Below, piece by piece: positions 1 to 64,000 of a stretch of 64,000 bases of DNA. The position numbers and the translations under genes were made by a program. How positions within the stretch are numbered: the first letter of the stretch is position 1; every line of letters begins with the position of its first letter. Origin of the DNA: an uncultured cyanobacterium (GTDB lineage Bacteria > Cyanobacteriota > Cyanobacteriia > Cyanobacteriales > CAWCAG01); assembly GCA_963793425.1 (NCBI GenBank), contig CAWCAG010000005.1, positions 1,216,001 through 1,280,000 on the forward strand, in the 5' to 3' direction. A model generated the notes under the pieces. That model was not told the origin of the DNA. It was given only the letters and a program-made list of their open reading frames with translations, and searched no databases.

Positions 1-186
1 CGAGGAATGGAGTTATTGCGGGAAGGCAAAGCTATTAATTATCAAGGGGTTAGCGGCAATGTTGATTTGGATAATAATGGTGATGTGGTAGTAGGCGGTT
101 ACGAGGTTTGGAGGGTAACGGAAGAGGGAGAGTTAGGAATAACAAAATTCCCTGAATTTTCAGAAACTCAAGACTCAGCCCTTTAA
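1..186 (+). CDS. 3' end of a probable ABC transporter substrate-binding protein (branched-chain/neutral amino acid, NatB-like); partial
   Basis: Frame 1 reads RGMELLREGKAINYQGVSGNVDLDNNGDVVVGGYEVW...* with TAA at 184-186. The INYQGxSGNVDxDxNGDV motif is typical of the C-terminus of this family. Confidence 0.6.
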   Translation, partial: RGMELLREGKAINYQGVSGNVDLDNNGDVVVGGYEVWRVTEEGELGITKFPEFSETQDSAL

Positions 187-236
187 GCAGAAGTGGTATA
201 ACTGTAGAACAGTGAGTTAGCCAACTGGAGAAGGGT

Positions 237-633
237 ATGATTCAAGCCAGACCCAAACAAACCAATGTCCTTTGAAGAGTTTGTCGCCTGGTTACCTCAA
301 GACGGGCGATATGAATTAATTGATGGCAATGTTTTTGAGATGCAACCAACTGGAAAACATGAAGTGGTCAGTACTAATTGGGAAACAGACTACGCCCGGA
401 AGTATGAAGACTACGAAGTAATGGGTATTGCTGAATATTGGATTGCTGATTATTTGGGGATTGGTGGGAAAAAGTATCTTGGTTCCCCCAAGCGACCTAC
501 ATTCTCTGTTTGTACTTTAGTGGACGGTGAGTATCAGATGCAACAGTTTCGAGGAGATGAGATAATCGTCTCCCCAACTTTCCCTCAATTAAATCTAAGT
601 GCAAAACAAATTTTTGCAGCAGGAGAATGGTAA
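237..633 (+). pseudogene. Uma2-family (PD-(D/E)xK) endonuclease, internally deleted, with a frameshift near the start
   Basis: SFEEF...RYELIDG...PTGKHE is fused directly to EVVSTNWETDY...YWIADY, so the central part of the domain is missing. The upstream ATG at 237 (MIQARPKQ) is one base out of frame with the 265 ORF. Confidence 0.7.
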
Positions 634-634
634 T

Positions 635-967
635 TTAATGATTAGAAAAAACTTTACCTACCGCTTCAGCAATGCGTTCTAAGTCTTCATCTAATAATGG
701 AGGCCAATTAACTCTTGATCTGCGCCCTTTTTCGTAAAATTGCCTACTTCTGTAAGCTAATGAATAAAGAGGGTAAATTAATTCTTTCTCTAATTCTGGG
801 GCTTTCTGCAAGTTTTCCCACAAGATTTTTAAAGCCAGCAAAATGTTAGTCACTTGCCCTGGTATGGGGGCTTGGCTTTCCTGGAGACGTTTGAGTAAAG
901 TCTCGGTGTTAGAATCAGTTATGGTTCCTTGTTTAATTAGAAATTTACGAGCGGTTTGGTAATCCAT
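635..967 (-). CDS. Conserved cyanobacterial hypothetical protein
   Basis: 110-aa ORF; the motifs PIPGQVTNILLALK and WPPLLDEDL recall a small cyanobacterial family. Confidence 0.7.
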   Translation of the reverse strand: MDYQTARKFLIKQGTITDSNTETLLKRLQESQAPIPGQVTNILLALKILWENLQKAPELEKELIYPLYSLAYRSRQFYEKGRRSRVNWPPLLDEDLERIAEAVGKVFSNH

Positions 968-1049
968 ATATTCAAGCTAAAAGGGGCCATCACCCAAGTT
1001 AAAGGTAACTGAATTTTCTTACTTACTCTATTCCTTTCTTAATTAATTT

Positions 1050-2651
1050 GTGAGCGTATTTAACCAAGAAAGCCTGCTTTTCACCCCAGCTTCTCCGGAT
1101 CACGATGCTATTCCGGTTATTTTCGCTTTCCCTAATCAATACAGTGTCGGTATTACTAGTTTAGGTTATCAAGTTGTTTGGGCTACTTTGGCTAGACGTG
1201 CTGATCTTGATGTTAGTCGTCTGTTTACAGATATTCAAGAAGCCTTGCCCAGAAATCCAGAATTATTAGGTTTTTCTCTTTCTTGGGAATTAGATTACAT
1301 CAATATTCTCAACCTCTTAGAAAAATTAGCTATTCCTTTTCATTCTCAAGCTAGAAATAATTCCCATCCCTTCATTTTTGGCGGCGGGCCAGTTTTAACC
1401 GCTAATCCAGAACCCTTTGCCGCTTTTTTTGATATTATCCTTCTAGGAGATGGAGAAAATCTCCTTGATGAGTTTATTAATGCTTATCAACAAGTTAGAA
1501 ATGCAGACCGCTTAACTCAATTAAAGCATTTAGCAAAGGTTCCAGGAATTTATATTCCTAGTTTATATGAAGTAACCTACGCTGATCCTGAAGGGGCGAT
1601 CGCAACTATTGAACCTATTTTTGAGGATATTCCTGCCCAAATTCAAAAACAAACCTACCGAGGTAATCTCCTTTCTGCTTCTACTGTCGTAACCGAAAAA
1701 GCTGCTTGGGAAAATATCTATATGGTGGAGGTTGTACGCAGTTGCCCAGAAATGTGTCGCTTTTGCCTAGCAAGCTATCTTACCCTGCCTTTTCGTAGCG
1801 CCAGTTTAGAAACTTCCTTAATTCCAGCCATTGAAAGGGGCCTAAAAGTTACTAATCGTATCGGTTTATTAGGGGCATCAGTAACCCAACATCCAGAATT
1901 TAGTGATTTATTAGCTTATCTTTCTCAACCTGAATATGAACAAGTAAGGTTAAGTATTGCTTCAGTTCGTACTAATACCGTAACAGAAAACCTAGCAAAA
2001 ACCTTAGCTAACAGAGGCACTAATTCCCTTACCATCGCTGTAGAAAGTGGTTCGGAGAAATTACGCCAGATTATTAATAAAAAGTTGACAAATGAAGAAA
2101 TAATTCAAGCAGCCATTAATGCTAAAGCTGGCGGATTAAAGGCATTAAAGTTATATGGTATGGTGGGGCTTCCTGGAGAAGAAACTGAAGATGTTGAAGC
2201 AACAGTAGCCATGATGCAAGCAATTAAAAAAGCTGCCCCTGGTTTGCGTTTAAGCTTAGGTTGTAGCACCTTCGTTCCTAAATCCCACACTCCTTTTCAA
2301 TGGTTTGGTGTTAACTCCCAATCTCAAAAACGCCTCAAATTCCTACAAAAACAATTACGTTCCCAAGGCATTGATTTTCGTCCAGAAAGTTACAATTGGT
2401 CAGTGATTCAAGCTTTAATATCCAGAGGAGATAGGCGTTTAACCCCATTATTAGAACTTACTCGCGACTACGGGGACTCTTTAGGGAGTTACAAACGTGC
2501 TTTTAAACAATTACAAGGTAAGTTACCTAATCTCAATTTCTATGTTCATCAAAACTGGTCAACTGACCAAATTCTGCCCTGGAATCACCTCCAAGGACCT
2601 CTCCCTCAAGAAACTCTCCTTAAGCATCGGCAAGAAGCATTTGGACATTAA
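1050..2651 (+). CDS. B12-binding domain radical SAM protein
   Basis: CxxxCxxC motif (CPEMCRFC) and an N-terminal cobalamin-binding-like region (GGGPVLTANPEP, GDGE). Confidence 0.9.
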   Translation: MSVFNQESLLFTPASPDHDAIPVIFAFPNQYSVGITSLGYQVVWATLARRADLDVSRLFTDIQEALPRNPELLGFSLSWELDYINILNLLEKLAIPFHSQARNNSHPFIFGGGPVLTANPEPFAAFFDIILLGDGENLLDEFINAYQQVRNADRLTQLKHLAKVPGIYIPSLYEVTYADPEGAIATIEPIFEDIPAQIQKQTYRGNLLSASTVVTEKAAWENIYMVEVVRSCPEMCRFCLASYLTLPFRSASLETSLIPAIERGLKVTNRIGLLGASVTQHPEFSDLLAYLSQPEYEQVRLSIASVRTNTVTENLAKTLANRGTNSLTIAVESGSEKLRQIINKKLTNEEIIQAAINAKAGGLKALKLYGMVGLPGEETEDVEATVAMMQAIKKAAPGLRLSLGCSTFVPKSHTPFQWFGVNSQSQKRLKFLQKQLRSQGIDFRPESYNWSVIQALISRGDRRLTPLLELTRDYGDSLGSYKRAFKQLQGKLPNLNFYVHQNWSTDQILPWNHLQGPLPQETLLKHRQEAFGH

Positions 2652-2693
2652 ACATTAAACATTTATAATTTCCTAGAATTTTATTGCTAAAAT

Positions 2694-2882
2694 ATGCAAA
2701 ATACTGCTCAATATTATTGTGCTTTTTGTGGCGAACCGAGTATAACTTTTATCGATATTAGTGCTGGTTTGCAACAATCATACACAGAAGATTGTCAAGT
2801 TTGTTGTCGCCCCAACATACTTTATATACGTGTTGATGAAGACACTCTTGATATTGAAATTGATACAGATTGTGAAAGCTGA
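2694..2882 (+). CDS. CPXCG-motif cysteine-rich small protein
   Basis: CAFCG...YTEDCQVCCRP zinc-ribbon motif. Confidence 0.85.
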   Translation: MQNTAQYYCAFCGEPSITFIDISAGLQQSYTEDCQVCCRPNILYIRVDEDTLDIEIDTDCES

Positions 2883-3052
2883 ACTAAAACCATTTTTTGT
2901 TTTGATAAAACAGCTTGAGACTTAGTTAATACTGTTGAGGATGCTAAAGACGCTATTGATTGATTAATTAACCAGTACTTCGGTTGTATGAGTTTTTGAA
3001 TTAGGCTTATTTCACTGTGGTGGTTGCCTAATTCATTTTTTTTGCGATCACA

Positions 3053-3336
3053 CTAGAGTTTCTTGAAATATCTGGCGATTGGTAAGAGTCCAATTTCAGG
3101 GCAATAAAACCCACAGTTGAACCAGCATCTATGGCAACCCAGACATTCATATCTTTTGCAGCACAGACATCCTCAACCGCCTTTTGTTGGCTCACACGCC
3201 AATTATCAGGATAGAATTCCTGGTATAAATCCAAGTCCATCACTTTCTCAATTGAATCGAAGACGGAAGCCCATGCTCGAAGTGAAAGACGAATGACTGC
3301 ATCAAGTTGATGAGCCTTGTAAGGTTCAATCTGCAT
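3053..3336 (-). pseudogene. GNAT acetyltransferase, internally deleted
   Basis: The N-terminal half (...GSTVGFIALKLDS) is joined out of frame to the family-like C-terminus GLLPIARYFKKL* (TAG at 3053-3055). The acetyl-CoA-binding motif A is missing. Confidence 0.7.
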
Positions 3337-3368
3337 TTTCTATATCGCCATCAATTCATACCAAAGCC

Positions 3369-3630
3369 CGTAGTGGCATGACACAGCTAAAGTAGTGCAA
3401 TAGATTATCACTTAGAAACATGAATAAAAACAGTATGACTCTTTTTCTAAAGCATCATTTTAGGCGTGTCACGCCAGTAGGATTGGTTAGGCGTTGATCT
3501 AATTACGCCATTAACCTTTAGCTCACAAGTTGCCGTAACCCATCAATCACAGCAAGACAAGAAGGAGAAAATTATTGAAGAGCAAAATTACTTTTGAAAA
3601 TGCCTTTTTAGGGCGCACCTTTCCCACCAT
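3369..3630. repeat. Degenerate REP/MITE-like inverted-repeat cluster
   Basis: Inverted pair TGGCATGACAC (about 3374) / GTGTCACGCCA (3466-3476), followed by a GTAG-led pair GATTGGTTAGGCG / CCGTAACCCATC. Confidence 0.45.
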
Positions 3631-3794
3631 GTACATAATACCATGTCAAGAGAGCAAAATGCCAGCAAACTATAAATTAATAACACCAAATCCTGTTTAG
3701 TTGCACAAGTAGTCCAATAAATAAAATATCCTCACCAAGTCAAGATTCTAACAATTAGCAACTAGCAACTAGCCATTAGCAGTTAGCAAAAAAA

Positions 3795-6074
3795 TTAACT
3801 TCCTACTTGCCAAATTGAATAAGCCCCCCAAAGAGCAGCAATAATTAAAAGAATCGTTACCCAAACTGGGTAACCGCTACGAATTATTTTCCCGTCTTTA
3901 GTTTCGATGGTATCTACATCAATCCAAGCAGTACTACCCCGACGAAACCAGCCTGTAACCGTGACATTTTGCTCAATTAACTGGCAAGGGCGTTTAACGA
4001 AAAGAAATCGCCAAGAGTTGAAACGTAACATCGGCAAAATCACTTTTCCAGAACGATGTTGGGCAATATCTAAAGGTAACAAATTACCCAAGGGGCCAAG
4101 TTTAGAAAAGAAGTGCAGTTTAATTAAACCAGTGGAAGTTGCTAAAACTAAATCCTGTACTAACCAATTACTTATTCCTTCTCGCCCTAAGAGTTTGCCA
4201 CTCATTTGTATTCCTTGACTATCTGGGGGTAAAGCTTGAGAATCCGTGACTAAATCTTGTAAACGAGGTTCGGTACGAGTGGGAGAAATATTAATATCAG
4301 GGAAGTAATTGTTAACTAAAAGAATGGTAACGAGACTAAAGGCAAAGAGAATACAAGCATCAAGGAAAAATTGAGCATTGTATAACCAAATTAATTGAGA
4401 AATATTCAGCCAATCGCCGATTTTACCAATTATCCAGAGGACACCCCGAAACAGAAGCCCGAAGAGTGTACCGGCGATAATAGCACTTTGCAAGATTGGT
4501 AAGGCACGATAGCTGTTTTTAATTTTTTGTAACAGGGCTACATTATTTTTCGGTGGTGGTGTGAGGGTTGGTAAATCTAATTCTGGTTGTAGCTTCCAGA
4601 AATAAGCATAACGTCCTAAAAGATAAAGGCGATCTCCTGTGAGGGCATGGGAGTTGGTTAAGGCTAACCAATGGCGATAGGGGTTGGTACATTCCCAAGC
4701 TAAGACTAATTCCAAGGGAGTATGATCGGGGAAGCTGCCCACACCCATAGCTTGTTTATGACCGAGGGGCATCATCACATCAAACCCTTCTAAAAGCCAA
4801 GTTGTATAGCCCTTTTTGGCTATACTTTCTGCCATACCCATGGCAATTTTCAGCAAACCACGGCTAAGGGCATTGGGGTTGCCAGTAATTTCTGTTGCGG
4901 CGCGATCGCTATAATAAACTCGCCGACGGGAAAACCAGAGAATGGTCAATTTTAATAGCCAATAAATGCCATAAAATAGAGTGGCGAAGATAGCAGCAAT
5001 GCCCCTAATAATGGGGATGTAGGGAGGAGACTTTGATTTATTCTGAAATTTCCCCCCCCATTGTGAGATTTGCCAATAAAGAATGTAGGGAAGTTGTATA
5101 ACTAACATCGCTACAGACATAGGTAAGAAATCCCAATAAATGATATGTCCTAATTCATGGGCATAAATAGCTTCAATTTCTTTAATTTCTAACTTATCTA
5201 ACAATCCTTGACTAACTACAATTCTGGCTGTGCGAGGTAAGTTACCGTAACTTACAGCCAAAGGAATATCCGTAGGTAAAATGCCTAATTTAGGAATGGG
5301 AATTTTCTTATTTCGACAATACCTTTGTAAAGTCTTGGCTACTTCTGGATACTGCGTGGCAAATTTAGTGATGGGGAGAGGTTGCCAACCATGAAACTTT
5401 TTCAGCAGAAAATCTAATAACCAAGGGGCAGCTATAGCCAGGATACCCAAAGCTACCAATAAAAAATTAGTGGGGTCGCGATAGAAAATTTGTAGAGGAC
5501 GAAGCAACGGCAACCAATTAAGGAAGTTATTAATAGCCCCCATCCCCAACTCAACCAACCAACGCAACACGACAAAAAAAGCGATTCCACAAACAACTTC
5601 CACCGCCCACAAACGATATCTTTTCAACCGCTTCATTGGCTTCCAAGTTTGCGCCCCTTCAGCATTACGCCACTGTCTGCCTGGGGTGAAAATTGAGGGG
5701 CGATATTGAGAAGAAGAAGCGACATTAATAGGAAGTTGAGGATTAGCAACTTCTTCGGGAGGTTTCAGCTTAACGGAGGAATTAGCAGCTTTAGCTTGGG
5801 AAAAGCGATTATTCAAATCTACCAAAGTTCGCGATGCCCAACTACTAATTTTCGGATCACGAATTTCTGTTAAGCCATGACATAGGTTAATCGCTTTTTG
5901 GGGTTCACCACTTTCGCAATAAGCTAATATAAGTCCTTGTTGCGCCAAAGCAATCAGATTTTCATCCAACTCTACTTCGCATATACCCTGAAAATGTGCG
6001 ATCGCAGTAGCATAATCCTTTTCATTTAAAGCTAATTTTCCTGCTTCATAATCAGGATTACTAACAGATGCCAT
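3795..6074 (-). CDS. M48 (HtpX-like) membrane Zn metalloprotease with N-terminal TPR-like region
   Basis: HELGH zinc motif, YYSDRAA segment, several TM segments and an N-terminal helical TPR-like repeat. Confidence 0.85.
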   Translation of the reverse strand: MASVSNPDYEAGKLALNEKDYATAIAHFQGICEVELDENLIALAQQGLILAYCESGEPQKAINLCHGLTEIRDPKISSWASRTLVDLNNRFSQAKAANSSVKLKPPEEVANPQLPINVASSSQYRPSIFTPGRQWRNAEGAQTWKPMKRLKRYRLWAVEVVCGIAFFVVLRWLVELGMGAINNFLNWLPLLRPLQIFYRDPTNFLLVALGILAIAAPWLLDFLLKKFHGWQPLPITKFATQYPEVAKTLQRYCRNKKIPIPKLGILPTDIPLAVSYGNLPRTARIVVSQGLLDKLEIKEIEAIYAHELGHIIYWDFLPMSVAMLVIQLPYILYWQISQWGGKFQNKSKSPPYIPIIRGIAAIFATLFYGIYWLLKLTILWFSRRRVYYSDRAATEITGNPNALSRGLLKIAMGMAESIAKKGYTTWLLEGFDVMMPLGHKQAMGVGSFPDHTPLELVLAWECTNPYRHWLALTNSHALTGDRLYLLGRYAYFWKLQPELDLPTLTPPPKNNVALLQKIKNSYRALPILQSAIIAGTLFGLLFRGVLWIIGKIGDWLNISQLIWLYNAQFFLDACILFAFSLVTILLVNNYFPDINISPTRTEPRLQDLVTDSQALPPDSQGIQMSGKLLGREGISNWLVQDLVLATSTGLIKLHFFSKLGPLGNLLPLDIAQHRSGKVILPMLRFNSWRFLFVKRPCQLIEQNVTVTGWFRRGSTAWIDVDTIETKDGKIIRSGYPVWVTILLIIAALWGAYSIWQVGS

Positions 6075-6222
6075 GACTCAACACCCCCATCAAACTTTCC
6101 CCCAGAATAACAATGGTTGTCCTTTGCTACCATCTTTCCCAAGATGTGATGCGGTTATGGCAGCAAGCTGTCAGACATTTAGATTTATTGCTGGGGTAGG
6201 GAGTAGGGAGTATAGAGAAAAG

Positions 6223-6786
6223 TCAACTAAACATTTGTCGTATCTCGATACTCACTTCCGGAAAAGTTAGGGGAGAAATACTCTCTGCTGCGGTTAAACA
6301 TAACTCCTCTTGGTATCCCTCCAGAGTGGGTTGCCGCAACACCAACAATTTACGCTCATTAATATCTAGAATCCAGTAATCCCTAATACCACTTCTTGCA
6401 TAAGCCAATCCTTTGTACTCGCGATCACGCTTCAAGGTTGTGTCGGAGATTTCTACCAGCAGAAAAACCTCTTCGGGGACAGGGTGGTGTTCTTCGTAAT
6501 AAAACGGATCTGGTTTAACTATAGCTAAATCCGGTTCTGGTTCAGAATAGTTGTCTAACCTTACTGGTTCCTGGGTGCGGATTAAAACCTGTTCTCCAAG
6601 ACACCTTTCTAACAACTTCTCCACTCGTTTGTTAGCTGCACTATGAGGTGGATTTTTCACTGGTTTGTTAAGAATTTGTCCACCAACTAACTCTACCTCC
6701 TCATCAGGCTCTAGGATGCCAATTTTTCCAAGCTGGTGATACTCTGAAACAGTTAAACGACGGATATCTACTAAGCTATTAAGCAT
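6223..6786 (-). CDS. Uma2-family endonuclease
   Basis: RRLTVSEY...ELVGG...EPEPDLAI...LLVEISD...YARSGIRDYWILD. Confidence 0.9.
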   Translation of the reverse strand: MLNSLVDIRRLTVSEYHQLGKIGILEPDEEVELVGGQILNKPVKNPPHSAANKRVEKLLERCLGEQVLIRTQEPVRLDNYSEPEPDLAIVKPDPFYYEEHHPVPEEVFLLVEISDTTLKRDREYKGLAYARSGIRDYWILDINERKLLVLRQPTLEGYQEELCLTAAESISPLTFPEVSIEIRQMFS

Positions 6787-6886
6787 TTTTTGAGAAATGA
6801 ATTCTATATAGATACTGCTTATAACTATCTTATAGTCTAAATTCCTCTATGTATCCTGGTGATGAGAATGAAGATTCAAGATTTTT

Positions 6887-6995
6887 CTAGTGGTCTGTCA
6901 TTTTTGCTTTTGTGCGTTAACAATCTCTAAAACTCTTTTAGGACAAGGTATAAAAAAGCGAGTAACCCATATTATCGAGATTGACAGACCACTAG
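6887..6995. mobile_element. MITE, 109 bp, with perfect 14-bp terminal inverted repeats
   Basis: CTAGTGGTCTGTCA (6887-6900) ... TGACAGACCACTAG (6982-6995), with a non-coding interior. Confidence 0.7.
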
Positions 6996-7008
6996 TTGCG
7001 ATCGCCAC

Positions 7009-7045
7009 AAAAAATGGTACTGAGAATTTTACAACTCAGCACCAT
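7009..7045 (-). terminator. Probable intrinsic terminator of rbcLXS
   Basis: Stem ATGGTACTGAG / CTCAGCACCAT followed on the minus strand by a T-run, just downstream of rbcS. Confidence 0.6.
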
Positions 7046-7072
7046 CTTAATTAAACTCAAATTCTACTTACC

Positions 7073-7408
7073 TTAGTAACGGCTAGTACCAGGTTTGTGA
7101 ACAATAAAGCTAATAGTTTGACATTGCTTAATATTGTCAAAACCAGCTACCCGAATATAAACATTAGGATACTCCTGACGGCACTCTCTGATTTCATTGA
7201 GAACATCTTGAGGGCTATTAACTTGGAACAAAGGTAACTTCCACAAAGTCCAGTGGTAATCTGTAGGTGCTGGATCTTCTTCAAATTCAATAGCAGGAAT
7301 AAAACCTTGATCCAACATATACTCAATTTGTCGAGCAATTTGCTGGTCGGTTAAAGGGGGTAAATAAGAGAGAGTTTCGTAACGACGCTCTTTTGGTAAT
7401 GTTTTCAT
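7073..7408 (-). CDS. rbcS: RuBisCO small subunit (form IB)
   Basis: [19 protein letters not shown]...WTLWKLPLF. Confidence 0.98.
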
Positions 7409-7441
7409 GTTTTTTGCCTTTAGCTTAAATTAGTAAAATTG

Positions 7442-7825
7442 TTAATCTGGGGAGTCATTGGTATCCAACTCCGGTTCTGTATCCTGTTCAGAGGTTTGGG
7501 TTAAACGTTCCAAAAGTTGCTTGCGCCTTTCCAAGTTAGATTCTTGAATGCTCTGACGCAGCATTCCTGGCAAAAAATCTACCACTGCTTCTGCTAGTTC
7601 TTGACGAACTGTCATAATCCGCAGCACCAAATCTTTTCTTTCCAACATCAAACCTTCTAAATAAGCTTCTCCGTCTTGGAGTTTGCCAGAGGAATATTGC
7701 CTTAGCCAGATCCCTTGAGGTGGATTGGTTTCTGACAACTGTTCCACAATTGTCTTCACCGCTTGAAAGGTCAAGTAGTTCTGAATTGCTTTAGTTGTCT
7801 CTTGGGCAACTTTTTTTGGATACAT
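7442..7825 (-). CDS. rbcX: RuBisCO assembly chaperone RbcX
   Basis: YLTFQAV...QLSETNPP...LRIMTVR, located between rbcL and rbcS. ATG at 7825 preferred over TTG at 7843. Confidence 0.95.
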   Translation of the reverse strand: MYPKKVAQETTKAIQNYLTFQAVKTIVEQLSETNPPQGIWLRQYSSGKLQDGEAYLEGLMLERKDLVLRIMTVRQELAEAVVDFLPGMLRQSIQESNLERRKQLLERLTQTSEQDTEPELDTNDSPD

Positions 7826-7911
7826 TACGCTTACCCATGCCAATGAGGGTTTTTGTAGTAGTTAGTTTATTGATGTTCACCAATTTATAACAACTAACCA
7901 CTAACAAACTG

Positions 7912-9330
7912 TTACAGGGTATCCATTGCCTCGAACTCGAACTTGATTTCTTTCCAGAGTTCACAAGCAACTTTCAACTCAGGACTCCAACGAGTAGCTT
8001 CGCGGATGACATCATTGCCTTCCCTGGCTAAGCTACGACCTTCGTTACGGGCTTGGATACAAGCTTCTAAGGCAACACGGTTAGCGGTTGCACCAGGAGC
8101 ATTACCCCAAGGGTGTCCTAATGTACCACCACCAAACTGTAAGCAAGAGTCGTCGCCAAAGATTTCTACCAAGGCTGGCATATGCCAAACGTGGATACCA
8201 CCAGAAGCTACAGGCATAACTCCAGGCATAGAAGCGTAGTCTTGGGTGAAGAAGATACCGCGCTCACGATCTTCTTCTACATAGTCTTCCCGCATGAGGT
8301 CAACGAAGCCCATGGTGATGCCTCGCTCACCTTCTAGCTTACCCACAACGGTTCCAGAGTGGAGGTGATCACCACCAGACATCCGCAAGCACTTCGCTAA
8401 AACGCGGAAGTGAATACCGTGGTTACGTTGACGATCGATTACGGCGTGCATAGCGCGGTGAATATGCAGCAGTATGCCATTATCGCGACACCAACGGGCT
8501 AAGGTTGTATTCGCTGTGAAACCACCGGTGAGGTAGTCGTGCATGATGATCGGACTACCAATTTCTTTGGCAAACTCAGCCCGTTGCATCATTTGCTCTA
8601 CAGTAGGAGCAGTAACGTTAAGGTAGTGACCTTTAACTTCGTTAGTTTCTGCTTGAGATTTTTCAATCGCTTCTTGAACAAATAAGAAGCGATCGCGCCA
8701 GCGCATGAAAGGCTGGGAGTTAATATTTTCGTCGTCTTTGGTGAAGTCTAAGCCACCCCGCAGACATTCATATACAGCTCTACCATAGTTTTTCGCTGAT
8801 AGACCTAATTTAGGCTTAATAGTACAACCTAGTAAGGGGCGACCATATTTATTTAACTTATCCCGCTCAACCACGATACCGTGGGGAGGCCCTTGGAAGG
8901 TTTTCATGTAAGCAACGGGGATTCTTAAGTCTTCTAAACGTAATCCTCGTAATGCTTTGAAACCAAATACGTTACCTACAATTGAGGTCAACATATTGGT
9001 AACAGAACCTTCTTCAAACAGATCCAAAGGATAAGCTACAAAACAGAAATATTGATTGTCTTCTCCGGGAACTGCTTCAATATCGTAACAACGACCTTTG
9101 TAGCGGTCTAGGTCTGTTAGTCCATCAGTCCATACTGTTGTCCATGTACCTGTCGAAGACTCAGCAGCAACAGCAGCAGCAGCTTCTTCTGGGGGGACTC
9201 CTGGTTGGGGAGTCATGCGGAAAGCAGCTAAGAGATCAGTGTCTTTAGGTGTGTAGTCTGGGGTGTAATAAGTTAGACGATAGTCCTTTACACCAGCTTC
9301 AAATCCGGCGGATGATTTTGTTCGTGCCAT
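7912..9330 (-). CDS. rbcL: RuBisCO large subunit (form IB)
   Basis: [10 protein letters not shown] catalytic motif; 472 aa. Confidence 0.99.
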
Positions 9331-9631
9331 TTGCTAATATCCTCTATCGTTTCGGAGGCAGATTTTTTTACTAAGAGATTGAGAGATTCTCGGAATGCTT
9401 ACTAATTTAATTTCTAGTATCTAGAAAAATAGTTTGCTTCCAGAAAGTGGGAAATTGATAGCCAGTTATTCTTGACTAATTTTCTCATATTTAAGAAGTT
9501 ATCTTAACATGAATTTTAAACTTTTTGTTAAGCAACAATTATTTGTTTTGACGCTTTTATATTACCCTTATTTTGGGCATTATGTTAATTTAGTTTATAG
9601 TAAGTAAATTGCTATAAAAAACCATTAACTA

Positions 9632-10231
9632 TCAAGAATTATCTTCAGAGTTATTATTTAATGATTGACGATGAGGCAAAATAGTCCCTAAAATTTGCTG
9701 GACTTGCATTTGGCCGTAGATATAAGCCTGGGATTTCGGCTTAACCTCAGATTTACCATTTTGCTCCGCTAATTTAGGCTCTTCTTCAGTGGCAGTCTCA
9801 GATTTGTTCTCATCTTCTAGGTCATCGCCATGAGAATCATCTTCTTCTGTATCTTGAAGTCCAGAATCAATTGGAGCTTGGCGAGAAGGATCTCCCAACA
9901 ATGAACCGGCTTGGATAACTTGCATTTCTTTAACAGAAGCATTAAAGATGGTCGTTGCTGCCCCTATACAAGCATTAGCACCAATCTTTCCTACACCGAC
10001 AATTAAAACTCCTACACCCAAGCTAGCGGAACAGCCTATTTCAATAACCCCTTTACAGGCATGAATAACTGTTCCCGAACCAATACAAACTCCCGCCTTA
10101 ACAACAATTTTGCTATTGGCTGCTGCTCTTAAAATGACTCCTGGAGCCAGGATTGCACTCGGATCAACTGTCACGTCACCGCTCAGATGAACTTGAAGAT
10201 CACCAACTGGTTGCAGAGGGCGCAAATACAT
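9632..10231 (-). CDS. ccmN: Carboxysome assembly protein CcmN
   Basis: Hexapeptide-repeat N-terminus and a C-terminal encapsulation-peptide-like IYGQMQVQQILGTILPH; lies directly after ccmM. Confidence 0.92.
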   Translation of the reverse strand: MYLRPLQPVGDLQVHLSGDVTVDPSAILAPGVILRAAANSKIVVKAGVCIGSGTVIHACKGVIEIGCSASLGVGVLIVGVGKIGANACIGAATTIFNASVKEMQVIQAGSLLGDPSRQAPIDSGLQDTEEDDSHGDDLEDENKSETATEEEPKLAEQNGKSEVKPKSQAYIYGQMQVQQILGTILPHRQSLNNNSEDNS

Positions 10232-10361
10232 GATACTAATTCTCTCAAGTCAGGCTGTAGGGGGATTGAGGAGCTAGGGAGCTAGGGTAATAGAGAGCTA
10301 AAAGAGTATTACCTTTCCCCTTTCCCTTTATCCTTTGCCCCTTACCCTTTAACGGGTCTAC

Positions 10362-12797
10362 CTACTTTTTCCCATTTGGCCGTTGAATAACCTCTTCCAG
10401 CACCCTCCGTTTCTCTTTAGGGTTAATACCCAGTAAACGAACGTATTCCCCTTGATGTTCTGCTAAACAAGCTTCCAAAGCCGTAAGCACCTCTGCTTCT
10501 CGCTGAGACTCAATGGGGGAGCAACTGCGCCAAGAATTAATTTTGAAGCGGCGCTTGTCTGCGTGTTCTGTGCCAATTGTGTAATTTTGAGCAAGGAGAG
10601 AGCGTACTTGTTCAACCACTTCTGGGCCCAAGCTTCTGCTAGAGAAACTAGTTTTAGAATTAACGGTGTTATACCGAGGAGGCGAGCCTACATGGGTTGT
10701 AGTCTGGCTAGAAGCATGATTACTACTGCCGTTAGAAGTTGCTCTACCATCAGGACGCTGCACAACTATTTCCGCTACCCGGCGCTTAGCTTGGGAGTCT
10801 ACGCCAATGATACGTACATATTCCCCTTCATGCTCTACTAAGCACGATTCTAGTTCTGAGAGAACTTCTTGTTCACTGTTACCTTCGAGAAAACCACAAC
10901 TCAACCAAGAACTAGTCTTGAAACGCCGTTTGTTAGCGTGTTCTGAGCTGATTTTATAACCTTGTTGCAATAGGGAGGCAACTTGTTCAACCACATCTGG
11001 CTCTAAGCTAGTCCTAATAGAAGCAGAAGAGGAAGAAGGAAAAGAAGATTGCCTTCTCGAACTTTGGTAATTAGAAGAGCTTGGATTTGAGCTAGAACTT
11101 TGGCTAGAAATTGCTTTGCCATCAGGACGCTGAATAACTATTTCGGCAATCCTGCGCTTGGCATTAGCATCCACAGCAATGATACGAACATATTCTTGAG
11201 GATAGTTCACCAAAGCTGCTTCTAACTCGGCAATAACTTCTTTGGCTCTTGTCCCCCGAACTGAAGTCGCCCCCAACCAGGAACTAGTCTTAAAACGCCG
11301 TTTATTAGCATGTTCTAAACTAATTTTGTAGCCTTGTTGCAGTAGAGATTCAACTTGTTCAACAATCTCTGAATCTAAGCTACTACTAATAGAAGAAGAA
11401 GATTGCCTTCTTGAACTTTGGTAATTAGAAGAACTTGAGTTTGAGTGAGAACTTTGGGTGGAAGTTGCTTTGCCATCAGGACGCTGAATGACTATTTCAG
11501 CTATTCTGCGCTTAGCGTTAGCATCAACTACAATAATACGAACATATTTTTGGGGGTAGTTTACTAAAGCTGCTTCCAACTCAGCAATGACTTCTTTGGC
11601 CCTTGTACCTTTAATTGAAGAGCCAGTAAGCCAGGAGCTGGTTTTAAAACGCCGCTTATTAGCGTGTTCTAAACTTATTTTGTAGCCTTGGCTTAAAAAA
11701 GAGTTGATTTGTTCAGTAATATCCGGGTTTAAGCCACCGTTACCATTGTTTGCCTGGTAGCCATTGTTAGAGCCGTTATTGTGGCTACTTCTTGAAGTAG
11801 TGTAATTACGATAACTAGTAGATGATTTTTTGCTCTGTGAGCCATTATGATTTGACTTGCCATCAGGGCGTTGTACGACTGTTTCTGTAATCCGCCGCTT
11901 ATGTTCGGGGTCAATGCCAATTAAGCGTACATATTCCCCTGAATACTCATTTAAAGCTGCTTCTAATTCTGCTATTACCTGGTCTGTATGTCGTCCTTCA
12001 AGTGAAGGTGCGCTAAGCCAAGAGCCAGTTTTAAAGCGACGCTTGTTAGCGTGTTCTATGCCAATTTTATATCCCTGAGCTAACAGAGAACGTACTTGCT
12101 CTAAAGTTTCTGTATCTAAATCTGTTTGGCTGGAAACTCCAGCGCTTTTACTTTTATATGTATTATATGTACCCATTTTCTTATCTAGGGAAAGTAGACA
12201 ACGTTCATTTTCTGCACAAAGATAGCCAGCACCCAAAGCCTCATTAACTTCCACCACATGATGAGCAAATTCTTTGTCTGCTTCTGTCACATCAGGAAGG
12301 CGGTCTGCTTGTTGCTGGTTAGTAATTACAGTCCCGGAGGGAATATACTTGCCAGGGGGAATTTCTACATCTTGAATCAGGACGTGCATCATAATGATAC
12401 AGCCATTACCCACCTTGGCGTTAAAGACAGTAGAGCGAAAACCGATGAAGCACTCGTTTCCCACATAGGCTGGTCCGTGAATCAAAACCATGTGGGTTAT
12501 GCAAGTATCATCACCGACCCAAACCGAATATTCCCTACCATCATCTCCAGTGACTCGACCCTTTTCTAAACCGTGAATTACTACTCCATCTTGGATGTTA
12601 GTACTATCACCAATGTGAAACGGAGTCCCTTCATCAGCGCGGATAGATGTTCCTGGGGCTATCATCACCTTTGAGCCAATGTGAACATCTCCAATTACCC
12701 TGGAGAAAGAATGGACATAAGCTGTTTTATCAACTTGCGGCTCTGCTAAGTCTTCCGACCAAGGAGTTGGGGGAGCCGCTTGTCTGCGGGCTACCAT
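10362..12797 (-). CDS. ccmM: Carboxysome protein CcmM (gamma-carbonic anhydrase plus five RbcS-like domains)
   Basis: AAPPTPWS N-terminus, IHGL and THMVLIHGP zinc ligands, and five EHA(N/D)KRRF repeats. Confidence 0.97.
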
Positions 12798-12869
12798 TGA
12801 TTGAATCCTCCTAATACAACAAGCAATCCCTGATTAAATTAATGAGGGTAGTGCAACACAAAGTTAAAG

Positions 12870-13172
12870 TTAGCGATATTGCTCTCTTTTGCTATAAATC
12901 AAGCTATTTTCTACAGTAACTGTATCTATAATTCCTATTACCGTGGCATCTAGGGGACGCTCCTCACTACCAACTTCTTGACGAGCTGCACTACCGCGGC
13001 TGATTAATACCCATTCGCTAATACCAGCTCCTACTCGGTCTGCTGCCACTTCATACTTCGGCACAAGCAGTCCCTCTTCATCTACAAATTGTACCAAGAG
13101 TAGCTTAACTCCTGTCATACTAGGGAGCTTTTGTGTGCTAACAACTGTGCCACGAACCTGAGCAATTTGCAT
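12870..13172 (-). CDS. ccmL: Carboxysome vertex pentamer CcmL
   Basis: MQIAQVRGTVVSTQK...GAGISEWVL...GSAAR. Confidence 0.97.
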   Translation of the reverse strand: MQIAQVRGTVVSTQKLPSMTGVKLLLVQFVDEEGLLVPKYEVAADRVGAGISEWVLISRGSAARQEVGSEERPLDATVIGIIDTVTVENSLIYSKREQYR

Positions 13173-13230
13173 TAATTAAGGAATGGAGATTTAGATGGTA
13201 GGAAGAGACTAGAAATAATTAACTAAACAC

Positions 13231-13569
13231 TTATCTAGGTAAGGATCTTGGAGCATAAACGCTCTCACGGAATTGCTCTACTGCTTCGCTGTAACGAATA
13301 GGTAATACGTATTCTAGGTTTTCGTGAGGACGAGCAATAATGTGAGTGGAAAGTACTTGACCTCCGTTAACTCTTTTGACATTTTCTACTCCAGCCGCTA
13401 CCGAAGCTTGAACTTCTGATACGTCGCCGCGAACAATTACTGTGACGCGACCTGTACCAATTTTTTCATAGCCTACTAAGGTGACACGAGCGGCTTTGAC
13501 CATGGCATCAGCAGCTTCTACCACTGCTGGGAAACCCAAGGTTTCAATCATTCCTACTGCAATAGACAT
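13231..13569 (-). CDS. ccmK1: Carboxysome shell hexamer CcmK1
   Basis: BMC domain with the C-terminal extension typical of K1. Confidence 0.93.
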
Positions 13570-13642
13570 GGATTCTTAAACTCCTAAAAAATTAATTGGG
13601 ATTGAAAATAACTAAGGTGGGAAGTTGGCAAGTTATCTTAAG

Positions 13643-13951
13643 CTACATTCGGAACTGCTCTACTTCTTCGGTATAGCGAATGGGTAGGACATATTCCAAG
13701 TTTTCATGGGGACGGGCAATAATATGGGTAGATAAGACCTCACCGCCGTTGACACGATTAGCTGCATCAGTGCCGGCAGATACTGAGGCTTGAACCTCTG
13801 ATACATCGCCGCGAACAATTACTGTGACGCGACCTGTACCGATTTTTTCATAACCTACCAAGGTAACGCGAGCGGCTTTGACCATGGCATCAGCAGCTTC
13901 TACCACTGCTGGGAAACCCAAGGTTTCAATCATTCCTACCGCAATTGGCAT
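13643..13951 (-). CDS. ccmK2: Carboxysome shell hexamer CcmK2
   Basis: [27 protein letters not shown]; 102 aa; first gene of the operon. Confidence 0.95.
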
Positions 13952-14513
13952 ATCTCAAATTTCCTCTACAATAAGCCAAGCTCATTTTCATATAATTGCC
14001 ATTTTATTTAAGCCAATTTTTTGTGCAACTAAACTCATCCAGCCAAGACAACAGCTAGATACAAAATCTAGGTATGAAACAGGTTTCCACAACTCAATAA
14101 ATATATTAAAGTCACAATTAACACATCCCATCTAAGCAAGTAAATAAAAATTGACTCTTGGCGAAATATTGAAATGGCTAATTTTTTTAACTCTATAAAT
14201 AAAGCATAGGAAAGCTTTGTACCTTTGACAATATAAGTCTTTATAATATTTTAAAATCGCAAAGTTAATAAAAATTAATGTATCCCCTGTGATCATTGAA
14301 AATTCGACCTTTGACTAGAAGGCTTCTTCGTGTTTTATAATTTCTTTATAAATTCAAGATAATCTTGAGGGTTGCAGATACTAGCCTTTGATTTCTCACA
14401 GAACTTGCTCTATCGGCAGTGGTAGGTAAGAATACTTCCTAGAGAAGAAGAGTCAGGCTTTAACGGAAAAAGCTTAGATATCTCAGACCAAGTTTAAAAA
14501 CAATGTCTCTACA

Positions 14514-14548
14514 CTATTTAAATCTTTTGTTTTTCAAGATTTAAATAG
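14514..14548. promoter_or_regulatory. 13-bp inverted repeat upstream of ndhF4 in the divergent ccm/ndhF4 intergenic region
   Basis: CTATTTAAATCTT-N9-AAGATTTAAATAG. Confidence 0.4.
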
Positions 14549-14605
14549 CTGATTTTAAAAGGAGAAAATTTATGGTCAGTATAATGATTTTTTCAAGCAA
14601 ATTTA

Positions 14606-16510
14606 ATGACTGATTTTTTAATTAATAACTATTGGTTCCTTCCTTTATACGGACTAATAGGGGCGATTCTTAGCTTACCTTGGTCAGTAGGAATTATTCG
14701 CACCAAAGGGCCGAGGCCAGCAGCTTATATCAATTTATTCATGACTTTATTGGCTCTTGTTCATGGGTCAATTGTTTTAGCTTTGATTTGGCATCAAGAA
14801 CCTCAACAATTGGTTTTCTCTTGGTTAAAAGTAGCTGATTTAGACTTATCTTTGGCTATTGAAATCTCTCCCATTAGTATGGGAGCTATGGAAGTCGTCA
14901 CAGGTATTAGCTTTCTTGTCCAGATATATGCCTTGGGCTATCTGGAAAAAGACTGGTCTTTGGCAAGATTCTACGGACTTATGGGCTTTTTTGAAGCAGC
15001 ATTAAGCGGTATTGCCATTAGCGACTCTTTATTTTTAACCTATGGTTTGCTAGAAATGCTCACCCTTTCTAGCTATTTACTGGTGGGATTTTGGTACGCT
15101 CAGCCTTTAGTAGTAACTGCAGCTAGGGATGCGTTTTTAACCAAAAGGGTAGGGGATATTATCCTTTTTATGGGTGTAGTGGCCCTTTCTGCTTATGGAG
15201 AAGGGCTTAATTTTAGCGAACTAGGAGAATGGGTACAAACATCTCCGGTTTCCCCCCTTACAGCTAACTTATTAGGTTTAGCTTTAATCGCTGGACCAAC
15301 GGGAAAATGCGCTCAGTTTCCTTTGAACCTTTGGTTAGATGAAGCCATGGAGGGGCCAAACCCTGCTGGAATTATGAGAAACTCTGTAGTTGTTTCGGCG
15401 GGTGCTTTTGTACTAATTAAACTCCAACCAGTTTTCACCCTCTCCCCCATTGCTTCTAACGCCTTAATACTTATCGGTATGGTTACAGCGATTGGGGCTT
15501 CTTTAATAGCCATTGCTCAAATCGACTTTAAACGCGCTTTATCCCATTCCACCAGCGCTTACTTAGGATTGGTCTTTATCACCGTTGGTATTGGACAACC
15601 GATCAATGTCGCTTTATTACTTCTGTTTACCCATGCTTTAGCTAAATCTCTACTGTTCATGAGTGCAGGTTCAGTCATTTTAGCTACCAGCGGGCAGAAT
15701 GTTACGGAAATGGGCGGCTTGGGGTCAAAAATGCCAGCTACCACCATCGCTTTTGTTGTCGGTTTAGCTGGGTTGGTAGCCCTATTACCAATGGGGATGT
15801 TTTGGGCAATGCAACAATGGATAGCGGGTTTCTTCGCTGTTCCTTGGTGGTTACTCGCCATGTTGCTCTTAATTAACTGTCTAAGCGCCATTAACCTAAC
15901 TCGTGTCTTCCGTTTAGTCTTTTTAGGTCAGCCTCAAATTAAAACCCGCCGTGCCTTAGAAGCACCTTGGCCCATGGCATTAGCAATGGTGTCTTTAACC
16001 GTTGTTACTCTTTTGATTCCTGTCATTTTCCAACAAAGACAGTTACTTTCTAATAGTAGAGAACTTATTTCTCAAAACGGTCTAATTTTTAGTCAGTTTG
16101 CCGTACCGTTACTAGTTTTCTCTGGTGCTATAGGTTGCTTAATTGGGGCTTTCATCGAACTGCGTCGTGCTTGGGCGAGGCCAAACCAATTTTATTTGCG
16201 CTTTATTCAAGACTTGCTTGCTTATGACTTTTATATTGAAAAACTTTACGATTTAACAGTTGTTTTTGCCGTTTCTTCCCTGTCCAAAATTACTACCTGG
16301 TTTGACCGCTATGTAGTTGATGGGGTGGTTAATTTAGTCGGTTTATTCACAGTATTTAGTGGCAATGCTTTAAAATACAGCATTTCTGGTCAATCCCAGT
16401 TTTATTTACTCACTATTTTGATAGGAGTAGGTTTGCTACTTAGTTGGTCAATGTCTGATGGTCAATGGTCTGTTTTAGTTGAACAATGGTCATTTCTAAT
16501 TGATAGGTAG
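14606..16510 (+). CDS. ndhF4: NDH-1 subunit NdhF4 (CO2 uptake)
   Basis: ND5-like (GKCAQFPLNLWLDEAMEGP), in an operon with ndhD and cupB. Confidence 0.92.
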   Translation: MTDFLINNYWFLPLYGLIGAILSLPWSVGIIRTKGPRPAAYINLFMTLLALVHGSIVLALIWHQEPQQLVFSWLKVADLDLSLAIEISPISMGAMEVVTGISFLVQIYALGYLEKDWSLARFYGLMGFFEAALSGIAISDSLFLTYGLLEMLTLSSYLLVGFWYAQPLVVTAARDAFLTKRVGDIILFMGVVALSAYGEGLNFSELGEWVQTSPVSPLTANLLGLALIAGPTGKCAQFPLNLWLDEAMEGPNPAGIMRNSVVVSAGAFVLIKLQPVFTLSPIASNALILIGMVTAIGASLIAIAQIDFKRALSHSTSAYLGLVFITVGIGQPINVALLLLFTHALAKSLLFMSAGSVILATSGQNVTEMGGLGSKMPATTIAFVVGLAGLVALLPMGMFWAMQQWIAGFFAVPWWLLAMLLLINCLSAINLTRVFRLVFLGQPQIKTRRALEAPWPMALAMVSLTVVTLLIPVIFQQRQLLSNSRELISQNGLIFSQFAVPLLVFSGAIGCLIGAFIELRRAWARPNQFYLRFIQDLLAYDFYIEKLYDLTVVFAVSSLSKITTWFDRYVVDGVVNLVGLFTVFSGNALKYSISGQSQFYLLTILIGVGLLLSWSMSDGQWSVLVEQWSFLIDR

Positions 16511-16619
16511 TGGGGAGACTTGGAGACTCGGAGATAGTTTTTCAAAAGTAATAGTATATAGGTCAAACTTATTACTTATTACTTATTACTTATGCCAGAT
16601 GAGGAGTTAGTCAAATTTT

Positions 16620-18107
16620 ATGCTCAGTGTCTTTATTTTGTTGCCACTTTTAGGTGCGCTGACGATTAGTCTTTTGCCTCAAAAGTGGGAGCCTAGCCGT
16701 TATCGTTCGGTAGCTTTATTTTTTGCTAGTGCCATCTTGGTTTGGAATATTTTCCTGCTTTTCCAATTTGATCCAACTCAAGCTGAAATGCAGTTTTCTG
16801 AGAACATTAATTGGATTGAATGGATTGGTTTAAACTACCATCTTGGTTTAGATGGGTTATCTTTACCTTTGCTGTTTCTCAACAGTTTATTAACCTTAAT
16901 TGCCATTGTTTTCAGTAGTCGCTCTATTCCCCGGCCTCGTTTTTACTTTGCCCTCTTATTAATCTTGAGTGCTGGGGCATCGGGAGCATTTTTAGCTCAG
17001 GATTTATTGCTCTTTTTCCTTTTTTATGAAGTAGAAATTATTCCTTTATATTTTTTGATTGCTATTTGGGGAGGAAAGCGGCGAGGCTATGCAGCCATGA
17101 AGTTTTTACTATATACCACTTTTTCCGGCATTTTAGTATTAGCTTCATTTTTAGGTTTAGTTTGGTTTACCGGGGCAACTAGTTTTGATTACCAGGTATT
17201 ACGTTCCCAAACCCTACCTGTGGGAACGCAATTTTGGCTTTTAGGTAGCCTCTTAATTGGTTTAGGTATTAAGATCCCCATTTTCCCCTTCCATACCTGG
17301 CTACCAGACGCTCACGTTGAAGCTTCTACCCCCGTTTCTGTACTCTTAGCTGGAGTGCTTTTAAAATTGGGAACCTATGGTTTGTTAAGGTTTGGAGTTG
17401 GTTTGTTTTTAGAAGCTTGGACTATTTTTGCTCCTTGGTTAGCCACCATAGCAGCAATAAGTGCTTTATATGGAGCTTCCTGTGCGATCGCCCAAACTGA
17501 TATGAAGAAGGTGGTAGCTTATTCTTCTATTGCTCACATGGCTTACATTCTTCTGGCTGCTTCGGCAACCACTCCTTTGAGTTTAGTAGCTGCAATCTTC
17601 CAAATGGTGAGTCATGGCTTGATTTCGGCTTTGTTATTTATCTTAGTCGGACTAGTTTATGAAAAAACAGGAACCCGCGAAGTTAAAGCTTTAAGTGGTT
17701 TGCTCAATCCAGAGCGAGGTTTACCTATTACTGGTAGCCTAATGATAGTAGGGGTAATGGCCAGTTCAGGTATTCCAGGTATGGTGGGGTTCATCGCGGA
17801 ATTTGTGGTTTTTCGGGGTAGTTTTCCTATTTTTCCTGTACAAACTTTGTTCTGTATGGTCGGGACAGGCTTAACTGCTGTATATTTTTTATTAGTCATC
17901 AACCGCGTCTTTTTTGGTCGCCTCACAGAAAAACTATCTAATTTACCAAAGGTACAGTGGCGCGAACATATCCCTGCTTTAGTTTTAACAGCATTAATCA
18001 TTATTTTGGGGCTTCAACCCAACTGGATGTTGCGTTGGAGTGAGCCTCAAGGTTTAGCTTTGATTTCTCAACCTCGTGATTTGATTGTTTTAGAACAAAC
18101 TAAGTAA
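16620..18107 (+). CDS. ndhD4: NDH-1 subunit NdhD4
   Basis: ND4-like (PFHTWLPDAHVEA, VVAYSSIAHM). Confidence 0.92.
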   Translation: MLSVFILLPLLGALTISLLPQKWEPSRYRSVALFFASAILVWNIFLLFQFDPTQAEMQFSENINWIEWIGLNYHLGLDGLSLPLLFLNSLLTLIAIVFSSRSIPRPRFYFALLLILSAGASGAFLAQDLLLFFLFYEVEIIPLYFLIAIWGGKRRGYAAMKFLLYTTFSGILVLASFLGLVWFTGATSFDYQVLRSQTLPVGTQFWLLGSLLIGLGIKIPIFPFHTWLPDAHVEASTPVSVLLAGVLLKLGTYGLLRFGVGLFLEAWTIFAPWLATIAAISALYGASCAIAQTDMKKVVAYSSIAHMAYILLAASATTPLSLVAAIFQMVSHGLISALLFILVGLVYEKTGTREVKALSGLLNPERGLPITGSLMIVGVMASSGIPGMVGFIAEFVVFRGSFPIFPVQTLFCMVGTGLTAVYFLLVINRVFFGRLTEKLSNLPKVQWREHIPALVLTALIIILGLQPNWMLRWSEPQGLALISQPRDLIVLEQTK

Positions 18108-18178
18108 TTTGCTAATTGCTAATTGCTAGTTACTAATTGTGCAAGGCAATAGGAAATAAGAGACAGTACATTCTTAAC

Positions 18179-18234
18179 TTATTACTTATTACTTATTACT
18201 TATTACTTATTACTTATTACTTATTACTTATTAC
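18179..18234 (+). repeat. STRR heptamer array (TTATTAC)x8
   Basis: Eight perfect tandem copies. Related arrays lie at about 16567-16593, 24748-24780 and 51726-51757. Confidence 0.9.
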
Positions 18235-18250
18235 TTCCCCCGTATTTGTC

Positions 18251-19381
18251 ATGGTAAGTACCCCAAAAAAGATTGCCCAACCTCCTCTTCCTGAATATAT
18301 TCGGCGTTTAGAATCAGGACAAGCTTTACTTGAAGATACTCCTGAAAATGTTATGGAAGTTGTTGGTATTCTCAAAAGTTATGGTGTTGTTTTAGATGCT
18401 TATTCCCGGAATTTAATTTATATTGCCGAAAATCAACTTTTCGTCTTTTTTCCCTTTTTTAAATATTTCAACGGCAAAGTATCCTTAAAAAAGCTACTTG
18501 CTCACTGGCAGCATGACCGCCTAAACTATGAATATGCTGAATACTGTATGAAAAGTATGTTTTGGCATGGTGGTGGTTGTTTAGATACTTATTTGGATTC
18601 TCCTGAATTTGAGCAAATAGCCCAAGAAGTAATTCAAGCTAAATTTAAGAGTAATCCTTTTTTCCAGACCATACATCTAGGATTCCCAGATTTTTTACCA
18701 GAACAAGTGCGCCAAATGTCCTATTACAGTGGTTTAGGGCAATTTTGGCGGGTAATGAGTGATATGTTTCTTTCTTTATCTGATGAGTATGACGCAGGAA
18801 AGATCAAATCTATTCCTCAAGTAGTGCAGCATATTCTTGATGGCTTAGTCGCAGCAGCTAATCAACCGATTACTTATCAAGTAACTATTCGCGGCAAGGA
18901 ATACAATATTCTTCCTCAATCGGCAGGATTGACTTTTTTGATGGATACTGCCGTACCTTATGTCGAAGCTATCTTTTTCCGAGGTACACCTTTTTTAGGA
19001 ACTATTTCTTATAACGCTCAAGCTTATCAAATTCCTTACGATCCTGGTTCCTTTACCTACGGCGCTTTGTATGCAGATCCTTTACCTATTGGGGGGGCGG
19101 GAATTCCTCCTACTTTACTAATGCAAGATATGCGCCACTTCCTGCCGGATTATCTTCATGAGTTATATAGTAAGAGTCTTAGGGGAGAGGATGATATTAG
19201 GGTACAAATTTGTCAAACTTTTCAAAAGTCAATGTTTTGTGTAACTACTGCCACGATCCAAGGTTTAGCCCCCCATCCTTTAGATACCTCAGATCCTCAA
19301 GAACAAACTGCTAATCGCCAATATTTAGCAGGTTGGATGAAACGTTTACAGAGTTCACAGATATTTAAGGCGAATGAGTAA
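18251..19381 (+). CDS. cupB: CO2 hydration protein CupB (ChpX)
   Basis: EVVGILKSYGVVLDAYSRNL, EYAEYCMK and PPTLLMQDMRH motifs; 376 aa from the ATG at 18251, i.e. the short CupB type. Confidence 0.93.
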   Translation: MVSTPKKIAQPPLPEYIRRLESGQALLEDTPENVMEVVGILKSYGVVLDAYSRNLIYIAENQLFVFFPFFKYFNGKVSLKKLLAHWQHDRLNYEYAEYCMKSMFWHGGGCLDTYLDSPEFEQIAQEVIQAKFKSNPFFQTIHLGFPDFLPEQVRQMSYYSGLGQFWRVMSDMFLSLSDEYDAGKIKSIPQVVQHILDGLVAAANQPITYQVTIRGKEYNILPQSAGLTFLMDTAVPYVEAIFFRGTPFLGTISYNAQAYQIPYDPGSFTYGALYADPLPIGGAGIPPTLLMQDMRHFLPDYLHELYSKSLRGEDDIRVQICQTFQKSMFCVTTATIQGLAPHPLDTSDPQEQTANRQYLAGWMKRLQSSQIFKANE

Positions 19382-20062
19382 TTGAGAATATTTTTTAATT
19401 GTTTGAGGCAGAAGATGATTGTGATAAGAGGGCGAATGTTTATCAGTCAAAAGCTTATTAATTGTTATAAAAATTAATCTTAAATAATTTTCTTTTTGTA
19501 TTACAAAATCTCCTAACAATTAAATCTGTTTTGATTTACAGCCACTTCAGACGTTAGCTTTTGAATTCTTTTGCTAGCTAATAACATCATAATTAAAATA
19601 TGAGTGAATATTATGCCATAAGAGAGATATTATTCAAGTTCATATTGAACAATGCAGATTTTGGTGATAGCATCACCTAATCTTGTCAGCAATAGGGATT
19701 AGATGCTTACAAATTCATCTAAACTCCATTACTCAGACTTATTTCATCAGCATCTACTACTTTTAAACTTAATAATTATTAGCCTTTGTCGTAATTTATT
19801 GTGTTCTCTTGAAAGGTTGAGGTAACTAGGAAAGAGTAACTTTTTTTCTAGATAAACAAATTTGGGCAATGTCCTTAATTTTGTGGCTGATATCCTTGAT
19901 ATTCACCTGTAGCCCTCACAAACTGACATAGACTACTAAAAATCAGGGAAATTTCTCTATAGCATGACTTAGGCTTCAAAGTAAATACTTTAAAAACATG
20001 ACTCTGAAGCCCGAAAGACTAGTAAAAATAATCGGAATACTCGCTAACAGTAGACCATACTC

Positions 20063-21016
20063 ATGAAACTGATCAAACTAGGGTCAGGGAGCTTCTACAT
20101 TATTGCCTTGACGGCAATAATTTCCCTAGTTGCTGGGAGTTCCCCGGCCATTGCCCAACCACCACCAATCGAGAATACAGCTTCAGCATCTGGAGACAAC
20201 CTGCCAACGGGGGGGGTTGATTCTAACCTTAATCGCATTGTTATCTCCAACACCATCACCACTCCTGTTAATGTGGCTGAACCAGCCCAATTAGAGCTGA
20301 TTAAAACCGCAGACAGAGCAGCAGCAGAGCCAGGAGATACGGTAGTTTATCGCTTATCTCTGAAAAACTCTGGTACAACAGCAGTTACTGGATTTACCAT
20401 CACAGACACCATGCCCTTGGGGTTAAACTTTCTCAGCGAATCTCTTCAAGGCTCAATTACTGATGGTACAAGTACTACACCAACAACTTTGCCAACAGCA
20501 ACTAGTTCAGGGCGAACAGTTACCTTTACATCTTCAGATACCCTAAATCCGGGTCAAATTCTTAATGTTATTTATGCCGCTGTAGTTACCCCAGATGCAG
20601 TCAGGGGTGACGGTAGAAATACGGCACAGGAACCCCGTAGTAATTTAGCTAGCTATCGGCTGCGGATTCGCCCCGGAATTCTCTCTGACTGCGGTACAGT
20701 TGTCGGTCGGGTTTTTGTTGATAAAAACTTCGATGGTGAACAACAACCAGGAGAATCTGGAGTACCTAACGCCGTAGTAATTATGGATGATGGCAACCGC
20801 ATTACTGCTGATGCCAACGGGTTATTTTCTATGGCCAACGTAATTTCCGGCAATAGGACGGGTACTCTCGACCTAAATAGTTTACCTGGATATACCCTAG
20901 CTCCCAACCTTTACTTTATCGAGCGCAACAGTCAGTCTCGCTTAGTACGTTTAGAACCAGGTGGACTAGTAAGAATGAACTTTGCTGTAACTCCAGCTTC
21001 TGGAGAAGAACAGTAA
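20063..21016 (+). CDS. Secreted DUF11-domain protein with C-terminal SdrD-B/CnaB-like domain (putative adaptor)
   Basis: Signal peptide (SPAIA-Q); DUF11 motif LIKTADR...PGDTVVY...ITDT...RNTA; GRVFVDKNFDGEQQPGESGV calcium-binding Ig motif. Confidence 0.85.
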   Translation: MKLIKLGSGSFYIIALTAIISLVAGSSPAIAQPPPIENTASASGDNLPTGGVDSNLNRIVISNTITTPVNVAEPAQLELIKTADRAAAEPGDTVVYRLSLKNSGTTAVTGFTITDTMPLGLNFLSESLQGSITDGTSTTPTTLPTATSSGRTVTFTSSDTLNPGQILNVIYAAVVTPDAVRGDGRNTAQEPRSNLASYRLRIRPGILSDCGTVVGRVFVDKNFDGEQQPGESGVPNAVVIMDDGNRITADANGLFSMANVISGNRTGTLDLNSLPGYTLAPNLYFIERNSQSRLVRLEPGGLVRMNFAVTPASGEEQ

Positions 21017-21080
21017 CACCTCAAAAATTGAAATTAACTAAGAAATTTAATAAGTAGCCGTCAAATCAGGGGAAGGGATC

Positions 21081-24000
21081 GTGATTGTAAGCAGAAAGGG
21101 TCTTAGTAGACCCAAGCCTTTGAGCATCGGGCATTATCCGCTCTTAAACTTAGCAATTATACTATCTGGGTGCATAGGCATAACTGGTGTAGCTAACGCT
21201 TCGGAAGAAGAGAATCTGGAATTGCTTGAACCAGCCTCTTTTTCTTTAGAAGAAACGAATGTAGAAAGTTTAGAAATTGACAGTCGCTTAGAGGTGACTG
21301 AAAAAGAAGTAACTGAGACAACAGAGATATCTCAAGAAGAAGAAACCTTGGGTGAAACTGTAATTGAGCAACCACTCGCCCCAGACGAGGTGAGGATTTT
21401 AGCTCCTGAAGCGGGGCAAAAAAATAGCCGTTCCACCAATCTTATTGTTCAATATAACGCTAGCAGCGAGGTTAGGGTTGAAATTAATCAAAAACCTCTT
21501 AATCCTAACTTACCGACGCAAATTGAGCAAGATGAAGAGCAAAATCTGATTACCCAAGTTTGGTATAACGTGCCGTTGCAGGAAGGGGAAAATGTTATTA
21601 CCGTTGTGGCTAATAATGGTACTCCTGTAACAACCAAATTAACCGTAGAAGAAGCTGTTATTGGTCAAATTCAACTCTTCCCAGCCGGAGATCCGCGAGT
21701 ACCAGCCGATGGACGTTCTACCATAACCCTAGAAGGAAGCATTACCGATGCAGCAGGGGAACTGATTACCGAAGAAACTTTTGTCACCCTCACCTCCAGT
21801 GCTGGTAAATTCATTGGGACAGACCAAGATGAAGATCGGCCAGGGTTTCAGGTACTAGCTAGGGAAGGAACATTTAAAGCAGAGTTGCAATCAAACTTAG
21901 AAGCGCAGAAGGTAAAGATTCGTGCTGCTGTTGAAAGTTTTGACCTCGACAATTCTTTGTTAGAAGAAGATGCCATAACTGCTGCTAGACTCAACCCCCA
22001 AGATAGAGTAACAGCCGACCTAGAAACCTATAGTCAAGTAGAATTTATTACCTATCTCCGTCCTTCCTTGGTATCTGGAGTCCTTAACCTCCGTATTGGT
22101 GAAGCAGGGACAGATTTCTTTGGTAGTCGCCGGGAATTCCTTAATCCTACCACCATGGATGATGATTTTGAAGCGGATGTAGATGCGGCAGTATTTGCCA
22201 CCGGGGCTATTGGTGAATGGTTATTTACCGGGGCTTATAATAGCGAACGGCCCCTTAATGAAACCTGTGATGGCATTACCAGATTATTCCGGGGGCCGCA
22301 AGAATGTGAGAAGCAATATTCTGTTTATGGCGATAGTTCCAGCGTTGAATATTTAACCCCCTCTACCACTAGTGTTTACTTACGTTTTGAGCGTCAATCT
22401 CCTGTAACTGGGGCTGAACCAGACTACTTTATGTGGGGAGATTATTACACCACAGAATTTAGTCGTCCTTCCCAACTCTTTACGGCTACAACCCGCGCCT
22501 TAAACGGTTTTAAAGGCAACTTAAGCTTAGGAAATTTGCAACTCACGGCTTTATATAGTCCTGATGTAGATGGCTTTCAAAGGGATACTTTAGTCCCTGA
22601 CGGTACTAGCGGCTATTACTTCCTGGCCCGACGGCAGTTGGTTCCCGGTAGTGAGAATATTTTTATTGAAACTGAAGAAATTAATCGCCCCGGTACAGTT
22701 ATTTCTCGCGAGGCCCTAAGTCGTGGTCCGGATTATGAAATTGACTACGATAGGGGAACTTTGTTGTTTCGCCGTCCGATGCAGCAACTAGAGTTTGATC
22801 CTTTTGGTAACACCTTAGTGAGGAAAATTGTTGCTACTTATCAGTTTGAAGGGGATACTGACGGAGAAACGGATATTTATGCAGGGAGAGTGCAATACAA
22901 CTTCTCCCAAGATTTGAACCAAGAAAACTGGTTAGCAGCTACCTATCTTTATGAAGATCAAGGGAGCCAGGATTTTGAGTTATATGGAGCGGATTTCTTA
23001 TTTAATGTGGGGGAAAAAGGGCGCTTCATCGGGGAATTTGCTCGTTCCCACAATAATTCTCCCTTAACCGGAAACGTTGCTGCTAATGCTTATCGTTTGG
23101 AATTGCAAGGGGAAGTTGTTAAAGGAGTTAATGCACGGGCTTTTTATCGTTCTGTCGAAACTGGTTTTGCCAACAATGCCACCACTAGTTTTACCCCAGG
23201 ACAAACCCGCTACGGAGCAGCCATTTTAGCTCAAGTTGCTCCTACTACAACCTTGCAAGCTAGCTTTGATCGCGAAGAAAATTTTGGTGTTGCCCCGGCG
23301 GTACGAACAGTTCCTTTTGATCTTTTTAATCCTAACACTAGTTTGTTTAACCCTGGTTCAGAAGCCCTCCCCGGAACAGCTATTAATAACGATCTCACCG
23401 CTATTTCTGCTGGGGTGAGGCAAAAACTTGGGGATGCAGAATTAAATGTTGACTATGTGCATCGCTCTCGCAACGACGATGCAGGTAATATTTTTGATAG
23501 CGATAGTGACCAAGTTGTCTCTTATCTTAATGTTCCGGTCACAGAAACCATTGCCTTAAGAGCTAAAAATGAAATTAATTTAGGAGATGGGGAAGACCCA
23601 CTTTATCCTAACCGCACAACCTTTGGTATTGATTGGAAAGTGCAACCAGAAGTGACTATGAGACTAGCACACCAATTTTATGATGGGGGCTTGTTGGGGG
23701 ATAATTCCATCACTAGCTTAGAAACCATCACCGAAAAAAGGTTAGGGGAGGATACCTATTTGTATAACCGTTATGCCCTCGTGGGAGGATACAACGGTGT
23801 AACTGGTCAGGGTTCCATTGGTTTAGGTCACCGCCTAACCGTTGCTCCTGGTTTCCGCATTAACTTAGGTTATGAACTCGTCACCAGTGACATTTCTAGT
23901 GTTACAGCAGCAGGGCCTCGTTTTGCTCAACCCTATGCTGTGGGTCAAAGTTCCTCATCTTTGGGCGTATTTGGTGGGGAAGCCTATAGCGTTGGTTTTG

Positions 24001-24761
24001 AATATACAGCTAACCCCGATTTTCAAGTTTCCGGTCGTTTTGAACAGAGGAATGGTTCCGGTCGAGAAAATACTGTTTGGAATGCAGCCGCCGCAGGTAA
24101 AGTGACTCCTGGGTTAACAGCTTTATTCCGTTTTGACCAAGCTAATACCTCCAACCAGATTTTAAGCGGGTTGGGAGATACAGTGAAAGTCAAGATGGGA
24201 CTAGCTTACCGTGACCCCCATGATGACCGTTTTAACGCCTTACTTAAATACGAATATCGCCGTAACCCTTCGATTATCCCCGAAACCCTACTTTTTGGCA
24301 GTGGTACAGGGTCTACTGACCATGTAGTTTCCACTGATATGATTTATGCCCCCGATTGGCGTTGGGAATTTTACGGCAAGTTCGCTATGCGTAGTAGTAC
24401 AACGAATCTAGCTAGTAACTTTAGCAACAGCAGCAGCGTCTTTCTGAGTCAGCTAAGGGCCACCTACCGTACAGGGTATAACACCGATGTTGCTTTAGAA
24501 GGACGTTGGATTGGGCAACCTTCGACCAATTTTGATGAATTTGGCTTTGCAGCAGAAGCTGGCTACTACCTCACTCCTGACCTACGCATCGGTTTGGGTT
24601 ATAGCTTTGGTAGTGTTGATGATGGGGACTTTGACGGTTATCGTTCCGATGGTGGCCCTTACTTAAACTTAACTCTTAAAGTTAATGAATTGTTTGGCGG
24701 TTTTGGTAGGCAAAGGCCTGTGCCGGCACAGCAACAAGAGTCTGAGGTAAGTAATAAGTAA
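21081..24761 (+). CDS. Very large predicted outer-membrane beta-barrel protein with N-terminal Ig-like domains
   Basis: Signal peptide, acidic linker, invasin-like VPADGRSTITL segment, then a long run of amphipathic aromatic-rich beta strands ending GPYLNLTLKVNELF. Confidence 0.75.
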   Translation: MIVSRKGLSRPKPLSIGHYPLLNLAIILSGCIGITGVANASEEENLELLEPASFSLEETNVESLEIDSRLEVTEKEVTETTEISQEEETLGETVIEQPLAPDEVRILAPEAGQKNSRSTNLIVQYNASSEVRVEINQKPLNPNLPTQIEQDEEQNLITQVWYNVPLQEGENVITVVANNGTPVTTKLTVEEAVIGQIQLFPAGDPRVPADGRSTITLEGSITDAAGELITEETFVTLTSSAGKFIGTDQDEDRPGFQVLAREGTFKAELQSNLEAQKVKIRAAVESFDLDNSLLEEDAITAARLNPQDRVTADLETYSQVEFITYLRPSLVSGVLNLRIGEAGTDFFGSRREFLNPTTMDDDFEADVDAAVFATGAIGEWLFTGAYNSERPLNETCDGITRLFRGPQECEKQYSVYGDSSSVEYLTPSTTSVYLRFERQSPVTGAEPDYFMWGDYYTTEFSRPSQLFTATTRALNGFKGNLSLGNLQLTALYSPDVDGFQRDTLVPDGTSGYYFLARRQLVPGSENIFIETEEINRPGTVISREALSRGPDYEIDYDRGTLLFRRPMQQLEFDPFGNTLVRKIVATYQFEGDTDGETDIYAGRVQYNFSQDLNQENWLAATYLYEDQGSQDFELYGADFLFNVGEKGRFIGEFARSHNNSPLTGNVAANAYRLELQGEVVKGVNARAFYRSVETGFANNATTSFTPGQTRYGAAILAQVAPTTTLQASFDREENFGVAPAVRTVPFDLFNPNTSLFNPGSEALPGTAINNDLTAISAGVRQKLGDAELNVDYVHRSRNDDAGNIFDSDSDQVVSYLNVPVTETIALRAKNEINLGDGEDPLYPNRTTFGIDWKVQPEVTMRLAHQFYDGGLLGDNSITSLETITEKRLGEDTYLYNRYALVGGYNGVTGQGSIGLGHRLTVAPGFRINLGYELVTSDISSVTAAGPRFAQPYAVGQSSSSLGVFGGEAYSVGFEYTANPDFQVSGRFEQRNGSGRENTVWNAAAAGKVTPGLTALFRFDQANTSNQILSGLGDTVKVKMGLAYRDPHDDRFNALLKYEYRRNPSIIPETLLFGSGTGSTDHVVSTDMIYAPDWRWEFYGKFAMRSSTTNLASNFSNSSSVFLSQLRATYRTGYNTDVALEGRWIGQPSTNFDEFGFAAEAGYYLTPDLRIGLGYSFGSVDDGDFDGYRSDGGPYLNLTLKVNELFGGFGRQRPVPAQQQESEVSNK

Positions 24762-24813
24762 TAAGTAATAAGTAATAAGTTAAGAACATGGTTTCGCTGA
24801 TTAGCAATTAGCC

Positions 24814-24872
24814 GTAGGGGCGACCCGTTTCCCAAACATATTCGACAAGCCCAAATTTATATTTGGTCGCCC
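24814..24872. repeat. GTAG-type REP-like palindrome
   Basis: GTAGGGGCGACC ... GGTCGCCC. Confidence 0.55.
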
Positions 24873-24919
24873 ATCTCAACCATTAGCTGTTTCTATCACG
24901 TTTACAAGGAGTAAAAAGA

Positions 24920-26632
24920 GTGAATTCTGTTCAGGTTAAAGCATCTATTTTGGCATTACCTTTGGCTTTATTAGCTATCCCCAACCTAGCTAATGCCGAA
25001 ACAATGAATTGGCAGGCGGTGGTTAATACCAATGCTGATACTATTCAAGCCGATAACTTCCTTAGTTTGCGAGAGGCGATCGCAGCTATTAATGGTAGCT
25101 TGCCCATGGAGGAGTTAAGTGAAGCGGAAAGGCAGCAATTGACTCCAGGGGAAGGTAATTCTCGCATTGAATTTAATTTATCCCCCCAAAAGACAACCAT
25201 CAATTTAGTAGGACTGCTGCCTCCTCTATCTACTCCAGGACTGGTTATTGATGGTACAAGTCAACCAGGTTACGACCGAGAGGAATTAGAAAAACAAGGG
25301 GGGGCAACACCTATTCCTGTGGTTGCTATTACTCCAGCAACAGAAAGTCAGGTACTGCGAGGTTTAACTATTGTTGCTGATGGTGTCACGGTAAGGGGGC
25401 TAAGCATTTATGGTTTCAGTTATCCCCAAGGCCCTACAGCCAACACTCCCACCGCCGATATTTTCATCTCCCATCGCTTGCCGCCTCCCGATACCTTTGG
25501 TCGAGAAATACCCTACGACGAGTTTTCTTTCAGTGAACAGGATGTTCCTCCCCAGGATGTGGTGATTGAACATAATTGGTTAGGAGTGCCTTCGGGGTTA
25601 GGTACAGATTCTCGCTTTATTAGTCAAATTGATAGGAGCAAAAATGAAGTAGCCAGAAATGCGAAACCACAAGAGTTTGGTGTTACTGACTCTTTGTTTG
25701 TGGTTCCCACTGCAGCCAAGCCGCAATCTCCTCAACCAGACTCCCCTGCTGCAAAGAAGTTATCCGGTTTCGGAGTCTATGTTTTTAATAGCAAAGGAAC
25801 AACTATTCACCGCAACATCATCGCTAACCACGATGGTAGCGGCATCATCACTAGCGTCAGGGCGAAAAACTTATTAGTTAGGGACAACCTGATTGAAAGG
25901 AATGGCTTTGCGGGAATGCCCGACGGCATCCGTTTAGAAGGAGATATTACTGATGCCATGATTCAAGGTAATTTAATTCGTAACAATGCTGGTAGTGGTA
26001 TCTTTGCTTTTAAACCAACGGGTGCAGTAGAAATTCGGGACAACAACATCACCGACAACGGCAAACGCTATGAACGGGCGGCCATTTATCTTTCTGGTAG
26101 TGACCATTTAATTACCAGAAACCGCATTGCCAATCAACCCGGTACAGGAGTTACCGTTGCAGCTTTCCCAGAGAGCGATCGCGTGGTAATTCTCAATAAT
26201 TTGTTTACTGGTTTGCAAGGACTAAGCATTGATTTAGTTGCCCAAAATGGTACAGAAGTAAAAAATTACCAAAAAGGTGACGGCCCCAACCCAGAAATTG
26301 AATTTTATCAACGTCGCCGTCAAGCAGCCAATAATGGTATCAATGCCCCCAATTTTGTTAGTCGGGAATTCTTCGCCTTGAACAACAAAACCAAATTGAT
26401 GGGTAAAGCCTTAGCTGATTCTACAGTAGAAATTTACCGAGTGATTGAAGAAGATGGTCAACAAGGGCCTCTTAACCAAGAAATCGCTACGGTGGAAGTG
26501 GACAAAGGGGGCAATTTTGAGATAGAAATATCAGGATTGCAACCAGGCGATCGCGTGACAGCAACAGCCACTCACGCTGATTATGGTACATCAGAACCTG
26601 CATTTAATGCAGCAATTGTACCTCTTCCTTAA
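24920..26632 (+). CDS. Secreted CSLREA-like / right-handed parallel beta-helix protein
   Basis: Signal peptide; VVNTNAD...LSLREAI motif; NxIxxN beta-helix repeats; C-terminal VTATAT...GTSE motif. Confidence 0.8.
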   Translation: MNSVQVKASILALPLALLAIPNLANAETMNWQAVVNTNADTIQADNFLSLREAIAAINGSLPMEELSEAERQQLTPGEGNSRIEFNLSPQKTTINLVGLLPPLSTPGLVIDGTSQPGYDREELEKQGGATPIPVVAITPATESQVLRGLTIVADGVTVRGLSIYGFSYPQGPTANTPTADIFISHRLPPPDTFGREIPYDEFSFSEQDVPPQDVVIEHNWLGVPSGLGTDSRFISQIDRSKNEVARNAKPQEFGVTDSLFVVPTAAKPQSPQPDSPAAKKLSGFGVYVFNSKGTTIHRNIIANHDGSGIITSVRAKNLLVRDNLIERNGFAGMPDGIRLEGDITDAMIQGNLIRNNAGSGIFAFKPTGAVEIRDNNITDNGKRYERAAIYLSGSDHLITRNRIANQPGTGVTVAAFPESDRVVILNNLFTGLQGLSIDLVAQNGTEVKNYQKGDGPNPEIEFYQRRRQAANNGINAPNFVSREFFALNNKTKLMGKALADSTVEIYRVIEEDGQQGPLNQEIATVEVDKGGNFEIEISGLQPGDRVTATATHADYGTSEPAFNAAIVPLP

Positions 26633-26638
26633 TCTCAC

Positions 26639-26663
26639 CAGTCCCCCTGAGAGAGGGGGACTG
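26639..26663 (+). terminator. Intra-operon GC-rich stem-loop (terminator or mRNA stabiliser)
   Basis: Perfect 10-bp stem CAGTCCCCCT-GAGAG-AGGGGGACTG; no clear U-tract. Confidence 0.5.
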
Positions 26664-26720
26664 TTGGGGAATTATCAAAAACAATTAACACCAGAGTCAG
26701 AAATTGTATTGTCTTGAATT

Positions 26721-29201
26721 ATGAAGCAAATTTTAAAAGTATTACCCATTCCTCAAAAACCTAATTTCCGTAACTCTGCTGCTTGGTTAGTTGGAGGTTT
26801 AACCTTATGGACAACATCTATTGCTTATTATTCTCCTGTTGCAAAAGCGCAAGAGCCTTTTAGCTGCGATGGTCTTTTTTTCCTGAGTCAGGGTATAAAC
26901 CCACCTAATACAGTTCCAACAACTTTAAACGTTGTTAACACAGGAAGTGTACCTTTTAATTTGACTGCTAGAGGAGGAGATGAAGATAGGAACAATGCTA
27001 CAGGTTTCCGCTTTGATGTTAACGGTTCATTTATCTATGGTATTAATCCAGATAGAATAGGACAAAGCGTAACGAACAAGGCTCAAGTTGTCTATAAAAT
27101 AGATCGAAACGGTAAACTTTTCCCTATTAGCAATGGATCTATTGCTCAAGGTGCTTCTACATTAGCTCAAGAAGCTCGCTTTATAGCTGGAGACATTGGA
27201 ATTAATGGTAACTACTATGTTTATGGAGGAAACGGAGTACTTCTAGAAATTGATGTCTCTGGACCAGAAGCAATGTTAGTTCTGCCTGAGAAGAGACTAC
27301 AAGACCCTGCAAATGGTAATAGCCCCCCTGACATAGCAGACTTTGCTCTAAACCCTCTTGATGGCAACTTTTATGCTTTCACTAGGAATGGGAATAGGCT
27401 TGTTTTTTTTAATCCTAATGATCCCAGTCCCATTAGCATTCAAGACTTACCAGGAGTTAGCGGTTTACCAACTATCTTTCCTGCCCCTCCAGGTACTGCT
27501 CGTGATAACGTTGGTGCAGCTTTCTTTGATGGTGCTGGTAATTTATTTATCTACAAAAATGGCAATATTCAGCCCCCTGGTGAACTCTACAGAATAAATG
27601 TTGGGGTTGAAGGTAATCGTCCTAGCGCCATTACATCTGTACGCCTCAGTGAGGCAGAGGCTGTTAGCAACAACGATGGTTCAGCCTGTCCTTTTGCACC
27701 AAAGCTAGAAAAAAGCGTCAGCACCAATCAAGTTGTAGCTGGGGGTACTATTGACTATTTCTATACCATTACAAATCCTAATGCTGTAGCAATAACACAA
27801 CAGTTCCCTCCCCTAACTTTTAGTGATAATTTAACCAATGGTCGAACTTTTGTGAGTGCGGAGATTGTACAGCCTGTCACAGGGGATCTTAGTACTTTTT
27901 CTGGCGGTAATCTTAGTATATCCGACGGTCAAAGTCTAACAATTAGCAACTTAGGACTTCCTTCCACAAATGCAATAGCCAGCCCTCCTCAAGTAGGGAA
28001 GATAGTTATCAAAGCTACGGTTCGAGTAGCCCTCAATGCTTCTGCGGGAACAGTTTTTAACCAAGCAACTTTAAATGGTTTACCAGGGCCATTCCCGCCC
28101 TCCATTCCTTCTGACTTCCCTGGTGCAGGAGCCTTACCTGACCCCTCACCCCTGGTTATTTTACCTCCCCCTGTTCCGGCGGGGACAAAATCTGTTGAGT
28201 TAGCCATTGATGCTGATAACACCAGTAGCGTTACTCCAGGGGACACTATCGAATACGCTGTCAGCTATTTTAATACCAGTTCCAGCACCGACGTAACCGA
28301 TTTTGCTGTCACAGATACTATCGACTCCAACTTAACTTTTGTTCCGGGTAGTTACAACTTCCAAGTTGCTTCAGGTAGTCCAGCAGTTAGCGAGAATACT
28401 GCTTTTGATGGTACTAGTGACAACAGGCTCACTCTTCCCGGAGGAATTTTGACCCCTGGTTCCCAAATAACTGTTAGCTACCGCGCCACAATTAATGCAA
28501 ATGTGACACCAGGAACAGTAATAGATAACCAAGCTTCAGCAACTTCCACCGCCTCCCCTCCAGGAAGCCCTGATACTATTATCACCCCCTCTGTCACAGA
28601 TGCAGTAGGAGATTCGAGCCAGATTCCCCAAGTCCTTGATGATGGGCAAGAAGGAGGCAACTCCCCAGGAAACACAGGAGACGATGAACCCACAAGGTTG
28701 GTCGTAGCTGATCCTACTGCTGACGGTAATTTAGTGTTGGTCAAGCGTATTACTAACGTGATCAGAAACGGTGTACCTTTAGCTGGAATTAACTTCAGTA
28801 ACTTTATTGATGATGAAGCTGATATTAACGATAACTTCCCCGGTTGGTCTGCCCTTTCTCCTGTTGGGGTTCTTAGTTTGGGAACAGACAATGCCTTAAG
28901 TAGCGGAGATACAGTTGAGTACACAGTTTATTTCTTATCTAATGGTAGGAAACCAGTTGAGGATTTAAAAATCTGCGATGCTATACCGGAAAGAACAGAT
29001 TATGTTGCCAACAGTCTTATCTCTTTCCAAAATTTAGGCAACCCAAGCTTCTTCAACGAGTTAGATTCAAGCCTACCTGTACCACCTTGCCCTAATAGTA
29101 ACAACCCTGATGGGGCTGTATCGTTGGATTTAAGTCCTAGCTTCTCTAATACTAGTCCTGATAATGTCGGTTTTGTACGCTTTCGAGTGGAAATAAACTG
29201 A
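26721..29201 (+). CDS. Secreted adhesin-like protein: beta-propeller-like head plus three DUF11-type Ig domains
   Basis: Signal peptide (AKA-Q); head bounded by FSCDG...NDGSACP; repeats LEKSV..GGTIDY, GTKSV..GDTIEY and LVKRI..GDTVEY. Confidence 0.82.
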   Translation: MKQILKVLPIPQKPNFRNSAAWLVGGLTLWTTSIAYYSPVAKAQEPFSCDGLFFLSQGINPPNTVPTTLNVVNTGSVPFNLTARGGDEDRNNATGFRFDVNGSFIYGINPDRIGQSVTNKAQVVYKIDRNGKLFPISNGSIAQGASTLAQEARFIAGDIGINGNYYVYGGNGVLLEIDVSGPEAMLVLPEKRLQDPANGNSPPDIADFALNPLDGNFYAFTRNGNRLVFFNPNDPSPISIQDLPGVSGLPTIFPAPPGTARDNVGAAFFDGAGNLFIYKNGNIQPPGELYRINVGVEGNRPSAITSVRLSEAEAVSNNDGSACPFAPKLEKSVSTNQVVAGGTIDYFYTITNPNAVAITQQFPPLTFSDNLTNGRTFVSAEIVQPVTGDLSTFSGGNLSISDGQSLTISNLGLPSTNAIASPPQVGKIVIKATVRVALNASAGTVFNQATLNGLPGPFPPSIPSDFPGAGALPDPSPLVILPPPVPAGTKSVELAIDADNTSSVTPGDTIEYAVSYFNTSSSTDVTDFAVTDTIDSNLTFVPGSYNFQVASGSPAVSENTAFDGTSDNRLTLPGGILTPGSQITVSYRATINANVTPGTVIDNQASATSTASPPGSPDTIITPSVTDAVGDSSQIPQVLDDGQEGGNSPGNTGDDEPTRLVVADPTADGNLVLVKRITNVIRNGVPLAGINFSNFIDDEADINDNFPGWSALSPVGVLSLGTDNALSSGDTVEYTVYFLSNGRKPVEDLKICDAIPERTDYVANSLISFQNLGNPSFFNELDSSLPVPPCPNSNNPDGAVSLDLSPSFSNTSPDNVGFVRFRVEIN

Positions 29202-29787
29202 TTGATATTGGTGTTTACTAAATAGTCTATTAACTTAAAATTTATAGCTAAGGAGTAAAGGCTAGTAAGATTAGTCTTTACTCCTTAAGTTAGGTATTTG
29301 TAGTGTTTTTCAACTCAAAATATTTAGCGATCATAATGATATTGAAGGGATTAAGTTAGATGTGATTTTGTTTAACTTAATCTCTCTTGAGAGGGAATCA
29401 ATAACTAGAGTTTCTAGCTAACATTTATTACTACAAGTTCACTTAATAAATAATTAAGCTGAAGAAGGTGAGGAAATGCCATTGTATACATTCCTCGCAA
29501 CTCTATTTAGTTGCTTTACCGCTTTAGCTTGAAAAAGAGCTTAATTGAATTTTACGTCTACTTCAGTTAATGGAAAGTTGCATATTCATTAACTAAAAGC
29601 CCCAAAATACCATACATACTGTAGCAGAAAGTATCATCCAAATCAACTAAATAAAGAATAAAGTTCTACCAAAGTTATTCACACTTTCTAAACTCCAATT
29701 ACTCGACTAAAAAATATCAAATACAGTCTTCTCAATACAGCCTAATGAGCAGTATTGCCCAATTGCTGTAGCTAAACAAATTCAGCT

Positions 29788-32202
29788 ATGAAACAACTTT
29801 CTAATAATCGTACACTTAAGAAAATAACTTCCTGGTTAACAAACAGTTTAAGCATTGCGATCGCCGCCCTAAATTATGCCCCTTCCACTTCTGCCCAAAC
29901 GCCTTTTGCTTGCGACGGAGACTTCTTCCTTTCTCAAAAAGAAAACACTCAACTAACCACAGTCAACACCAGCACAACTCCTTTTCGCCTACCTGTCATC
30001 AGTTTTCCTGCCCCATCAACAACTCCCAGAGAATATAATGCAATGGGCTTTCGGGTGCAAGATGGCTTTATCTATGCCATTGAACCTGGTGATCCTGTCA
30101 GAGGAATTGATAACCCTGCTGATTCCTATGAAATCTTTCGCATCGACCGCAAAGGAACTGTTACCCCTATTGGTAAGCCTCTAGGTTTACCCTTGCAAGC
30201 TCCAATTCCCAATACCAATAATAGATACATAGCTGGGGATTTTTCAGGAGATGGAACTTACTACATTTACAACAACAATACCGGAAAATTGGTGCAAATT
30301 GATGTTACCAAGAGGCCGCCGCAAATTCTCCAGGTGAGAGACTTGCAAAGACCAGGAGGAGGCTTTCCTAAATTTTCAGATATGGCTTACAGTCCAGTAG
30401 ACGGTAAATTTTATGCCTATGACCAATTTGAAGGTCGGTTACTGAGGTTTGACCCAGAACAAGGTAGCACTGTTACCGTAGAATACTTAAATGGAGTTAC
30501 TAATCCTATTGGTAATCGCTCTGTGGGGGCAACTTTTTTTGACGGTGCGGGTACTCTTTACGCTTATCAAAATGAACCAGGGCTACTGTACAGCGTCAAC
30601 GTTTTAGATACCCCAGTTAAATATACCTTCCTTAGTAATGCCCCCAGTGTTGATTTTAATGACGGTGCAGCTTGTCCTTTTGTACCACGCATCATTAAAA
30701 CCGTTGATCCTCCTTCTGTAATAGCAGGGAACAACGTTACCTACACTTACTTAATTACTAACCCTAACCCTCCCGAAAGACCTATAACAGGTTTGACCAT
30801 AACCGATACTATGGCAAATGGTCGTAAATTTCTTGAACCTCCTCATGTAAAAATTGTTAGGGGGCAAGGAGGTAGTACAGGTAATGTAATTTTAAGCAAC
30901 GACAATCGTACTTTTACCATCACAGGCTTAACCCTTCCTGCTGCCAATGCCAAAACTGTAACCCCAGGACAAGTTCAAATCACCGCCCAAGTTAATGTTC
31001 CGGTTACAACTCCTCCTGGCACTGTTTTTAACCAAGCTATTGTCCGTAACCTTCCTGGGGGGAGTTTTCCTGATAGCATTGGGTCAGACTTTCCTGGGGC
31101 GGGGGCCGTACCAGACCCTACTCCTTTGGTGGTTTTAGCCCCAGCTTCTCCGGTAGGAACTAAATCTGTACGTCTGTTTGAAGATGTGGATGAAGACGGT
31201 TCAGTTACGAGAGGAGATATTTTGGAGTATGTGGTAACTTACATTAATAATAGCAGCACTAATGTTACCAACTTTGTAGCTACAGATACTCTAGATGCCA
31301 GTAGTTTGCAGTTGTCTGGGGGCTATGATTTTAATGTTTCTGGTCCTCTGGGAACTACAGTGGCTGCAAACCCTAGTTTTAATGGTACAACTATCCCTCA
31401 ACTTAATAAATCTGGTATACTTGCTGCTAATGGGGGTCAAGTTACCATCAAGTTTCAAGCAAAGATTGTTGCAGGGCCTGGAGTTGCCGTGAAAAACCAA
31501 GCTGTTGCTATTGCTGATGCGGGGCCTGGAGTACAAACCCCTTCTGTTACAGATGCTGTGGGGGGGTCAGGGGAAATCCCTCAAGAACTTGATGATGGAG
31601 AAGATGGGGGCAACTTACCTGGTACAGGAACAGGGGATGATGAACCCACAATAGTAGTTGTGCAAGAGCCTAACACCACCAGTTTATTCCTAGTTAAACG
31701 CATTACCAATGTGGTTAGAGATGGTATATCGCTACCAGGAGTAGATTTCCAAAGATTTGTTGACAATAAGAGCGATCCTAACGATACTGTTCCTGGTTGG
31801 TCTGCTAGTCTTCCTTTCGGTTTGCTTACTGTTGAACCAGATAACACTCTACAAAGCGGCGATTTTGTAGAATATACCATTTACTTTCTCGCTAGTGGTT
31901 CCCAAGCTGTCGAAAATGTCAAGATTTGCGATGCTGTACCTCAAGGTACTACCTATGTTCCGAGCAGTATTTCCTTGACTCTTCCTCCGGCAGGTTCTCA
32001 AAGTATTGCCCAAACCGATGCTAAAGGAGACGATGCAGCAACTTTTGTCAAATCCTTAGACTTAAGTTCTCCTTTTGGTTCTCCTCCTTGTCTTGATAGC
32101 AAAAATATTAATGGTTCCTTAGTTGTAGATTTGGGTTCAACTCTTTCTAACAGCAATCCTCGCAATGTTGGTTCAGTAAGTTTTCGAGTTAAGGTTAATT
32201 AA
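29788..32202 (+). CDS. Paralogous secreted adhesin-like DUF11 protein
   Basis: Same architecture as 26721-29201 (FACDG...NDGAACP; IIKTV, GTKSV, LVKRI; SDFPGAGAxPDP; GDDEPT). Confidence 0.82.
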   Translation: MKQLSNNRTLKKITSWLTNSLSIAIAALNYAPSTSAQTPFACDGDFFLSQKENTQLTTVNTSTTPFRLPVISFPAPSTTPREYNAMGFRVQDGFIYAIEPGDPVRGIDNPADSYEIFRIDRKGTVTPIGKPLGLPLQAPIPNTNNRYIAGDFSGDGTYYIYNNNTGKLVQIDVTKRPPQILQVRDLQRPGGGFPKFSDMAYSPVDGKFYAYDQFEGRLLRFDPEQGSTVTVEYLNGVTNPIGNRSVGATFFDGAGTLYAYQNEPGLLYSVNVLDTPVKYTFLSNAPSVDFNDGAACPFVPRIIKTVDPPSVIAGNNVTYTYLITNPNPPERPITGLTITDTMANGRKFLEPPHVKIVRGQGGSTGNVILSNDNRTFTITGLTLPAANAKTVTPGQVQITAQVNVPVTTPPGTVFNQAIVRNLPGGSFPDSIGSDFPGAGAVPDPTPLVVLAPASPVGTKSVRLFEDVDEDGSVTRGDILEYVVTYINNSSTNVTNFVATDTLDASSLQLSGGYDFNVSGPLGTTVAANPSFNGTTIPQLNKSGILAANGGQVTIKFQAKIVAGPGVAVKNQAVAIADAGPGVQTPSVTDAVGGSGEIPQELDDGEDGGNLPGTGTGDDEPTIVVVQEPNTTSLFLVKRITNVVRDGISLPGVDFQRFVDNKSDPNDTVPGWSASLPFGLLTVEPDNTLQSGDFVEYTIYFLASGSQAVENVKICDAVPQGTTYVPSSISLTLPPAGSQSIAQTDAKGDDAATFVKSLDLSSPFGSPPCLDSKNINGSLVVDLGSTLSNSNPRNVGSVSFRVKVN

Positions 32203-32228
32203 AATAAGTTGCAGCCGAAGAGATAATT

Positions 32229-33059
32229 ATGGTTGATTTAGAAAACAACAGTAAGCAAGAAGAATCTTTACTGTTTTTACATATTCCTAAAGCAGGTGGT
32301 TCGACTCTAACAACAATTCTTGATAAGCAATATCAGAAACAAGAAGTATATAAAATTCGTGAACTTAAAGACCTAGATATTCTTAACAATGCTGATAAGA
32401 AGAGTAAAAACCAGTTTAAAGTAATTACTGGACATTTTCCTTTTGGCTTGCATGAAGACTTGCTTCAAAAGTGTAGCTATATAACTATGCTACGGGAACC
32501 CACAGAACGTCTAATTTCTCTCTATTACTATATTCGTAGTTCTGTTGAACATCGCTTACACCAGCAAATAGTATCTAAGCAAATGACCTTAGAAGAATTT
32601 GTTAGTAGTGGCATACTAGAAACAACTGATAATTGTCAAACTAGATTAATATCTGGGCAAATGGAAGTTGAATTTGGTTGTGCTTCCCAAGAAATGTTAG
32701 CAATGGCTAAAGATAATCTTCAAAAGATGGCAGTAGTAGGAATTTTAGAGAATTTTGACGAAACTTTGGTCTTAATAAAAAAAAATTTGGGCTGGCAAGA
32801 TATTTTTTACACAAAGAAGAATATCACTAGAAGTCGTCTTTCTCAACAAGAAATACCTCAATCTACTCTGAAAGTTATAGAAGAATACAGTCAGTTAGAT
32901 CGAGAGCTTTACAATTATGCCAAAGGCATTTTAAAGCAACAAATTGCTAAAGAACAACCCTCTTTTGCTCTGGAGCTATCAACTTTCAAGTTACTTAACA
33001 GAAGTCATAAAATGTATTTTGATCTAAAGGCAAAAACAAAATCTCTAGTTCGCGGCTAA
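32229..33059 (+). CDS. Sulfotransferase (family 2-like)
   Basis: PAPS-binding motifs FLHIPKAGGST and LREPTERLISLYYY. Confidence 0.88.
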   Translation: MVDLENNSKQEESLLFLHIPKAGGSTLTTILDKQYQKQEVYKIRELKDLDILNNADKKSKNQFKVITGHFPFGLHEDLLQKCSYITMLREPTERLISLYYYIRSSVEHRLHQQIVSKQMTLEEFVSSGILETTDNCQTRLISGQMEVEFGCASQEMLAMAKDNLQKMAVVGILENFDETLVLIKKNLGWQDIFYTKKNITRSRLSQQEIPQSTLKVIEEYSQLDRELYNYAKGILKQQIAKEQPSFALELSTFKLLNRSHKMYFDLKAKTKSLVRG

Positions 33060-33083
33060 ACAGATATTTATTACTTTCTTAAT

Positions 33084-34344
33084 TCAATTTGCCACTACCG
33101 CAGAACTCTTTTTGTCAGTAACCTTTTTACTCAAAACATCCTCATATAACTGAATATAACGCTTTGTTTGTAACCTTAAAGAATATTCTGCAACAGCAAT
33201 ATGGCGACAATTCCCACTTAAATTAGTTTGCAAATCACTATTTTCTAAAACTGTGGTTATATTTCGGCACAAGTCCTGAGCATCTTCTGGATTTGCTAGA
33301 TAGCCTGTAACCCCAGTTCTTACTAATTCAGAAACACCACCAACATCAAAAGAAACTAAAGGTGTACCGCAAGCCATACTCTCTTGTAATACTAAAGGTA
33401 AATTATCATGGCGAGTAGGCAAAACAAATACATCGGCTGCGGAATAGGCGATCGCTTTTTCTAGTTCACTGGTTAAATAACCGAGATTAAAACTTTTTAA
33501 ACCAAATTCTTCTGAGGAAAAATCACCTTGATTCCCCATTGTCAAAACAATAGTTTCAGCCTTTAAAGCTTCTGGCAAATTTTGTAGTGCTTTTAATAAT
33601 AGTTCTCCCCCTTTAATAGGATTCTTTAAATCTTGCACCCCAAACATCAATACTTTTTTATCTTGGGGTATGTCAAGTTTAAACCGACATTCTTCTTTAC
33701 TTAAAGGAGAGTAAATTTCGGTATTAATTCCATTAGGAATATGCTGAATAGGAAAGCGATTGAGCATACTTTGTTTGGCTTGACTTGCTAACCACTTACT
33801 TGGGGTAACTATGGTTAATTTAGAAAGACGGTAAACTAATTTTTTGAGTTGCCATTCCCAATTAGTATTATCTTTTTTAACAGCAGGATAGCTATCTAAA
33901 TGGGGACATTTACCACAACCAGTTTTCCAGCGATCGCAGCCATAACTATAAGCACAATGTCCTGTGAAACTCCACATATCATGGAGAGTAAATACAGCAG
34001 GTTTGTTTAAGTTGAGTAAGGGCAGGGCTAAATAAGAGAATTTGCCACTATGGAGGTTATGAAAGTTGAGAAGATCTCGCTTGTTTGTAAAAGTTGTGTT
34101 TAGGAATAACAAATGAACCAACAAATTGTAAGTAATTTAAACCTAAAGATTCAGTAAAAGGGGCAATTCTTGCTTCCCAACGCATTTTACGGGGAATAGG
34201 TGCTATGTTGCTGCTTTTTGTTTGAGGCGAGGCAACAAGAAGACGGGAATTAATACCCGTTTCTAATAATCCCTGATGTAATCTATAGCCAGCAATAGCA
34301 GCACCGCCATTAATGTCAGATTGATTAATGTGTAAAACATTCAT
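33084..34344 (-). pseudogene. Glycosyltransferase family 4 (WcaC-like), split by a single +1 frameshift near 34078 (possible sequencing error)
   Basis: MNVLHINQSDINGGAAIAGYRLH...FYKQA continues in the next frame as DLLNFHNLH...TLHDMW...DNLPLVLQESMACGTP. Confidence 0.8.
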
Positions 34345-34395
34345 ATTTAGTTTTTTGCACCCTGATGTTGCCTTGGATGTTGGATGTTGAATTAT

Positions 34396-35238
34396 CTAGA
34401 TTGTGTAATTTAATTGCTTGGTTAAATCACCTGTTATACTGCGAAAGAAAGATGATGTTTCTTGCTTAAAATACTTGCGCCAATCTCCAGGAGTCCCTTT
34501 ACGATAGTGAGATAGTTGATTTTCTTCTCCTGGTTTTCTGCCACCACTAAGTTTTTTAAAAGAGTAATCCTGGAGTAAATTCAATAAAGTATCTTCTGGC
34601 AGAGGAATGTCTAAATGAGCAAACAATTTTTGCCAAGTTACAAGATTATTTGTTCCGGTGATATCTTCATATTTAATCAATTGCAAATTAGCATCCTGAT
34701 TCTGGGCTTCCTGCCAAGATTTTAGAGTCTGGAAAATTCCATAACGGTTTAGATATTTGATGCAATAAATTAATCCTTCTTCTAAAGATAAAGAGTTAAG
34801 CTTATCTCTATGAACCTTTACCAATGCCATCTCTGCATGAGAATATTTCATAGAAAAATACCAAGAAACCACAATATCCCTCGGATCACGGCTTATAAAA
34901 AAGGCTTTATATTGTTTTGGCTTAGGGATAGATTGAAAGCTCACAAAATCTAAATATAAAGGGCTAACTATAGTCCTTGTAGGTAAAGAAAACTGAATAC
35001 TTTTTTCGTGTAAGTTTCTCGGATCAAAACCCTGGGGTAGATTATGCTCGTAGTTATAGCTTACTAAGCCAGAATATTTATATACCCTGGGGTCAGATAA
35101 TATTGATTTGACCCATTGACTAGCTGTTTTCTGAACACAACAATGATAAATGTTATCTGGGACAGCTTTGTGTCTAACATCAAATCTGATTAAAGCCTTT
35201 TTAATGTTCTTTTTGAGGTTGGTTTTTAAGTTGATCAT
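34396..35238 (-). CDS. Sulfotransferase domain protein
   Basis: QKTASQW, RDPRDIVVSWYFS and RKGTPGDW motifs. Confidence 0.88.
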   Translation of the reverse strand: MINLKTNLKKNIKKALIRFDVRHKAVPDNIYHCCVQKTASQWVKSILSDPRVYKYSGLVSYNYEHNLPQGFDPRNLHEKSIQFSLPTRTIVSPLYLDFVSFQSIPKPKQYKAFFISRDPRDIVVSWYFSMKYSHAEMALVKVHRDKLNSLSLEEGLIYCIKYLNRYGIFQTLKSWQEAQNQDANLQLIKYEDITGTNNLVTWQKLFAHLDIPLPEDTLLNLLQDYSFKKLSGGRKPGEENQLSHYRKGTPGDWRKYFKQETSSFFRSITGDLTKQLNYTI

Positions 35239-35451
35239 TTTACTACCATACTAATAGCTAAAAAGCATTTACTAGATTATTCAGCTAATTCAAAGATGCT
35301 TTCCTTAAAGCAGAATGTCTTTCAAAAAAACAGAATAAAATGGCTGAATTTAATCCAGTCTGTTTGTAGCAATTAAATAATACTTCTTCCCAAGCTTTGT
35401 TAATTCAGGAAAGGTTATTTATTTAATAGTTGTAGATGCAACCAACGTTTC

Positions 35452-36402
35452 TTATGGATTAAGATCGTAGCCTATTTTTTGAGAGATTTTCTCTATCCGA
35501 GGAAATATTGCTTCAATCTGCTTATAGTTATTGCTCTTCCACTTAATTGGATCAGGTTTAGATATAGCAGTAGGACTTATCGGTGGAGCTTTTGTATAGT
35601 TTTTAACTCTACTATTGAGCTTTAAATTAAAATACTTAGCTAAATCTTCAATCACTCCCTCAAAGTTTTCTAGCAAATCTTCATAACGAACCCATTTCAC
35701 ATCTTGCGATCGCCCTTGAAAAAAGTTTAAAGGATATTCAATATGTTGTTGCCAACTCCAAGCACAAATTTGTGCTAAAGGTTGATCAATAACTGTTTGC
35801 CAATCAGGAGGAGCAGGATAAGACCAATGCTCTATTTTTGCTGTACTATCTTGTTGAATAATAGGGGTTAACTGAGGCTTACCAAAACGTTCTGCATATG
35901 ACCATCCTTCAAGCATACTAGCAATAGTAGCTCTAGGATCTCTAACTAAAAAAATGTATTGAGCAGTAGGAAAAGCTTTTGCCAAAAATTCTAGGTGAAA
36001 GCAATTAGCAATCGTTTTATCTAAATAGCGAATTGATTTTAAACCAAAAAGATAGTCACGGGGAGATTCTTGATGATGGTTTCTTAAATAGTTTTTTACA
36101 GAGTCTTCATAAATCCGTTTTCTTAAATTACGAATATTTTGATAAGATAACTGTTTTTTTCCTAGATAATCAGCAGGATCATCCATTTCTTCATAGGGAA
36201 AAATAGGCCACCAAATGTAATCCGCTTCACTTTGTAAAAAATAAAGCTCTTCAAACTGTTGTAAACAATGAAAAAGTAATGTCGATCCAGAACGTGGTGG
36301 CGAAATAATAAAAATTGGCTTCTGAAAACTATTATAAGGAGCAATATTTTCTATTTGCGTTTTAACTTTCCTTTTGATTTTTTGCCGTAATAAGCTGTTC
36401 AT
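35452..36402 (-). CDS. Sulfotransferase (family 3-like)
   Basis: IISPPRSGSTLL, LVRDPRATIAS and VRYEDL motifs. Confidence 0.88.
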   Translation of the reverse strand: MNSLLRQKIKRKVKTQIENIAPYNSFQKPIFIISPPRSGSTLLFHCLQQFEELYFLQSEADYIWWPIFPYEEMDDPADYLGKKQLSYQNIRNLRKRIYEDSVKNYLRNHHQESPRDYLFGLKSIRYLDKTIANCFHLEFLAKAFPTAQYIFLVRDPRATIASMLEGWSYAERFGKPQLTPIIQQDSTAKIEHWSYPAPPDWQTVIDQPLAQICAWSWQQHIEYPLNFFQGRSQDVKWVRYEDLLENFEGVIEDLAKYFNLKLNSRVKNYTKAPPISPTAISKPDPIKWKSNNYKQIEAIFPRIEKISQKIGYDLNP

Positions 36403-36410
36403 TACTTAAC

Positions 36411-36525
36411 TATAGCAATTCTAAGCCACATGAGGTACATAGCTTTTCCTCATGCTCCCTGCTCCCTGCTCCCTTCTCCCTAAAGCCAGGAATTTAGTAC
36501 CTCACAAGTCGTGAGAATTGCTGTA
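36411..36525. mobile_element. MITE-like element carrying CTCCCTG heptamer repeats
   Basis: Termini TATAGCAATTCT / AGAATTGCTGTA, with an inner inverted pair TGAGGTAC / GTACCTCA. Confidence 0.65.
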
Positions 36526-36613
36526 ATATACTTAAAAATTGTGATTGATAGCTAACAATTCCACTCAACTACCAACCCCAAAAAACTTAATCACAAACAC
36601 AGTTTGCTTTTTT

Positions 36614-37417
36614 TTAAATAATCGATTCAGGAACTGTATACCCTAACTTTTCCAATAACTTTTTATCTTCTTTCTCTAGAAAAACTTCCCACTCTGCTTG
36701 ACCAAAACATTCTCTCCATTCTCCTGACTGACCTTTTCTGACAAAAGAATCTGCACTGTCATTGCTGTACTTTCTGCCATATTTCCTCTCAATGTTTTGC
36801 ATATGGACAAAACTAGAATTTCCTACCGCACTGGCTATTTGCTGCGAACCAACTTCAAAACCAGCAAACTCAGCCATCTTTTTGAAAGTAGAAAAAGGGT
36901 CTTCTAGTAAATCTTCATAGCGAACCAGTAAAAAATTATCTTCCTTTCTATTTCTAGCATTAAGCCAAGACTTAATATGATCAGACCAACTACCAAAAGG
37001 ACTAGTATTGTCTGCTAAGAAATCTTGCAAAGAGCAGTTTGGCGGTAAAGATTGTTTTAAGTAGTGGAAGTAAGAAATATAAACATCCCGCCCATCCCTA
37101 ACTATATAAATAACCTTGGGAAAACTAGGGTTGAAACTTTGATGGCTTTTTATCAAGCGAGGAGAGGCAAGTGCCTTTACTTCTTCACTAAGATTACTAT
37201 CATCCGGACAATAATCATGAACATTATGAAAATTAATTAAAGGTACAGAATCAGGCTTAATTAGATTAGCAAACAAAAAGCGGGCCCAGGTATTGCCAGA
37301 CTTCGGATAAGAAACAATAAAAACATCATCTGGTTTAATTATGAAAGAAGATTTTTGTTTCTTTTCCTGAAAGTTTAACTTACGTTTGACTTTTTGTTTA
37401 ATTTTTTGCAACAACAT
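36614..37417 (-). CDS. Sulfotransferase (family 1-like)
   Basis: VSYPKSGNTW, IVRDGRDVYISY and RKGQSGEW motifs. Confidence 0.9.
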   Translation of the reverse strand: MLLQKIKQKVKRKLNFQEKKQKSSFIIKPDDVFIVSYPKSGNTWARFLFANLIKPDSVPLINFHNVHDYCPDDSNLSEEVKALASPRLIKSHQSFNPSFPKVIYIVRDGRDVYISYFHYLKQSLPPNCSLQDFLADNTSPFGSWSDHIKSWLNARNRKEDNFLLVRYEDLLEDPFSTFKKMAEFAGFEVGSQQIASAVGNSSFVHMQNIERKYGRKYSNDSADSFVRKGQSGEWRECFGQAEWEVFLEKEDKKLLEKLGYTVPESII

Positions 37418-37780
37418 AGTAATGCTACCTTCTTAAGATAAATTAGCCATTGGTAAACTAGATGAATACTAAAAGCAAAGCAACTTGTTTATTGTTCCCC
37501 CAAATCACTTTTAAATGCTGAAAGTAACCACTAAATTAAGAATTTAATTCATTCCTCAATTTTTTTCTCTAGATCAATGAAAAATCTTGTTTATTATATA
37601 ACAAGCTTCTTATTTTTAATGTTTAGCTTTTGTGGTCAAGAAACAAAATACTTGAACGGCCACTTTTGATACCCCTCTAACATCCCATTCTGTCACCCTC
37701 TTCTCTATAATTAATAAAGTAAGACTAAGGTTAGCGAGTCCACCTGCAAGAGTTTTAAAAGAGGGAGAGATTGCCTATCT

Positions 37781-38965
37781 ATGGCACAAATTGAAACTAG
37801 AACCGAACCCATGATACTTAACATGGGTCCTCATCACCCCTCGATGCACGGTGTTTTACGATTAATCGTCACCCTAGATGGGGAAGATGTCATTGATTGT
37901 GAACCTGTCATCGGCTATCTGCATAGAGGGATGGAGAAAATTGCCGAAAATCGCACGAATGTTATGTACGTTCCTTATGTTAGTCGTTGGGACTACGCAG
38001 CAGGAATGTTCAACGAAGCAATTACTGTTAATGCTCCAGAACAGTTAGCAGATATTGAAGTTCCTAAACGCGCCCAATATATTCGCGTGATTATGTTGGA
38101 ACTCAACCGTATTGCCAACCATTTATTATGGCTTGGCCCTTTTATGGCTGATGTTGGGGCGCAAACTCCCTTTTTCTACATTTTCCGGGAACGGGAGATG
38201 ATTTATGATTTATGGGAAGCTGCCACCGGACAGCGACTAATCAACAACAACTATTTCCGTATTGGTGGAGTTGCTGTAGATTTACCCTATGGTTGGATCG
38301 ATAAGTGCGAAGACTTCTGCGACTACTTCGATGAAAAAGTTGATGAGTATGAGAAGTTAATCACAAATAACCCCATATTCCGTCGCCGTCTTGAAGGTGT
38401 AGGAACTATAACTCGTGATGAAGCTATCAACTGGGGACTTTCTGGCCCTATGTTGCGGGCTTCTGGGGTTAAGTGGGATTTGCGTAAAGTTGACCACTAC
38501 GAATGCTACGATGACTTTGATTGGGAAGTTCATTGGGACACTGGTGGAGACTGCTTTGCCCGTTACATCGTTAGAATTCGAGAAATGCGCGAGTCAGTGA
38601 AAATTATTCGTCAGGCCCTCAAAGGATTACCAGGAGGCCCCTACGAAAACTTAGAAGCAAAGCGTATGGCAGAAGGAAAGAAGTCAAAATGGAACGACTT
38701 TGAGTACCAATATATTGCCAAAAAAGTTGCCCCTACTTTCAAAATTCCTGAAGGCGAACATTATGTACGCTTAGAAAGCGGCAAGGGTGAACTAGGAATC
38801 TTTATTGTTGGCCAGGATAACGTCTTTCCTTGGCGTTGGAAAATTCGTGCGCCAGATTTCAATAATCTGCAAATCTTACCTAAACTTTTAAAAGGGGTCA
38901 AGGTAGCAGATATTATGGCTATTTTGGGTAGCATAGACGTGATTATGGGTTCGGTAGATCGTTAG
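37781..38965 (+). CDS. ndhH: NAD(P)H-quinone oxidoreductase subunit H
   Basis: [15 protein letters not shown]...GSVDR; 394 aa. Confidence 0.98.
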
Positions 38966-39009
38966 AACAAATATAAACTAATATTTTCCGATACCTTAGA
39001 AGTTAATGC

Positions 39010-39030
39010 GGGTGGGCTATGCCCGCCTTT
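39010..39030 (+). terminator. Probable terminator after ndhH
   Basis: GGTGGGC-TAT-GCCCGCC followed by TTT. Confidence 0.5.
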
Positions 39031-39128
39031 AATCACTTTAATGCTCCAAAATTTACACCAATCATTACCCATATTTAACATTTTGTGTTACTATAATTAA
39101 CTGTGCGGTTACGCTTTTGAAACTTAAC

Positions 39129-39200
39129 GGGTCGCTAGCTCAACGGTAGAGTACTCGGCTTTTAACCGATTTGTTCTGGGTTCAAATCCCAGGCGACCCA
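39129..39200 (+). tRNA. trnK: tRNA-Lys (anticodon UUU)
   Basis: Acceptor stem GGGTCGC/GCGACCC, anticodon loop CTTTTAA, T-arm CTGGG-TTCAAAT-CCCAG; 72 nt; CCA not encoded. Confidence 0.95.
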
Positions 39201-39438
39201 TAAAATCTGAATCTGCTTCTAAAACTATTTATTCTTAGAAGCAAAATTGGTATAACCTTGTATATAGCTGTACCAAAGGGGTTTGCTCTGTTGTCTAGAT
39301 TTGAGTTATCTTTGGCTTGTTTACAAATATATGTTTGCTCCAAAAATTTCACCTAACTTAGTACCAAAACAGCTAAGTTAAATAATGAAAGAATCTTGCA
39401 GCAACCACTTAATATACGCTAATGGAGAAAAGTTCCCC

Positions 39439-39945
39439 ATGAACAAACCTAACCTAAGTACAGAAAGCCTTACCGACGGTACTATATCCGCAGAAGAAGC
39501 CCTAGCTAATGAAGTACTACTAGAAGAGGGTATAGCTGCTACCCATGCTGAAGTAATTGAAACTGTTATTTCTAGTCTAGAGCAAGATGATAGTGCCATG
39601 GTGAGCAAAAATGAAAATGGTCACCTCTGGAAATTTAAGTATGGCTCTGTAGAGGTGTTTGTAAGGCTGACCGGAGAGACTGAAGAAGATTTACTTACGG
39701 TTTGGTCATCGGTACTAAACTTGCCAGTTAAAGACGAAAGCGGCTTGATGCGTAAACTTTTAGAAATGAACTGGTCAGAAACATTTGAATCCTGTTTTGG
39801 TCTGGTTGATAATCAAGTTGTAGTGCTTTTTCAGCGAACAGTAGCAGAACTTTCACCAGGAGAAATCTCCCGCGCAATTACTGTAGTAGCAACAATTGCT
39901 GATGATAATGATGACATTCTTAAAGAACAGTTTGGTACAGCTTAA
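39439..39945 (+). CDS. YbjN-domain (T3SS-chaperone-like fold) protein
   Basis: LWKFKYGSVEVFV...LMRKLLEMNW...EISRAIT; ATG at 39439 preceded by GGAG. Confidence 0.8.
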   Translation: MNKPNLSTESLTDGTISAEEALANEVLLEEGIAATHAEVIETVISSLEQDDSAMVSKNENGHLWKFKYGSVEVFVRLTGETEEDLLTVWSSVLNLPVKDESGLMRKLLEMNWSETFESCFGLVDNQVVVLFQRTVAELSPGEISRAITVVATIADDNDDILKEQFGTA

Positions 39946-40017
39946 ATAAATTATTGCTGGAGAAAATAATAGTATAAAAGTACCAAATATTATCTCCAAA
40001 GATCATTTGTTGAGAAA

Positions 40018-40842
40018 ATGTATCAACCTAAACCTCCCCGCCCGCCTCAAGAAGTGCTGCCAACCATGTATGATCTCCCTAGCGAAGAGATAGGAGAATC
40101 AGGTTTGCCAGACGAATTTCATCGCCTTCAAGGGGATTTACTTAGCCAAACCTGTTTTCCTGTTAACCAACCGCTAGAGGAAGTCTTTGTTGCCAGCGAC
40201 CTCAATCTTTATTATGATTCTCAGCACACTCTCTGGTATAAACGTCCTGACTGGTTTGTGGTAACAGGAGTACCACGCTATGAACAGCAGGGTGAACTGC
40301 GTCTGAGTTACGTTACTTGGCAAGAAGGAAGAAACCCTTTATTCGTGGTAGAATTGCTTTCTCCTGGCACTGAAGCAGAAGATTTAGGGCAAACTTCGCA
40401 GCAAGTAGATCAACCTCCCACTAAATGGGAAGTTTATGAACGTATTTTGAGAATTCCTTACTATGTGGTTTATGATCGCTATGAAAATCGGTTACAGGCT
40501 TTTCGCTTGGAGGGAACTAGTTATCAACCCTTACTTCTGCCTGAGAGGAAACTATGGTTGGAAGAGTTGGGTTTAGGCTTAGGGTTATGGCAAGGTAGCT
40601 TTGCTGGAACTACAGGGTTGTGGTTACGGTGGTATGATCCTCAGAGGGGTTGGATAGCTACTCCAGCAGAAAGGTCACAACAAGAACACCAACGGGCTGA
40701 ACAAGAATACCAAAGGGCTGAACAAGCAGAATCAGCTTTAGGAAAAGCCATTAACCAGATGTTAGCAACAGGATTGAGTTTAGAGCAAGTAGCAGAAGCT
40801 TTAAACCTATCTGTGGCAAAAGTACAGCAGTACAGCAGCTAA
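40018..40842 (+). CDS. Uma2-family endonuclease with C-terminal coiled tail
   Basis: LPTMYDLPSE...PDEFH...KRPDWF...VELLSPGT; RAEQE repeats. Confidence 0.9.
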   Translation: MYQPKPPRPPQEVLPTMYDLPSEEIGESGLPDEFHRLQGDLLSQTCFPVNQPLEEVFVASDLNLYYDSQHTLWYKRPDWFVVTGVPRYEQQGELRLSYVTWQEGRNPLFVVELLSPGTEAEDLGQTSQQVDQPPTKWEVYERILRIPYYVVYDRYENRLQAFRLEGTSYQPLLLPERKLWLEELGLGLGLWQGSFAGTTGLWLRWYDPQRGWIATPAERSQQEHQRAEQEYQRAEQAESALGKAINQMLATGLSLEQVAEALNLSVAKVQQYSS

Positions 40843-41507
40843 AGAAATAAAGAGGGGATCGCCTTTTGTAAAACTTGTAACCCCTTTAGAGAACCGCGAA
40901 TTAACCTCATAGCAGCTAAAGGTTGGTGTAACATAGCTAGAGTTAGAGGTAAGGGAAGCAATTTTCCTTTAGGGCTAATTGCCCCTGTTAAGTTGGGTAA
41001 ATTCTGGCGACAATCATCACTCACCACTCGCAACATAGCTACCTTAGTTGGCAAACTTTTCAAAACCGCAAAACCCTCCATATCCACTACCGCAGCTTGA
41101 GATGATATACCCAGTTGCTGTTTCTCCTTAGCTGAAGAAATGGCGCGATCGCTAGTTACACTCTTTACTAAAGGAACTTGCTTACCTAATCTTTGCCTTA
41201 GCTGAGTAGTTAAGGGGCGATCGCAACTTTTTGTCTGCCAGTGAGACTCTTCGCTGCAATAAAGACATTCTTGATAAAAAACCAAATCCCCTACTTGATA
41301 ATCAGGTAACAAGCTGCCACAAAGTCCTACCAATAAAACCTCTTCTGGCAAAACGTGATTTTGTTGCCATTGTTGTAAACAAGTAGTGACAGGAATAATA
41401 CCAATCGGAATAGATAAAACCAATGGTTGAGGAGAAATCCCCTTTAAACCTCGGCAAACAGCTTGATATTCTGTCCCTTGCGGTACAAGTATAGTCTCTA
41501 TAGTCAT
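40839..41507 (-). CDS. Nucleoside phosphorylase-like protein (PNP/UDP family)
   Basis: GLCGSL, VVDMEG and LRVVSDD motifs. Confidence 0.8.
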   Translation of the reverse strand: MTIETILVPQGTEYQAVCRGLKGISPQPLVLSIPIGIIPVTTCLQQWQQNHVLPEEVLLVGLCGSLLPDYQVGDLVFYQECLYCSEESHWQTKSCDRPLTTQLRQRLGKQVPLVKSVTSDRAISSAKEKQQLGISSQAAVVDMEGFAVLKSLPTKVAMLRVVSDDCRQNLPNLTGAISPKGKLLPLPLTLAMLHQPLAAMRLIRGSLKGLQVLQKAIPSLFL

Positions 41508-41540
41508 ACAAAAAAAAGGGAGTCGTAAAACACCCTTTAA
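41508..41540 (-). terminator. Probable terminator downstream of the PEP-CTERM gene
   Basis: The minus strand reads AAAGGGTG-loop-CTCCCTTTTTTTT. Confidence 0.45.
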
Positions 41541-41570
41541 CCCTGATATGTTGTCAAACTTGAAAAACTT

Positions 41571-42512
41571 TTATTTCTTCTTCTGTTTGCCTGTAGCGAA
41601 AAGCAAACCGCCCAGGGCGAATAAACCTAACATACTTGAGGGTTCAGGAACCTTTTCTACTGTTGTGGTTGCGATTGTTGGGTCTACTTCATATTCCCCG
41701 GTTTGGGATTTGTTATCTCCTTCTTCTACCAAACCCGATTCAAAAGCATTAAAGCTGTAGAGAACTTCAGTTTTGCCAAATTCTGCTTTAATCAACTCAC
41801 TAAGCTGAATTCCTGCAAATAACTGGCTAGGTAGAGTCCCTGCTTCAAAAGCATTCCCGGCATCAAAATGACCAGCTAAGCCAACGATTATGTTATTCCC
41901 TACCTTATTAACATAGGAAACATTTGGGTCGCTCAAACGCTGAGGGCCACCTAAAGTAATAAACTGTTGACAAGCTTCTTGAGTGCTTACACCCAAAGCT
42001 ACGATTCGTCCTTGCAAAACTCCGCCATTGGAGTTTAAAGCGTCGTTGAACCACCTGCCGATCAAGTTATCTTTTTGACAGCTCATTTCGATTACGCCGT
42101 CTGGAGTTTCAAACCAATCTTTTCCTGTCAGACTACTTAGTTTGACCTTTGTACCATCGTCAAAGGTTTTAACTATGCTGGTAGGCTCAACATTTTTGAA
42201 GGTCTCTGGATCTTTAAATTCAGCCTTTTCGCTATCAGCAAATAACTCAATATTACCTCCCGGACTGCCATTCGCGCAGAATTTGATTGCCCCTCCTTCA
42301 ATGGTGCAAGTTCCCTTCACAACTTCTTCTATATCTGCATCGTTGTTGAGTCTGGTTTTGTCAGGAATACCATCTAAATCAGTGTCTATAGCTTCGTAGA
42401 CAAGGTAATCTGTTCCAATGATTTTTATGCTTGCTGCGGATGCTGGAAAAATAGTTGCGGTTATACCAGCAACTACTGAGGCTCCTAATAGTATTTTTAT
42501 TTTATCTTTCAT
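41571..42512 (-). CDS. PEP-CTERM sorting-domain surface protein
   Basis: Signal peptide (PASAA) and C-terminal VPEPSSMLGLFALGGLLFATGKQKKK. Confidence 0.9.
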   Translation of the reverse strand: MKDKIKILLGASVVAGITATIFPASAASIKIIGTDYLVYEAIDTDLDGIPDKTRLNNDADIEEVVKGTCTIEGGAIKFCANGSPGGNIELFADSEKAEFKDPETFKNVEPTSIVKTFDDGTKVKLSSLTGKDWFETPDGVIEMSCQKDNLIGRWFNDALNSNGGVLQGRIVALGVSTQEACQQFITLGGPQRLSDPNVSYVNKVGNNIIVGLAGHFDAGNAFEAGTLPSQLFAGIQLSELIKAEFGKTEVLYSFNAFESGLVEEGDNKSQTGEYEVDPTIATTTVEKVPEPSSMLGLFALGGLLFATGKQKKK

Positions 42513-42810
42513 TTATTTAGTTTCCCCTGTTACTTCAGCCGTTTGGTATCTAGAGTTAATAATTGAGTTGCCCTTTATGTTGTCTGCACCATTTAGCTTA
42601 GACAAACTTTGGTTAAATACTAGTTGTTTGTTTCCCTTATTTTGGGCTGAGTAGCGACTGTCTGAGCCGCAAAGTTTTGCTGTTGTTTAAGCCAAATAGC
42701 TTAGACAGCAACTTCTACGATTTAAGCAGATGATATTAGTTTTGTATACTACCAAAGGAAGAGATATGAAAATTTTTCTTTCTTAACAATTAAAGATAGG
42801 CCACATATTT

Positions 42811-44007
42811 CTAAGTTTGATTTGACACCTTTTCTTTAGCTAAAAACGCTGAAATTCTTTTAGCTGCTGTTTGTAAAATGCTTGATTCTCTTACTAAAGC
42901 AAAACGCACGTATCCCTCACCAGATTTGCCGAAACCAGCACCAGGAGAAACTGCTACTCCAGTTTGCTTAACTAATTCAGTACAAAATTTTACGGAGCCG
43001 TGAGAGTATTTCTCAGGTAATTTTGCCCAGACATACATTGTTGCAGGAGGAGAATGTACTGACCAACCAATTTCACTTAAAGCCTGAACAAAGACATCTC
43101 GTCGCTGCCTAAAAGTTTCTACTGTAGCTTGGACAATTTCTTCTGGACTTTCTAAAGCAGCGATCGCGCCATTTAAAATGCCTCTATATTGATTAAAATC
43201 AATGACAGATTTAACCTGACGTAAAGCCTTGATTAACTGTTGATTGCCCACAGCGTAACCAACGCGAAAGCCACCCATATTATAGGATTTAGAAAAGGTG
43301 AAAAACTCTAGAGACACTTCTTTGTGGGGGTCTGCTTGCAAAATAGAAGGGGGAATCGCAGTACCAGGGAAAACGATATCAGCGTAGGGAAAATCGTGAA
43401 CTAAAACAAGATTATGTTGACGACAAAAAGCTACTGCTGAATCGAAAAAATCTCTTGAAGCAATTGCCGTAGTGGGGTTATGGGGATAACTCAATACCAT
43501 CAGCCGCGACTTAGCTAAAATGTCGGCGGGAATCTCCTCAAATACTGGTAAAAACTGATTTTCTTCCCTTAAAGCCATGGGATAAATTTGCCCCCCAGCC
43601 AAAGCAACCCCTCCGGCATGAGAAGGATAACCAGGATCTTGCAAAAGAGCATAATCTCCTGGGTTAAGCAAAGCTAAGGGTAAATGTGCCGTCCCCTCCT
43701 GACAACCAATTAAGCTCAATACTTCGGTTTCAGGGTTGATTTCCACCCCATATCTTTTTGTATACCAACTTGCTGCTGCTTGGCGAAAGGCTTGAGTACT
43801 CTGGAAAAGAGCATAACCGTGGGTACTTGTTTCTCGCAAGGATTTTTCCATCGCTGCGATCGCAATTTCCGGTGCTGGCAAATCAGAAGAGCCTAGCGAG
43901 AGGTCAATAATTTCTTTTCCAGAAGCTTTGGCTTTAGCCTTTGCCAAATCCATATCAGCAAAAACATTGCTCTGCAAAGCTTCTAAACGCTTAGCAAGTC
44001 GTATCAT
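42811..44007 (-). CDS. PLP-dependent class I/II aminotransferase (LL-diaminopimelate aminotransferase-like)
   Basis: YPHNPT, HDFPY and TFSKSYNMGGFRVG motifs. Confidence 0.88.
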   Translation of the reverse strand: MIRLAKRLEALQSNVFADMDLAKAKAKASGKEIIDLSLGSSDLPAPEIAIAAMEKSLRETSTHGYALFQSTQAFRQAAASWYTKRYGVEINPETEVLSLIGCQEGTAHLPLALLNPGDYALLQDPGYPSHAGGVALAGGQIYPMALREENQFLPVFEEIPADILAKSRLMVLSYPHNPTTAIASRDFFDSAVAFCRQHNLVLVHDFPYADIVFPGTAIPPSILQADPHKEVSLEFFTFSKSYNMGGFRVGYAVGNQQLIKALRQVKSVIDFNQYRGILNGAIAALESPEEIVQATVETFRQRRDVFVQALSEIGWSVHSPPATMYVWAKLPEKYSHGSVKFCTELVKQTGVAVSPGAGFGKSGEGYVRFALVRESSILQTAAKRISAFLAKEKVSNQT

Positions 44008-44122
44008 TTATAAAAGGGAGCAGGGAGTAGGGAGTAGGGAGCGGAGAATCCTTTAAGTGTATGTTTTTTGACTTTGGGGATTTTGTTGGCTGGGGAGCTA
44101 AGGAGTATAAAAACAAGTTTTG

Positions 44123-44449
44123 TTACTCAAGTCCGCTTTCTAATAATTGTTGTAATGCTTGCTTACCGATAGCGCCTTCGTGGGATTTCACTATTTGATT
44201 ATCTTTATAAAGTCTTAGGGCAGGAACCCCTTCTACACCGCACTTAGCTACGGATTCAGGGCTACTATCTACCTCCATTTTGATGACCTTTAAAGCCTCA
44301 TGATAATTATCGGCAGCCCATTGCACCGAAGGAGAAACCAAGCGACAAGGGCCACACCAATCAGCCCAAAAATAGACTAAAACAGGTTTATCAGCAGTAA
44401 AAACCTCTTTATCAAACCGAGAATCATCAATTTCAATTACGCTACTCAC
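44123..44449 (-). CDS. Thioredoxin (x-type-like)
   Basis: VLVYFWADWCGPC...VEGVPALRL...HEGAI; GTG start at 44449 preferred. Confidence 0.9.
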   Translation of the reverse strand: MSSVIEIDDSRFDKEVFTADKPVLVYFWADWCGPCRLVSPSVQWAADNYHEALKVIKMEVDSSPESVAKCGVEGVPALRLYKDNQIVKSHEGAIGKQALQQLLESGLE

Positions 44450-44696
44450 AATATTCAACCTGATTTAAAATGGCCTTTGACAACAAATTGCCCCTAATTT
44501 ATAGCCAATTTTGTAATTGGCTGGGCAATATAGTTAATTATTAAACTTTTTTTGCTGTAAATAAGTCTCAGCTTTTTCGGCAAGGGAGTCAAGGGGCAAT
44601 TTCTACTAAGTTTGGGGCTATATGTAGCTAATAGCTAATAGGAAATTGGCTAACAGCTATTAGCTAAATGGCAAATGACTCCTCGCTATCATCTTG

Positions 44697-45463
44697 TCAC
44701 TGATCGAGTTGCTTACGTAAAGATTCCAACTCTGCATCAACTTCCGAATCTGCTGAGGGGGAAGATTGCGCTGAACCAGGAGGTAAAGCTTGGGGGGCAG
44801 GTGCCGCCAGTCAATTGAGCTTTCATAGCTGCTAGTTCGTCATCAACATCGCTACCAGACTCAAGCTGAGCAAACTGCCCTTCCAACTCACTTACCCGCT
44901 AACTCACCAACCGCAGCAGAGCGTGCTTCCATTTCCAGGACTTTTTCTTCCATACGCTCAAAAGCAGCCATCGAACCGCTAGTATTCATGTTGCTAATAG
45001 CCCCTTGTAACTGCTCATTAGCTTTTGCTGCGCTTACCCTAGCTTTCAGCATATCCTTTTTGGTCTTAGCTTCAGAAATCTTACTTTCTAGGGCAATGAG
45101 GTTACGCTTTAAAGTAGCTACTTGACCATTTTGCTGCTCCAACTGAGCTTTTAGAGTGCCAGCAGTTTCTGCATAGCTTTTTTTCCGGCTTAAGGCTTCC
45201 CTAGCCAAGTTTTCATCACCCTTAGTCAGCGCTAACTGGGCCCTTTGTTGCCACCGATTAGCTTCTTCTTGGTTTTTATTATGCTGCTGTTCGGTACGTT
45301 TTTGAGTTGCAATGGCCCTCGCAACTGCCTGACGCAGTTGGATCAGGTCTTCTTGCATATCAATAATGCTTTGTTCGAGAATCTTTTCTGGGTCTTCTGC
45401 TTTACTGACCACATCATTAAGATTGGCTCTAACAACTCGACTAAGGCGATCAAATAATCCCAT
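44697..45463 (-). CDS. vipp1: Vipp1/IM30 (PspA family); two apparent frameshifts near 44892 and 44805
   Basis: MGLFDRLSRVVRANLN...AEDPEKILEQ. Shifted frames continue SELEGQFAQLESGSDVDDELAAMKAQL and then ...EVDAELESLRKQLDQ* (TGA at 44697-44699), the Vipp1-type C-terminal helix. Confidence 0.88.
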
Positions 45464-45625
45464 GACGTATTTATCCTATTGGAGTGTACAAGTTTTAAGT
45501 TAGTAGCGAGTGCAGGCCTAGATCATAACTTAGCCTACTCGTTGGGTTGGTTGTCTAACTCTAGTTTACACTCAGGTTTCAGTTCAGTTATTGAATGTAG
45601 GGCTGAACTGTTGCTAAAACATTTT

Positions 45626-46180
45626 TTAATCTGCTAGCTCTTTTATACCTTGCTGATACACCTCATCAAAAATTTTCTCTAATTCTATATGAGTTCCTCG
45701 CAAGCGGTCAATTACTTGTTTTCCCCAGTGAAAGTATTCCATTTTGCGCTCTTTTGACCAATCAGCAGGAGGATGGGCAATCATATCTCTGAGATTGGAA
45801 ATTTTATCAGCTAATTTAATCAGTTTAGCTTTTCGGCTAAGATGAGCAGCGTGTTCTACCTGCATCTGCCTACGTTTTTGCTTAGGAAGAGACTTATCGT
45901 CAGTTACTTCTCTCACCAAGTTTTCTACTTCTTGACCAAATTCTTCTGCTAATTCTTGAAAGGTTGTATCGGTATCTTCTACGGTGTCGTGGAGTAAGGC
46001 CGCAGTTACAACCACAGGATCTTGGACGCTAGCTACATTCCATAACAAGTTGGTTAAGGCAATAGGATGATTGATATAGGGAGCAGCCTCTTTACCTTTG
46101 CGACGCTGATCTCGGTGCTTGTGAGCGGCAAAATCAAGAGCCTTAATAATCAAGCCGACTTGTTCGGATTTCGCAGTCAT
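45626..46180 (-). CDS. HD-domain small alarmone hydrolase (Mesh1/SpoT-HD-like)
   Basis: HRDQRRK, PYINHP, AALLHDTVEDT and KLADKISN motifs; no synthetase domain. Confidence 0.88.
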   Translation of the reverse strand: MTAKSEQVGLIIKALDFAAHKHRDQRRKGKEAAPYINHPIALTNLLWNVASVQDPVVVTAALLHDTVEDTDTTFQELAEEFGQEVENLVREVTDDKSLPKQKRRQMQVEHAAHLSRKAKLIKLADKISNLRDMIAHPPADWSKERKMEYFHWGKQVIDRLRGTHIELEKIFDEVYQQGIKELAD

Positions 46181-46329
46181 TTTTAAATTAACAAAGAGAG
46201 GAAGTCTGACTTAAAGTATAGACATTATGCCTAACCTTTAGGAAATCAAACTTTCCTCTCTTATTTACCAGAGAAAGTATTTTGGCTTGTATAGGGAGCA
46301 GATTTGCTCACTCAGGGTGAAAGAGTTAA

Positions 46330-46581
46330 TTACCCTTCGCCGCCTTCGCCTCCTTCCTCTTCAACTTCTTCTTCAACTTCCTCTTCAATTTCCTCTTCGA
46401 CTTCTCCTTCAGTCGCTTCTTCTTCAATTTCTTCTTCTACTGGTTCTTCAATTTCCTCTTCAATAGCTTCCTCTTCAATTGGTTCTTCAACCTCATCGCC
46501 TTCAGTTCCGGCATCACAAGCCACCATGGTTGTGCTTGCTAAACCAAGTATTAGTAACAATTCAAGGGACTTTAATTTCAT
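46330..46581 (-). CDS. Small, extremely acidic lipoprotein
   Basis: Signal peptide with lipobox MVA-C, then an EEEIEE/EEEVEE repeat tail; GAGGAG RBS upstream. Confidence 0.75.
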   Translation of the reverse strand: MKLKSLELLLILGLASTTMVACDAGTEGDEVEEPIEEEAIEEEIEEPVEEEIEEEATEGEVEEEIEEEVEEEVEEEGGEGGEG

Positions 46582-46860
46582 TTGTTCACTCCTCTAGATA
46601 TTCCACACACAATAATTACACTAACCATCGCTAGTAAGTAGGTAGAAATAATATTTTCTTAACCTGCTTAAAAATGATAAAGCACAATTGCCATAATCGT
46701 CTACAAACTCATTACATTTTTTAGCTTAATTGGCAAGGAAAGTTTAATTTTTTTATTCATTGGTGCATTCTGAGTAATTTGCGTCTATAATTTCTACCCG
46801 TAAAATTTCTTTATCATTATGACTATATAAATCTCTTCTTTTTTGCTAAACTTTGTCATT

Positions 46861-47532
46861 ATGATATTTGTTATCCCTGATGTACTTAATCCCCAAGAGC
46901 TAGATGATATAGTGTCTAGTTTAAATGAGGCTGACTTCATAAATGGCAAAACAACCGCAGGTTGGCACGCTAAACTAGTTAAGAATAATGTTCAATTAAA
47001 AAAGAAAATTTCCTATGGTGAGGATTTAAAAGAATTGATTAAAAAAGCCCTGAAACGCAACTTAATTTTCAATTCAGCAATCAAACCGAGGACTATTCAC
47101 TCTATCCTTTTCAGTCGCTACGAAACAGGTATGTCCTATGGTAGACACATTGACAATGCTTTTATGGGGGGGCAAAATTTTTTAAGATCCGATGTTTCCC
47201 TAACCCTATTCCTTAACTCTCCTTCTGACTACGTTGGGGGTGAGTTGGTTATTGAAGGGGCTGATGATGAGAGAAAATTTAAGCTAGAAGCAGGTTCAGC
47301 AGTTGTTTATCCTTCTTCAACTTTGCATCGGGTAGAAGAGGTTACAAAAGGAGTAAGGCTAGTAACAGTGGGATGGGTACAGAGTTTAGTTCGAGATCCT
47401 TATCAGCGAGAAATTTTGTTCGATTTAGATGTGGCAAGACGGTCGATTTTTGCTAGAGAAGGAAAAACCATAGAGTTTGATTTAATTTCTAAAAGTCACT
47501 CTAACTTGTTGCGTAGATGGGCTAATCAATGA
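46861..47532 (+). CDS. Fe(II)/2-oxoglutarate-dependent dioxygenase (PiuC/YbiX, PKHD-type)
   Basis: YGRHIDN, RSDVSLTLFL, GGEL, LHRVEEVTKGVR and NLLRRWA motifs. Confidence 0.9.
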   Translation: MIFVIPDVLNPQELDDIVSSLNEADFINGKTTAGWHAKLVKNNVQLKKKISYGEDLKELIKKALKRNLIFNSAIKPRTIHSILFSRYETGMSYGRHIDNAFMGGQNFLRSDVSLTLFLNSPSDYVGGELVIEGADDERKFKLEAGSAVVYPSSTLHRVEEVTKGVRLVTVGWVQSLVRDPYQREILFDLDVARRSIFAREGKTIEFDLISKSHSNLLRRWANQ

Positions 47533-47571
47533 TCAATGATCAGTGTACGACTTAGTTGTTGCTGTTAGGTA

Positions 47572-48060
47572 TTAATGATCAGTTGTTGAGGGGATTATGG
47601 TGGGGAGTTGTAGATTTCCGACTATTTTTAGATTAGCTTGTCTTCCTCCTTTGGGTGGGTTTGTTAGCTTGATTTCTAGGTAACTATCTGGTTTGTAGGG
47701 TAGACGTTGTGACCATTCTATGATGGTTATTCCTGGGGGGACTTCTAAACCTTCCCAATATATTTCTGGATAAATGCCTTCGACTTCTTGAGGTTGTAGG
47801 CGGTATAAATCTAGGTGATATAGAGGTAAACGTCCTTCGGTGTATTCGTTAATTAAAGTAAAAGTAGGACTAACTAGAGGTTCAGTTATACCCAAACCTT
47901 GCCCAATTCCTTGGCTAAGGGTGGTTTTTCCAGCCCCTAAATTCCCTTGTAATAAAATCGTACTCCCGGCAGAAAGAAACTCACCTAACTTTTTACCAAA
48001 GTTAAGGGTTGCTTGAAGATTAGGAAAATCGGTTTGCCAAGACTTCACTGCTTTTGACAC
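47572..48060 (-). CDS. tsaE: t6A biosynthesis ATPase TsaE
   Basis: GNLGAGKT, SPTFTL, HLDLYRL and IEW motifs. Confidence 0.95.
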   Translation of the reverse strand: MSKAVKSWQTDFPNLQATLNFGKKLGEFLSAGSTILLQGNLGAGKTTLSQGIGQGLGITEPLVSPTFTLINEYTEGRLPLYHLDLYRLQPQEVEGIYPEIYWEGLEVPPGITIIEWSQRLPYKPDSYLEIKLTNPPKGGRQANLKIVGNLQLPTIIPSTTDH

Positions 48061-48130
48061 AAATAAACATCATCGCGGTGGAAAATTGCCCAAGGTTAGA
48101 CAAGAAAAAAATAGTGCGATCGCAGCAAGA

Positions 48131-48185
48131 TTGACACTCCCGTCGCTCTTCAGCAAGGGATTGTTCTTTCCATCAGCGAACTTAG
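48131..48185 (-). mobile_element. Remnant right end of an IS200/IS605 (tnpB-type) element
   Basis: The minus strand reads ...GAAAGAACAATCCCTTGCTGAAGAGCGACGGGAGTGTCAA, a subterminal hairpin ending in TCAA. No tnpA or tnpB is present. Confidence 0.55.
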
Positions 48186-48205
48186 GATTTGCTTTTTAAA
48201 AACAA

Positions 48206-48706
48206 CTAACAGTAAAGAACTGACCATTGCTGAGGATCTTGATTCGACTTATCGACTGTCTTCACACCACTATAGGTTTCAATCCATAAACTCGCTCCAC
48301 AATCTCTAGCTTTATAGGGCTGATAAACAATGCGGCAATAACCAAATATTTCTAATTCGTGACAACTAATCACCCGATGCCCAGTTTTATGAACACTAAC
48401 TGCTGTCTTTAAAGGAATCTCTACACCACCGCTTTTTTTAATCTTTTTCACCTTTTTCTCGTTAGTTTTGATGCGGTTCTTATCCACATAAATAATTTTT
48501 CTCCCCCCAGCCCCCAGCTTACTCCACCTTGGTTCAGGGCCGCGATGACGACGAGAAACTTTAGGTTTACCACGATACAAAGGTATAACCCAAGTTCTAT
48601 CTTTTTTATAAGCGCCTTTGAGCCGTTTTTCGTGAAGGAGATAAAGAACTCTTCTTTGTCCGACTCCTAATATTTGTGCCGCAACAGCAGTATCGACATA
48701 TTCCAT
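48206..48706 (-). CDS. Helix-turn-helix (excisionase/MerR-like) DNA-binding protein
   Basis: VDTAVAAQILGVGQRRVLYLL...RLKGAYK...WVIP; basic C-terminal domain with CGASLWIET; ATG at 48706. Confidence 0.75.
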   Translation of the reverse strand: MEYVDTAVAAQILGVGQRRVLYLLHEKRLKGAYKKDRTWVIPLYRGKPKVSRRHRGPEPRWSKLGAGGRKIIYVDKNRIKTNEKKVKKIKKSGGVEIPLKTAVSVHKTGHRVISCHELEIFGYCRIVYQPYKARDCGASLWIETYSGVKTVDKSNQDPQQWSVLYC

Positions 48707-48937
48707 GATAAATCGAGTTTTTAAAGCATCCGAACAGTAGTTTACGAGAAAAAGGGGCTTTAAAGCAATTCTTTTCGCCATTTCGGTGAGAGGCTCCACC
48801 CCATAATTTCTAATTCGCACTCAGAATCTGTCACGAACCTCACACTAGCTTTGGGTGAGTGGCATGACTTATCAGATTAGCCAACTAATGCTTTGTGCAA
48901 CTTTGCGTAACTAGCCACTAGCTACTAGCCAATTAAT

Positions 48938-50332
48938 TTAATAACCACGCCAAGGACTAATCTGTACGACACCATTGGTAGTGAAGACAACCTTAAATTG
49001 ACCTAATTCCTCTTTAGGAACTAAACTTTCTCCTCTTTTTGTACCAATACCCGCCGCTTTTGGTTTGGTGAGTTTGGGTAAAGGAGTTTCATCAGCAAAA
49101 TCCCAAGCCGATTGATTCTCTGCTTCATAATGGGCAATAACCCCATCTTCTGTGACACCAACACGGTAAACTAAATCCCTAGAAAAAGAAGGTTCAGCTT
49201 CTGACCAAGCATCAGTAATTGTTTCTTTCACTTCAGGAACTAAGCTTCTTAAAGTATCTTTGTCAGTAATTTCTGGCCCAAAACTAAGTTCTTCTTCTAC
49301 ACCATCCCAAGAACTAATTTGCAAGATGCCATTATCAGTGAAGACAACCCGAAATTCAGCAATTTCTTCTTTGTTAGCAATAGTGTCAGAGGTAGGAGTA
49401 TAAATTAAATCCGGTAGAGGTGTTTGCTTCGCTGCCTGCTTAGAAGTGCCTTCCACAGGTTCAAAAGCAACAATGGAACCATCTTGAGTCGCAGAAACAC
49501 GATATTCTAAATTTCTATCAACCTCGTCACGGTCTTCCCAATCTTCGTATATATCTTTATATAATTTATCTTGGATATAGCCTATTTCCGTAGCATCGGT
49601 TATGGGTTTCGCTTCAGAAAGTAATGCTTCAATTTCTTCTGAATCTAATTCCTCGCTGCTTTTTGTTTCCGGAGGAGATTCTTCTGTGGCAACTTCAGCA
49701 GTCTCCGTAGTCTCAGCAGTTTCTTCTTCAGTCTGGGATTGTTTAACCGGTTCTGGTTCTGTTACTTTCGGTATGGGAGTAAAGAATAAAGCTGCTGCGG
49801 CTAAAGCGAAACTACCCACACCAACTGCTAGGGGGGCTGTCCTTTGGGTTAAAGGTTCGTCAGCTTTGCGATAGCGCCTGCTGATAGGCTGTAGTTGTAA
49901 AGATAAGTCTGGTAAAGTGCTACTATCATTTAAAAACTGGTCTACAGCTTCGACCAAATCAAAAAACTGAACATTATTAAGGTCAATTTGGATTGGTTGC
50001 GCTTCAGGATGTTCTTGCCAAGTTAAGCGATGAAGAGTACTATCTTGAGCTTTTTCTAAATGGACAGAATCTTGGGAAGTATCAGGCGTTTGAGGATGTC
50101 TGATGCCGCTAAGCAATTCTTGGGCATAGGCACTAACTGATTTAACCAAATTTTCGAGAAAATCTCGACCTCCGGTTAAGGTATAGGGAGAGTGAGAAAA
50201 ACGACACTCAGCATTGGTCGCAATCGAAATTAACGGTCTGCTATTAAACTGCCCTGTGGGGTTAATCTCGTTACTTAATCCTTCTAAAACCAAAGTACAG
50301 TTAGGCAAACTGTACTGCCGCTTAATTGTCAT
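48938..50332 (-). CDS. DUF4335-like membrane protein
   Basis: RQYSLPNCTLVLEG N-terminus, FDLVEAVDQF motif, one TM segment and a duplicated C-terminal domain. Confidence 0.78.
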   Translation of the reverse strand: MTIKRQYSLPNCTLVLEGLSNEINPTGQFNSRPLISIATNAECRFSHSPYTLTGGRDFLENLVKSVSAYAQELLSGIRHPQTPDTSQDSVHLEKAQDSTLHRLTWQEHPEAQPIQIDLNNVQFFDLVEAVDQFLNDSSTLPDLSLQLQPISRRYRKADEPLTQRTAPLAVGVGSFALAAAALFFTPIPKVTEPEPVKQSQTEEETAETTETAEVATEESPPETKSSEELDSEEIEALLSEAKPITDATEIGYIQDKLYKDIYEDWEDRDEVDRNLEYRVSATQDGSIVAFEPVEGTSKQAAKQTPLPDLIYTPTSDTIANKEEIAEFRVVFTDNGILQISSWDGVEEELSFGPEITDKDTLRSLVPEVKETITDAWSEAEPSFSRDLVYRVGVTEDGVIAHYEAENQSAWDFADETPLPKLTKPKAAGIGTKRGESLVPKEELGQFKVVFTTNGVVQISPWRGY

Positions 50333-50955
50333 GCCACCTCTCCATCAAACAAACTAGTCCAGAATCGCTGCATCCCAGAAGTTCCCGTACAGAACAGCAA
50401 TTGATTCAACAAAGAAAGAGCCAATTCGTTTAAATTCTCTTCTGAGGAAGTGTAGGCTGCTACTTTAGCACGTCGGGGATTCATACGGCTACGGAAGTGG
50501 GCTCGAAAACGTTCTAAATATTCTGATAACCGAAAGTGCTGTTCTAAGGGTAGACCCTTTTCTTGCATTTGTTGTTGCGCCATAACTAACTGGCGAACCA
50601 ATACAGTCAAGTTTTTGGCCCGATAGCTGGCGATTACTACCAAAGCTTTGGCTTCTTCTAAGCTTAAAGGTTGTCGTATATGGGAACGTCGCCAGGGATT
50701 AGTACAGCGTAAACGCCAGAAGACAACTCGGCTTTTAATAATCCCCTGAAGTTCAAGTTCTTTAGCTGTAGCTAACATTTTTTCCGATCCTCCTAATTCT
50801 AAGGCTTCAAGAGCAAGGAGGAGCAAATCTATGTGCCGTTTAACTTTAGGAGAACATCTCTGTTCGGAAATAAAAATATCTGGTAAATTGTCCAGAATCA
50901 GTGGCTGCTGTTCTTGAGGACTATAATCGGGCATTACGCTTACGGAATGGGTCAT
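50329..50955 (-). CDS. DUF3038-like cyanobacterial protein
   Basis: IDLLLLALEAL...WRLRCTNPWRR...LLFCTGTSGMQRFW; 4-bp overlap with the downstream gene. Confidence 0.78.
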   Translation of the reverse strand: MTHSVSVMPDYSPQEQQPLILDNLPDIFISEQRCSPKVKRHIDLLLLALEALELGGSEKMLATAKELELQGIIKSRVVFWRLRCTNPWRRSHIRQPLSLEEAKALVVIASYRAKNLTVLVRQLVMAQQQMQEKGLPLEQHFRLSEYLERFRAHFRSRMNPRRAKVAAYTSSEENLNELALSLLNQLLFCTGTSGMQRFWTSLFDGEVA

Positions 50956-51202
50956 TCTTTTATCAGTTATCAATGATGTCTAACGACAACGGCAAAGCCG
51001 TACAGTTATCAGTTATTGGTTATCAGTTATTATGTGAAACTGGGCAAGGGGAAGTCATACAGTTATCAGTTTAGCCTGGGGTAACAGAGCTTACCTTTAT
51101 ATTCGGATAAATGGTTGTCGCCCTTATGTTTATATTTCACCCTAGAATTGCTATAGATATATCAGTTAGTAATCCTTAACGAAAATTAGCTTGCTTCAAA
51201 AT

Positions 51203-51721
51203 ATGGATCTTAAATCTTTAATTCGCAACATACCAGATTTTCCTAAACCAGGAATCGTCTTTCGGGATATTACTACTGTTTTGAATAATCCAGAAGGATT
51301 GCGTTATTGTATTGATGCTTTGGTACATAAGATTAATGAAGCAGGTTTAAAGCCGGATTATATTATTGGTATGGAATCTAGGGGGTTTATTTTTGGTCCT
51401 CCTCTAGCCTATCAGCTAGGGATTGGTTTTATTCCGGTACGTAAACCAGGTAAATTACCGGCTGCTGTTCATCGGGTGGAATACGAATTAGAGTATGGTA
51501 GCGATACCCTGGAAATGCACCAAGACGCTTTTGAGGCTGGAGCTAAAATTTTGGTAGTAGATGACCTCATCGCTACAGGAGGGACTGCTAAAGCGACAGC
51601 AGAGTTAATAGAAAATAGCGATGGCCAATTGCTTGCTTTCGCTTTTATCATTGAGTTAGTTGCTTTAGAAGGTCGTAAGCTTTTGCCAGATGTACCGGTT
51701 GTTAATTTGGTGGAATATTAA
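51203..51721 (+). CDS. apt: Adenine phosphoribosyltransferase
   Basis: [22 protein letters not shown] and [10 protein letters not shown] motifs. Confidence 0.97.
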
Positions 51722-51784
51722 AATTAAGTAATAAGTAATAAGTAATAAGTAATAAGTTCTCTACTTTTGGCTTGATCTTGCTAT

Positions 51785-52828
51785 ATGACTACTAATAAAA
51801 TAACCAGTTACCAGCCAAATTTTTTCCAAACTTTTTTGGGTAATGAAACATTTCTTTATGTAATTAAACGCTTGGGTCAAGCAATTCTTACTTTGCTGTT
51901 AGCTTCGATGCTTTGTTTCACAATTATTCAATTTGCCCCTGGTGACTATGTAAGTACATTACAACAAAATCCCCAAATTTCCCCGGAACGCATTGAAGAA
52001 TTAAGGAAGCAATTTGGTTTGGATCAATCAGCAATTGTCCAGTATTGGAAATGGTTAGTTAGAGTGGTGACACAAGGAGATTTTGGTACTAGTTTCGTCT
52101 CTTTTCGTTCTGTATCTTCTCTACTTTTAGAGCGCATACCTGCCACTCTTCTATTAGCATTTTCTTCTATTTTAGTTACTTGGACAATTGCCATTCCTTT
52201 AGGAATTTTTAGTGCAGTCAACCAAAATCGTTTTAGTGACAGAGTTTTGCGTTTCTTGAGCTATTTAGGCAACGGGTTTCCTAGTTTCATTACAGCTTTA
52301 ATTCTTCTGGTTATGGCTCAATATCTCTCTCCTTTGTTTCCAGTCGGAGGCATGACTAGCATCAATTATGCAGATTTATCACCTTTGGGTAAAATGTTGG
52401 ATATTGGCTGGCATTTAATTTTACCAACCATCGCTTTAAGTATTACTAGTTTTGCCTCTCTACAAAGGTTAATGAGGGGAGAATTATTAGATGTCTTGCG
52501 CCAAGATTATATTCAAACGGCCCGCGCTAAAGGATTGCCAGAAAATAAAGTTGTTTATATTCATGCCCTGCGTAATGCTATTAATCCCTTGATTACTCTA
52601 TTAGGATTTGAATTTGCCACCTTACTTAGTGGTGCTTTTATTACTGAATTCTTTTTTAATTGGCCTGGTTTAGGTAGACTAATTTTACAAGCTGTAACTG
52701 CTCAAGATATTTATTTAGTAATGGCAAGTTTGATGATGGGAGCTTTTATGCTCATTGCTGGTAACTTATTAGCAGATTTGCTTCTCAAAGCCGTAGATCC
52801 TCGCATTAAGCTAGAAAATCTTAAATAG
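51785..52828 (+). CDS. Peptide/nickel ABC transporter permease (OppB/DppB-like)
   Basis: EAA-loop region DYIQTARAKGL...HALRNA and FNWPGLG. Confidence 0.9.
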   Translation: MTTNKITSYQPNFFQTFLGNETFLYVIKRLGQAILTLLLASMLCFTIIQFAPGDYVSTLQQNPQISPERIEELRKQFGLDQSAIVQYWKWLVRVVTQGDFGTSFVSFRSVSSLLLERIPATLLLAFSSILVTWTIAIPLGIFSAVNQNRFSDRVLRFLSYLGNGFPSFITALILLVMAQYLSPLFPVGGMTSINYADLSPLGKMLDIGWHLILPTIALSITSFASLQRLMRGELLDVLRQDYIQTARAKGLPENKVVYIHALRNAINPLITLLGFEFATLLSGAFITEFFFNWPGLGRLILQAVTAQDIYLVMASLMMGAFMLIAGNLLADLLLKAVDPRIKLENLK

Positions 52829-52834
52829 GTATTT

Positions 52835-52917
52835 GCTAATGGCTAATGGCTAATGGCTAATCGCTAATGGCTAATCGCTAATCGCTAATCGCTAGTTGCT
52901 AATCGCTAATCGCTAAT
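52835..52917 (+). repeat. STRR heptamer array GCTAAT(G/C)
   Basis: About 12 tandem, partly degenerate copies. Confidence 0.85.
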
Positions 52918-53007
52918 TCAGATGTAGCAAAGAAATACAAAAATCTTTCTGCCTATTGACTATTGACTATTGACTACTCCCTATTCCCTATTCCCTATTC
53001 CCCAAAA

Positions 53008-53301
53008 ATGATAAACGATCATAGTTATTTAATTCGTTCTCAAGCAGATGGTAAATATTTAGTTGCTCGTCCTCAAGTTGAACAAAATCAAGAGCAAACA
53101 GGTTATTTACTAATCTTTCGTGAACGTTTTGAAGCTCTTAGTTATCTTAATACCCATGCCCAGGAAGTTGCTAATCGTTTTGCGGTGGAATCTGTTTCGG
53201 GAACTCAACTTAAAAATTTGTTGCAACGTTGGGGATTTAAGGGTATTGGTTTAGTAAAAGATCCTTTACTGCCAAAAATAGAATTTTTAACCCACAATTG
53301 A
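53008..53301 (+). CDS. Conserved cyanobacterial hypothetical protein
   Basis: YLIRSQADGKYL...ALSYLNTHA...QRWGFKGIGLVKDPL; ATG at 53008 (the upstream extension is repeat DNA). Confidence 0.75.
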   Translation: MINDHSYLIRSQADGKYLVARPQVEQNQEQTGYLLIFRERFEALSYLNTHAQEVANRFAVESVSGTQLKNLLQRWGFKGIGLVKDPLLPKIEFLTHN

Positions 53302-53382
53302 TGAAGTTAAAAACTATACGGACTAATGATAATTGTTTAATGGTAAATAGTAAATGAGATCAAGCACTTTCAGTTAATAACT

Positions 53383-53931
53383 ATGTCTGAACTTACTTTA
53401 AGCTGGCAAGAAGGAAACCAAACTCGAACTATAAATATTCAAGAAAATCAGCCCAGCAAAAATCCAGGAACTGTTCGCATTGGGCGTAATCCTGGCCGTT
53501 GTGACCTTGTTTTGACCAATCCTACTGTATCTGGATTGCACGTAGAGATATTTTTTGACGCTAACCAAAAGCAATTTTTATTAAGAAACCTAAGACAATC
53601 TAATCCTCCTTTTGTCGATGGAAAAAGAATCATTCAAGGAGAAGCAAAACTTAGTCAAGGTAGCGTGATTATTTTAGGGCAACTCTCCCTCAATGTTGTA
53701 CAAATGATTATAGATTTACCTAGTAACAATATTCCCCAAACAGTGATTGTTCCTCCTCAAGTCCAGCCAGCTTCTCAACCTGTTCATAATCCTGCTTTGA
53801 ATACCGATAACTATGGATTAGAATGTCCTCATTGCCGTCGCATTTCCTCCTACGAAAGAATAGATTTTGGCTGTCAGTGGTGCGGCACTTCTTTAGCTGG
53901 GGCAGCAAGTGTTTTAGTTCCTAAAAGCTAA
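53383..53931 (+). CDS. FHA-domain protein with C-terminal zinc ribbon
   Basis: IGR...VSGLH...N FHA motif; CPHC...CQWCG. Confidence 0.85.
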   Translation: MSELTLSWQEGNQTRTINIQENQPSKNPGTVRIGRNPGRCDLVLTNPTVSGLHVEIFFDANQKQFLLRNLRQSNPPFVDGKRIIQGEAKLSQGSVIILGQLSLNVVQMIIDLPSNNIPQTVIVPPQVQPASQPVHNPALNTDNYGLECPHCRRISSYERIDFGCQWCGTSLAGAASVLVPKS

Positions 53932-53957
53932 CCCTATTTCCTTACTTAAAAATTCTT

Positions 53958-54293
53958 ATGCAAATTCAATTAAGTTGGCAAGAACCCTCTACGGGAAAGA
54001 AGCGATCGCCAATTTTAAGCGTACCTATTGCTTTGGGGCGAGAATTTGGTGATATGCCAAAAGAAATTGCGGGAAAGCAAGTTTCTCGTATGGTATTAAA
54101 AGATTCCCAAGTATCTCGATTTCATGCCTTAATCACTTGGGAGAATAGTAGTTTTGTCGTTACTGATCAAACTAGTCGCAACGGCGTTTTAATTAATGGG
54201 CAAGCGAAAAATCGTAGTGTTTTGGCCAACGGAGATGTCTTATTTATTGATCCCTACGAAATTACTATTTCATTAGGGGTTGCTAATGGCTAA
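53958..54293 (+). CDS. Stand-alone FHA-domain protein
   Basis: LGR...VSRFHA...SRNGVLING. Confidence 0.8.
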   Translation: MQIQLSWQEPSTGKKRSPILSVPIALGREFGDMPKEIAGKQVSRMVLKDSQVSRFHALITWENSSFVVTDQTSRNGVLINGQAKNRSVLANGDVLFIDPYEITISLGVANG

Positions 54294-54362
54294 TGGCTAA
54301 TGGCTAATGGCTAATGGCTAATGGCTAATGGCTAATCGCTAGTTGCTAGTTACTAATGGCTA
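54282..54362 (+). repeat. STRR heptamer array (GCTAATG)x7 plus degenerate copies
   Basis: Tandem copies that overlap the stop codon of the small FHA gene. Confidence 0.9.
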
Positions 54363-54416
54363 CACTTAAAATATAGGAAATTCTCTAAATGACAAATGTT
54401 TAATGTTTAATGATAA

Positions 54417-56399
54417 ATGATTTCTTCCCCTTTACAAATAAAATTAAGCTGGGCAGATCCGGCAACTGGAGAATTGCGAGAACCAGTGTTGCAACTTCCC
54501 ATTGCCTTGGGGCGGGAATTCCCGCGAATGCCTGCTAATTTTGGTAACCAGAGGGTTTCTCGCTTAGTACTAAATAGTTTTGAAGTTTCTCGCTACCACA
54601 TCCTTCTTGCCTGGGAAAACGGTGGTTTGGTAGTAAAAGACCAAAAGAGTCGTAATGGTATCTTTGTCAATGGCCAACCTCAAAAACAGGCTACTTTAGC
54701 CAATGGGGACACCATCCAAGTTGGTCCCTATGAAATCACAATTATTCTCTCAGTGGGGGCAACTGCACCTCCTCCTTCCCCAGGGCGAGATTCTCAAATT
54801 GTTTTCAATCCCACCACTAATGTACTCGACCCTCAACAGCAGTCATTAGCACCGCCAACTCCAGCCCCCAGAAGCTTTCCTCCATTCGCTTTTCAAAGTG
54901 AAATCGTTGAACTCCAAGACCTCCATGCTACAGGCTTACCAGTAGATGAGATAGATTACTTAACTATTGGTGCAGGAATGGGGAGTTTTGTTTGGGTAGA
55001 TTTCTTACGCATCTACGGAGTTAAACCCCAGCAAATTATTGCTTTAGGAGTTGATCCCATTCCCTACGGGCGCTACAAACAACTTTGCCTCAACTCCCAA
55101 ATTCCCCTCCGAGAAAGATTACGGTCTAATTCTGATTCTTGTCCTGATAATATTTGGGGTTGGCCTAGTTATGCCTTCCGAGAAGCATGGCATGAGTTCC
55201 AGAAAGGAAAATTAACTAATTCTTTAAGATATTTGTGGCAGGTTTTTAGTGAACCAACTTTCATTGAAACCTACACCCCTAAAGCGGAAAATGTCTTTGA
55301 TTCTGTAGACAGGGAACAACAACGCATCGGTTGGCAACAAATATTCCGTTATGGTAGCGCCCGTAGCATTCGCCAAACTAGTGATGGTAGATATGTAGTT
55401 GCCTATTCTCGAACAACCAGTGCAGGGCGGGAAAGAGCTTTTTTAGTGGCCCGTTATCTCCATTTAGCTATCGGTTATCCTGCCATTACATTTCTCCCTG
55501 ACTTACAAGCATACAGGGAAAGAACCAAAGATTTTCAATCAGTGGTTAATGCCTACGAGGCCCATGATTATGTTTATGAACATCTAGAAAAAGTTGGCGG
55601 TACGGTAGTGATTCGGGGGCGGGGAATCGTTGCTTCGCGGATTATTCAGCGAGTTTATGAAGCAAGAAAAAAAAATCCCCACATTCGCCTCATCAACTTA
55701 ATGCGTTCCCCCAAACCCGTAGGGCAGAAATTTCGTAAAACCCGCAGACTTGTAGAAAATCATCTCGAATTTCAACCCTTTAACTGGCCCAAAGCTTGTT
55801 GGGGAGGAGATTTACGCTTTGAGTTAGAAAAAGCAAGTCCAGAACAACGCAAAAGATTAATTGCCGACTGGGGAGGGACTACCACCGCAGATCGTCGTGA
55901 TTGGCAGAAAATTGTTAGAGAAGGTTTAAATCAGGGTTGGTACAGAATCGAATTTGGTGAGGTAAAAAGGGTAGAAAAGGAAGCTGAAGGAATTATCACT
56001 TATATTCAAGAGAAGAATATGAAAGGAGAAGTCCGCTTACAAGCTGATTTTATCATTGATGCCACAGGGCTTGATGCTGATGTTAGTGCTAGTCCTCTCC
56101 TTGATGATCTGATCAACCGCTATCAACTTCCCCTCAACTACCTCAAACGCCTTTGCGTAAGCAATGATTTTGAGTTGGTAGAAATGCGAACTACCAAGGG
56201 AAGAATGTATGCAGCAGGTGCAGCTACTTTGGGAGGGCCATACGCGGCCGTTGATAGCTTTTTGGGTTTACAATACACAGCTTTGCGGGTTGTAGACCAT
56301 TTAGCCTCCAATCGCGCCCCAGGGTTAACTCCTTTGAACCCTCTTAGTTCATTTTTCCAATGGTTAAAATGGACAGCTAATAATTCTCCCACTTCCTGA
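54417..56399 (+). CDS. FHA domain fused to an FAD/NAD(P)-binding oxidoreductase
   Basis: FHA motifs (LGR, VSRYH, SRNG), Pro-rich linker, Rossmann-like IGAGMGS and IRGRGIVAS, and IDATG. Confidence 0.8.
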   Translation: MISSPLQIKLSWADPATGELREPVLQLPIALGREFPRMPANFGNQRVSRLVLNSFEVSRYHILLAWENGGLVVKDQKSRNGIFVNGQPQKQATLANGDTIQVGPYEITIILSVGATAPPPSPGRDSQIVFNPTTNVLDPQQQSLAPPTPAPRSFPPFAFQSEIVELQDLHATGLPVDEIDYLTIGAGMGSFVWVDFLRIYGVKPQQIIALGVDPIPYGRYKQLCLNSQIPLRERLRSNSDSCPDNIWGWPSYAFREAWHEFQKGKLTNSLRYLWQVFSEPTFIETYTPKAENVFDSVDREQQRIGWQQIFRYGSARSIRQTSDGRYVVAYSRTTSAGRERAFLVARYLHLAIGYPAITFLPDLQAYRERTKDFQSVVNAYEAHDYVYEHLEKVGGTVVIRGRGIVASRIIQRVYEARKKNPHIRLINLMRSPKPVGQKFRKTRRLVENHLEFQPFNWPKACWGGDLRFELEKASPEQRKRLIADWGGTTTADRRDWQKIVREGLNQGWYRIEFGEVKRVEKEAEGIITYIQEKNMKGEVRLQADFIIDATGLDADVSASPLLDDLINRYQLPLNYLKRLCVSNDFELVEMRTTKGRMYAAGAATLGGPYAAVDSFLGLQYTALRVVDHLASNRAPGLTPLNPLSSFFQWLKWTANNSPTS

Positions 56400-56548
56400 A
56401 AACATTAAGACATGACCAACTCGGTAATAAGAAGCAGAGGAATTCCTGACCAATTAGCTTAACCATGATATATAGTTGTATCCGGGTGCATAATCAAAGT
56501 TGCCAGCAGACGAAACGACTGAGCGCTTTTTCATTCCAAATGACAAAT

Positions 56549-56686
56549 AATACCAAATCCGGCTCAGAGAGTGCCTTTATAAAATCACCGGATAAATGTC
56601 TCAAACCCTACTGCCTGCTCCCCGCTCCCTGCTCCCTGCTCCCTATCCTCACAGATAAGTCATGTAACCCATCAGGATTTGGGATA
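56549..56686. mobile_element. MITE-like element carrying CTGCTCC heptamer repeats
   Basis: Imperfect termini ATACCAAATCC / GGATTTGGGAT. Confidence 0.5.
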
Positions 56687-56802
56687 ATAATTGTCTCTTT
56701 CCACCCCTTGTATTTAGACAGCAAGTAAAAGCGGCAGTAGGTTAGGAATTATCAGGATAGATCAGCACATAAAATTAATAACTAAATTAATGGAGGTAGA
56801 AA

Positions 56803-57402
56803 ATGAATGAGATTAGTAAAAATGAGATGCGAGAAAGACTCGGTAACATCGATCAAATTCGCGACTTGTTGTTTGGTAGCAAAGAAGAAGAATTTTCTGG
56901 AAGATTTAACCAGTTAGATTCAGAGTTGGCTAGCTTCAAGCAAGAAATGCGCGAACAGTTATCAGAGATACAATCATCTTTATCCGAAAAGCTACAAGAT
57001 TCCGTTAATTCCCTAGAGAAGAAAATTAAGTACTTAGGATTAACTACCCACGAAGAAATTAATAAAATAATTCAAGATAGCGCAAGAAGAGAAAGAACAA
57101 CAACCAGAGATATAGACAACCTTAGTCAAGATTTTAAAGTTAAAACCGATACTATTAGGGAGGAAATTTCTCAAAATAAAGAAAAGCTGCAAGAAGATAT
57201 TTACAGCTTTAAGAACCAGATTATTGGTAAGCTTGAAGCAGAACTAGATGCTTTGAAAGATGTTAAAGTTTCGCGGGATGACTTAGCCGAGGTGTTGTTT
57301 GAGCTTTGTATCAAAATTAAAGGAGCAGATTTCGTTCCCGATTTAAAGGAGGCTTCAGATAATAACGTCCAAGCAGATTTTCTTTTGCCAGAACAACAAT
57401 AA
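56803..57402 (+). CDS. All-helical coiled-coil (apolipoprotein-like) protein
   Basis: GGAGG RBS; LGNIDQIRDLLFG...KVSRDDLAEVLFEL; heptad pattern. Confidence 0.8.
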   Translation: MNEISKNEMRERLGNIDQIRDLLFGSKEEEFSGRFNQLDSELASFKQEMREQLSEIQSSLSEKLQDSVNSLEKKIKYLGLTTHEEINKIIQDSARRERTTTRDIDNLSQDFKVKTDTIREEISQNKEKLQEDIYSFKNQIIGKLEAELDALKDVKVSRDDLAEVLFELCIKIKGADFVPDLKEASDNNVQADFLLPEQQ

Positions 57403-57725
57403 AGTTCTTTTAAGGTTAAGGAATGTTACTCAAAATCAGTAAATGTTTTAAATGCCGCCGTAGTCTCTAATGATGCACCAGGGTAAAGACTTTAAACGAG
57501 ATTAGTGAATACATTTACTATGGTAGTTAAGTATAATTGAGCAAAACTATACTTAACTACCAAAAATAGCTGGTTGGCGATCACAAACTCCTTTAAACCG
57601 AGCAGACTGGACTTAAGAGCTTGGGGTATCTTAATTGTTTATAAGTCTCATGCTAAAGGTGACAGACTAGTCTTTCGCAGCCTGAAGAGAGAAAATGAAT
57701 AATTGAGCATATTGGATGGCAGCTT

Positions 57726-60298
57726 ATGGCGTTATCAAAAGAACAACCCAATCAAGAAAACTCGCTTTTAAGTTCCCAAGCAAAATTGTCGCCCCAAGAA
57801 CAACCTATGGAAGAATTGGTTGATTTGTTACTGGAACTGCAAGAAGGAAAAAAAGAGCGCTCTTCTGCTTCAGTTTCTCCCTCTACAAAAGAAATTGAGA
57901 ATCAGCATCAAGCTGATTTGTGGGGAATGCTAGAAAATGTGGTTAACCAGCAGAAACAAGATTCTTCTTCTGGACTTAGAGAGCAACCAAAAGAAGATAA
58001 AGCTAAAATAGAGGAAACAGAGGCTCCAAGAGAAAGTTCCTCACAAGAGCAGCCTGGGTTCACAGAAAGCACTTTAGAAGAAGATAATATCCCTGAGATT
58101 CAGCCTGAAGAGCTAAGCAAGGAAGATAAAGCTAAGGTAGAAAGCCCGTTAAAAGAACAGCCTGATGTTCAAGAAAGTACTTCAGAAGAACTTAATGCTG
58201 CTGAGGCAAAACCAGAAACCAACTCAGGTTCTTTACCTGTCCCGGAGTGGCTTGAATCTGTTCCGAAGCCAAACCCTAATAGAACTTTATCTTCTGTTTG
58301 GGATGACTTGCAAGAACTGTTAGCTAAATCAGGAAAAGCGAAGTTACCTCGTAAAGCTAAAACCCATCGTTCTTTATCTATTCGGGAGTCTATTGAACAA
58401 GAACGCCTTCGCCAGTCAGTGGAGGAGTTAGAGGATAAATTCACCCAAGTTGAGCATCAAGCTGACAAAACCACACAGATGCTTAATGATATTGTGCCTT
58501 TGATGGTGGAACTGCTGAAAAGCCAGCTATCTGAATCTCAAGACCAAGTTTTAGGGCGCATGGTTCCCATTATTGATCGTGTTATTCAAGAACGATCTTC
58601 GCAAAATCGTGGCGCGATGAGTTCTGCGATCGCGGATTTAATTCCTGGGGCGATTAGAAAGCAAATTGAAGACTCACCGGAAGAAATAGCCAAAGCCCTG
58701 GCCCCAGAAATCGCGGCTGCAATAAGGGAACAAAGTAAGCTACAACAAAACGCCATTTCCGAAGCTTTGGGGCCAGAAATGGGCAAAGCGATTAGGGCGC
58801 AAATTGAATGTGAAAGGGAGGCAATGGTAGATGCCCTTTACCCAGTAATTGGTAGCACAGTCTCCAAATATATGGGAGAGGTGGTTAGTTCTATTAACGA
58901 AAAAGTTGAACATACCTTAAGTCCCCAAGGGGTAATGCGTAAAGTCCGTGCCAAGGTACAAGGAGTCTCTGATGCAGAACTTATTCTTCTTGAATCAGTA
59001 GGCTTTACCATTAAGGCGGTGTTTTTAATTCAGACGACTTCTGGATTAGTGATTGAAAAAGCCCAACCTTCAGGAAACGAAAGACTCGAAGCAGATATGT
59101 TAGCCGGAATGCTTACCGCTATTCGTGGTTTTGTTAATGATTGTATTGTTCAATCAGAAAATATTTCTGAACTTAGTGAAATTGAATATGGCAACTCCAG
59201 GGTAATTATTGAACCAGCAGGTTATTGTTATTTGGCGGTGGTGGTGAAAGGGCAGCCTTCCGAGGGCTTCATTAAAAAAATGCGCTTCACTATGGGGAAG
59301 ATTAATCAAAAATATGGCAATGAAATAAAAAACTTCGCCGGCGATCCTACCACTGTTCCTGAAGAAATTCACTCTTGGCTCGAAAGGCTAATGGAAGTTG
59401 CTCCGGTAGAGAAGTTTGTTAAGGAAGAAGAAAGCAAAAAACGCTCTCCCCAAGGTATCTTGAAGTTGGCGTTGCTAATCTTATTTCTGTTAGGTGTACC
59501 TTGGGGCTTTTATCTTTATCGGGCTAATCTTGCTGAGGGTATTGAAACAGAAACTACCACTATTATAGACCAAACGCCAGAGTTATATTTTGCTAGCATA
59601 ACCCCTAAATTGAAGGGCAACAAATTAGTTTTAACAGGAAGAGTACCTAACCCAGACTTAAAAGAGAGGGCAGAGGAGATTATCCAAGCTAATAACCCTG
59701 ATTTAGCAATAGATAATCAAATTGTCGCCGTAGATGTACCCCCAGAATTTGCTGATACAGCAGTAGAACTCAAGACAGCCCTACTAACTCAGCAACCAGG
59801 TATTGAGATTACTAGTAGCTATGAAGATAGAACCGTTGCGGTTACGGGTACTGTAGAGAGAGCGAAAGATATTCCTAAGATTGTTAAAGAGTTAGAAGAA
59901 ATTGCTGGGGTTAATTCCGTTAATATCGATAGCTTAAATTTAAAAGCTTTAGAAGGACGTGTTTATTTTGAATTTGGTTCAAAGTCAATTAAGCCAGAAT
60001 ATCAAGATGAGTTTATTGTTCCTATTAAAGAGTTTTTGGAAATCAACCCCCAAGCCCAACTAGAGATAACTGGCTATGTTGACCGTGTAGGAGGAGAGAA
60101 AGAAAGGAAAGAACTTGCTATGGCCAGGCCGAGGTGGTAAAACAAGCTTTAGAGGAGCAAGGAATTAAGCCGGAACGCATCAAAAGCTCTGGAGAAATAA
60201 AAACTCCTCCAAATGTGACTCCTGAACAGCCAATGTGGTTAAGTAGATGTGTGCGCTTTAATTTGTTCAGCCCGCCAGGAAAATCGAATCAGAAATGA
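57726..60298 (+). CDS. Membrane protein with acidic N-terminus, helical repeats, longin/roadblock-like domain, TM helix, BON domains and OmpA-like C-terminus; one-base frameshift near 60128
   Basis: VYFEFGS...ITGYVD...LAMAR continues in the shifted frame as EVVKQALEEQGIKPERI...WLSRCVRF to TGA at 60296-60298; TM segment GILKLALLILFLLGVPWGFYLY. Confidence 0.8.
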
Positions 60299-60822
60299 CC
60301 ACTATTTCCAAGAAAATCTGTCTCATTGGTGACTTTAGTGTAGGCAAAACAAGCCTGATCCGACGCTTCGTAGACCGCCAATTTAGCGATCAATACTTAT
60401 CCACTGTGGGAGTGAAAATTTCCCGCAAGGCTGTGCAGTTAACAGACAAGGGCAGCAGCGAACCAATCCAAGTACAACTGCTAATTTGGGATATAGAAGG
60501 ACAGACTAAATTCAAAGCGATCGCCCCTACTTATTTACAAGGTGCGGCAGGAGTGATTATTGTCTGTGATGTAACTCGCCCAGAAACCATCGAGAATGTC
60601 CAGGGGCATATTAAACTATTTGAGTCGGTTAATCCTAAAGGAGTTAGTCTTGTTGCTTTTAACAAAACCGACTTGTTAGAAGAGGAGAAACGAGAAAAGT
60701 TATTGGAGGAGAATAATCTACAAGATTTTCCTCAAGTGATTGCTACTTATACAACTTCAGCTAAAACGGGTAAAGATGTAGACAAGATGTTCAACACACT
60801 ATCATCTAACATTTTGGTCTAA
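60295..60822 (+). CDS. Rab/Ras-like small GTPase
   Basis: G1 GDFSVGKT, G2 YLSTVG, G3 WDIEGQ, G4 NKTD, G5 TSAK; no C-terminal prenylation cysteine. Confidence 0.92.
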   Translation: MTTISKKICLIGDFSVGKTSLIRRFVDRQFSDQYLSTVGVKISRKAVQLTDKGSSEPIQVQLLIWDIEGQTKFKAIAPTYLQGAAGVIIVCDVTRPETIENVQGHIKLFESVNPKGVSLVAFNKTDLLEEEKREKLLEENNLQDFPQVIATYTTSAKTGKDVDKMFNTLSSNILV

Positions 60823-60978
60823 AAATGTCTGAGGGGTGATGCCCCTATTTACGTTTTTGTGTTATTCAACTAAATAATTCCTGATAATTCTTTCTAGGGT
60901 AGCCATAGCACCAGGCTAACCCTAAAGTTTCTCTTACTCAACAACTGGAGAGATGGATGTTGAACAATTAATAAAATA

Positions 60979-61008
60979 ATGGGTTTGTGATCATGATCAC
61001 AAACCCAT
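60979..61008. promoter_or_regulatory. Perfect 30-bp palindrome containing a consensus CRP site (TGTGA-N6-TCACA)
   Basis: ATGGGTTTGTGATCATGATCACAAACCCAT, with core TGTGA-TCATGA-TCACA at 60986-61001, upstream of the cyclase gene. Confidence 0.65.
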
Positions 61009-61290
61009 ACTCAACTACATCACAGTTTTGTAAGAAGAGCGATCACGAACACCCCCAATAAGTAATCACACTTAAAAACTATAAAATTCACAGCCTGGAT
61101 ACAAGTAAAATCACTTTAGCGGATTGCAAAATATGAAATACTGGGAGCTACCTTGACCAAATAGATAGAAAAGTTTTATAGAGAGGCACTCTTAAATAGA
61201 GTACTCTTAGCTTTATTTATTAGTAAATTAGTTTTTTTTTAGTAAACATTGGTCAAACCTATGCACGGTTCTGTTAAATATATACCACCC

Positions 61291-63279
61291 ATGAATTCTT
61301 TAACCAGGAGAATTATAGTTCCTAATCATTTGGAATATATTGTTTTAGATAGTAATTTGACTATAATTGATCGCTCCTGGAAAGCTAGCCAGTTTGTAAC
61401 TGAAGCGAGTTCGATTAATAGAGGGCAAGATATTCGTATAGCATTTGCAGAATTACGGGGCTATGAAGAAGATTTACAAAACATTTTACTAGAAGAAAAA
61501 GATAATTTACAATTGCGAAGCGTTAGTCGTTGTGGAGAGGGAAAAGGCACTGTCTTTATTAACTTGTTTGTCAATCTCTACCAACATCCAGAGAACCAGC
61601 AAAATTGCTTAATAGTTTTTCTGGAAAATGTAACAGAGCAAATTTTGTTAGAGCGTAATTTAGTACAAGTTAATAAGGAAGCAAATCTTTTTTTTGAGGC
61701 ATTTAGTTCTTCACAACAGTATTTTAGTAAACTAATTACTTCTATGGCTGATGCCATGATTATTCTTAACTTTGAAGGGACTATCAAAGCTATTAATCAA
61801 GCAGCTCAAGATGTTTTAGGTTATGAGGAAAAGGAACTTGTTAGCAATAGTTTTTTGTCTTTAATTAATGACAAAAGTATATCTTTAGAGGAAATACATC
61901 AAAGCTTATTAACTAATAAAGAAAAAGGTATTTGCAAAAATATTGAAATCACTTGTCAAAATAAAAATAGAGAACATCTCACAATTTCCTTTTCTTGTTC
62001 CTTAGTAGAAGCAGAAGTTAAGGGGAGTTACGACTTTATTTATATAGGTAGAGACATTACCCAGCGTAAACGCGCTCAACAACGCCAAGCAGTGCAGTAT
62101 TCTGTAGCTAGAGTTCTTTCAGAGGCTTCTTCATTAAAACAAGCTACTCCTGAGATTTTGCAATCTGTTTGTGAAAGTTTAAGCTGGAATATCGGGGAAC
62201 TTTGGACTCCTATTGCTGTTAATAAAAATAATCATCATCACCTTGAAGTTAGTGAGGATATTTCCTTAAGACGTATGGAAATATGGTCTAAAAATGCTGA
62301 TGCTGCCGGAAAGTTTATTGCAGTAACTGAGCAAATTTCTCTTCCTTCTGGTATGGGTTTGGCAGGAAGAGTTTGGGCTAGCCAATGTCCTCAATGGATT
62401 ACGAATGTTAATGAAGATGCAGATTTTGGTCAAAGTTCTTTTGCTGTTAAAGCTGGTTTAAGTTCTGCCTTTGGTTTCCCTATTCAAAATCGCGGGGAAG
62501 TATTGGGAGTGATGACTTTCTTTAGTCGAGAAATACAGCAAATTGACCAAGAAGTTCTGAAAATAATGACAGCAATCGGCAATCAATTAGGTCAATTTAT
62601 TCAACGTAAAAAAGTAGAGTTGGCCCTACGAGAAGAGCAAAAACAAACAGAAACTCTACTACTAAATATTTTACCTTTACCTATTGCTGAACGTTTAAAG
62701 CACCAACCTAGTACTATTGCTGACAGTTTTGATGAGGTGACAGTTTTATTTGCTGATTTAGTTGGTTTTACTCATCTAGCTTCTTCTTTATCTCCTATTG
62801 AACTAGTTGAAATTCTTAATGCTATCTTTTCTGAGTTTGATCACTTAACAGAAAAATATGGCTTAGAAAAAATCAAAACCGTCGGGGATGCCTATATGGT
62901 GGTAGGAGGTTTGCCCACCCAGCGCGAAAATCATGCTGAAGCGATCGCAGAAATGGCTTTGGATATACAAGCAGTGATGGCAAGATTTAATATCACCCAA
63001 GAGAAGCCATTTAGCATCCGCATTGGGGTTAATACAGGATCTGTGGTGGCAGGGGTGATTGGTACGAAAAAATTTACTTACGATTTATGGGGAGATACTG
63101 TTAATATCGCTAGTCGTATGGAATCTCAAGGCATTGCTGATGAAATACAAGTTACAGAAGAAACTTTTCAGCGTCTTAAAGATGGCTATCAATTTCAACG
63201 ACGAGGTTTAGTTGATATAAAAGGCAAAGGGAAGATGCCTACTTATTTGTTAAAGAGTCGTAAGGTAGAAGCAACTTAA
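61291..63279 (+). CDS. Class III adenylate cyclase with PAS and GAF domains
   Basis: PAS (IGRDIT), GAF (GLAGRVW...FGFPI) and cyclase motifs FADLVGFT, KIKTVGDAYM, YDLWGDTVNIASRMES, whose Lys/Asp pair indicates ATP specificity. Start could be 61249, 61261 or 61291. Confidence 0.9.
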   Translation: MNSLTRRIIVPNHLEYIVLDSNLTIIDRSWKASQFVTEASSINRGQDIRIAFAELRGYEEDLQNILLEEKDNLQLRSVSRCGEGKGTVFINLFVNLYQHPENQQNCLIVFLENVTEQILLERNLVQVNKEANLFFEAFSSSQQYFSKLITSMADAMIILNFEGTIKAINQAAQDVLGYEEKELVSNSFLSLINDKSISLEEIHQSLLTNKEKGICKNIEITCQNKNREHLTISFSCSLVEAEVKGSYDFIYIGRDITQRKRAQQRQAVQYSVARVLSEASSLKQATPEILQSVCESLSWNIGELWTPIAVNKNNHHHLEVSEDISLRRMEIWSKNADAAGKFIAVTEQISLPSGMGLAGRVWASQCPQWITNVNEDADFGQSSFAVKAGLSSAFGFPIQNRGEVLGVMTFFSREIQQIDQEVLKIMTAIGNQLGQFIQRKKVELALREEQKQTETLLLNILPLPIAERLKHQPSTIADSFDEVTVLFADLVGFTHLASSLSPIELVEILNAIFSEFDHLTEKYGLEKIKTVGDAYMVVGGLPTQRENHAEAIAEMALDIQAVMARFNITQEKPFSIRIGVNTGSVVAGVIGTKKFTYDLWGDTVNIASRMESQGIADEIQVTEETFQRLKDGYQFQRRGLVDIKGKGKMPTYLLKSRKVEAT

Positions 63280-63358
63280 TTAATCTCTAAAGATAATTAA
63301 GCTATTGTGCTTATCTGAGAAAGTTTATAGTTATTCAGAATTGCCACCACATCTCCTA

Positions 63359-63550
63359 CTACTTTAAATTCAATAAATTCTTTAAAGGTGAAGATTGGTT
63401 TGAATTGGTCGAGTTTTTTTGCCCTTCTGGTTTAGATGAATTACTATCCCTTTCCTTTCTTGGTTCCGTGGCCTTTTTTTGAGTAGAATTGTCTGAGGTT
63501 TCCAGACTAGATTGTTTTTCTGTTAATAAAGAAGTTTGGTTAGGATACAT
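63359..63550 (-). CDS. Small hydrophilic hypothetical protein
   Basis: 63-aa ORF with AAGGAG upstream of the ATG; no recognisable motif. Confidence 0.35.
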   Translation of the reverse strand: MYPNQTSLLTEKQSSLETSDNSTQKKATEPRKERDSNSSKPEGQKNSTNSNQSSPLKNLLNLK

Positions 63551-64000
63551 AAGTGCTTTTTCTCCTTCAATTCCTGTTCATGGTTTAGTGTATTGCGCGT
63601 TACTTTTAACCCTGATCTTAAGAACTGAATTCTACAAGGAAATAATCAGGAGTGTTGTTTCTCCTTTCTTGTAGACTATTACAAAGTAGTAAATTACCCT
63701 AAGCAAGCTTTATTTAGACGCAACCAGAGTATAACTTTTTAGCTATTTACTCAGACTACTTGCTTTTCTTAGTTGTTTATTATAATGGCAAAGTGAGTAT
63801 TTTCCAAGAGTATGCTGTTTTTAATTTATTAGATAAGTTCTTTTCATTTCATGGAACTTACTTACTTAGTCTCTGTAACTCTATATTTCCTGTTGCCTTT
63901 TGCTTACTTTGATTTGCAAGTTCACACAGCTAATCTCATGACAAAGAATCTTCTCAAGTCTTTTTCTATTTATGGTCTTTTCGGGACAAATGTTTCGGTA

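Follow-up and report, generated by a model that had tools for sequence, protein, structure and literature searches.

Gene organization of the cluster

We analyzed five genes on the forward strand of the window, a 64,000-nucleotide stretch of DNA from an uncultured cyanobacterium. They encode an anchor (adaptor) protein, a large outer-membrane protein, a right-handed beta-helix protein and two cargo (adhesin) proteins (Table 1). The open reading frames were re-read, and the coordinates and motifs given for the anchor and both cargo proteins in a preliminary description of this DNA were reproduced. The anchor consists of a signal peptide, an orphan donor stretch, one complete CLIPPER/DUF11 domain and an SdrD_B-like C-terminal domain. 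Cargo 1 carries a signal peptide, a DUF6923 head, two complete CLIPPER domains and a truncated C-terminal domain.

Table 1 Features of the gene cluster and their positions in the window.
Feature	Position	Strand	Basis
Anchor/adaptor protein, 317 aa	20063-21016	+	ORF; Pfam
Anchor, orphan N-terminal extension, residues 32-76	20156-20290	+	Conservation; cleavage site by eye
Anchor, Asn38 codon (AAT)	20174-20176	+	ORF
Anchor, own complete CLIPPER domain (K81, D115, N186)	20291-20671	+	Conservation; 9IFR alignment
Anchor, SdrD_B-like (CnaB-type) domain	20672-20995	+	Conservation
Outer-membrane protein, 1226 aa	21081-24761	+	Weak Pfam matches; Atlas neighbours; gene order
Right-handed beta-helix protein, 570 aa	24920-26632	+	PF13229, 79.6 bits; NosD, 45.8 bits
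Cargo/adhesin 1, 826 aa	26721-29201	+	ORF; Pfam
Cargo 1, truncated C-terminal CLIPPER-like domain, residues 655-826	28683-29201	+	Family; AF2 model; fold matches
Cargo 1, K675	28743-28745	+	
Cargo 1, D753	28977-28979	+	
Cargo/adhesin 2, 804 aa	29788-32202	+	ORF; architecture as cargo 1
Cargo 2, truncated C-terminal domain, residues 617-804	31636-32202	+	50% identical to cargo 1 domain
Cargo 2, K637	31696-31698	+	
Cargo 2, D715	31930-31932	+	

Over their whole lengths, the anchor, cargo 1 and cargo 2 scored 47.6, 33.8 and 42.2 bits against PF01345 (cut-off, 24.6). Their internal DUF11 domains contain the Lys, GDxxxY, Asp and NQA strands that had been listed before. The Lys/Asp/Asn triad of this fold was experimentally shown in CLIPPER (PDB 9IFR; available part of PMC12617251). 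By sequence, it is complete in the internal domains and in the anchor's own domain and incomplete in the terminal domains of the cargo proteins, where Lys and Asp are present and the model described below ends before the Asn strand. Cargo 1 has LVKRIT at residue 673, GDTVEY at 729 and KICDA at 750, and ends with GFVRFRVEIN; cargo 2 has K637, GDFVEY at 691 and D715, and ends with GSVSFRVKVN.

The 1226-aa protein has an acidic N-terminus, an Ig-like region near residues 206-285, and a conserved C-terminal module of approximately 880 aa starting at about residue 328. It matched no PDB sequence, its Pfam matches were weak and included no autotransporter (type Va) beta-domain, and its Atlas neighbours were unnamed or automatically named outer-membrane/TonB-type clusters. 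We infer a beta-barrel topology for this protein. The beta-helix protein likewise matched no PDB sequence; its N-terminus is CSLREA-like, and it carries an Ig-like domain at the C-terminal end. Either protein may have a role in export.

The N-terminal extension of the anchor

A search for anchor homologs returned 2059 at E ≤ 1e-3, which were cyanobacterial wherever the sources gave names. In an alignment of 30 homologs chosen from 120 listed, Asn38, Ala42, Ser62 and Asn63 of the extension were invariant (30/30); conservation of Asn38 had been set as a test in advance. K81, D115, N186, S193 and N194 of the anchor's own domain were also invariant, and this domain aligned to 9IFR over residues 77-181 (E 0.042). 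The anchor matched PF01345 at residues 77-183 (47.6 bits) and TIGR04226 (37.1 bits). The best-conserved part of the anchor is the SdrD_B-like domain, which contains a near-invariant block; its SdrD_B match is weak (22.1 bits at residues 216-264, below the cut-off). Judging from conservation, this domain may hold an internal isopeptide triad, with K221, E287 and N306 as its candidate residues.

To extend the comparison, 80 anchor genes were fetched from other cyanobacteria, and 16 were left out (13 with an unreadable N-terminus and three of the long type). In all 64 readable short-type anchors, N-x-A occurred a few residues past the signal peptide; 62 fit the strict pattern, and two read NTAR. 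Genome-wide, the donor motif was found directly behind a signal peptide in four proteins only, all encoded in this cluster or in the paralogous cluster described below. A Rosetta-stone search found no unsplit cargo-anchor fusion among the 120 longer anchor homologs listed, which have extended stalks or additional modules at the N-terminus. A donor-like start was present in 85 of these 120 by a loose pattern that misses variants visible by eye.

The preliminary description had read the stretch behind the signal peptide as an orphan Asn strand and final strand of a DUF11 domain. The stretch and its Asn38 are present as described, whereas recognition by profile as a DUF11 G strand failed. Pfam gave no DUF11 match for the N-terminal pieces of the four donor-bearing proteins, and an HMM of the anchor's own domain scored real extensions like shuffled ones (median 1.1 versus 0.2 bits, with shuffles reaching 12.4). 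Conversely, an HMM of the extension searched against all 8118 ORFs of the genome detected the anchor alone at E < 0.1 and no internal G strand; the type-2 subunit of the paralogous cluster gave E 1.3. A profile-profile comparison over 12 columns scored 17.4, versus 9.3 or less in 30 column shuffles, and is partly circular because both sets were picked by their shared motif.

The truncated C-terminal domain of the cargo proteins

The terminal domains alone scored 13.9 and 22.7 bits (the latter for cargo 2) against PF01345, below the cut-off, and covered only profile positions 10-54 of 114. They belong to a family of their own, found on many unrelated heads; it numbers 1222 representatives at E ≤ 1e-3, of which 305 reach E ≤ 1e-10. 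In 125 of the 150 best relatives, the motif G-F-x-R-F-R-V-x-x-x forms the very C-terminus; the remaining 25 comprise one fragment and 24 giant repeat proteins that match part of the core. Among 127 relatives, K675 was conserved in 98% and D753 in 100%. C752 and C790 of cargo 1 are invariant, and the internal N795 (97%) and N815 (90%) are also conserved.

The structure of the cargo 1 domain was predicted with AF2. The model from a 56-row alignment was confident (pLDDT 88.6, pTM 0.85), and the single sequence gave a pLDDT of 43.9. Its top Foldseek match was CLIPPER 9IFR (prob 1.00, E 9.5e-3, TM 0.58 on the target), and the closest solved folds also include the isopeptide domains of Gram-positive pilins (RrgB, BcpA and SpaA pili). 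VIA gave Z 7.1 against 9IFR, with an rmsd of 2.2 Å over 90 residues; values under 8 are common according to the tool, as is the range of 6.6-8 obtained across the templates. D753 aligned with the catalytic Asp of the anchor (hhalign) and with the Asp of 9IFR. When sequences alone were aligned, the Lys strand of 9IFR paired with residues immediately preceding GDxVEY instead of the K675 strand, so the role of K675 depends on the model.

The preliminary description had stated that the cargo domains stop just before the Asn strand, and the structural alignments agree with this. Model residues 15-172 superposed on residues 187-307 of RrgB D2 (2x9z), a domain spanning residues 187-325 with Lys193, Asp241 and Asn318 (available part of PMC12617251). 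By range arithmetic, K675 (model residue 21) therefore falls on Lys193, and the model stops 11 residues short of Asn318. The ranges for SspB (2wza), BcpA (3kpt) and 9IFR behaved like that of RrgB on presumed residue numbers. Across the four alignments, the model ended 9-12 residues ahead of the Asn strand of the template.

Alternatively, the cargo domain may be self-sufficient, using an internal Asn or forming no bond, with the anchor extension packed on its own domain or acting as a flexible linker. The confident stand-alone model, the conserved N795 and N815, and the lack of profile support for the extension as a DUF11 strand are in keeping with this arrangement, which we nevertheless consider very improbable: the model ends ahead of the Asn strand in all four alignments, and N815 sits where the last strand starts, approximately five residues off the expected Asn position as inferred from the alignment ranges. 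The anchor's own domain already possesses its Asn and final strands (invariant N186, S193 and N194), which argues against packing of the extension there. The confident fold of the lone cargo domain in AF2 and its two conserved internal Asn residues speak against completion in trans.

The terminal Asn was considered as a reactive residue and ruled out because the position is variable in the type-1 family (N 53, D 50, E 12, Q 6, K 2, G 1 and L 1; n = 125).

Conservation and co-occurrence of the operon

The gene order anchor, outer-membrane protein of approximately 1200 aa, beta-helix protein and cargo is conserved in cyanobacteria. We surveyed 54 anchor loci for which 9.5 kb or more of downstream sequence was available. 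The outer-membrane gene followed the anchor in 53/54 loci, a beta-helix gene was present in 48/54, and cargo with the truncated domain in 43/54; at six loci, no cargo domain was found in the roughly 3.5 kb left past the beta-helix gene.

The truncated domains and the anchors were expected to co-occur across genomes, and this was observed. In a set of 301 genomes, 42 had the anchor and 41 the cargo domain, and all of the latter were among the 42. Among 401 sampled genomes of the order, 178 had the anchor; comparison of the lists by eye gave 170 with both, eight with the anchor only, five with the cargo domain only and 218 with neither. In one genus, the anchors of the genomes G115 and G373 lack the donor segment, and searches of these two genomes detected no cargo domain; G438, from the same genus, has both. 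Two fragmented genomes (G301 and G569) showed a donor-like anchor start, yet no cargo domain was detected. In G115, the SdrD_B-like end of the anchor is fused directly to the outer-membrane protein.

It is conceivable that the cargo domain serves chiefly as a tag for sorting or export, read by the outer-membrane protein much as type IX secretion cargo is recognised through its C-terminal domains, with no completion in trans and another use for the anchor stretch. Its C-terminal position in 125/150 best relatives on many unrelated heads, the large outer-membrane protein encoded next door and the confident model of the domain alone would all be expected of such a tag. We regard this explanation as unlikely, as it leaves unexplained why Lys and Asp are 98-100% conserved without an Asn strand, why the anchor has an invariant Asn at the N-terminal end of its mature form, and why the donor is absent exactly where the cargo domain is absent. 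Sorting and trans completion are compatible and can both be true.

A paralogous cluster with two-ended subunits

A paralogous cluster encodes DUF7925 proteins of 820-836 aa with an N-terminal donor and a truncated C-terminal domain. The presence of donor and acceptor on one protein fits a head-to-tail fibre, and this variant of the operon, which would form shafts, occurs in Nostocales. Type-2 anchors and type-2 subunits share the motif N-x-A-x-x-x-Y-x-D-P, and type-1 anchors have N-x-A-S-A-S-G-D-N; the donor motif thus tracks the system type. As a separate observation, the last residue is Asn in 118/120 type-2 proteins, unlike in the type-1 family.

The paralogous cluster also encodes a 185-aa truncated DUF11 protein with Gln in place of the catalytic Asp, suggesting that this system may include acceptors that work without a covalent bond. 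Trans completion might be non-covalent throughout, as is the rule in chaperone-usher pili, with Lys, Asp and Asn serving for packing or hydrogen bonding. We judge this quite unlikely, given that the full Lys/Asp/Asn set equals the triad shown in CLIPPER (available part of PMC12617251) and is conserved across both partners.

Discussion

Completion of the cargo domain in trans by the 317-aa protein is partly supported, in that every indirect test run agrees with it, and we consider it fairly probable that the domain is so completed and locked by a Lys-Asn isopeptide bond. The cluster would then specify a modular system for surface display, based on a split CLIPPER (DUF11, CnaA-like) isopeptide domain. 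The cargo end would provide the Lys of the first strand and the Asp strand, stopping after the strand that precedes the Asn strand, and the mature anchor N-terminus would supply both missing strands, including the Asn. The extension would insert beside the last strand of the cargo domain, like donor-strand complementation in chaperone-usher pilins, and Lys675 (or Lys637), Asp753 (or Asp715) and Asn38 would form the bond autocatalytically, making the joint covalent. The SdrD_B-like end may be held by the 1226-aa outer-membrane protein, so that no sortase would be needed to tether the adhesin head to the outer membrane. Surface attachment is suggested because the outer-membrane protein gene adjoins and one natural anchor-barrel fusion occurs.

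In chaperone-usher pili, the Ig-like subunit lacks its last strand, and the next subunit supplies it through an N-terminal extension. The present system would resemble them in this, in its acceptor-only tip adhesin and in the outer-membrane protein of the operon, and differs in its fold and predicted covalent lock. No usher (PF00577) or PapD-like chaperone (PF00345) was matched in the 98.6%-complete genome, in which controls matched, and Pfam showed neither family among the five cluster proteins. Sortase-assembled pili (RrgB, BcpA and SpaA) are covalent fibres of isopeptide domains and fold kin of the cargo domain, whereas the envelope here is diderm, sortase (PF04203) had no match in the genome, and the cargo ends RVEIN and RVKVN bear neither an LPXTG-type signal nor a hydrophobic tail. 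The likeness to classical autotransporters is limited to the passenger-then-barrel order of the G115 fusion.

Pairs of Tag and Catcher have been engineered from split isopeptide domains, such as SpyTag/SpyCatcher and isopeptag/pilin-C. DogTag/DogCatcher is another engineered pair (available part of PMC8878318). As in these pairs, one reactive residue would lie on a peptide, and its partner residue and the catalytic acid on a truncated domain; those are man-made, whereas the split proposed here would be natural and conserved across cyanobacteria. With CLIPPER (9IFR), the cluster appears to share the fold family and the Lys/Asp/Asn chemistry; ordinary members of that family make up the internal domains of each of the three proteins. 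The available part of PMC12617251 describes intramolecular bonds only, without mention of 'strand complementation' or 'SpyCatcher': in that case a single chain contains the whole triad, which stabilises a stalk, whereas here the Asn apparently comes from another protein.

For BsaA of Clostridium perfringens (TasA family), the accessible part of 10.1101/2024.11.04.621531 describes sortase-free donor-strand exchange that is then locked by an isopeptide bond between molecules. Archaeal threads show a similar exchange-and-lock with a bond via the N-terminal amine, also without sortase (accessible part of PMC9715654). Our proposal shares this sortase-free combination. As far as these sources describe them, BsaA and the threads come from a monoderm bacterium and from archaea, respectively, and both are homopolymers whose folds differ from that of the cargo domain; here, a CnaA-like domain would be split between cargo and anchor in a diderm with a dedicated outer-membrane protein. 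Pfam matches of the five cluster proteins at E ≤ 0.1, a sequence-level comparison, included no TasA/camelysin-like family. We found no account of the present system in the literature covered, which did not extend to subscription journals.

More tentatively, these proteins may represent an undescribed class of surface fibres or pili of filamentous cyanobacteria, assembled by head-to-tail completion of split CLIPPER domains, with joints locked by spontaneous Lys-Asn isopeptide bonds; we think this wider scheme possible, if short of probable. Its acceptor-only tips would be diverse adhesin heads, as in this window, its shafts would consist of the DUF7925 proteins of 820-860 aa with donor and acceptor, and its donor-only anchor would be docked to, or in one genome fused with, a dedicated outer-membrane protein of approximately 900 aa, which may double as the export and assembly platform of the fibre.

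If trans completion and locking are correct, the anchor and cargo would constitute a natural Tag/Catcher pair and a source of new orthogonal protein-ligation parts. They would provide covalent, sortase-independent attachment of surface proteins in a diderm bacterium; covalent, mechanically robust surface structures of diderms are little explored. A widespread cyanobacterial operon with a modular 'any head plus docking domain' logic would be defined, and a large uncharacterised family of outer-membrane proteins would gain a function.

Organization of the gene cluster

Reading of the open reading frames in the window gave five genes in one direction in this cyanobacterial genome (G000, contig C5), and the products of all five (5/5) had signal-peptide-like starts by eye. 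Every motif and coordinate given in the preliminary description was present in the sequence. Here, the 317-aa protein is designated the anchor, the orphan stretch carrying Asn38 (N38) at its mature N-terminus the donor, and the 826-aa and 804-aa proteins, whose C-terminal domain is truncated, the cargo. The system of the window is designated type 1, and a paralogous system with DUF7925 subunits type 2.

Features of the type-1 gene cluster and of its paralogue in G000
Feature	Length	Position	Domains, family matches or content
Anchor	317 aa	window 20063-21016	DUF11/CLIPPER and 'isopeptide-forming fimbrial' model (Pfam, NCBIfam)
Outer-membrane protein	1226 aa	window 21081-24761	No family above threshold (Pfam, NCBIfam)
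Right-handed beta-helix protein	570 aa	window 24920-26632	
Adhesin-like protein	826 aa	window 26721-29201	DUF6923 head; DUF11/CLIPPER and 'isopeptide-forming fimbrial' model
Adhesin-like protein	804 aa	window 29788-32202	DUF6923 head; DUF11/CLIPPER and 'isopeptide-forming fimbrial' model
Paralogous cluster		contig C1:359414-375504 (locus L083)	499-aa anchor, 1197-aa outer-membrane protein, beta-helix fragment, two DUF7925 proteins

The 1226-aa protein is predicted to form a barrel, and the beta-helix protein may have a role in the system. In the 1226-aa protein, residues about 40-110 (window 21200-21400), ahead of its Ig-like part, were very acidic, Glu/Thr-rich, and repeat-like; a comparable region occurs in its paralogue. 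By eye, we take the upstream flank (window 16620-19381) to resemble NDH-1 subunit D and a CupA-like CO2-uptake protein, and the downstream flank (window 32229-36402), where G+C was lower (0.34-0.35), to resemble sulfotransferase and glycosyltransferase genes.

Conservation and co-occurrence across genomes

Anchor, outer-membrane, beta-helix, and cargo genes comprise a conserved operon of four gene types. The operon was read in the 54 anchor loci whose downstream sequence reached at least 9.5 kb. The outer-membrane gene directly followed the anchor in 53 of them; 48 had a beta-helix gene, and 43 encoded a protein with the truncated domain at its end. Of the 11 cargo-less loci, four had an adhesin-like ORF cut at the locus end, one was disrupted, and six showed no cargo within the remaining ~3.5 kb. 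The cargo heads in the operon loci were highly diverse, and a donor-like N-terminus was found on none of these cargo proteins. Cargo genes outnumbered anchors in several genomes, as they do in the window.

The preliminary description proposed co-occurrence of truncated domains and orphan strands as a test, and the cargo domain and the anchor did occur together across whole genomes. In a phylum sample of 301 genomes, the cargo domain was detected in 41 and the anchor in 42, with 41 common to both. In an order sample of 401 genomes, 170 had both, eight had the anchor only, five had the cargo domain only, and 218 had neither. The list comparison was visual, some genomes belong to both samples, and related genomes do not count as independent observations.

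The donor stretch of the anchor

Asn38, to which the preliminary description assigned the crosslink, proved to be conserved. N38, A42, S62, and N63 were invariant in an alignment of 30 anchor homologs (30/30), hand-picked from 120 listed. We also fetched 80 anchor genes from other cyanobacteria, comprising 64 readable short-type anchors, three long-type anchors, and 13 that were not assessable; N-x-A occurred a few residues past the signal peptide in all 64 of the short type. The 826-aa protein has the same motif as the donor, I-x-N-x-A-x-A, in its cis Asn strand (I-D-N-Q-A-S-A). Sequence-profile methods did not recognise a DUF11 domain end in the orphan stretch, and the one profile comparison that was positive is partly circular. 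Thus, its assignment as a putative DUF11 Asn strand is based on the short motif, the mature N-terminal position, and conservation.

The truncated C-terminal domain of the cargo

The cargo C-terminal domain formed a separate family with 1222 representative proteins at E ≤ 1e-3. Among the best 150 of these, the domain was located at the very C-terminus, ending in G-F-x-R-F-R-V, in 125; the other 25 were 24 giant repeat proteins matching the generic core only and one fragment. Across 127 aligned sequences, conservation was 98% for K675 and 100% for both D753 and the Cys pair C752/C790. The last residue of the domain varied among N, D, E, and Q; a terminal Asn with a special role was therefore rejected for the type-1 cargo family. 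In G314, a sister genome of the same genus, a copy of the domain (C2:1251621-1252127) lay in a 168-aa open frame with a TAG inside the match, and this cargo gene may be broken.

The AF2 model of the cargo domain alone, built with a 56-row alignment, was confident (pLDDT 88.6). Its top Foldseek match was the CLIPPER structure 9IFR (E 9.5e-3, prob 1.00). VIA-align matched isopeptide domains of Gram-positive pilins to the model at Z 6.6-7.3, values that the tool calls common, and aligned model residues 15..172 with chain residues 187..307 of RrgB (2x9z). The reactive residues of RrgB domain 187-325 are Lys193, Asp241, and Asn318, according to a table in PMC12617251. Arithmetic on these ranges places K675 (model residue 21) on RrgB Lys193, and the model stops 11 residues short of the reactive Asn. 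The aligned ranges of SspB, BcpA, and 9IFR presumably agree with this picture, on provisional residue numbers. The ranges argue well, though not conclusively, that the cargo domain lacks precisely the Asn strand and everything after it. By sequence, a stretch without Lys directly before GDxVEY aligned to the Lys strand of 9IFR, and the K675 strand lies ~45 residues upstream of this stretch; the placement of the K675 strand as the probable first strand of the domain thus rests on the model.

Fusion and loss in related genomes

G115 was the sole genome in the phylum sample with an anchor and no cargo domain. It encodes a 1301-aa fusion (L084:8656-12561) in which the anchor runs straight into the outer-membrane protein's conserved C-terminal 880 residues, physically linking the two. 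The fusion omits the outer-membrane protein's N-terminal 300 residues, containing the acidic region and Ig-like domain, and its anchor has no donor segment. A second genome of this genus, G373, had a separate anchor without the donor segment and no cargo domain, and a third, G438, had both donor and cargo domain. The losses in G115 and G373 may represent one evolutionary event. Contrary cases were G301 and G569, fragmented assemblies with donor-like anchor starts in which the cargo domain was not detected. The donor reading left out the anchor-only genomes G376, G405, and G341, and G320, in which the anchor N-terminus lies outside the fetched locus.

The paralogous type-2 system and further variants

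Both DUF7925 proteins of the paralogous cluster (836 and 820 aa) had an orphan N-x-A right behind the signal peptide and, at the C-terminus, a truncated domain. Among the 120 DUF7925 homologs listed (P0271-P0390), the N-terminal motif was found in 119 and a C-terminal Asn after F-x-F-Q-R-K-V in 118. This near-constant Asn differs from the N, D, E, or Q ending type-1 cargo. A protein with donor and acceptor ends could polymerise head to tail; because both are present, the DUF7925 proteins are candidate fibre subunits.

Type-2 anchors and subunits share N-x-A-x-x-x-Y-x-D-P. Type-1 anchors carry N-x-A-S-A-S-G-D-N, and their remainder is homologous to type-2 anchors. As read from these motifs, the donor motif tracks the system type. 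Many anchors among P0396-P0510 are ~800 aa long with an extra ~500-aa N-terminal module; most begin, past the signal peptide and a conserved Cys, with a donor motif of the N-Q-A-x-Y-x-Y-x-D type, and they look like a third system type.

In Fischerella-like genomes, the type-2 operon starts with the subunit, and after it come a small truncated DUF11 protein (190 aa), the anchor, the outer-membrane protein, and the cargo. A small secreted protein (185-196 aa) was encoded at L083:13392-13949 (-); in loci L071, L075, and L079, its gene lies just ahead of that for the anchor. It consists of a single DUF11-like domain ending after the strand that precedes the Asn strand, has Gln at the catalytic Asp position, and may cap or chaperone donor strands non-covalently. 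Midway through the paralogous cluster, the opposite strand carries a gene (L083:9893-13330 (+)) for a 1145-aa protein that combines a TPS secretion domain with a CHAT protease domain.

Comparison with known systems

DUF11 was lately renamed CLIPPER, and crystal structure 9IFR revealed an autocatalytic Lys-Asp-Asn isopeptide triad (PMC12617251). The present system resembles chaperone-usher pili in its donor-strand complementation logic. By analogy, the window's cargo would be the acceptor-only tip, DUF7925 the donor and acceptor shaft, and the anchor the donor-only base; usher and chaperone families were not found in the G000 genome. Gram-positive pilin domains share the proposed chemistry, and the difference is that no sortase was found in G000. 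An 'exchange and lock' mechanism with intermolecular isopeptide bonds was proposed for BsaA of Clostridium perfringens (bioRxiv 10.1101/2024.11.04.621531) and for archaeal threads (PMC9715654); both differ from the present system in having other folds and being homopolymers. The closest functional analogue is engineered Tag/Catcher pairs. In the literature covered, which excludes most subscription journals, neither a natural split of a CLIPPER domain nor this operon was found described.

The pattern of orphan stretch and truncated domain is genuine and lies far outside what chance would give. The mechanism put forward in the preliminary description, in which the anchor completes the cargo domain in trans and an isopeptide locks it, is the best explanation, and we hold it to be somewhat more probable than its negation. 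The bond between cargo and anchor would then be covalent, and the system would presumably be located at the surface. The principle of donor-strand completion with an isopeptide lock is already known; new are the fold and the envelope context, and the proposed mechanism is open to testing by simple experiments.
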